A model generated the notes under the pieces. The model searched no databases. It worked only from the letters and a program-made list of their open reading frames with translations, and had not been told where the DNA came from. Below are positions 1-64,000 of a stretch of 64,000 nt of DNA, piece by piece. The translations under genes and the position numbers were made by a program. Source of the stretch: Octopus sinensis (Eukaryota); NCBI RefSeq assembly GCF_006345805.1, contig NC_043024.1, forward strand, positions 2,666,001 through 2,730,000. The letters run 5' to 3'. Within the stretch, counting starts at the first letter, position 1. Each line of letters begins with the position of its first letter.

Positions 1-91
1 TTGTCTTGTTTTGTTAATGTCTGTCTTTTGATGCTAGAATCGGTTGGACTTGCACATATATGCACTCATATATACAATAAATATATATATA

Positions 92-393
92 TCACCGTGA
101 CTGACCAGGTTATCAGATGTTGCTACACATCGCTGGTCACAATGCACTTCGCATTGTTTTAGCCTTCAAATGACGCCACCCCGCTGGCTAAGCGAGCAGG
201 CCTACAGAAGAAAGAGCGAGAGAAAGTTGTGGCGAAAGAGTACAGCAGGGATCGCCACCACCCCCTGCAGGAGCCTCGTGGAGCTTTTAGGTGTTTTCGC
301 TCAATAAACACTCACAACGCCCGGCCTGGGAATTGAAACCACGATCCTACGACCGCAAGTCCGCTGCCCTAACCACTGGGCCATTGCGCCTCC
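92..393 (-). mobile_element. tRNA-derived SINE, family A (head GGAGGCGCAATGGCCCAGTGGTTAGGG)
   Basis: A/B-box-like head; other copies ~41040-41420(-), ~55300-55610(+, nested in another SINE); related element ~11625-12105(-). Confidence 0.8.
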
Positions 394-420
<27 letters not shown>

Positions 421-424
<4 letters not shown>

Positions 425-625
425 ACCTCGTGTGTACCGTTGGCGATTTTTTTCCTCTGTCTTCCCTTCTCTGGATCTTTCCTTCTCCTATGTTTCCGAC
501 GAAGAGCTCCGCTCGAAACGTTAAACCCTCCTTCTTTCCTTCTTTCCTGAGCGTCCAATAATACTATATTTGTTCCATGTCCTCGTGTTGTGTTTTTTTG
601 GTGTTTTCTTGTTTGGATTAACTTT
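421..625 (+). mobile_element. Short Penelope-type terminal-repeat element with a variant minimal hammerhead
   Basis: gttt CCGACGA a gagc-tcc-gctc GAAAC GTT aaac at 492-526; near-identical copy at 5707-5920, related copies at ~7360-7482(-) and 15170-15570; all flanked by (TA)n. Confidence 0.6.
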
Positions 626-632
626 ATATATG

Positions 633-670
<38 letters not shown>

Positions 671-1784
671 AGTTAGCTTTTTATATAACCTGTATGAAAT
701 CTTGAGTTACATCCAGGAGATAAAACAGTCTTCAGAAAGACAAATACCTCTGGTATTATCAATACCAACAGATAACGGGCCACTCGAGTTATCTCATACA
801 CTGGCCACATTAACGTTTTAAGTTCATTTCAAATTTTGGCAGAAGATCAGCAATTTCAGGTTAGGGGGACTGGTACTTATTGACTTCAAAAGTGTGAAAA
901 AAAAGCTGAGTCAACCGTGGTGGAATTTGAACTCGGAATGTAAAGATAATAAAATGCTAATAATTCTGCCAGCTCTCTTCCCTACAGTAGCTTTTAATAT
1001 TGATTTCAAATTTTAGCACAAGGCCGGCAATTTTGGGGGAGGTGGGTGGGTCGATTACATTGATCCCCAGTGTTTAACTGGTACTTCCTTTCTCATTCTC
1101 GAAAGGATGAAAAGGGAAGTTGGCCCCGGCAGCATTTGAATAATAATAATGCTTTCAAATTTTGGCACAAGGCTAGCAATTTTAGAGTGGGTAAGTTGAT
1201 TCCCTCAACCCCAGTACTCAACTGGTACTTATTTTATTGATCCCAAAAGCAAAGTAGACCGTAGCTGAATTTGAACCCAGAACATAGATGAAGTACCACT
1301 AAGCATTTTGCCCCGTGTGCTAACGGTTCTGCCAGCTCTCCACCCTAATAATCCTTTCTAAGCACAAGGACTGAAATTTCTGGGCATTCTATCAGATCGA
1401 CCCCAGTGTGTAACTGGTACTTAATTTATTGACCCCGAAAGGATGAAAGGCAAAGTCGACCTCTGCAGAATTTGAACCCAGAACATACCGGCAGACGAAA
1501 TGCCGCCAAGCATCTTGCCTGGTTTGCTCACAGTTCTACCAGCTTGCCACCCTAATGATAATAATAATCCTTTCTACTATAGGCACAAGGCCTGAAATGG
1601 CGGGTGGGTGGGGGACTAGTCAATTACATCAACCCCAGTATGTAACTGGTACTTAATTTATCGACTACGAAAGGATGAAAGGCAAAGTCGACCTCAGTGG
1701 AATTTGAACTCAGAACATACAGACAGACGAAATACTGCTAAGCATTTTGCCTGGTGTGCTAACGATTCTGCTAGCTCACTGCCC

Positions 1785-1815
<31 letters not shown>

Positions 1816-1978
1816 TTCAAATTTTGGCACAAATCCAGCAAGCTCATGGAAGGGCTGAGACCCCACTGTTTAACTGGTATTTTATTTTCTCACTACCAAA
1901 AGGAAGAAAAACAAAAGTTGACCCCCAGCAACATTTGAATATTGATGATGATGATGGTGGTGGTATTTGTGATATTTA

Positions 1979-2400
1979 AGGCGCCGAGCTGGCAGAGATG
2001 TTAGCACGCCGGGCGAAATGCTTAGCGGTATTTCGTCTGCCGCTACGTTCTGAGTTCAAATTCCACCAAGGTCGACTTTGCCTTTCATCCTTCCGGGGTC
2101 GATTAAATAAGTACCAGTTACGCACTGGAGTCGATATAATCGACTTAATCCGCTTGTTTGTCCTTGTTTGTCCTCTATGTGTTTAGCCCCTTGTGGGTAG
2201 TAAAGAAATGGGTATTTCGTCTACTGCTACGTTCTGAGTTCAAATTCCGCCGAGGTCGACTTTGCCTTTCATCCTTTCGGGGTCGATAAATTAAGTACCA
2301 GTTACGCACTGGAGTCGATATAATCGACTTAATCCGTTTGTCTGTTCTTGTTTGTCCTCTATGTGTTTAGCACCTTGTAGGTAGTGAAGAAAAAGGTATT
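1979..2400 (+). mobile_element. SINE family C with GCCTTTCATCCTTTCGGGGTCGAT..AAGTACC core (MetaSINE-like), often multimerised
   Basis: Copies ~8450-9445(-), 9990-10760(+), 26530-27140(+), 41585-42000(-), 48205-48810(-), 53915-54290(-), 56968-57375(+). Confidence 0.8.
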
Positions 2401-2482
2401 TGTGATATTTGAATGATAATGATGATGCTAATAATAATATTAATAATAATAATAAAATTTCATATTTCTTAATTTTTTGCAG

Positions 2483-2563
2483 ATGAAGACACTGAATGAT
2501 TTGTCAGCACCTGAGGAGAAATATCCATACTCCTTCATCAGGAGATTTAATGACACTCGCTGA
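2483..2563 (+). CDS. Terminal coding exon of an upstream aldo-keto reductase paralog (rest of gene lies before the window)
   Basis: ttttgcag acceptor then [26 protein letters not shown], homologous to the last exon at 27957-28043. Bases ~4-50 match the start of AKR intron 7 (~22891-22937) and the 3'UTR starts are also similar. Confidence 0.88.
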   Translation: MKTLNDLSAPEEKYPYSFIRRFNDTR

Positions 2564-2862
2564 AGTAACACAGTTATCACTACATGCATCACATGTATTA
2601 TACACACTATAGTATGTATATATACGTGTGTGCAAGCATGTATGCGCACACACACACACACACACAATATAATGTATACATATATACATACATCAATTTA
2701 AATACACAGCCAAAAGAGTTAAGTTTCATGCTATTATAATACCTAAACAGGCATATATATATATACACATATAAAATATACACCATGTACCTTAAAGTAA
2801 TTTTTCAGGCTCTGTTTTATGCATTATACACACACACACACACTTTCAGGCTCTGCTTATGA

Positions 2863-2865
<3 letters not shown>

Positions 2866-2899
<34 letters not shown>

Positions 2900-3180
2900 A
2901 TATGTATGTATATATGTATGTATATATGTATGTATATATGTATGTATATATGTATGTATATATGTATGTATATGTATGTATATATGTATGTATATGTATG
3001 TATATATGTATGTATATATGTATGTATATGTATGTATATATGTATGTATATATGTATGTATATGTATGTATATATATATGTATATGTATGTATATATACG
3101 TGTATATGTATGTATATATACGTGTATATGCATGTATATATATGTGTATATGTATGTTTATGTATATGTATGTATATATA

Positions 3181-3230
<50 letters not shown>
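2866..3230. repeat. (TA)n/(TATG)n compound microsatellite
   Basis: Direct reading. Confidence 0.97.
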
Positions 3231-3232
<2 letters not shown>

Positions 3233-3942
3233 CAATTAAAGACACAACTGAGAGCTACCAACAGTTTCATGTTTTGATAATTGAACAGGCGTTTTTTAAA
3301 ATAAAATGTCATGTATCTCAAAGCAATCTTCCAGGGATCCGTTTATGCATTATATATATTTTTAAAAACAAAGATGTGAGACAGGAAGAAAATTACACGA
3401 AGTTTTGGAGCAAAAAATGGAACAAGAAAAACGAAACAATATCATTATGAACTTCGTTCTGCCTGATGTGTATATTGTAAGCAATCTAAGAGTCCATAAG
3501 TCAGGAAAAATTCACTTATGATTCTGTCAGCTGGTATATTAATCGGTGTACTGTATTATATATCCATTAAAGCTGGTCTTACCGATTGGTTTCACAGTAG
3601 GGGGGGGGGGGTTGATGGGGGTGTTAAAAGAGCAGGGTCATGTAACTGGACTGTTACCGAACACTGTTGAATCCCTAGTGTGAAACGGATTGGTGTGATT
3701 AGCTGAAATGGATATATAATACTATATATATATATATATATATACAACTAAAAATAAGGGTGTCTGAGAGACACCACCATGCCGAAATAGCAGTCAAAAC
3801 CCTGACTCTAAGAACCAAGTTAAATGTTCAGACACCCTTATTTTTAGTTGTATAAAAAATTATTACCTTAGTATGGTATTTTTCCCATACTGGCCACTTG
3901 ATAATATCAATATTTAAATATCGATATTATCTTTATTTATAA

Positions 3943-3977
<35 letters not shown>

Positions 3978-4907
3978 AAATGAATATATAATACTTTAAT
4001 AAATTACACACACACATGTATAACACAAATACATGTGTAACACATGTATTAGCTGAAATGGATATAATTCTGTACACTTTAATAAATTACACACATGTGT
4101 GACACATGTATAACGCATGTATGTATCACATGCACACATAACACAAATACATGCATAACACATGTATCATATGCACACACACATATACACGCACGCACAC
4201 GCACACATACATGCACGCACGCACACATACATGCACGCACACATATATACACACATACATCTGTGTGTGTGTATATATATACACACACATCTATATATAG
4301 ATAGATAGCACACATTCTGCAATGGACTAGCATCCCACTCAAGGACCATGTTGTGATCACACTCATTGACATGCTCTGGAAACTGGGTGAGCATCCCTGA
4401 TTCCTGGGGTCCCAGAAAACAATCTAAACAATACAACACTGTTATATACTACATATCATACACACTTTGCTTGATGCACACCCTTCCCACCACACACACA
4501 CTACATGCGTACGTACAACAGTATTACCAGGCATCTTTGAGATGTGACTATATCCAACAGTTTCTATTAATCCAATCTACTAAAATATTAACTGTTTTTT
4601 TAAAAAGATTTAATTAATATTTTGTAATTACTAATTTATTTTCAATAAAAAGTATCAATAAACAAAGTTTTCTCTCATTTTCGTTAATTTGCTACACAGA
4701 AACTTGTTACTATCATTTCCTATCAACAAAAGACATCAATGAACCAACATAGTACTTGCCATGTGGTTATTCAATTTGCAAGAAATAGTTGGCAAATGTC
4801 CCTCAAATGCTGTTTAGCAAGTCTACACAATTAAAACTCTGGATCTTTTAGTTTTAATCAGAAATTTCTTCTTAAACAACAACCAGAGTTGCAGAGTTTT
4901 GAACAAG

Positions 4908-4981
<74 letters not shown>

Positions 4982-5186
4982 CTGTGTTTGTCCCCCTAGC
5001 ATTGCTTGACAACCGATGCTGGTGTGTTTACGTCCCCGTCACTTAGCGGTTCGGCAGAAGAGACTGCTAGAATAAGTACTGGGCTTACAAAGAATAAGTC
5101 CTGGGGTCGATTTGCTCAACTAAAGGCAGTGCTCCAGCATGGCCGCAGTCAAATGACTGAAACAAGTAAAAGAGTAAAGTGATTAA

Positions 5187-5298
5187 TGACATCAGCAAAA
5201 ATCTGACCAATAAAGCTAGTTAAATGACAACTCGATGTTCAAATGATGACATCACTACAGATCTACCCAATCAATTTGTTCTGGAGCATATATAAAAA
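5187..5298 (+). promoter_or_regulatory. Candidate core promoter: two TGACATCA-N12-CCAAT modules followed by a TATA box
   Basis: TGACATCA at 5187 and 5247, CCAAT at 5207 and 5267 (same spacing, 60-nt period), TATATAAA at 5289-5296. It lies between the two AKR genes; the link to the AKR start is inferred. Confidence 0.45.
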
Positions 5299-5922
5299 GT
5301 GACTAGATCTGAAGAGAAAAGATAAGACTTGAAAAACAGACACCCAGGAATTTATTGATGTGAAGTATAAAGGCCTATAAATTCTTGCACTTGGTAGTCT
5401 CTGTGACAATATCACCATTTACTGTCCAATTTTCCATGCTTATATGGATCAGACTGAATTTGTTGAGGCACAGTTCAATGACTGGGTGCCCTTTATGTTG
5501 CTAACTCTCACTGTTTCCAAGTAAGGCAATATTCTTCGTTGATGGAGACCCCTCCAGTGGTAATGCACCCTTCCACGCGGCCCGTATGTGTATATGCCTG
5601 CTTCTATGTGTGCTTTTTCCTATTTGATTATCTGTATTTTTCACAATTTTACAAATGAATATAAGTGTATGTGTGTGAGCACTATATATATATATATATT
5701 TTAAAATGTGACCTCGTGTGTACCGTTGGCGATTTTTTTTTCCTCTGTCTTCCCTTCTCTGGATCTTTCCTTCTCCTATGTTTCCGACGAAGAGCTCCGT
5801 TCGAAATGTAAAACCTTCCTTCTTCCCTTCCTTCCTGAGTGTCCAATAATACTGTAGTTGTTCCACGTCCTCGCGTTGTTGTGTTTTCTCTTTGTGTTTT
5901 CATGTTTGGATTAACTTTATAC

Positions 5923-5968
<46 letters not shown>

Positions 5969-6672
5969 GTATGTATATTATTAGTGGTGATGAATTTATT
6001 AGTAGTGTAAACATTTATACACACATATGTATACATGTATGTATGCATGAATATACATGTGTGTATCATCAGTGTCGTCATTGTTTAACGTCCACCCTCT
6101 CTGCTGGCATGGGTTGGATGGTTTGACTGAGGACTGGTAAGCCAGGAGGCTGCACCAGGATCCAATCTGATCTGGCAAGGTTTCTACAGCTGGATGCCCT
6201 TCCTAACGCCAACCACTCAAGATTGTGTGTGTGTATGTATATGTATATATATATATATATATACTCTTTTTACTCTTTTACTTGTTTCAGTCATTTGACT
6301 GCGGCCATGCTGGAGCACCGCCTCTAGTATAGCAAATCGACCCCAGGACTTCTTCTTTGTAAGTCCAGTACTTATTCTATCAGTCTCTTTTTGCTGAATC
6401 GCTAAGTGACGGGGACGTAAACATACCAGCATTGGTTGTCAAGCAATGCTAGGGGGACAAACACAGACACACAAACACACACCCACACACATATATATAT
6501 ACATATATACGACCGGCTTCTTTCAGTTTCCGTCTACCAAATCCACTCACAAGGCATTGGTCGGCCCGGGGCTATAGCAGAAGACACTTGCCCAAGATGC
6601 CACGCAGTGGGACTGAACTCAGAACCATATGGCTGGTTAGCAAGCTACTTACCACACAGCCACTCCTGTGCC

Positions 6673-6704
<32 letters not shown>

Positions 6705-6880
6705 TGTGCATCGTTTTTTCTATATATATGAATGTGCATGTACATAAGTGTATTTACATGTGTCTACATGTTTGTGCATGAAAAGTATGTCAACATGAAT
6801 ACTAATCAAGGCTTTTATGTATATGAATGTATATACACATGTACACAAATATAAATGTACATATATGTGAAGATATATCG

Positions 6881-6922
<42 letters not shown>

Positions 6923-7083
6923 GCCGCAAGAGTGGCTGTGTGGTAAGTAGCTTGCTAACCAACCACATAGTTCTGGATTCAGTCCCACTGCGTGGCATCT
7001 TGGGCAAGTGTCTTCTGCTATAGCCCCGGGCCGACCATTGCCTTGTGAGTGGATTTGGTAGACGGAAACTGAAAGAAGCCTGT

Positions 7084-7120
<37 letters not shown>

Positions 7121-7526
7121 CTGTGTGTCTGTGTTTGTCCCCCTAGCATTGCTTGACCACCGATGCTGGTGTGTTTACGTCCCCGTCACCTAGTGGTTCG
7201 GCAAAAAGAGACTGATAGAATAAGTACTGGGCTTACAAAAAAGAATAAGTCCCGGGGTCGATTTGCTCGACTAAAGGCGGTGCTCCAGCATGGCCACAGT
7301 CAAATGACTGAAACAAGTAAAAGAGTATACAAATGCATGAAGAGTAAATAAATAGAGATTGAAGTAGTGTGTTATTGGACGCTCAGGAAAAGAAAGAAAG
7401 AAAGAGGACTTCATCAGAAATATAGAAAAGTCCAAAGAAAGGAAGATGGACAAGGAAGATCACCAACGATACACACGCGGTTATATATATATTTTATATT
7501 TATATATATATATGTATGTATATGTG

Positions 7527-7557
<31 letters not shown>

Positions 7558-8076
7558 GTGTTCACTCCTCTCACTCTCCTGCATTTTTCTATAATCTTCC
7601 CCCACCCCTTTTGTAAATCCTGTCACCATTGATGTTCGTTGTAGTTTACGGTACCTTTAAGGTACTTCGTTATATTTCTGATACCTTTCCTCTGAAAGGT
7701 GAGGCTTGTTAACAAACATCCCTCGGTCTGCACACACACAAACAGAAAATCTCATTATTGCTGCTGATCTTGTCCTTATTGTTGCTGCTGCTGTTGCTGG
7801 AGGTGCTGCTGCTGCCACTGATTACACTGTGCTGCTGACAGCGCTACAAAAGTTGTCGCTACTTTGGCTTGAGTCATTAACTGAAGACTGTCAACTCACC
7901 TTTGCATTCCTTAATTTACACACCTGTATAGATCTAATATATAACTATATATACAGCACCATATATTTCCATTCTTTAATATATACCATTCTTTAATATA
8001 CACACCTGTATAGATCTAATATATAACTATATACACAGCACCGTATATTTCCATATATATATATATATATAACATC

Positions 8077-8166
8077 ATGGTTCTTAACGTTGACTACAAC
8101 TACCTGGGTTCCAGTGGCATGAAAGTTTCCAACATATGTTTTGGCACCATGACATTCGGTTCTACA
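8077..8166 (+). CDS. AKR coding exon 1
   Basis: [30 protein letters not shown], gtaagt donor. Confidence 0.9.
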
Positions 8167-11100
8167 GTAAGTACACACCACCTCTTTTAATATCCTTTCT
8201 AATTTTTGGCTGAGAGCCAACAATTTTGAGGGGAGGGTTTAGTCAATTACTTGGCCCCCAGGACACGACTGGTACTTATTTTATCGATCCTGAGCGGTTT
8301 CAGTCATTGAGACTTTTTCAACTGTAAGTATGGAAAACAATTAAATTTTGGAAAAATTAAATGAAATGTTTTTTAAAAGAATATTTGCATAGTATTCAAA
8401 TTTTTGCCACATGGGTAGCTTGAGGGAGGTTGGGATGAATCAATTATATTGACCCCAGTGTCCAACTGGTACTTATTTTATTGACCCCGAAAGGATGAAA
8501 GGCAAAGTCGACCTCGGCGGAATTTGAACTCACAATGTAACGCAGACGAAATACCGCTAAGCATTTCATTCGGCATGCTAATGATTCTGCCAGCTCACCA
8601 CCTTAAAAATTAGAAGGGGTTCTGAATGATGTTCTAATGATTCGGCTATTCTAACACCCAATTAGGTTGATTATATCGACCCCAGTGCACAACTGGTACT
8701 TATTTTATTGACCCCGAAAGGATGAAAGGCAAAGTCGACCTCGGCGGAATTTGAACTCACAATGTAACGCAGACGAAATACCGCTAAGCATTTCATTCGG
8801 CATGCTAATGATTCTGCCAGCTCACCACCTTAAAAATTAGAAGGGGTTCTGAATGATGTTCTAATGATTCGGCTATTCTAACACCCAATTAGGTTGATTA
8901 TATCGACCCCAGTGCACAACTGGTACTTATTTTATTGACCCCAAAACTTGTACATTTTTTATCAACCCCTAAAGAGGCAAAGTTCGCCTTGATGAAATTT
9001 CAACGCAGAATGTAAGGACAGGTGACATACCTATTTCTTTATTACCCACAAGGGAGCACTAAACATAGAGGGGACAAACAAGGACATATATAAGTATTAA
9101 GTCGATTACATTGACCCCAGTGTGTAACTGGTACTTAATTTATCGACCCCAAAAGGATGAAAGGCAAAGTCGACCTCGGCGGAATTTGAACTCAGAACGT
9201 AAAGACAGACAAAATACCTATTTCTTTACTACAAGGGGCTAAACATAGAGGGGACAAACAAGGACAGACAAACGGATTAAGTCGATTGCATCAACCCCAG
9301 TGCGTAACTGGTACTTAATTTTATCGACCCCGAAAGGATGAAAGGCAAAGTCGACCTTGGCGGAATTTGAACTCAGAATGTAACGGCAGACGAAATACGG
9401 CTATGCATTTCGCCCAGCATGCAAACGTTTCTGCCAGCTCGCCGCTGGTGACATACCACTAACCATTTCACCTGGCATGCCAAAAATCCTGCCTGCTCAC
9501 CAGCCACGTGAGTGTGCATATATTACACACACACACACACACACACATATGTGCATATGGAAAATTAGTTCAGGCTCTTAATAGAGGCCTTGCATATCTT
9601 TTGATATGGTCCTTGTGTTTCATATCTAAAAACATGTTCAGACTGATAGCATAAAAGCCTTGTATCTCTCTTAATAGATCCTCCTTGTAATTAATAAATA
9701 AACTCACCTTACAAAAGAGAAAAAAAAACAAAACAAAAACAAAAGGTAAAGAAAATAGAAAAAAACATTTTCTAAGGTGACACTGCAAAATTTCAAACAG
9801 TTTGTTTACATTGCAGTGGGGGTTGGAGTGGGTGTTAAGAAATTAGTAACATGTAAAAACATAATTATAGTAAATTATTGGTTTTCTTACCAAGTTTGAT
9901 AAATTACTATAATTGTTATTAAGGGATTGTTATGAAGCTGGGGCATGTTAGGGAGAGAGTAGCTGAATGAATAGGGATATTAAAAGGGATAGCAAGGGCA
10001 GAATGCTGACAGGATCGTTAGCATGTGAGAGAAAATGCTTAGTGATATTTCGTCTGTCTTTACCATCTGAGTTCAAATACCGCCGAGGTCGTCTTTGCCT
10101 TTCATCCTTCCGGGGTCGATAAATTAAGTACCAGTTACGCACTGGGGTCGATATAATCAAATTAATCCGTTTGTCTGTCCTTGTTTGTCCTCTCCGTATT
10201 TAGCCCCTTGTGGGAGGTAAAGAAATAGGTATTTCGTCTGTCTCTACGTTCTGAGTTCAAATTCCGCTGAGGTCGACTTTGCCTATCATCCTTTCGGGGT
10301 CGATAAATTAAGTACCAGTTATGCACTGGGGTCAATATAATCGACTTAATTCGTCTGTCTGTCCTTGTTTGTCCCCTCTATGTTGTAGCCCCTTGTGGGT
10401 AGTAAAGAAATAGGTATTTCGTCTGTCTTTACCATCTGAGTTCAAATACCGCCAAGGTTGACTTTGCCTTTCATCCTTTTGGGGTCGATAAATTAAGTAC
10501 CAGTTACGTACTGGGGTCGATGTACTCAACTTAATCCGTTTGTCTGTACTTGTTTGTCCCCTCTGTGTGTAGCCCCTTGTGGGTAGTAAAGAAATAGGTA
10601 TTTCGTCTGTCTCTACATTCTAAATTAAAATCCCACCAAGGTGGACTTAGCCATTTATCCATTCAGAGTCTATAAAATATAAACCAGTGGGGGCCTTGGG
10701 GGTTGATGTCATTGACTAACCCCCACCCACAAAATTTTAGGCCTTGTGTCTGTAGGAAAAAAAGGAATATTAAAAGGGGTTTTAAGGCAGCAAGATGGCA
10801 GAGTCCTTAGTGCTCCGGAAAATATGTTGGAAGTATTTCTCCTGGCTTTTTACATTCTGAGTTCAAATTCTGCCAAATTCATACTTTGCAGATCATTCTT
10901 TTAGAATTGATGAAATAAATGCCAGTCGTTCTCTGGGGTCGATATAACCAACCAACTCCCACCCACAAGATCTCAGGCCTTGTTTCTATAGAAGAAAGGC
11001 TTATTAAAGTGGTAAAAAGCACCATTGAAGAGTGTTCATTACCAGCGTCGCCTTACTGGCACTTGTGTCGGTGGCACGTGAAAAATCATTCGAGCGAGGT

Positions 11101-12575
11101 CATTACCAATGCTGCTGGACTGGCTCCTGTGCAGGTGGCACGTAAAAAACACCATTTGAGCGTGGCCGTTGCCAGTACCGCATGACTGGCCCTCGTGCCG
11201 GTGGCATGTAAAAGCACCCACTACACTCTCGGAGTGGTTGGCATTAGGAAGGGCATCCAGCTGTAGAAACTCTGCCAAATCAGAAACTAGGAACCATGTC
11301 ATTGCTGAATCAACTTCCTAACAACTTTATTCTTAATGTTTAATTATTTTTCTTAATCAGTAATTGACAAAATGTAATGAACTATTAATTAATTTTAAGG
11401 TCTAATTTTGCTAAATTGTATTTTTTTTGTTAGACTGAAAGAACTAATCGCCCAGGTCAGTTGGACCCCACAGGTTCATATCAACTCCTTGATCATTTTG
11501 CCGAATGTGGTGGCAACTTCATAGACACAGCAGATGTCTACACTGACCGTCAGTCGGAGACAATTGTTGGTAATTGGCTCAGCAGGTAAGAATCATCATC
11601 ATCATCATCATCATCATCATTTAATATTTTGTTCCTTCTCGAGCCATGCCTGGCTCATAAGGGCCGGTTTCCCAGTTTCCTTGGCACATAGGTTCCCCAC
11701 CTGGACGGGACACTGGTCAGTCGCAGGTGAGCTGCAAGATGCAGGAGGAAAGAGTGAGAGAAAGTTGTGATGAAAGAGTCAGCAGAAGTTCGCTATTACC
11801 TTCTGCTGGAGCCATGTGGAGCTTAGGTATTTCGCTCATAAACACACACATCGACCGATCTGAGATTTGAACCCACAATCCCTGGACAGGACGCTGGTCA
11901 GTCGCAGGTGAGCTGCAAGATGCAGGAGGAAAGAGTGAGAGAAAGTTGTGGCAAAAGAGTCAGCAGAAGTTCGCCATTACCTTCTGCCGGAGCCGCGTGG
12001 AGCTCAGGTGTTTCTCTCATAAACACACACATCGCCCGGTCTGAGATTCGAACCCGCGATCCCTCGACCGCGAGTCCACTGCTCTAACCACTAGGCCACG
12101 TGCCTTTACTATCATTTAACATCCGTTGTCCATACTGTCATGAGTTGGACGGTCTGATCAGAGCTGGCAAGCTGAGGGGCTGCACCAGACCCCAGTCTGA
12201 TTTTGCATGGTTTTTATGGCTGGATGCCCCCTTCCTAACCCTAATATGATATTTAACCCTTTAGCATTCAGATTAATTTGTCAAAGGCAAGACTTATTTA
12301 CTCTTTTTACTCTTTTACTCGTTTCAGTCATTTGACTGTGGCCATGCTGGAGCACCGCCTTTAGTCAAGCAAATCAACCCCAGGTCTTATTCTTTGTAAG
12401 CCCAGTACTTATTCTATCAGCCTCTTTTGCCAAACCGCTAAGTTACGGGGACGTAAACACACCAGCATCAGTTGTCAAGCGATGTTGGGGGGACAAACAC
12501 AAACACATAAACACACACACACATACATGTGTATATATATATATATTAGAATACCTGTATATCATCTCCAAACCT

Positions 12576-12647
<72 letters not shown>

Positions 12648-12858
12648 AACAAGTAAAAAGTAGAAAATGCTAAAATAATTTATAGTGAACATTTCAGTAC
12701 CGGTTTCGGTCATTTTGAGACCTTTTCAACTGTAACGATTAAATAATTAAATTTAGAAAAATTAGAAGAAAAGTTTTCTTAAAAGAATATTTCTATAGTA
12801 GTGTTCAGATTTAAGTGGCATTCTGCCTTTCTCTGACTCCCTTGTTTGCACTTGTGTG

Positions 12859-12893
<35 letters not shown>

Positions 12894-13436
12894 TATATAC
12901 GACGGGCTTCTTTCAGTTTCCGTCTACCAAATCCACTCACAAGGCATTGGTCGGTCCGAGGCTATAGTAGAAGACACTTGCCCATGGTGCCATGCAGTGG
13001 GACTGAACCCGGAACCATGTGGTTGGTAAGCAAGCTACTTACCACACAGCCACTCTGGCACCTATTTATTCACATTTACTTGGGATTAACCAAACCAATA
13101 AAACATTTAATCTTGAAGCTACAAGATATTAACGAAGTGATTGCTTTATTTTTAGAATGACATTGTAGGGTAGATGTGAGAAGCCTGATCTGTCTGGTCT
13201 CAACATGAAACATGCAAAACATCTAGGACAGAAATGGCTGGTTTAAATTTTAAAGGGTTAAAGTAAGTTCTACAGAATACATTTAGGGTCTTGAGGGAGC
13301 CTTGTTGCTTCTGTCTTTGAAGACATTCAGAAGCAACAAGGCTCCCACTTGGGCAAATGTCTTCTACTATAGCCTCGGGCCGACCAATGCCTTGTGAGTG
13401 GATTTGGTAGACGGAAACTCAAAGAAGCCCGTCGTA

Positions 13437-13504
<68 letters not shown>

Positions 13505-14846
13505 TGTATGTGTGCGTTTATGCGTTTGTGTTTGTCCCCCCCAACATCACTTGACAACCGATGCTGGTGTGTTTATGCCTCTGTAACTTAGCGGTTCGGC
13601 AAAAGTGACCGATAGAATAAGTACGAGGCTTACAAAAAATAAGTCCTGGGGCCACTTTGCTGGGGTTTGGATGTAACGTAGGGGTTGCATCTGTTGACTT
13701 GACACCCTGTTTTTTAATTAACACAAATTAGGTTATATTAATTAGCACTTTTTAATAATACACACCAGTGTGTTATGTAATTAATGACCTGTGGCCTCTA
13801 CCTGGAATGTAATAGGCGCAGGAGTGGCTGTGTGGTAAGTAGCTTGTTTACCAACCACATGGTTCCGGGTTCAGTCCCACTTTGTGGCATCTTGGGTGAG
13901 TGTCTTCTACTATAGCACCGGGCTGACTAAAGCCTTGTGAGTGGATTTGGTAGACGGAAACTGAAAGAAGCCTGTCGTATATATGTATATATATGTATGT
14001 GTGTGTATGTGTTTGTGTGTATTTTGTGTGTATGTGTTTGTCCCCCCAACATCGCTTGACAACCGATGCTGGTGTGTTTACGTCCCCGTAATTTAGCGGT
14101 TCGGCAAAAATGAGACCGATAGAATAAGTACTAGGCTTACAAAGAATAAGTCCTGGGTTCGATTTGATCGACTAAAGGCGGTGCTCCAGCATGGCCTCAG
14201 TCAAATGACTGAAACAAGTAAAAGAGTAAAAGAGTCCACTTATGCATACCTTTCCTTCTTGAGACACAAAACTCTACCTGTGAAGACCTGTTGAGGCAAG
14301 TGAGAATCAAAATCGAAATCGATCAACATCAATGGAAATTGTAGCTGTGATACCAGTGCTGGTGGCACATAAAAGAACCATCCGAACGTGGCTGTTGCCA
14401 GCACCGCCCTGACTGGCCACCGTGCCGGTGGCACGTAAAAAAGCACCAACCGTTCGTGGCCGTTGCCAGCCTTGCCTAGCCTTCGTACCGGTGGCACGTA
14501 AAAAGCACCATCCAATCGTGGCCATTTGCCAACCTCGCCTGGCCTCCGTGCCGGTGGCATGTAAAAAGCACCATCCGATCGTGGCCGTTTGCCAGCCTTG
14601 CCCAGCCTCCGTGCCGGTGGCACGTAAATAGCACCATCTGATCGTGGCCGTTTGCCAGCCTCGCCTGGCACCTGTGTCGGTGGCACGTAAAAAGCCCCCA
14701 CTACACTCATGGTGTGGTTGGCATTAGGAAGGGCACCCAGCTGTAGAAACATTGCCAGATCAGACTGGGCCTGGTGCAGCCTTCTGGCTTCCCAGACCCC
14801 AGTTGAACCGTCCAACCCATGCTAGCATGGAAAGCGGACGCTAAAC

Positions 14847-14878
<32 letters not shown>

Positions 14879-15369
14879 GAACTCAAAACTGTTAATGAAT
14901 ATAACTTGTAATTATTCATTTAATGAGGTTAAGTCTCGTAATTAAGAAAGCTATGCGAAATGTCTGACCTTAATATAATTTGTGTGTGTGCATATATACG
15001 TATGTGAGTGCGTGTGTGTGTGTTTCTGTGTGCATATGTACGTGTGTAATTATGCGTGGTCATGTCTGTGCATGCATTTGTGTGTGTACCTGTATGCGCC
15101 TCTATATTGTGTGTATATATGTATTCATATATGTGTGTGTGTGCATCTACATGTGCATATATATATGTCAGGATGCCATGATAGATCGTTAGCTCCTACA
15201 CGCATTTTTTTCTCTCCTTGTTTTCTTCTGTGTATCTTTCTGTCGAAGAGCGTAGGCTCGAAACGTAAAAGACTTTTCCTATTTCTATACCTGAGCGCCA
15301 TACTAATACAATTGTTTGTTTGTACTCCACCTGCCTTCGTCTTTTGTTTATTTTTGTAAACCTTCCCGT

Positions 15370-15435
<66 letters not shown>

Positions 15436-17268
15436 TTCTGTCGAAGAGCGTAGGCTCAAAACGTAAAGGACTTTCTCTACTTCTATTCCTGAGCGCCATA
15501 CTAATACATTTGTTTGTTTGTACTCCACCTGCCTTTGTCTTTTGTTTATTTTCGCAAACTTTCCCGTTATATATGTGTATATGTATTTATATGTATTTAT
15601 GTCTTTAATTTTCCTTAGTAAAGAGAGGAGCAGGTATGTTATTGCCACTAAGGTCCGGTTCAACAACAACCCCAAAGATCCGACCGACGTCAACGCTGTT
15701 GGACTCAGTCGTAAACACATTGTGGCTGGCTTGGAGAAGAGTCTTGAGTGTCTGCAGACCAATTATGTGGACCTTTATCAGGTAAGTCCCCACTTGCTAT
15801 AACACACACACACACATTCAAATTTTGTAGGGAGGAATTAAGTTAAGTTAAGTTAAATTTTTTGGCTCAAAAAGCAAGAAGCAAGGCCATGTAGGGGGAC
15901 ATGGAGTTATGTACAGGGAGGGTGTTCATGCAAAGAGTTCAGGCCATTTCTGGTCAAGCGAGACTTTGAACCGAGTGGGCGTCGGCATCTTCACTATCTC
16001 GTCCAGCAGCTTATTCCACGGATCCGCAACCCAGACGGAGAAAGCCCCTCTCCTTCGATTGAGATGAAATTGTCACAGATAGAGCTTTTCGGAGTGACCC
16101 CGCAGTGACCCAGTTAGAATAGCATAGAAAGGATAAAGCATCTGTAGTAGTTATTTAGTTCAGTTAGATCTGATCTTAGCTGGCCAGTGATAAAACACAT
16201 TCCAAGCAAGACCACCCTGTCTTGTTTTCAGGAATAGTCTACAAAACGGGCTGGAAAGTTCCTGGCTGTGGTTAAAAGAAAATACAGGAAGATCAATTAA
16301 TTATGATTTTACTTAGCATATTTCCTATTCCGTCTCCAAAGACTGCTGTTCCGTCTCCGAAGACTCCTGTTCTGTCTCCAAAGACCCATGTTCTGTCTCC
16401 AAAGACCCATGTTCCATCTCCAAAGACTCATATTACCTCTCCAAAGATTCCTATTCCGTCTCCAAAGACTCCTATTTTATCTCCAAAGACTCATATTCCG
16501 TCTCCAAAGACTCCTACTTTGTCCCCAAAGCCTCGCATTCCATCTTCAGAGATGAGATCAACACCTAAAAAGCCATTCCAGTTCTTACCACATCTCTATT
16601 TATTTTTTTTCCCCCTTCGTAACCAGGCTCATTGTTGGGACAGTGGTACACCAATCAAGGAAACCCTTTTGACCTTCCACGATTTACAAAGAGCTGGCAA
16701 GATCCATCATATTGGTGTAAGCAATTTCTGTGGCTGGCAGCTACAGAAAACGGTTGATCTGGCCAACCACATCGGTATGTCATCAATTCTTACTCTTCAG
16801 GTAAGTTGAAGCAATATTTTAGAGGTTGTTTTTTTCCTAATTTTGTTTTACTTTTGTTCTTTTATTTCACTATACCGGAGTAAACATAAATGTGAAACAA
16901 GGTGGAAAAAAGAGTACTCAAATACCAGTGGTAGAGTAATATGCTTTATTTAAAAGCAGCAGAAATTCAACAAAACCTGTTACTCAGAGTAACAGGTTTT
17001 GTTGAATTTCTACTGCTTTTAAATAAAGTATATATATAAGATAAATATTTCAATTACCTGAAGATTGACTGTAACCATAACTCGAATTATTACGAATTGG
17101 ACAGCCATGAAACGATCGTAGTGTTTTACTCATTATCTTTTATTAAACTTTTAATACTTTTGATATATACTTAAAATAATATAAATTAATTAATTTTATG
17201 TATTGGCTTAAGTTTTTCATTGTTTGATTTGCCTAATAGTGGTTTTATCTCTAATTTAATATAATATA

Positions 17269-17300
<32 letters not shown>

Positions 17301-20270
17301 TATATATAGGGTTATCCCATAAATAATGCAGCTTTTGTGTACTTCTTTTATTTCTCAAAATTAAGATAAACAAAGTTCTTTCTTAATCTAAAATATACTC
17401 TCCTTCAGTTTCTGGTAGACTTATATCATCATCGCCTTCGTTTCACACCCATCTTCCATTCATGCATGCAGCCAAGTAGAAAAACTACCCTAGGCTACTG
17501 TGTCTGTATGTATAATGCCTATTTTTGTTTCCATAGCAACAGTACAGTCTCATGGAGAGAAATGCTGAGTTTGAAGAATTCCAAGTGTGCCAAAATGATG
17601 GAATATCCATTTTACCGTGGAGTCCCCTGAAAGGGTAAGCAACATCCGACCTTTTTTTCTAGAGAAATTTGTAATTCTTTGAAATATTTGTCATTGTTCA
17701 CGTTACTATGACAACATTAGGGGAAGACGTTATGTGGTTGTTTGACATGCTAGAAATAGCAGTCATCTTTGTCAGACATACGTTTAAAGAACAAAAGGAA
17801 GGTTAAGGTCATATCTAGAGTGCTTTTGATCATCTTGCTCAGTCAGACTAGACCTAAAAACTGACCTGAGACTGACCAACAATAGCAAGACTGCCATAGA
17901 TCTTTTTGACCATAACTGACCTAGGGCTACTTACCATCACCACAATTGATCACAGCTCTGTTTGACCATAACTGACCTAGGCCCACATACCTTCATTATC
18001 ACCACCCTTGACCATAGCTGACCAAGGGGCATTCTCCACCTCTGACACCACAATTAATCACAGCTCTTTTTGACCATGACTGACCTAGGGCTACTTACCA
18101 TCACCACAATTGATCACAGCTCTTTTTCACCATAACTGACCTAGGCCCGCATACCTTAATTATCACCACCCTTGACCATAGCTGACCAAGGGGCACTCTC
18201 TGCCTCTGATATCACAATTAATCACAGCTCTTTTTGACCATGACTGACCTAGGGCTACTTACCATCACCACAATTGATCACAGCTCTTTTTGACCATGAC
18301 TGACCTAGGGCTACTTACCATCACCACAATTGATCACAGCTCTTTTTCACCATAACTGACCTAGGCCCGCATACCTTAATTATCACCACCCTTGACCATA
18401 GCTGACCAAGGGGCACTCTCTGCCTCTGATATCACAATTGATCACAGCTCTGTTTGACCATAACTGACCTAGGCCCGCATACCTTCATTATCACCCTTGA
18501 CCATAGCTGACCAAGGGGCAGCTCTGTTTGACCATAACTGACCTAGGCCCACATACCTTCATTATCACCACCCTTGACCATAGCTGACCAAGGGGCATTC
18601 TCCACCTCTGACACCACAATTAATCACAGCTCTTTTTGACCATGACTGACCTAGGGCTACTTACCATCACCACAATTGATCACAGCTCTTTTTCACCATA
18701 ACTGACCTAGGCCCGCATACCTTAATTATCACCACCCTTGACCATAGCTGACCAAGGGGCACTCTCTGCCTCTGATATCACAATTCATCACAGCTCTGTT
18801 TGACCATAACTGACCTAGGCCCGCATACCTTCATTATCACCCTTGACCATAGCTGACCAAGGGGCACTCTCTGCCTCTGATATCACAATTCATCACAGCT
18901 CTGTTTGACCATAACTGACCTAGGCCCGCATACCTTCATTATCACCCTTGACCATAGCTGACCAAGGGGCACTCTCTGCCTCTGATATCACAATTCATCA
19001 CAGCTCTGTTTGACCATAACTGACCTAGGCCCGCATACCTTCATTATCACCCTTGACCATAGCTGACCAAGGGGCACTCTCTGCCTCTGATATCACAATT
19101 CATCACAGCTCTGTTTGACCATAACTGACCTAGGCCCGCATACCTTCATTATCACCCTTGACCATAGCTGACCAAGGGGCACTCTCTGCCTCTGATATCA
19201 CAATTCATCACAGCTCTGTTTGACCATAACTGACCTAGGCCCGCATACCTTCATTATCACCCTTGACCATAGCTGACCAAGGGGCACTCTCTGCCTCTGA
19301 TATCACAATTCATCACAGCTCTGTTTGACCATAACTGACCTAGGCCCGCATACCTTAATTATCACCACCCTTGACCATAGCTGACCAAGGGGCACTCTCT
19401 GCCTCTGATATCACAATTCATCACAGCTCTGTTTGACCATAACTGACCTAGGCCCGCATACCTTCATTATCACCACCCTTGACCATAGCTGACCAAGGGG
19501 CACTCTCTGCCTCTGATATCACAATTCATCACAGCTCTGTTTGACCATAACTGACCTAGGCCCGCATACCTTCATTATCACCCTTGACCATAGCTGACCA
19601 AGGGGCACTCTCTGCCTCTGATATCACAATTCATCACAGCTCTGTTTGACCATAACTGACCTAGGCCCGCATACCTTCATTATCACCCTTGACCATAGCT
19701 GACCAAGGGGCACTCTCTGCCTCTGATATCACAATTCATCACAGCTCTGTTTGACCATAACTGACCTAGGCCCGCATACCTTCATTATCACCCTTGACCA
19801 TAGCTGACCAAGGGGCACTCTCTGCCTCTGATATCACAATTCATCACAGCTCTGTTTGACCATAACTGACCTAGGCCCGCATACCTTCATTATCACCCTT
19901 GACCATAGCTGACCAAGGGGCACTCTCTGCCTCTGATATCACAATTCATCACAGCTCTGTTTGACCATAACTGACCTAGGCCCGCATACCTTAATTATCA
20001 CCACCCTTGACCATAGCTGACCAAGGGGCACTCTCTGCCTCTGATATCACAATTCATCACAGCTCTGTTTGACCATAACTGACCTAGGCCCGCATACCTT
20101 CATTATCACCCTTGACCATAGCTGACCAAGGGGCAGCTCTGTTTGACCATGACTGACTTTATAGTTGGGAAGCAAGGCTCTTAATCACACAACCATGTAC
20201 ATGTGTGTGTGTCTTACCTGGCTAACCAAAGCCTTGGGAATGAATTCGTTAGTGAGATACTGAAAGAAGC

Positions 20271-20305
<35 letters not shown>

Positions 20306-20536
20306 TGTCTTGACAACATGTGATGGTTGTAAATGAGTTTCACTGTCATACAAGCAGTGTTGTTTGTTTTCAATCTTCCATGAAAAACTTGTCTGACCAG
20401 GGGGGGGGGGGGATATTACCTTGCTGGGGGAAACAGGAGGGAGGTTGGCAACAGGAAGAGCATCCAGCTGTAGAAAACCTGCCTTACAAATTCAGTCTGT
20501 CTTATGCAAGCACGAGAAAGTGGAAGTTAATGATGT

Positions 20537-20600
<64 letters not shown>

Positions 20601-22957
20601 GGTGGTGATGATGATGATGATGATGATGATGGTGATGATAATGATGATGAGGATGATGATGATTATGGTGATGATGCTGATGCTGATGATGATGATGATG
20701 ATGATGGTGGTGGTTGTGGTGGTGGTGGTGGTGGTGTGTGGGTGGGTGGGTGTGGATTTGCGTACGTTTGCATCATAAGCGGAATGTGTAACCTCTCGAA
20801 AGAGCTGTTCTCCACTCCTGCTCCAGAGCGTTGGCTGCGGGGTCACTCCGAAAAGCTCTATCTGCGACAATTTCATCTCAATCGAAGGAGAGGAGCTTTC
20901 TCCGTCCGGGTTGCGGATCCGTGGAACAAGCTGCCGGACGAGATAGTGAAGATGCCGACGCCCACTCGGTTCAAAGTCTCTTTTGACCAGAAATGGCCTG
21001 AACGCTTTGCATGATCACCCACGCTGTACATAACTCCATGTCCCCCTACATGGCCTTGCTTTTTGCTTTTGGAGCCAAAAAATTAACTTAGCTTAACATA
21101 AATAATCTTGCAAACCAAAGCCAAAAATAAAGATTTAGGTGAAAATAATGATGGTAATGGTAACAAACCTCAATGCCTTTGATAGCCATATTACTGAGTC
21201 TCTTGGTGCGTGTTTCCAGTGCCATTTGGAATGGTTGCAGGCATCTGTTCCGCAGCTGGTGCACAGGAATGTCAGATGCATTTGGGCTGGAGATGAATTC
21301 TGCAAAAAACATTGAATTGAGAAAAACCGGATTGATAGAAAAAGGAACAAACGATTTGTGTGAAATACATTTGAGATATGGTCTGGAAAGGGAGATATTT
21401 GAAACACTGTGTGTTTCATCTCAGTCGAAGGAGAGGGGCTTTCTCCGTCCGGGTTGCGGATCCGTGAAATAAGCTGCCGGACGAGATAGTGAAGATGCCG
21501 ACGACCACTCGGTTCAAAGTCTCTTTTGACTAGAAATGGCCTGAACGCTTTGCATGAACACCCTCCCTGTACATAACTCCATGTCCCCCTACACGGCCTT
21601 GCTTTTTGCTCTTTGAGCCAAAAAACTAACTTAACTTAACTTAACTTAACTTGCATGTGTGTGTGTGTGTGTGCATGTGTTTATTTGTGTGTGCATGTGC
21701 TTTCATTGAAGAAGCCCTTTTTTTTTTTTTCTGTCAGTGGTTTCCTCTCTGGTAAATTCAAAAGAACTGAAGCCCCTTCAGCAGAAACAAGGATCGGGTA
21801 TACAGCTCTGGATGAGAAAAATCGGACTCTTGAAATCCAGCCTGGATGGTCCGCATTACAATCCAGAGACGATGTTTGGCTCCTTCTTGACGCCATGACA
21901 AAAATTGCACAAAATCACAGTAAGTTCAGGGGTTTTTATCTTTTCTAACAGTCTGCCTTTACCTCCACCATCATTTTTATTATTCTTTTACTCAGTAGAA
22001 AAAGGGCAGTGTGAGACCCCTTTTTCATGCCCTTCCAGGCCAGTGGGGTACGTACCTGAACCAAATATTTCCAAAACAATAGACACTGCCAAAGTCATCC
22101 AAGAACATTGATGTGATTTGAACCATTTTCAAACCAGTCCATCCATGACTGTCCCTTTTACTTGTTTCGGTCATTTGACTGTAGTCATGCTGGAGCAAAA
22201 GACCCCGGGACTTATTCTTTGAAAGCCTAGTACTTATTCTATCGGTCTCTTTTGCTGAACTGCTAAGTGACGGGGATGCAAACACACCACCACCGGTTGT
22301 CAAGCGATGTTGGGGGCACAAACACAGACACACAAACATATACACACACATACATACATATATACGACAGGATTCTTTCAGTTTCTGTTTACCAGATCCA
22401 CTCACAAGGCTTTGGTCGGCCCGAGGCTATAGTAGAAGACCCTTGCCCAAGGTGCTACGCAGTGGGACTGAACCTGGAACCATGTGGTTGGTAAGCAAGC
22501 TACTTACCACACAACCACTCTTGCGTCTATAAAATATTTTTGTAAAATATTTTTTAATTTAAGATTTAAATATAATTTAAAATCTTTGTGTATTTTTAAG
22601 TTGCTGGAATTTATCTGCCATGATGTTTCAGTTTCAATCCCCAACGTCAGATCAAAATATTTTCTTGACAAGTTACAACTCTTAAATTTTTCTACCTTCT
22701 TTTTGTTTTTTGCTAGATAAAAGTGTGGCACAAGTTGCCATTCGGTGGCTCCTTCAGAGAAAGATGGTGGCATCAGTTATCTTCGGTGCTAAAACTATGA
22801 ACCAACTTGATGACAATATTGGGGCTTCCAGTGGCTGGGAACTGACATGTGAAGAGGTAGGGCTTTCTTAAAACTCCTTTTTATTCTCTATCTTGTTTTG
22901 TTAATGTCTGTCTTTTGATGCTAGAATCAGCTGGACTCCTTCAAACATACACAAACT

Positions 22958-22994
<37 letters not shown>

Positions 22995-25900
22995 AATGTA
23001 TATACATATGAAACTCTGGAGTCTGGCAGCTGACTTGGCAGACACCCATAGAATTATTAACCATCTTACAAACAATAACTCTGAGCACCTTTTCAAACTC
23101 CACCCGTCTAACACCCGTGGACATGTTTACAAAGTCAGAAAACAGCACAGCTCCTTCCATGACTTTCGGAAACATTTTTTCACGCTAAGAGTTGCTGAAG
23201 CATGGAACAAACTGCCGGCATCAGTTGTTAGTTGTTGGAGCACTGCATCCTTCAAAACTTCCATGCTTCCTGAGATTCGCCAACACTACACCTGATTTTC
23301 TCCCCTCCATACACATGCAAGCATGTATCTGACTAATACATTGTTCGTTTCCCAGACATTTTTACATTACTGCATATGCTTTATACGCACTTTTGACAAA
23401 TTGTGGTGCACCTGAGCACTCTCTTTACTCTTTACTCTTTTACTTGTTTCAGTCATTTTGACTGTGGCCATGCTGGAGCACCGCCTTTAGTCGAGCCAAT
23501 CAACCCCAGGACTTATTCTTTGTAAACCCAGTACTTATTCTATCAGTCTCTTTTGCTGAACCGCTAAGTGATGGGGGACATAAACACACCAGCATCGGTT
23601 GTCAAGCAATGCTAGGGGGACAAACACAGACACACAAACACACAAACATATATATATATATGCAATGGGCTTCTTTCAGTTTCCGTCTACCAAATCCACT
23701 CACAAGGAATTGGTCGGCCCGGGGCCATAGCAGAAGACACTTGCCCAAGATGCCACGCAGTGGGACTGAACCCGGAACCATGTGGTTGGTTAGCAAACTA
23801 CTTACCACACAGCCACTCCTGCACCTGTATACAATAATTTCATTATTATTATTATTATTAAAAGAATTCACACAATTGGATCTGGATCTGGTTATGGTAA
23901 TGGAGAAAGTTATGGAACCATTGATCTGTGACAGAATAGATTTAGATGAGATGCAGTTTGACTTCATGTTCAGAAGATGTATAATGGATGCAATTTTCCT
24001 TCTGGTGCAACTGCAGGAGAAATATTTGGCTACGGGCAAGCTGTTATTCTTGGGATTCTTTGACTTGGAGAAGACACCTGAGAAGGGAGCACCTTCAGTA
24101 ATTTGGTAATCCATAAGAAAACTAGACGTGAACGACTGTCTTGTAATGGCTGTACCAAGCTATGTACAAAGATGCATTGATGTAAAGTGGCATCCGGCCG
24201 TAGAAAGCTTGCCACACGCTTAGCGCTGCGTATATGTGCATACATTTTTGTAGGCGCGGGCATGGCTGTGTGGTTAGGGAGCTTGCTTCCTAGCTACATG
24301 GTTTCGGGTTCAGTCCCACTGCGTGGCACTTTGGGTAGGTGTCCTCCACTATAGCCCCCGAGCCGACCGGAGCTTTGTGATTGAATTCGGTAGGTGGAAG
24401 TTACTGCCATGTGTGTATATGTGCGTGTAGGTGCTTGTGCCTCTCCGAAAGAGAGAGAGGGAAATTGATGATTTTCGTGAAGTATTTAGTGTCAGGGTTG
24501 GAGTCCATCAAGGTTCAGTCCTCGGTCCCTTTCTATTCATCACATTCGTCAGGGGCAGATTTAAGACAGGCTGTCCGTGGAAACCCATATATGTTGATGA
24601 TCTGGTTCTCAGAGCAGAATCTCTGAGAGAATTAGAGAATAAATTCCAGACGTGGAAGCTAAACCTAGAATTAAGAAATAAACTTAGCAAAGTATCTTCA
24701 AGGAAATGGCTTTGTCCAATACTCAGCTAGAATACTAGCATAAATGGAATGTATGTATGCAGGAGTGGCTGTGTGGTAAGTAGCTTGTTTACCAACCACA
24801 TGGTGCCGGGTTCAGTCCCACTGCGTGGCACCTTGGGCAACTGTCTTCTGCTATAGCCTCGGGCCGACCATTGCCTTGTGAGTGGATTTGGTAGACTGAA
24901 ACTGAAAGAAGCCCGTCGTATATATGTATATATATATGCGAGTGTGTGTTTGTGTGTCTGTGTTTGTCCCCCCAACATCGCTTGACAACCGATGCTGGTA
25001 TGTTTACGTCACTGTAACTTAGCGGTTCGGCAAAAGAGACCGATAGGATAAGTACTGGGCTTACAAAAGAATAAGTCCCGGGGTCGAGTTGCTCGATTAA
25101 AGGCGGTGCTCCAGCATGGCTGCAGTCAAATGACTGAAACAAGTAAAAGAGTAAAAAAAAAAGAAAAGAGTATACTATCTATAGCTAATTCAAGGAGAAT
25201 GCTGCTGTATATAGCATTGTCTCAACACACCTAAACTGGTAGAAGCCATGAATAAATTCAACTAGAATTCACTGTGTAGATGTCATTGGCATTGGGAAAG
25301 ATTCTGTTGTCGTTTAGCTTATCAAATCCTCGTTAAGTAGACATGTGATCAAAGACGTTTCAGAAATGACCTCCCTGTCTATATCTTTTTAAGATGTAGT
25401 GTATGAAGGGCCTACGTGTCTTTTCTTTTTAAATAATGTAGGATGCGAGATAAGGGAGATTTGGCTGCTATTTCTAGCAGGGCAGGCAACTTAGCTATAA
25501 CAGCCTTGTGGTATTACTTATTACACAAAACATTGACCTTGTTTTGTCTCTTATCTTGTGTGTGTGTGTGTGTGTGTGAATATTGTGTGAGTTAGCTTTT
25601 TATATAACCTGTATGTAATCTTGAGTTACATCCAGGAGATAAAACAGTCTTCAGAAAGACAAATACCTCTGGTATTATCAATACCAACAGATAACAGGCC
25701 ACTTGAGTTATCTCCTACACTGGCTACAGTGAGATGGCGGAGTTGTTAGCACACCAGACATTGGTAGGATTTTAGCTGTCTTTACCTTCCGAGTTCAAAT
25801 TCCACCGAGGTCACCTTTACCTTTTATTTTATCAGGGTTGATAAAATAAGTACCAGTTGAACACTGGGGTCAATGTACCATATTTTAACATGTATAAGGA

Positions 25901-28043
25901 ATCCTTGTGTATAAGGAACTTTCTAATTTTGGGGGCTTAAAATTCAAAAAATAGGTTTTATAAGGGTTTATAATAATATCCATGGTTAAGAAACTTCCAT
26001 ATTTTTTAAACCTAATTTTTGACAAAAAAGGGTTCCTTTTTACACGTTAATGTCAATGTACCATATTTTAACATGTATAAGGAGCCTGCTAATTTTGGGG
26101 GCTTAAAATTTGGAAAATAGGTTTTATAAGGGTTTATAATAATATCCATGGTTAAGAAACTTCCATATTTTTTAAACTTAATTTTCGACAAAAAAGGGTT
26201 CCTTTTACACATTAAAATATGGTAATTTATTTAACCCCTCCACCAAAACTGCTAGCTTTGCACCAAAATTAGCTCCAGTGTGGAGATGGTAGAACTCTTA
26301 GCATGCCAGGCAAAGTGGTTAGCTGCATTTCATCCAACTGTCTTTTCTGAGTTCAAGTCCTACCAAGGTCAACTTTGCCTTTCCTCCTCTCAGGGTTCAT
26401 AAAATAAGTGCCAGTTATACACTGGGATTGATGCAGTCAACTTACACCCCTCCCCCGAAGTTGCTGGCCTTGTGCCAAAATTTGAAACCAACATTTTGAT
26501 AGAACTGTTATTATTTATGGTGAGTCAAAGTGCTGAGCTGGCAGAATCATTAGTGTACTGGACAAAATGTTTTGCAGTATTTCGTCTGTCGCTATGTTCT
26601 GAGTTCAAATTCCGCCGAGGTCGACTTTGCCTTTCATCCTTTCGGGGTCGATTAAATAAGTACCAGTTACGCACTGGGGTTGATATAATCGACTTAATCC
26701 GTTTGTCTGTCCTTGTTTGTCCTCTCTGTGTTTAGCCCCTTGTGGGTAGTAAAGAAATAGGAATTTCGCCTGTCAGTATGTTCTGAGTTCAAATTCCGCC
26801 AAGGTCGACTTAACCTTTCATCCTTTTGGGGTCGATTAAATAAGTACCAGTCAACTTACCCCTTCTCCACAAATTTCAGGCCTTGTGCCTATTGTAGAAA
26901 GGATTATTATTGTTGTTGTTCTTGTTAAGGCAGTGAGCTGGCAGAATCGTTAGCACACTGGACGAAATGCTTAGAGGTATTTCACCCATTGGTATGTTCT
27001 GAGTTCAAATTCCGCCAAGGTCAACTTTACCTTTCATCCTTTCGGGGTCAATAAATTATGTACCAGTTACGCACTGGGGTCAATGTAATTGATTCATCCC
27101 CTCCCCAAAATAGCTGCCCTTGTGGCAAAATTTGAAACCATTATTTATGGTGAAACAGATACACAAATAATAGTAAAGACTTCAAATTTTGGCACAAGGC
27201 CCACTAGTTCAGGGGACACTGGTCCATTGAAGGATTTCTCATTTTTGCCAGCTGAGTGGACTGGAGCAACATGAAATGAAGTGTTTTGCTCAAGAACACA
27301 ATTCACTGCCCGGTCTAGGAGTCAAAACCACAATCTTACGATCATGAGTCCAACGCCCGAAATACTAAGTCACACACCTTCACATTCAGTCAGGTTGACA
27401 CCTTAATAATACTAATAGTAGTAATAATGAAAGGAATAATAATAATATTCATAATAATATTCATAGGTGCAGGAGTGGCTGTGTGGTAAGTAGCTTGCTA
27501 ACCAACCACATGGTTCCGGGTTCAGTCCCACTGCGTGGCACCTTGGGCAAGTGTCTTCTGCTATAGCCCCGGCCGACCAATGCCTTGTGAGTGGATTTGG
27601 TAGACGGAAACCGAAAGAAGCCCGTCGTATATATGTGTATATTTATATGTGTGTGTGTGTATATGTTTGTGTGTCTCTGTTTGTCCCCCTAGCATTGCTT
27701 GACAACCGATGCTGATGTGTTTATGTCCCCGTCACTTAGCGGTTCGGCAAAAGAGACCGATAGAATAAGTACTGGGTTTATAAAGAATAAGTCCCGGGGT
27801 CGATTTGCTCGACTAAAGGCGGTGCTCCAGCATGGCCGCAGTCAAATGACTGAAATAAGTTTAAAAAAAAAGAAAAAAAAAAAGAATAATGTCTGAATGA
27901 TGATGATGATGATGATGATGATTATATAAAGTCTTATTTCTTATTGCTTCCCACAGATGGAGACACTGAATGATTTATCGGCCCCTGTGAAAAAATATCC
28001 GCATACCGTCAATGCTAAGTTTAATGCTATGCGCCTGAAGTAA
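8077..28043 (+). CDS. Aldo-keto reductase, YajO/Tas/aryl-alcohol-dehydrogenase-like, 8 coding exons, 361 aa
   Basis: Exons 8077-8166, 11434-11585, 15619-15781, 16627-16800, 17537-17634, 21738-21919, 22717-22856, 27957-28043; all GT-AG and phase-compatible, 1086 nt. Motifs: [30 protein letters not shown] (Asp, Tyr), VIATK (Lys), DLYQAH (His), [33 protein letters not shown]. Confidence 0.95.
11434..11585 (+). CDS. AKR coding exon 2
   Basis: tag acceptor, ...[24 protein letters not shown], gtaag donor. Confidence 0.93.
12695..12732 (-). ncRNA. Minimal hammerhead motif with U3-A8 variant core
   Basis: cag TTGAAAA ggtc-tcaaaat-gacc GAAAC-cg-GTA ctg; relatives at 8295-8324(-) and 29071-29109(+). 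Confidence 0.68.
13815..14235 (+). mobile_element. tRNA-derived SINE, family B (GGCGCAGGAGTGGCTGTGTGGTAAG... internal (TA)/(TG) tract ... GAAACAAGTAAAAGAG tail)
   Basis: Many copies: ~6265-6672(-), 6922-7326(+), 22155-22525(-), 23420-23825(-), 24758-25155(+), 27465-27860(+), 39130-39547(-), 51060-51400(+), 52752-53507(-). Confidence 0.85.
14240..14877 (+). mobile_element. SINE family D with RTE-like 3' end (GGACGTTAAACGATGATG) and internal GTGCCGGTGGCACGTAAAAAGCACC repeats
   Basis: Copies ~11040-11290(+), 30430-31220(-), 34020-34770(-), 45010-45390(-), 46700-47080(-), 54690-55030(-). Confidence 0.75.
15619..15781 (+). CDS. AKR coding exon 3
   Basis: [14 protein letters not shown]...[27 protein letters not shown], gtaag donor. 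Confidence 0.93.
16322..16548. repeat. 21-bp tandem repeat (CCTATTCCGTCTCCAAAGACT-like)
   Basis: About 10 degenerate units upstream of AKR exon 4. Confidence 0.85.
16627..16800 (+). CDS. AKR coding exon 4
   Basis: [41 protein letters not shown]..., gtaag donor. Confidence 0.93.
17055..17123 (+). ncRNA. Type I hammerhead ribozyme motif
   Basis: tac CTGAAGA ttgactgt...acagccat GAAAC-gatc-GTA gtg. Confidence 0.68.
17537..17634 (+). CDS. AKR coding exon 5
   Basis: [33 protein letters not shown], gtaag donor. Confidence 0.93.
17900..20160. repeat. Intronic minisatellite, 105/108-bp unit built from ~50-bp TTGACCAT-subunits
   Basis: ttgaccataactgacctaggcccgcataccttcattatcacccttgaccatagctgaccaaggggcactc... 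repeated; a third subunit type is mixed in at the 5' end. Confidence 0.95.
20530..20752. repeat. (GAT)n/(GGT)n microsatellite
   Basis: Direct reading. Confidence 0.95.
20780..21100 (+). mobile_element. CR1-like LINE 3' fragment with (TTAAC)n tail
   Basis: LRGHSEKLY...[17 protein letters not shown]; further copies at 21412-21652(+) and 15838-16110(-). Confidence 0.75.
21738..21919 (+). CDS. AKR coding exon 6
   Basis: [20 protein letters not shown]...[12 protein letters not shown], gtaag donor. Confidence 0.92.
22717..22856 (+). CDS. AKR coding exon 7
   Basis: [46 protein letters not shown], gtaggg donor. Confidence 0.93.
23020..23420 (+). mobile_element. CR1/L2-like LINE 3' fragment
   Basis: [12 protein letters not shown]...[17 protein letters not shown]; its 3'UTR recurs inverted at ~56400-56585. 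Confidence 0.78.
23865..24720 (+). mobile_element. Degenerate RTE-clade LINE reverse transcriptase fragment interrupted by a SINE
   Basis: LDEMQFDFM...[14 protein letters not shown]...FFDLEK; [16 protein letters not shown]...YVDDLVL; SINE head at ~24252-24410. Confidence 0.85.
25877..26224. mobile_element. MITE with TACCATATTTTAA terminal inverted repeats and internal duplication
   Basis: taccatattttaacatgtataagga ... tccttttacacattaaaatatggta. Confidence 0.65.
27957..28043 (+). CDS. AKR coding exon 8 (terminal)
   Basis: cacag acceptor, [28 protein letters not shown]. Confidence 0.9.
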   Translation: METLNDLSAPVKKYPHTVNAKFNAMRLK

Positions 28044-28595
28044 CACAGCTATCACTATACATTTCACATGTGTTATATACACCACATTGTGGGTGTATAC
28101 ACACTATCCCATGGATGTATACATATACAAATGCAAACACATACACAGTATACCACAGAAGTACATATGCATATCTATCTATCTATCTTTAGTTTGATTT
28201 GAAAACCCCACTAGAATGGGAGAAAGCGCTAATGATCTAAGTGATATGATATATATATCAAAAATGTAATATATAAATAAAGATCTGTAAATACAAACCA
28301 TCCGATCTTCTGAGTACCTTATTTCTTCTAATATATATATATATATATATATACAATTTAAAAATAGGATAAAATCTTCATAAGAATTTATCAAGTAGTC
28401 AGCGTGAAAACCTCATAAGAGAAAAATATCCACCAATTTTTTCATTTAAATATATTTATTTATATTATATAGAGGGCATTATTACACATAAATGCCACAT
28501 GCTAGGAGGGACTCTTAAAGTCAAAACTACTAAAATAAATAAACATATCGTACCGAATGCAACTCTCGGAGCAAGTCATTTAAAAACAGAGTTCA

Positions 28596-28661
28596 GCTGC
28601 AGATCACCTGTGATTTCATAATCAGTGCAGTGGTCTGCACTTTTTACTCATCAGTGCAAGC
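28596..28661 (-). ncRNA. Type I hammerhead ribozyme motif
   Basis: tgca CTGATGA gtaa..agtgcag-acca-ctgcact..ttat GAAA tcac-ag-gtga TC tgca; AUC site; sits between ~75-bp direct repeats (~28352-28425 and ~28852-28915). Confidence 0.8.
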
Positions 28662-29258
28662 ATAATTCAAGATTTATAATGAATAAACAAAATCAATATA
28701 CCAGATGAACAACCATCGTATCCAACGTAGTATATAGAACTGCTCACCCCTTATACATCTATGTAAATGGCAGGCTTTTTCGAATTGAATTTCAGTAACA
28801 ATGTGCTTATTCAGAATAAAAATTCAGTATTGAATATACTCTGGTTAAATTTACAATTTAAAAATAGGATAAAATCTTCATAAGAATTTATCAAGTAGTC
28901 AGCGGGAAAACCTCAACAGAGGTTCAGGCATCCACAAAGGAACAGAGAGAGAGAGACAGACTGTCTGAAAACTATGGAAATATTTACCTATTCAAGGACT
29001 ATGGAAATATCTACAAAACGTTTCACTTAATATTTTTCCCTCCAACTTAATTGTTTTCCCTATTTTACTCTTAGTTGAAAAAGTCTAAAATGACAGAAAC
29101 CGGCACTAAAATGTACTTCATGATAAAAATATTTTAGCATTTTCTATCTTGTCTTATTTTCTTTATACATCTCAACTCATGTGTTACTTTTCTACCTTCT
29201 ACACACACACATGTATATATTGTATGGTTATATATATATTTGTGTATGTACATGTATA

Positions 29259-29828
29259 TATTGGGTTATCCGGAAAGTTTGTGCTGATTTGTAAAGGAAA
29301 AAAAAGGTCAATAAATACTTGCCATTACATTTTTAATCAACCAAATATGAACCATTTTGTTGCACAATGCGTCTCCATCTTTCCTTTAACTTGAAAATAC
29401 CCTCTTCCCAGAATTGAGGTGGTTTCATGGCAAAGAATTCATCAAGGTATCTTTTTATGTCATCCAAGGAATTGAAATTGTTACCATTAAGACTATTCTA
29501 CAGAGACCTGAATAAGTGGAAATCCGAAGGAGCAATATCTGGTGAATATGGAGGTTGGGGTAACACATCCCAGCCAAGCCGCAGCAATTTTTGTCTGATT
29601 CCCAAAGCATCAAGTGCCGCAAATGAACTTTCTTATCTCCCATTTTAAAGGGTTACAGAATTATCACAGTTTATAAGAACATAAACCTTCTTCCACGAGA
29701 AGATAGCTTGAACCGTGCTCTAAATGGAGGTGGAGTCAAATCCTATTTTATGGGACTCAACCATGTTCTAAAATAAGTCGAAAGGTAAGCTGCTATAAAT
29801 CGGCACGAACTCTTCGGACAATCCAATA
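29259..29828 (-). mobile_element. Internally deleted mariner transposon
   Basis: TIRs TTGGGTTATCCGGAAAGTTTGTGCTGATTT / AAATCGGCACGAACTCTTCGGACAATCCAA, TA-flanked; PDIAPSDFHLFRSL motif on the - strand; more ends at ~30120-30175 and ~56670-56870. Confidence 0.8.
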
Positions 29829-32127
29829 TGTAAACTTGTGTGTATGTGAAGGCGCGTGGCTTACTGGTTAAGGTATTCGGCTCATGATGGTAAGGTGATG
29901 AGTTTGATACCTGGCAGTGGATTGTGTTCTTAAGCAAGACTCTTTATTTCACGTTTCTCCGATCCACTCAGCTGACAAAATCAAGTTGTCCCTTTATTTC
30001 AAAAGGGACCAACCTTGTCACACTCTGTTATCACTCTGAATCTCCCTGAGAACTACGTTAAGTGCGAGTGTGTCTGTAAAGCACTCAGCCGCTTGCACAT
30101 TCATTTCACGAGCAAGCTGTTAAGTCGAAAGGTAAGCTACCATAAATAGGCACGAACTTTCCGGACAACCCAATATATATAAATGTTACAACATAAGTAG
30201 ATATGCATGTGCATGTATAAATATGTATGTGCATTAATGCAAATGTATATACGTTAATATACCTTTCTGAATACACGTGTCGACCAAAAGTGAATGACAA
30301 ACCTTCTGGGGGTCTGCAAAACCACTGCACAGCATTTAAACAAGAACAACAACACCAGCACAAATATATCAGATACAGTAAAGCATGGGAAGCGGACGTT
30401 AAACGATGATGATAATGATGATGATCATCATCATTTAGTGTCCGCTTTCCATGCTAACATGGGTTGGACGGGTCAACTAGCCAGAAAGCTGCACCAGGCC
30501 CAGTCTGATCTGGCAATGTTTCTACAGCAAGATACCCTTCCTAACGCCAACTACTCCATGAGTGTAGTGGGTGCTTTTTACATGCAACCGGCACAGGTGC
30601 CAGACGAGGCTGGCAAACAGCCACAATCGGATGGTGCTTTTTATATGCCACCGGCACGGGGGCCAGGCGAGGCTGGCAACAGCCACGATCAGATGGTGCT
30701 TTTTACGTGCCACCAGCACGGGGCCAGGCGGGGCGGCGCTGGCAATGGCCACGTTTGGATGGTTCTCTTACGATGATGATGAATAACCCCACCAAAAAAA
30801 AATTAGAGTGATACTCTCTGGAATGGATGACATCTTTCTTATTACCATCATTTCATCATTAAACGTCCGTTTTCCATGCTAGCATGGGTTGGACGGTTCA
30901 ACCGGGGTCTGGTAAGGCATGGAGGCTGCACCAGGCTCCAGTCTGGTTTGGCAGTGTTTTTACAGCTGGATGCTCTTCCTAACGTCAACCACTCCGTTTT
31001 TTACATGCCACCGGCACAGGGGCCAGAGGAGGCTGGCAAACGGCCATGATTGGTTGGTGCTTTTACGTGTCACCGACATGGATGCCAGTCAGGTGGCGCT
31101 GGCATCTTCCACATTTGGACGGTGCTTTTTATATGTCATCGGTACAGGTGTCTTAACTACAATTTCCATTTGATTTTTATTTTGATGTTGATGTTGACGT
31201 ACTTGAGTCAATAGGTCTCAAAAACAGAAATCGATCACTTTAGATCACAGATAACTGAAAAACACAAATTAGAATTGTGTTCCTTCTTTTGGAAATGTCA
31301 TAAGTGACATATCTAATTAATCATTAAACGAGATAAGGTTTTATTTAAGGAAAAGATATGGAAAAATTGCATCAAACTTTTGAAGCTGAAATCAGTGAAA
31401 CCAGGTCTGGGTCAGTTGAATATGACTTCTTTCCTATGCTGAAAAGCTCAAAAAAGTATATAGGCTGTGTGGTAAGTAGCTTGCTTACCAACCACATGGT
31501 TCTGGGTTCAGTCCCACTGCATGGCACCTTGGGCAAGTGTCTTCTACTTTAGCTCCAGACTGACTACAGCCTTGTGAGTGGATTTGGTAGACAGAAACTG
31601 AAAGAAGCCTGTCGTATATATATATATATGACGAAAGGTGTGTGTGTATGTGTGTCCAACCATTAGCTTGATCCCACGTAAAATCAATATTTTTCATCTG
31701 ATTTCATTCATGCTTGGCAAATACATCCCTTATGTTCCACAGAAGGTTCTACACTCTTTAGATTTGTCACTTATGGAATAATATGAAGTAATGGGGCATC
31801 TAGGTTCAGAAAGTCAGAAAAACCTTCTATAGTGACTATTGTTGACAAGGGGGGTAACTCTTTGCGAAGTAACATTCAGAAAATTATTGTCTCCCTTATA
31901 CAAGTAGGTGCATGTGTGTGTGTGTGTGTGTGTGGCCTCATTCTCAGACGACAATTGTACAACATCCACAAACTCAAACAGTGGGTTGACCTGTAAGTGG
32001 ACATCCATTATGCTAGAAGAAGATCTGCTATGATCTTACCACTAAGAAAGGAATGTTCTCAAGAAAATTTAGCAAACGCCAGAATGCAAGCGAGCAAGAC
32101 AAATGAAAAGATAGAAAATATAGATTA

Positions 32128-32199
32128 ATCACAAACCAGGTTTCGTTGTTAACGCTTACATAATCATTTACGTAATTATCCGCAACTCATCAGTGTGAT
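32128..32199 (-). ncRNA. Type I hammerhead ribozyme motif
   Basis: atcaca CTGATGA gttg...caac GAAAC-ctg-GTT tgtgat; within a partial tandem repeat (~31996-32151 and ~32536-32682). Confidence 0.8.
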
Positions 32200-35100
32200 A
32201 GTCTTTGCAAATATAATTTGAAGAACTATATACAAAACATCCGCATGAGATCGAACATGTATACAGTTCTACCAATTACAATTGGGGTGACATTTCGAAA
32301 GTCTTCATTTTAGCGCGCCAAACTACCGGAAATAATTCCGCAGAAAATAATTCTCTGCAGTAAAATTTTACCAGTTAGAGAACATAGATATTTAAATTTA
32401 AATTTAAAATAATAAGGGATAAAAATTGAATATTAATTTGATGAACATCAATTTAAAACCAGTGGTCTAGCACATTGAAAAATCTGAAGTTTCAGAAAAA
32501 ATTATATTACATACATATAACGGGGATGACCACTGAGTGGACATCCATTATGCTAGAAGAAGATCCACTATGGTCTTACCACTAAGAAAGGAATGTTCTC
32601 AAGAAAACGCCAGAATGCAAGTGAGCAAGACAAATGAAAAGATACAAAATATAGATTAATCACGAACCAGATTTCGTTGTTATATATGCATGTATATATA
32701 TATATCATCATCATCATCATCATTGTTTAACATCCGCTTTCCATGCTAGCATGGGTTGGATGGTTCAATTGGGGTCTGGGAAGACAGAAGGCTGCACCAG
32801 GTCAGTCAGATCTGGTAGTGTTTCTACGGCTGGATGCCCTTGTAGTGGATGCTTTTTATGTGCCACCGACACAAGTGCCAGGGGAGTCTTGCGACAGTTT
32901 CTGTCTAAGAATTTGCTTACAAGGCTCATTAGTCAACCTGGAGTTGTAGTAGAAGACACCTGCCCAAGGTGCCACTTGGGTGGGAAGGGTGAACACGCAA
33001 AAAAAACACACAGTGTTGCAAAGAAAGCTTCTTTACCACACCCATTTCTGCCCTAGTCCAACTGTTTATTAATTCTACCAATGTATCAGCCCACTGCCAC
33101 CACCACCACTACCATGCTGCGACCATAACCACTACTGCAACCACCACCGCTACCACCACCATCACCACTTGTTACTGTTGTTGTAAATTGATAACAATAA
33201 AGAGCAAGCTTAGCAGTGATAAATCTTTTGCCCAGGAACAGTCTGTTACATCACACTGAAGATAATTTCTTGATTGCATTGCAGTTACACGTGACTCGTG
33301 TCAATGGCAGGCACGTCCACCCCCCACCCCCACCCCCCCGGGGATCAAGGGAGGGCAGTGCCTGTGACCTTCTTCGAGCGATAAAATGTGACCGATATAA
33401 TTCTGGAGGCAACGGCTGATGTGCTTCGGCTGTAGACCTGCTTGGTTAGTGATGACAGCGACAATAACAACAACAGCCACAACACCAGCTACAACAAACA
33501 CAACAATATCAACAATAACAACAACAATCATAACAACAACAAGAACAACAACAACACCAGCAACAACAGCCGTCCAAGAATTTGGACCTGGAGATCTCCA
33601 TTTCCAGTGACTTCGAGGGGCCACCTCCCAATGGTGTCGGGTGTCGAGGAAGAGCCCTCGACTACAACAAGACGACCAAAGTTTTTTTTTTTGTTTTCCA
33701 AGGTCTGGGGTCTCCCGCCCCTAAGCCCTACACCATCCCCTAATCACCCTTACCCGTCTTGTTGCTTAACAACAACAACAACAATAGCTACAACAAACAT
33801 GACAATATCAACAGTAACGACAATCATAACAACAAGCATAACAACAACAATAACAACAACAACAAACTTCCTGACAACAACAGTGATCATAATGATACCT
33901 ACAACAGCAAACATAACAACACTAATAATTAAAATAAATAGATGTGCCCTTTTAAAGCCTAGCCAGGTTCATGGGCCCGGTTTCCCGGTTTCTCATCATC
34001 GTCATCATCAGCGTTGTCGCCATCGTTTAACGTCCGCTTTCCATGCTAGCATGGGTTGGACGGTTCGACCGGGGATCTGGGAGCCAGAAGGCTGCACCAG
34101 GCTCCAGTCTGATCTGGCAGTGTTTCTACAGCTGGATGCCCTTCCTAACGCCAACCACTCTATGAGTGTAGTGGGTGCTTTTTATGTGCCACTGGCACAG
34201 GTGCCAAACGAGGCTGGCAATGGCCACGATCGGATTGGTGCTTTTTAAGTGCCACCGGCACGGAAGCCTGTCAAGGTGGCGCTGGCATCAGCCACATTCG
34301 GATGGTGCTTTTTACGTGCCACTGGCACGGAAGTCAGTCAAGGCGGCGCTGGCATCGGCCACGTTCGGATGGTGCTTTTTATGTGCCACCGGCACGGAAG
34401 TCAGTCAAGGCGGCGCTGGCATCAGCCACGTTCGGATGGTGCTTTTTATGTACACGGAAGCCAGTCAAGGCGGCGCTGGGCTCGGCCACCTTCGGATGGT
34501 GCTTTTTATGTGCCACTGGCACGAAAGCCAGTCTAGGCGGTACTGGCATCGGCCATGTTCGGATAGCGCTTTTTATGTGCCACCAGCTCAGGGATCACAG
34601 CTGTAGCTTCCAATGATTTTTGATGTTGCTGTACTTGACTCAATGGATCTCCTCAAGCACAGGGTCGAAACGGTGTTTCTTTACTTGCTACCTGCACAGG
34701 AGTCAGTCCAGCGGCTCTGGCAACTGCCGGGTGCCAGTCATAGGATTGGTTCAATTTTGATTCTGATTTCTATGGCGTATATGTTCCCCAGCTGGACGGG
34801 ACACCAGTCCATCGCAGTGTTACTCATTTTTGCCAGCTGAGTGAACTGGAGCAACGTGAAATGAAGTGTTTTGCTGAAGAACACAACACGTCACCCAGTC
34901 CAGGAATCGAAACCACAATCTTACGATCATGGTGCTGATACCCTAACCACTAAGCCACGTGCCTCCACACACTACCAATTGTGTGAAGTCAAAAGTTTTG
35001 TAATATTTCAGTAACTTTAAGATGGTAAGCTGGCAGAATCGTTAGCACACCTGGCAAAATGCTTAGTGGTATTTTGTCTTCCGCTATGTTCTGAGTTCAA

Positions 35101-35296
35101 ATTCTGCCAAGGTCGATTTTGCCTTTCATCCTTTCAGGGTCAACAAATTAAGTACCAGTTACACACTGGGGTTGATGTGGTCGATTATCCCCCTCCCCAC
35201 AAATTTCAGGCCTTATGCCTATAATAGAAAAGATTATTATTATTATCATCATTATTATTAGTAGTGATGGTGGTGGTGGTGGTGGTGGCAGTGGTG

Positions 35297-35336
<40 letters not shown>

Positions 35337-35572
35337 CCTTGAGGCCCCAAGAATCAGCAGCAATTTCTTCCACAGCTGCCGAAGTTCTCACCAATTATCA
35401 GAAGAGTTCTTTTGTGCTAAGATTCCAGTTTTCTTTTTTAAAATTTTATTTTATTTTACATTGGTTTTTCTTTTTCTTCCTCTCCCTCCTTTTAAGTCAT
35501 TGTCAATATCTTAAACAATTATCTCGACTAATCAAATTTCTGTAAAACTTGTCATATAGAGATTATTTTGGG

Positions 35573-35592
35573 TGATAAGGAACCCCTATAAA
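35573..35592 (+). promoter_or_regulatory. GATA site and TATA box of the pacifastin gene
   Basis: TGATAAG at 35573-35579 and TATAAA at 35587-35592, 50 nt upstream of the signal-peptide ATG. Confidence 0.6.
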
Positions 35593-35641
35593 TTGGCTGC
35601 GTGACACCTAGAGGTAGTTCATTTTGTTCTGACTGGAAAAG

Positions 35642-49396
<13,755 letters not shown>

Positions 49397-49422
49397 GGGT
49401 AAGTCTTCAACATCATTGATAT

Positions 49423-49651
49423 TTAACCTTTTCATGACCAACCCGGCTGAAACCGGTCCGGTTCTTTAGTACAAATGTCTTGTTTTCATAAGTTTTTAAT
49501 TAATATCTTCCACTAAATCTTAGTCACAATTTATGTTACTAACACTAGCTTAATGATAACGAAGTTATTTTACTAAATTCTTTGTTATATTTAAAATTAA
49601 TTGAAAGAAACACAGAGCATCTCAACAGAAATATGGTAACAAAAGGGTTAA
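49423..49651. mobile_element. piggyBac-like MITE (TTAA-flanked) followed by partial tandem copies to ~49950
   Basis: TTAACCTTTTC...AAAAGGGTTAA ends. Confidence 0.65.
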
Positions 49652-50329
49652 AATATATAATAGAGAAACAATTCTTAACCCTTTCAATACCAGCTCGGCT
49701 GAAACCGGTCCGGTTCTTTAGTATAAATGTCTTGTTTTCATAAGTTTTGAATTAATATCTTCCACCAAATCTTAGTCACAATTTATGTTACTAACACTGG
49801 CTCTTTAGTATAAATGTCTTGTTTTCATAAGTTCTGAATTAAACTCTTCCACCAAACCTTAGTCACAATTTATGTTCCTAACACTAGCTTAATGATAACT
49901 AAGTTATTATACTAAATTCTTTGTTATATTTAAAATTAATTCAAAGAAAATTTTGGCACAAGGCCAGCAAGTTTGAAGGCATGAGTAAGTCGATAACATC
50001 AACCCCAGTGCATAACTTGTACTTATTTTATCAACCCTGAAATGATGGAAGGCAAAGTTGGCCTATGCAGAATTTGAACTCAGAGCATAAAGATGGACAA
50101 AATTCTGCTAAGTACTCTGTCGAGGAAGTTAACAATTCTGCCATCTTGCCGCCTTTATACTGACAGATATTGTGTATTATAAAGCTAGAGGTACAGGGTT
50201 CAAATCTCTTCAGATTCTATTGATTTTTTTTTATTAGAGTGAAAGATCATAGAATTGGATGAGACCTTAAAATGAAATTCCTTATATGCTGTTTGTATGA
50301 TTAACTTTTTTTTTTTTTTTATATTTCAG

Positions 50330-50450
50330 AGGTTAGATTAAATTCTAGTGAGACCAAGAAAATTCCAGAATAAACTGAAGGAAAATATTGGCCTGATTTG
50401 GAAATGAACAATTCAAAGAAATAAAATTCCTAAAATATTGTTAATATTTG
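50330..50450 (+). other. Non-coding 3'UTR exon of pacifastin gene 1
   Basis: Long poly-T tract + cag acceptor, AATAAA signals; homologous to 63632-63745. Confidence 0.65.
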
Positions 50451-50756
50451 AATTTATTCATTTATTTTATAATCATCATCATCATCATCACTGTCATTTT
50501 TTAAATTCATTTTCCTTGCTGGCATGGCTAGGATAGTCTGATAGGATTCAAAGGGTTGATGGACCATATATCCCTCCAATGTCTCGCTTTTGGCATGGTT
50601 CTTTGCAGCTGGATGTCCTTCGTGATACCAACCACTTTACGGAGTGTTTTAGCTGCATTTTATGGCACCAGCACTGTAGAGGTTGCCTTACCATCTACAT
50701 GATCAAACACTTCTCTCAAGTCTTACATTGCAGATCAATTACTAAACCATTATAGC

Positions 50757-50992
50757 AGTGGTCCCTAACCGAGGTCCATATCATCCCTGGGGGCCCACAT
50801 AACATTTTGTTGTTAAAATTTATTGCAATAAAATTGGTTATAGTTCTACAAGACACAAGAAATTTTAATTTGTTTTTATACAATTCCTAAATTCCTAACA
50901 ATATTTAATTACAAAAATATGATAGGATTTAATTTAAGTGGAGTAAAATAAAAATCAAAAGGGTCCACAGGTGAAAAATGGTTGAGAACCAC
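50757..50992. mobile_element. hAT/Charlie-like MITE remnant
   Basis: CAGTGGTCCCTAACC ... GGTTGAGAACCAC termini. Confidence 0.5.
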
Positions 50993-51119
50993 CAACTTAG
51001 AATGCATTAGGCTGTTTTTTTGGGTTTTTTTGTGGCACCTGCATTGTTAGGGGTTATCTTGGCCGACCAAAGCCTTGTGAGTGGATTTGGTAGACGGAAA
51101 CTGAAAGAAGCTCATCGTA

Positions 51120-51186
<67 letters not shown>

Positions 51187-51472
51187 TTGTGTGTCTGCGT
51201 CTGTCCCTCTAGCATTGCTTGACAATCGATGCTGGTGGTGTTTACATCCCCGTCACTTAGCAGTTCGGCAAAAGAGACCGATAGAATAAGTACTGGGCTT
51301 ACAAAGAATAAGTCCCGGGGTCGAGTTGCTTGACTAAAGGCGGTGCTCCAGCATGGCCACAGTCAACTGACTGAAACAAGTAAAAGAGTAAAAGAGTAAA
51401 AGAGAGAAAGAGTAAAAGAGAGAAAGAGTAAAGAGAGGACGAGCATTTCTCCAAATCCAAAGCTGATCACAA

Positions 51473-52339
51473 ACTGGTCACAGAATAAGACTGGTCACAG
51501 AATAAGACTGGTCACAGAATAAGACTGGTCATAGAATAAGACTGGTCACAGAAAAAGACTGGTCACAGAATAAGACTGGTCACAGAATCAGACTGGTCAC
51601 AGAATCAGACTGGTCACAGAATCAGACTGGTCACAGAATAAGACTGGTCATAGAATAAGACTGGTCACAGAAAAAGACTGGTCACAGAATAAGACTGGTC
51701 ACAGAATCAGACTGGTCACAGAATAAGACTGGTCACAGAATAAGACTGGTCACAGAATAAGACTGGTCACAGAATAAGACTGGTCACAGAATAAGACTGG
51801 TCACAGAATAAGACTGGTCACAGAAAAAGACTGGTCACAGAATAAGACTGGTCACAGAATCAGACTGGTCACAGAATCAGACTGGTCACAGAATCAGACT
51901 GGTCACAGAATAAGACTGGTCACAGAATAAGACAGGTCACAGAATCAGACTGGTCACAGAATAAAACTGGTCACAGAATAAGACTGGTCACAGAATCAGA
52001 CTGGTCACAGAATAAGACTGGTCACAGAATCAGACTGGTCACAGAATCAGACTGGTCACAGAATCAGACTGGTCACAGAATAAGACTGGTCACAGAATAA
52101 GACTGGTCACAGAATAAGACTGGTCACAGAATCAGACTGGTCACAGAATAAAACTGGTCACAAAATAAAACTGGTCACAGAATAAGACTGGTCACAAAAT
52201 CAGACTGGTCACAAAATAAGACTGGTCACAGAAAAAGACTGGTCACAGAATAAGACTGGTCACAGAATCAGACTGGTCACAGAATCAGACTGGTCACAGA
52301 ATAAGACTGGTCACAGAATAAGACCGGTCACAGAATAAA
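51473..52339. repeat. 17-bp minisatellite (ACTGGTCACAGAATAAG), about 51 copies
   Basis: Head-to-tail units with AATAAG/AATCAG/AAAAAG variants, no spacers. Confidence 0.96.
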
Positions 52340-54292
52340 GCATTGGGTTATGTCCCTTCAATTGCATAAATTATTTTTGTTGAGTATTTCACGTTGGCTG
52401 AAACAAGGTTAAAATAAAAGTCACTTGCTCAAGGTACAGCACAGGAAGATATCGATCCAGGGACCACTAGGTAGTGACATGATCTTCTCGGCCACACAGC
52501 AAGACCCGCTCGACTTCGTGTTCCCAATGGCATGTTTATAAAGTTACGAAATCATAAAAGAAGAGGTTATATTGAAAATCCAGTTTTAATCTTCTCTTAA
52601 TTCTGCCAAAGAAACCAGTAAATATTTACAGCTTACTTTTTGAACTGCTTTAGTAAATAAAAGATATTACAACCTGATCGATATGTTTGTATAAATGTGA
52701 CGGTTAAGAAAATAGGGGTTCCAGTTCATAGGATCAACAGAACAGCCTGCTTTTCTCTTTACTCTTTTACTTTTTTTCAGTCATTTGACTGCGGCCATGC
52801 TGGAGCACCGCTTTTAGTCGAGCAAATCGACCCCAGGACTTATTCTTTGTAAGCCTAGTACTTATTCTAACAGTCCCTTTTTGCCGAACTACTAAGTTAC
52901 GGGGATGCAAACACACTAGCATCGGTTGTCAAGCGATTTTGAGGGGACAAACACAGACACACAAACACACACATATATAAACATATATATACGACGGGCT
53001 TCTTTCAGTTTCCGTCCACCAAATCTACTCACAAGGCTTTGGTTGACCCGAGGCTATAGTAGAAGACACTTGCCCAAGGTGCCACGCAGTGGGACTGAAC
53101 CCGGAACCATGTGGTTGGTAAGCAAGCTACTTACCACAAAGCCACTCCTGCAACTAAATATATATATACGACAGGCTTCTTTCAGTTTCCGTCCACCAAA
53201 TCCACTCACAAGGCTTTGGTTGACCCGAGGCTATAGTAGAAGACACTTGCCCAAGGTGCCACGCAGTGGGACTGAACCCGGAACCATGTGGTTGGTAAGC
53301 AACTATTTACCACAAAGCCACTCCTGCATTTATATATATATATATATGACGGGCTTCTTTCAGTTTCCGTCTACCAAATCCACTCACAAGGCTTTGGTCG
53401 GCCCGAGGCTATAGCAGAAGACACTTGCCCAAGATGCCACACAGTGGGACTGAACCCGGAACCATGTGGTTGGTAAGCAAGCTACTTACCACACAGCCAC
53501 TCCTGCAACTATGAAATTTATGCTTGTGAAATTTATGTGCAAGTGGCTGAGCACTTCACAGACACGTGTACCCTTAGCATAGTTCCCAGAGAGATTCAGC
53601 GTGACACAGAATGTGATAAGGTTGGCCCCCTTTGAATTACCAGTACAACTCATTTTTGCCAAACGAGAGGCCTGGGGCAACATGAAATAACATGTCTTAA
53701 TTAAGGACACAACACACTGCTGGGAATTGAACTCACAGCCCTACAACTGACAGTTGATCACCCTCACCACTGAGCCATGCACCTTCATATGGTTGTATGA
53801 AACAAGACCCAAAATATAAATTAATCTTGACTTATTTTTAATGGCAAATATTAGAATCTGTAATAACTATTAAGAAAGGTCTGACAGCAACGATGAAGAG
53901 CAATGAAAATATTATTTTCTACTCTAGGCACAAGGCCCGAAATTTGGGGATAGGGGGTGGTCGCTCGAAAATCAATCCCAGTACACACTGGTACTTAATT
54001 TATCGACCCTGAATGGATGAAGGGCAAAGTCGACCTCGGCGGATTTGAAACTCAGAACATAAAGAAGACAAAATACCGGTTTCTTTATTACCCACAAGGG
54101 GCTAAACACAGAGGGGACAAACAAGGACAGCAAAAATGGATTAAGTCGATTATATCGCGACCCCAGCGTATAACTGGGTACTTATTTAATCGACCCTGAA
54201 TGGTGAAAGGCAAAGTCGACCTCGGCGAATTTGAACTCAGAACGTAAACGGCAGACAAAATACCTATTCTTTACTACCCCACAAGGAGGCTA

Positions 54293-54392
54293 NNNNNNNN
54301 NNNNNNNNNNNNNNNNNNNNNNNNNNNNNNNNNNNNNNNNNNNNNNNNNNNNNNNNNNNNNNNNNNNNNNNNNNNNNNNNNNNNNNNNNNNN
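54293..54392. other. Assembly gap (100 N)
   Basis: Run of N; flanking SINE copies carry many 1-nt indels. Confidence 0.99.
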
Positions 54393-54508
54393 CTACTTAC
54401 CACACAGCCACTCCTGCGCCTATATATATTTTTGCTTATTCTATTTTTTGCTTTTATTTTATTCTGTTTTGCTCTTTCTGTATATTTCTCCATGTTGTTT
54501 GGTTACAG

Positions 54509-57500
54509 AGTGTTACCATGAAGGTAGAGCTTACCATGTAGGAGAAACCTTTCCTTCCTACATGGGAGAGTGCATGTGCACTTGGTATAATGGGATTGAA
54601 TGCAAGAGTAAGTTAATTAATTAATCTTTCTTAATTAATCTTCATTAAATAGCTGTCATGAGTTCACATTTTAGCTTGGGTATAACATCATCATCATCAT
54701 CATCATCATCATTGTTTAACGTCCGTTTTCCATGTTGGCATGGGTTAGACGATCTTGACTGAGGCCTGGCGAACCAGATGGCTGCACCAGGCTCCAATCT
54801 TGATCTGGCAGAGTTTCTACAGCTGGATGCCCTTCCTAATGCCAACCACTCCGAGAGTACAGTGGGTACTTTTTACGTGCTACTGGCACGGGGGCCAGTC
54901 AGGCGGTACTGGCAATGACCTCGCTCGAATGTTTTTATGCATGCCACCGGCACAAGTGCCAGTAAGGCGATGTTGGTAACGATCACGCTTGAATGGTGCC
55001 TTTTATGTGCCACTGGCATGGAAGCCAATGAAATCAATACTTTTAATTAAGCTATTGATGAGTATTGATTTGTTAAGGAGACAAATATTTAATTGATTTA
55101 TCAATGCTTTCTGTTCATAAAATTATATATTCATTTGATAATTACGATTAATTTTAATTTTATTAAATCCAAATTGTGGTGGCACGTGGCTTAGTGGTTA
55201 GGGTGTCAGTACCATGATCGTAAGATTGTGGTTTCGATTCCTGGACCGGGTGACGTGTTGTGTTCTTGAGCAAAACACTTCATTTCACATTGATCCAAGT
55301 GGAGGGCGCAATGGCCCAGGTGGTTAGGGCAGCGGACTCGCGGTCGTAGGATTGCGGTTTCGATTCCCAGACCGGGCGTTGTGAGTGTTTATTGAGCGAA
55401 AACACCTAAAACCTCCACGAGGCTCTGGCAGGGGGTGGTGATCCCTGCTGTACTCTTTCACCACAACTTTCTCTCACTCTTTCTTCTGTTGGCCTGCTCG
55501 CTTAGCCAGCGGGGTGGCGTCATTCGAAGGCTAAAACAATACGAACGCATTGTGACCAGCGATGTGTAACTACATCTGGTGGACTGGTCGTTCACGTGAT
55601 TCATGTGACATTGATCCAACCCACTCAGCTGGCAAAAAAGAGTAACACTGCAATGGACTGGCGTCCCGTCCAGCTGGGGAACACATACGCCACTGAAGCC
55701 CGGGAAACTGGGCCCATGAGCCTGGCTAGGCTTTAAAAGGGCACATTTATTATTTTTAATCCAAAAATTACTTAATTTTTCCTTCTCCTACATCATCAGA
55801 TCAAAGAATGTCACACACATACACCCTGGTGATTTATAGGTCAAACATTGAACTTATGATTTACATGAGATCTGTGTGCTTTGTGCTAATGACTCTTGTG
55901 ATGACTTAATTATAATTTACCTCAGATTAATTAGAGCAGATAATACTTAACCATTTTACAGTGTCTAATTTTAATTCGAATTAACTGGAGTAAATAATCA
56001 ATTCTTAATCATTTTATACGTTGATGGTTTTATAATGTCTAGTTTTAATTTATTTGGTAATTAATTCTTAATTATTATGCAAGTATAAATTAACATTTTT
56101 GTCACATTTTTTAACGTGGAGGTTGCGAACACAAAGGAGTATCTTACAGAGTTGGGCAAACCTTCATGGACGACTGCAATGAATGTTCCTGCGAAGGTAA
56201 TAATGTAGTTAGATGCACAAAAGAAGATATGTCTTACCACAGATACAGGTATTCTTGCCTCTTATTCAACCCTTTTATACCATACCTGCTGACCACGTAC
56301 TATCAATAATGACCGCTAATTGTAGTATTTTATATATAAAAAAAGGTACAAAATAAGGTACATAATAATAATAATATAATAATATATAATAATAAAGAAA
56401 TTATTGTATACAGTGCTCAGGTGCACCACAGCTTGTCCAAAGTGCATATAAAGCATATGCAGTAATGTACAAATGTCTGGGAAGTGAACAGTGTATGAGT
56501 CAGATACATGCTTGTGTGTGTATGGAGGGGAGAAAAAGAAATCAGGTGTGTAGTTGGCGAATCTCAGAAAGCATGGAGAGTTTTGAACAAACATTCACAT
56601 ACTTTCCTTCTACACACACCACACATACACACATACTCACACTGAGTTGAAATGCTGATTTTTTTTGTATGACATAAAAAGATACCTTAATGAATTCTTT
56701 GCCATGAAACCGCCTTCAATTTTGGGAGAGGGATTTTCAAGTTAAGAGAAGATGGAGATGCATTGTGCAACAAAATGGTTCAATTTGGTTGATTAAAAAT
56801 GTAATGGCAAGTATTTATTGACCTTTTTCTTTCTTTAAAAATCGGAGGAACTTTCTGGACAACCCAATACTTTGTAGCATTATTACGGTGCATAACAAAA
56901 TATGGTACCCTACAAGAAATTTGTAACATAGACCAGGGACAGCCTTGGGGTGTTGGTATCATACTGAGAGAGCTGGCAGAAATGTTAGCGCGCCGGGCGA
57001 AATGTTTAGCGGTATTTCGTCTGCAGCCACGTTCTGAGTTCAAATTCCGCTGAGGTCGACTTTGCCTTTCATCCTTTCGGGGTCGATTAAGTAAGTACCA
57101 GTTATGCACTGGGGTCGATGTAATCGACTTATAATCCATTTGTCTGTCCTTGTTTGTCGCCTCTGTGTTCAGCCCCTTGTGGGTAGTAAAGAAATAGGTA
57201 TTTCGTCTGCTGTTATGTTCTGAGTTCAAATTCCACTGAGGGTCGACTTTGCCTTTCACCTTTCGGGGGTATTAAATAAGTGTCAGTTGCACACCGGGGG
57301 TCAATGTAATCGACTTAATCCATTTGGTCTGTCCTTGTTTGTCGCCTTTGTTTTAGCCCCTTGTGGGTAGTAAAGGAAAGGTATCATACTGAGAGGTCAG
57401 GATTTGAACTGTCAACTCACAGACCTAAATCCGTTGCTGGTAAGGTTGGGGGGGAACCATACCATTTATTTACATCAATGTCTTTTATTATTGTCTCATA

Positions 57501-57648
57501 AGCTTTCTCTGCCCACTCTTTTAGGCTGTGCTTACAACAACAAGATTTATAAGATTGGAGAAAGCTACAAGAAAGATTGTAACACATGTATATGCGAAGC
57601 TACAAACGCAGCAGTTTTTGTACCGGAATATTCTGCATTTTTGATTAA
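54509..57648 (+). CDS. Second pacifastin-like paralog, partial; two homopolymer frameshifts (sequence error or pseudogene)
   Basis: Exons 54509-54607 (CYHEGRAYHVGETFPSYMGECMCTWYNGIECK), 56122-56248 (CEHKGVSYRVGQTFMDDCNECSCEGNNVVRCT, then KKIC if one A is removed at 56219-56222), 57525-57656 (CAYNNKIYKIGESYKKDCNTCICEATNAAV, then CTGIFCIFD* after correcting the T-run 57615-57619). No signal exon seen; it may be in the gap. Confidence 0.75.
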
Positions 57649-57922
57649 AACTTTTGGTAAGTCTTCAGCAAGATTGAGTATTCAGCAGTTAAGCAGTGAC
57701 TTGATTGTTAAAGCTAGCAGTTTAATTATGATTTAGTGAATATCGTAATTTTTCAGATTATAAAACTTCATATTTAATGATCAATATTTTAATATTTTAA
57801 AAAATATTTATATTTACATTTCATCCGAATACAAAAAACATAGGCATGTACATACGTATATACATACATACATAATAAATAATGAATAATATATATTAAT
57901 AATAATATACATAACATGTGTG

Positions 57923-57959
<37 letters not shown>

Positions 57960-57974
57960 GTAATATATATATAT

Positions 57975-58009
<35 letters not shown>

Positions 58010-58026
58010 TTTTATTATATATAAGG

Positions 58027-58077
58027 AGCTTCTACAGGACTAGAACTGTTTCATTCAAGAGAAATCTTCAGGAAGCT
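58027..58077 (-). ncRNA. Type I hammerhead ribozyme motif (Penelope-like terminal repeat)
   Basis: agcttc CTGAAGA tttc-tctt-gaat GAAA cag-ttctagtc-ctg TA gaagct; 6-bp stem I, GUA site. Confidence 0.78.
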
Positions 58078-58765
58078 AGTTAACAAGAATTGTATTGGCA
58101 TTTTATACATTAGGCAGGTTTTAAAGGGGTGTGTTGGTGGGGGACATTTTGGGGGTGGTAGGCATAGCGCAAATCATACATACTTGGGGGAGTGGTCAAG
58201 GAGTCATGTTAAATTAGATAGAAGAATAAATAAAAAATAAAAAATAAAAATATATATAAAAAAAAATATATAAAAAATATATATAAGGGTGACCCAGCAT
58301 GGCCTCAGCCGGATGGCTGAAACAAGTAAAAGAGTAAAAGAGTATAAAAAAAGGGAATAGAGTTTTAGGTAAATAAGGAGATTCTCACTTATACCTATGC
58401 ACATATGTATACATATATACACACATGTACAAACATATATACATATACATACACACATACGTATACACACACATATATACATATATATACACTTACACAT
58501 ACATATACATATCTACACATACACATTATGTATACATACACACACTCACATACATACACATATACACACATGTAATATACACACACGACAACATACATAT
58601 ACACACAGAAAAAATATATATACACATACACACACATACTCACATACACGCCAACACACAAAATATCCAACACACACACCTGCCACAACACAGCACACTA
58701 GTCCCTATATACACATATATACACATACACACACATATAACACACATACATACACATACATATAT

Positions 58766-58814
<49 letters not shown>

Positions 58815-60357
58815 GTGTACCTATGCATACCTACACATACACACATATTTATACACATACAAATACAGACCCATTCCCTAATTTTAATTTTATTATCTTC
58901 ATTTATTACTTTTGTTATCTTTGATCGCAGGGTCACAAACATCTTGGCTATGACAGCCAGTCTATTTATCTGTCTACTGGAAAACGAGCACTCATTTACT
59001 CACGCACACTCTTTAGCACGTACACTCACTCATTCGTACACTCATACACATACACGCACGCACGCGTTATATTCATACATACATACATCTACATACATTC
59101 ACGTATATACACATACGTACGCGTACCTACAGATTCATGTCTACACTCTTAGAAGGCTAGTCTATACATATACACCAATAAATATAAATACACACACATA
59201 CATATACACCTACATACAAATACATACATGTATATATATATATATATATACATATTCACATATATATACATATACATATATATACATATATATATACATA
59301 TATATACATATATACACATATACATATACATATATATACATATACATATACACACATACACATAGATACATAAAATCCTACATCGGAATGACGTCAAACA
59401 GCTTTAAGACCCGTTGGTACGCACACAACACATCGTTCCGGCGACAGGATAAATCCAAAAACTACCCTCGCCGCCCACATCTGGTACCTTAAAAGGAACT
59501 CCATCCCCTTCAAGACCAAGTGGAAACTACTACAGAAGGCGCGCTCGTACACAGGAGGCCATACCTGCTGTGACCCTCTGCATATCGGAGAGCCTAGAGA
59601 TCTTGTTCGCCAAAGGCCCTCTCCTTAACAAAATCTCAGAACACTCCCCAAATTGCATGCATAAGAAGTATGCGAAACTACAACGAACTATAGACCTACC
59701 CGGCAACCAGATTGATGACACCCACCACAAAAACCCCCCCAATCCCACCGTTCCCCTAGCACCCCCGATTACCTTTTCTCCTAAGACCTTTCACATTATG
59801 TATGTGCACGCTTGTATAGTGTATCGTATATATGTATAGAAATGTATGGGTATAGTAGGAATATACGCAGGTATTATGTGTGTGTGTGTGTTGCATGTAT
59901 GTAAAAAAATATAGATATATGTATATGTATGTGCGTGGTTGTGTGTGTGTGTATATAGGTATATATGTACATATGTATATGTGTATATATGTGTGTATGC
60001 ATATGTATGTGTATATGTATGTGTGTATGTATGTGTATGTATGTATAAATATTATTATAATAGGGCTTAGTAAATTTAAATTACTTGCCACATACTGAAC
60101 TTTCTAGAAATAGCAGCCAAAAAAGTTTTTTAGCCTCTTCCACTACTTAGAGAATATTTCCTTCAGACATTATTTACTCAAAAAAATAATGGTCCTTTTA
60201 CATACTGAATACTTGGTGAAACTGATTATAACTAATTACTTTACCCTCAATTGTTGATATATGTATGTGTGTGTGTATAGTGTATGTATATATATATGTA
60301 CATGTATGTATGTGTGTATGTATGTATGTATATATATGTATATATATATATATATTA

Positions 60358-60396
<39 letters not shown>

Positions 60397-60965
60397 GTAT
60401 ATGTGTGTATATGTGTATTATGTATATATTTATAATATATATTATGTATATGTATATGTATGTGTGTGTGTATATGTATATATGTGTATATAGGAGTGTA
60501 CGCGAGTATGTCGATGTATATGTAGGTATTGTAGGTTATGTGTATGTGCATGTATGTGAGTGTAGATACAAATTGTAGATGTGTATATATATGTGTGTGT
60601 ATATATACATGTATATGGGTATATGTATGTGTGTGTTACATATATATATATATATTATATATATATATATATATGTATATGCGAGTAGGTATGTAGAGAT
60701 ATAAGTATGTGCATGTGTTTGTATAGATGTGGTATGTATATGTATAGGTATGTGTATGTGTGTGTATGTAATATTATGTATGTGTATGTATGCATATATG
60801 TATGTATGTATGTATATGTGTATGATAATATGTGTTGTAAGTGGTATATATGTATATGTAGTGTGTGTGCGTGTATGAGTATGTATGTATGTTTGCACAC
60901 ATGTATATGTGTGTGTATATGTATATATATATATATATAATATATATATATATATATAATGTATG

Positions 60966-61006
<41 letters not shown>

Positions 61007-61263
61007 GTGATGTATGTGTATGGATGTATGTATATATATGCCGTTGTATGTGTATGTGTATATGGTACATATACGTGTACGCTCGTGTGTTTATGGTATA
61101 TGTAGGTACGTAGAGTTATCTATGTGTGTTATGTATTTGTACATGTGTGGTAAGTATGTATATATATATATGTGGTGTGTATATATATGTGTATATGTAT
61201 GTGTAATATATATGTGTGTATATATGTATATTATATATATAATATATAATATATATATTATAT

Positions 61264-61310
<47 letters not shown>

Positions 61311-63024
61311 AAGTTTATATGTATGTATCCGTCTATAGAATAGGTAACTGCACGTACATATACTTAATATTTATTATTAATTTTTGAGTATGCATGATGA
61401 ATAACTGCGCGTATATATATTTTACTATTTACTTATTTTTTGAGTATGCATGTAAGTATGAATATAAGGAGGCACGTGTGTGTGTGTGTGTATGTGTAAG
61501 CATAGATATATGTATACTTTTACGCATGTGTGTACTTATGTGTATATATGGATGCGCGTGTGTGTGTGTGTGTATGGGTACGCATGCACATGTGTATGTG
61601 CGTGTAGTGTATATGAGTATGTATGTGTATGGTGGTGCGTATATTTGTATATGTATGTATGTATATGTATGTGTGTGTATGTATATATATATAATATATA
61701 TATAGATATATTATATGTTGTTGTGTTTGTATTTGTATGTATGTATTATGTATAGCGTATGTGTATGTATTTGTATGTGTATGCATGCGCGTATATATAT
61801 GTACGTATATGTATACGTGTGGGTGTGTATATGTGTATAAATGTATGTATATATGGATGTATGGATGTATGTATGTATGTATACGTATGTATGTGTATGT
61901 GTGTATATGTATGTATGTGTATGTGTGTATATGTATATGTATATATATGTATATGTATAGTGTATAATATATATATTGTATATATATATGTATATATATG
62001 TGTATGTATTATATGTGAATATGTATATATATATATATATATACATGTATGTATTTGTATGTAGGTGTTATGTATATGTATGTGTGTTTATATATTTATT
62101 GGTGTTGTGTATATGTATAGACTAGCCTTCTAAGAGTGTAGACATGAATCTGTAGGTACGCGTTACGTATGTGTATATACGTGAATGTATGTAGATGTAT
62201 GTATGTATGAATTAACGCGTGCGTGCGTGTATGTGTATGAGTGTACGATGAGTGAGTGTACGTGCTAAAGAGTGTGCGTGGAGTATAATGAGTGCTTGTT
62301 TTCCAGTGACAGATAAATGGACTGGCTGTCATAGCCAAGATGTTGTGACCTGCGATCGAAGATAACAAAAGTAATAATGAAGATAATAAAATTAAAATTA
62401 GGGAATGGGTCTGTATTTGTATGTGTATACATATGTGTGTATGTGTAGGTATGCATAGGTACACATATGTATATATTTAATATATATTACTATATGTATG
62501 TGTATGTATGTGTTGTGTATATGTGTGTGTATGTGATATTAGTGTATATAGGGACTAGTGTGTGCGTGTGTGCAGGTGTGTGTGTGGTGGATATGTGTGT
62601 GTTTGCGTGTATGTGAGTATGTGTGTGTATGTGTATATATATTTTTCTGTGTGTATATGTATGTGTAAGTGTATATATATGTATATATGTGTGTGTATAC
62701 GTATGTGTGTATGTATATGTATATATGTTTGTACGTGTGTGTATATATGTATACATATGTGCATAGGTATAAGTGAGAATCTCCTTATTTACCTAAAACT
62801 CTATTCCCTTTTTTTTATATATATTCTTTATATATTTTTTTTTTATATATTTTTTTTATTTTTTTATTTTTTTAATTTATTCTTCTATCTAATTTAACAC
62901 TGACTCCTTGACCACTCCCCCAAGTATGATATTTGCGCTATGCCTACCCCCAAAAAGTCCCCCACCAAACACACCCTTTTAAACCTGCCTAAATGTATAA
63001 ATGCCACTACAATTCTTGTTAACT

Positions 63025-63074
63025 AGCTTCCTGAAGATTTCTCTTGAATGAAACAGTTCTAGTCCTTAGAAGCT
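63025..63074 (+). ncRNA. Hammerhead motif, same family (1-nt deletion in stem III)
   Basis: Same as the 58027-58077 motif except cct-tag instead of cctgtag. Confidence 0.6.
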
Positions 63075-63257
63075 CCTTCTATATAATAATTAATTTTACT
63101 CTACTATGTATTGAGTACCTATTTACTGTGGTTAACCCCGAATCAACCCGGGACCTACATATATATATATATATATATAATATATACTATATATAATATC
63201 TATATATATTATATATTATATTATTATATATATTCTATGTATATATATAATATATAT

Positions 63258-63288
<31 letters not shown>

Positions 63289-63315
63289 TCATATTTATAT
63301 GCATATGCATATGGT

Positions 63316-63351
<36 letters not shown>

Positions 63352-63631
63352 TATATTATATATAGACACACAGCATATATGAATATAGGACATCACCAAT
63401 GGTGCAAATAACATGAAATACAACATAAACGAGAAAAATTACACACACACACATGCACGCACACACACACCACATGCATCCACACACGGTTAACATATAA
63501 GGCAGTGCTCCAGCATGGCCACAGTTCCAATATAAGAAAGTAATAAATAACAAAATCCAAGAACGTGGGGGCTGATATGAATAACTGCTGCTGTTTGCAT
63601 AATTAACTTTTCTCTTTTCTTTATATTCCAG

Positions 63632-63745
63632 AGAGATGGTCAATTCTGGAGAGACCTGGAAACTTCTAGAAGAAACCAAAGAGAAATATTGACATGATTT
63701 GAAAATGGATAATTCTGAGGAAATAAAATTTGAAAATATTAATTT
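63632..63745 (+). other. 3'UTR exon of pacifastin paralog 2
   Basis: Polypyrimidine + cag acceptor, alignable by eye to 50330-50450, AATAAA at 63722. Confidence 0.6.
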
Positions 63746-64000
63746 TTGTATTGATTTGGTTTCAATTTTTATTGAAATTATTAATTTATTGTGGTTTTAA
63801 ATGAAGCATTTTGCAATGGATTAGTTAAATAATAATAATAATAATAATAAGAGAATAATAATAATAAGAATAATAATAAATAATAATAATAATAATAACT
63901 CAGATACCAGGAAACCCCAGATGGCAGAATGGCAGAAATTCACAAGATACTGCCCATATCCTATGCAAAAATACTTTCTATGTAATTGTCAGGTTTAAAA

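What the first reader, a model, noticed from the sequence alone, without database searches (positions are those of the whole stretch)
8295..29109. Hammerhead variants with UUGAAAA core: natural U3-A8 covariation of the tertiary pair
Seen: three related copies (8295-8324 -, 12695-12732 -, 29071-29109 +) have TTGAAAA in place of CTGANGA, with covarying stems: stem II ggtc/gacc vs agtc/gact, stem I cag/ctg vs tag/cta. Established: C3 and G8 form a Watson-Crick tertiary pair and U3-A8 can substitute. Inference: a selected variant family that strict CUGANGA searches would miss. Only the 12695 copy is complete (GAAAC-CG-GUA).
Basis: partly seen in the sequence, partly recalled or inferred. Interest (0 to 1): 0.75.

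Follow-up and report, generated by a model that had tools for sequence, protein, structure and literature searches.

The report
Penelope retroelement hammerhead, U3-A8 core
The three motifs are truncated end pieces of a very abundant Penelope-type jumping gene whose hammerhead-shaped RNA, predicted to cut itself as a dimer, has a U-A instead of the usual C-G core pair; that variant is already published, though related repeats in this genome also use A-U, G-C and C-G at the same place.

Summary
Real, but largely known. The three motifs are truncated 3' ends (pseudo-LTRs) of three subfamilies of a Penelope-like retroelement (RT + GIY-YIG, Neptune/Nematis-type linker). The 12695 copy has 1,763 exact 34-base matches in the genome (reversed control 0). 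U3-A8 is the fixed family state: 3,045 of 3,136 A/B-type copies; the other 91 are mismatches, none a compensatory pair. So 3/8 does not covary within this family, only between families. Stem I and II compensations between subfamilies hold. U3-A8 hammerheads in Penelope elements were published in 2014 (Schistosoma). Canonical C3-G8 motifs remain commoner genome-wide. Additions: endonuclease-linked relatives carry A3-U8 and G3-C8 (one family: 97 of 100 paired, both states), a retrozyme-like family holds amplified U3.G8 and C3.A8 sublineages, and RNA-like contigs show the core likely A-to-I hyper-edited. Cleavage is untested; no excess of copies starts at the cut site. The scan noted U3-A8, A3-U8 and G3-C8 Penelope hammerheads before, on other DNA and on another piece of this genome.

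The parts
12643..12858 (-). 5'-truncated 3' end (pseudo-LTR) of Penelope-like subfamily A, between (TA)n tracts
   Evidence: (97% to the element end in L127)
12695..12732 (-). Complete minimal type I hammerhead motif: U3-A8 core 12729-12723, stem II 4 bp, palindromic stem III (ACCGGU), GUA triplet, predicted cut 12698/12697
8295..8403 (-). Fragment of subfamily B pseudo-LTR; hammerhead broken after GAAACCG, followed by the end of another repeat
   Evidence: 97-98% to L064, L068, L070
28944..29216 (+). Older 3' end of subfamily C with the optional 30-40 base tail; hammerhead 29072-29108 has U16.1 changed and a 10.1-11.1 mismatch
   Evidence: about 83-90% to relatives

Best explanation
The three motifs are truncated 3' ends of a young, high-copy Penelope-like retroelement family, and they carry that family's minimal type I hammerhead with a U3-A8 core pair, which likely cuts the element's RNA after GUA when two copies pair through the palindromic stem III, likely with help from the element's protein. 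Shown: element identity, copy number, fixed U3-A8, stem compensations between subfamilies, other Watson-Crick pairs at 3/8 in related families. Inferred: cleavage, dimer formation, protein help, and a role in processing tandem or read-through transcripts. The window copies are dead insertion products; two of three could not cut.
For: Upstream of near-identical copies lies an ORF with RT (PF00078, 33.2 bits, over cut-off) and C-terminal GIY-YIG (21.6 bits, just under cut-off; 23.9 in related L133). Tandem pseudo-LTR, inverted 5'-truncated partner copies, optional 3' tail and (TA)n targets are present, as described for these elements (10.1101/2021.04.23.441226, passages). U3-A8 in 3,045 of 3,136 A/B copies. 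Of 30 GIY-YIG loci, 12 had a downstream hammerhead passing my filter: 11 U3-A8 (8 of one family), 1 A3-U8. One endonuclease-linked family has 71 A3-U8, 26 G3-C8 and 3 mismatches in the first 100 of 123 matches; about 40 mismatches would be expected if unlinked. Dimer hammerhead topology -24.9 kcal/mol against 2 x -9.8 for monomers. An anole Penelope hammerhead cleaves only with its protein and is rescued by a 3/8 double change (PMC11167929).
Against: No cleavage data. Monomer folding is no better than shuffles (z -0.75; 52 of 200 as good), and the predicted fold pairs U3 with A17, which would compete with U3-A8 as C3-G17 is presumed to do (PMC3884650, passages). Subfamily C has no 10.1-11.1 pair. 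Copies starting at the cut site are not clearly in excess (5 loci against 2 and 1 at two neighbouring positions). Minimal Penelope hammerheads cut weakly in vitro (PMC4209133) and cleavage was not needed for insertion in vitro (PMC11167929). Paired counts come from few founder lineages, so they are few independent events.
Confidence: 0.8

Rival explanations
1. The hammerhead fold is kept as a binding or folding signal for the element's RT-endonuclease protein; cutting is slow, incidental or lost in this family.
For: Catalytic mutants did not affect insertion in vitro and no reads ended at the cut site in the anole element (PMC11167929); predicted U3-A17 pairing; no clear cut-site breakpoints; amplified U3.G8 and C3.A8 sublineages in a retrozyme-like family.
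Against: The 3-8 pair belongs to the active conformation (PMC3884650, passages) and stays Watson-Crick through three different states in related families; the NUH triplet is kept.
Confidence: 0.15
2. U3-A8 is a neutral founder state copied from a few master elements; no selection on the fold.
For: Inside subfamilies A and B variants at 3 and 8 are unlinked; copy number reflects amplification, not independent support.
Against: Families whose endonuclease regions are only about 42-60% identical to family A keep the core, a stem II of changing sequence and a palindromic stem III; the double swap A3-U8/G3-C8 with 3 mismatches in 100.
Confidence: 0.04
3. The motifs are decayed canonical C3-G8 hammerheads or chance matches in A+T-rich DNA.
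For: Canonical motifs are commoner genome-wide (43,910, control 4,150, against 32,143, control 12,721).
Against: 1,763 exact copies, control 0; no C3-G8 copy among 44 non-U3 variants of A/B.
Confidence: 0.01

Closest known systems
Minimal hammerheads (min-HHR) of metazoan Penelope-like elements, including the U3-A8 variant of Schistosoma mansoni Cercyon elements (Cervera and De la Pena 2014, PMC4209133; read parts 1-2 of 4: results, discussion)
   Same: Type I topology in the pseudo-LTR, short stem I, G10.1-C11.1 (subfamily A), palindromic stem III for dimer formation, U3-A8 core, mostly single truncated copies and opposite-strand pairs
   Different: 4-bp stem II without the 5' bulge; Neptune/Nematis-type host; A17; relatives with A3-U8 and G3-C8 are not mentioned in the parts read
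Natural U3-A8 hammerheads (Perreault et al. 2011, PMC3088659; passages)
   Same: U3-A8 covariation seen in nature and stated to be active in vitro
   Different: Not described there as a high-copy Penelope family in the passages seen
Poseidon element PAc of Anolis (PMC11167929; passages and second half of main text)
   Same: Hammerhead in pseudo-LTR, optional 30-40 base tail, 3/8 double change rescues cleavage
   Different: C3-G8 core, Penelope/Poseidon clade, hammerhead overlaps the start codon; here the ATG lies about 125 bases past the cut site
Small hammerhead variants of Penelope-like retrotransposons (Lunse et al., RNA Biol 14:1499; title seen in a reference list only, content recalled)
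   Same: Reduced stem III, dimer cleavage
   Different: Could not be read; it may already list further 3/8 pairs

Membership tests
Penelope-like element, C-terminal EN+ | ORF with RT followed by C-terminal GIY-YIG endonuclease | tested here: met
   RVT_1 over cut-off, GIY-YIG E 2.7e-4 just under cut-off in L127, over in L133
Penelope-like element, C-terminal EN+ | Pseudo-LTRs from partial tandem, inverted 5'-truncated partner, optional 30-40 base tail | tested here: met
Penelope-like element, C-terminal EN+ | Two cysteines of the CCHH motif inside the GIY-YIG core | tested here: met
   read from translations
Neptune or Nematis clade | CX2-5CxxC linker between RT and EN; (TA)n targets | tested here: met
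   C-x4-C-x2-C; definition; TA flanks
Neptune or Nematis clade | Placement in an RT tree with reference elements | not tested
   no reference elements fetched; the two clades are not told apart
Type I minimal hammerhead | Core N3-U4-G5-A6-N7-N8-A9, G12-A13-A14, Watson-Crick 3-8 pair, NUH triplet | tested here: met
   12695 copy; not met by the 8295 and 29071 copies
Type I minimal hammerhead | Stems I and II with compensatory changes; palindromic stem III | tested here: met
Type I minimal hammerhead | Match to an Rfam hammerhead model | tested here: inconclusive
   none among the 150 best of 234 rows shown; 84 weaker rows not seen
Type I minimal hammerhead | Self-cleavage at the predicted site | not testable with these tools
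   indirect breakpoint test inconclusive
Non-LTR retrozyme | Non-coding short tandem monomers each with a hammerhead | tested here: not met
   the motif ends a 4.3-kb coding element

The most novel reading that the evidence does not exclude
One animal genome records the whole evolutionary circuit of a ribozyme's catalytic-core pair: related Penelope elements use U3-A8, A3-U8 and G3-C8, a retrozyme-like family returned from U3-A8 to C3-G8, mismatch forms (U3.G8, C3.A8) were themselves amplified, and host ADAR editing of inverted pseudo-LTR transcripts rewrites the A-rich U3-A8 core and switches the ribozyme off.
Probability: 0.35. Interest if true: 0.55.

Novelty: new member of a known kind. 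Interest (0 to 1): 0.33.

Why it matters
The finding as given adds one more high-copy example of a published variant. It matters modestly for annotation: about a third of hammerhead-like pattern matches above background in this genome have U3-A8 (about 19,400 against 39,800 for C3-G8) and are missed by CUGANGA searches. The related families give natural sequences for asking how a tertiary pair in a catalytic core changes through mismatch states, and whether Penelope hammerheads need to cut at all, which is still open (PMC11167929).

Tried and rejected
Genome-wide dominance of U3-A8: suggested by the CCGG-tail counts (7,739 against 140) but rejected by the broader patterns. Linkage of 3 and 8 within subfamilies A/B: none. 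Fossil cut marks (lead from e1-8643110): 7 matches with a non-A before C1.1, one an insertion in an intact motif, six with foreign upstream DNA at 5 loci, one of them an ambiguous fold-back that also gives the +2 control; controls 2 loci at -3 and 1 at +2; about p 0.09 by a rough binomial; all are short end fragments, none a full-length copy. Thermodynamic support from folding: none (z -0.75, 0.74, -0.45, 0.36). Linking C3-G8 motifs to a Penelope ORF: none found beside the motif in 20 fetched stretches. Expression: no RNA holder listed on record; contigs cannot show ends or strand. The endonuclease tree (39 of 53 rows, 14 near-identical family A rows dropped) holds frameshifted rows, so its root and branch order among A copies are not used. 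One search had a pattern one letter too long and found nothing; repeated. Przybilski and Hammann 2007, Nelson and Uhlenbeck 2008 and Lunse et al. could not be read, so measured rates for U3-A8, A3-U8 and mismatch forms are not cited. Supplements of PMC4209133 were not opened and may show further core variants.

Full report
Observation. The three motifs are present as described. A descriptor asking for core, a 4-bp stem II and GAAA found only the 12729 and 8321 cores in the window. The 12695 copy is complete. The 8295 copy stops after GAAACCG. The 29071 copy has U16.1 changed and no 10.1-11.1 pair. Rfam showed no hammerhead among the 150 best of 234 rows.

What it is. The 12695 region has near-identical copies across the genome and 1,763 exact 34-base matches, reversed control 0. 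[quoted passage not shown] L121 holds a whole unit of about 4.3 kb between two same-strand hammerheads. Ten of the other 11 long loci have an inverted 5'-truncated partner. Copies end in (TA)n at either of two points about 40 bases apart, the known tail. The 8295 and 29071 motifs belong to older subfamilies B and C, whose ORF remnants are about 66-82% and 40-83% identical, piece by piece, to the family A protein. The host is probably an octopus; this is inferred from recall and earlier scan notes and was not tested.

Test of the 3/8 claim. In subfamilies A and B together, 3,045 copies have U3-A8, 44 have another base at 3 (27 C, 10 G, 7 A; 43 keep A8, one has G3.G8) and 47 have U3 with another base at 8 (37 G, 6 U, 4 C). 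No compensatory pair occurs in these strict patterns; a looser pattern showed 2 B-type C3-G8 copies among 100 of 140 listed, about what independent decay gives. So the family state is U3-A8 with post-insertion decay. With the tail GAAACCGGUH the genome has 7,739 U3-A8, 140 C3-G8, 263 C3.A8 and 146 U3.G8 matches (controls 45, 27, 43, 24). With a broader tail C3-G8 leads, 43,910 (control 4,150) to 32,143 (control 12,721) (some matches counted twice). U3-A8 is common but not the majority.

Covariation between families. Of 30 GIY-YIG loci, 11 had a downstream U3-A8 motif, 1 had A3-U8 and 18 had none passing my filter. A3-U8 has 1,562 matches (control 295) and G3-C8 132 (control 45); several lie downstream of ORF pieces 35-70% identical to the family A protein. 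With U8 fixed and U3 excluded, 97 of the first 100 of 582 matches of the main A3-U8 family have A3. One family defined by its stem II has 71 A3-U8, 26 G3-C8, 2 G3.U8 and 1 A3.C8 in the first 100 of 123 (counted by eye), and its A3-U8 and G3-C8 members share a branch (100/98) in the endonuclease tree. A separate family with 354-360 base tandem spacing, retrozyme-like by inference, has 76 U3-A8, 10 C3-G8, 11 U3.G8 and 3 C3.A8 in the first 100 of 756. In a tree of 55 copies with positions 3 and 8 masked, all C3 copies form one branch (97/92) nested among U3-A8 lineages, the six C3.A8 copies group (91/87), and U3.G8 needs at least two origins (midpoint root, bootstrap not fully settled). These are few independent events, but they show the pair being exchanged while staying mostly Watson-Crick.

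Mechanism. The monomer is predicted to form stems I and II only, no better than shuffles. Two copies can pair through ACCGGU into the dimeric hammerhead topology, -24.9 against 2 x -9.8 kcal/mol. The predicted folds also pair U3 with A17; by analogy with the presumed C3-G17 pair (PMC3884650, passages) this may damp activity. In the anole element the hammerhead cut only with protein present, a 3/8 double change partly rescued it, and cutting was not needed for insertion in vitro (PMC11167929). The most likely reading is weak, protein-assisted dimer cleavage of tandem or read-through transcripts of active elements. Genomic breakpoints gave no clear support.

Editing. Contigs of three runs from three studies, guessed to be RNA, show T-to-C at 32, 21 and 25 places of a 251-base pseudo-LTR stretch against 6 in a large DNA-like run, and loose ends behind G5 in which the core and loop adenines read as G (5, 3 and 3 contigs). 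The genome holds only 2 copies with G at position 7 under a pattern that allows G at every A, both single changes. This fits A-to-I hyper-editing of double-stranded RNA from the inverted copies, a known target class (PMC5625713, passages). Limits: run type is a guess, no matched DNA, 121 loose-end rows not shown, and the edited share is low. A search for hammerhead, ADAR, Penelope and editing together found 0 papers.

Comparison and novelty. U3-A8 in Penelope hammerheads is in print (PMC4209133), as is natural U3-A8 (PMC3088659). Searches for hammerhead with octopus (7 listed) and with A3-U8 or G3-C8 terms (8 listed; listings only, except two papers read in passages) showed no report of natural A3-U8 or G3-C8, but three key papers were not available. 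Of 10.64898/2026.07.22.740005 I read part 1 of 5; of PMC7229834, PMC2837043 and PMC6765202 passages. Earlier scan notes report the same kinds of variant on other DNA and on another piece of this genome. Verdict: a new member of a known kind, interest about 0.33.

Noticed in passing
window 43042-43134 (both strands), 58071 (-), 63031 (+): Four canonical C3-G8 minimal hammerhead-like motifs of another abundant repeat; two form a short head-to-head palindrome that Rfam mislabels as mir-3199 (below gathering score). No ORF link found.
   Followed up: partly
L091-L120, L135-L170: Retrozyme-like family with about 360-base tandem units and a long stem I; all four of U3-A8, C3-G8, U3.G8 and C3.A8 occur, with C3 nested inside U3-A8 lineages.
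   Followed up: partly
L231, L243-L262, L273-L302: Penelope families with A3-U8 and G3-C8 cores and a 2-bp stem II.
   Followed up: partly
L123:5640-5890, runs X12, X9, X11: Likely A-to-I hyper-editing on both strands of the pseudo-LTR, including the hammerhead core.
   Followed up: partly
one search list, e.g. G000:C1:22487526-22487553: A repeated family with C3.A8 and a poorly paired stem II makes up about a quarter of the C3.A8 matches listed; a few copies have G8.
   Followed up: no
L225 (G000:C15:67137376-67140639): Divergent Penelope copy whose U3-A8 hammerhead has G15.2-C16.2 in a palindromic stem III and a CUA triplet.
   Followed up: no
L127:2219-3016: Unannotated reading frame upstream of the RT-EN frame in family A; no Pfam match; may be a frameshifted N-terminus.
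   Followed up: no
window 1380-2400, 6350-7250, 48260-48810 and others: Several SINE-like repeat families with about 184-base tandem units and inverted pairs; 105-base and 17-base tandem arrays at 18600-20300 and from 51330.
   Followed up: no
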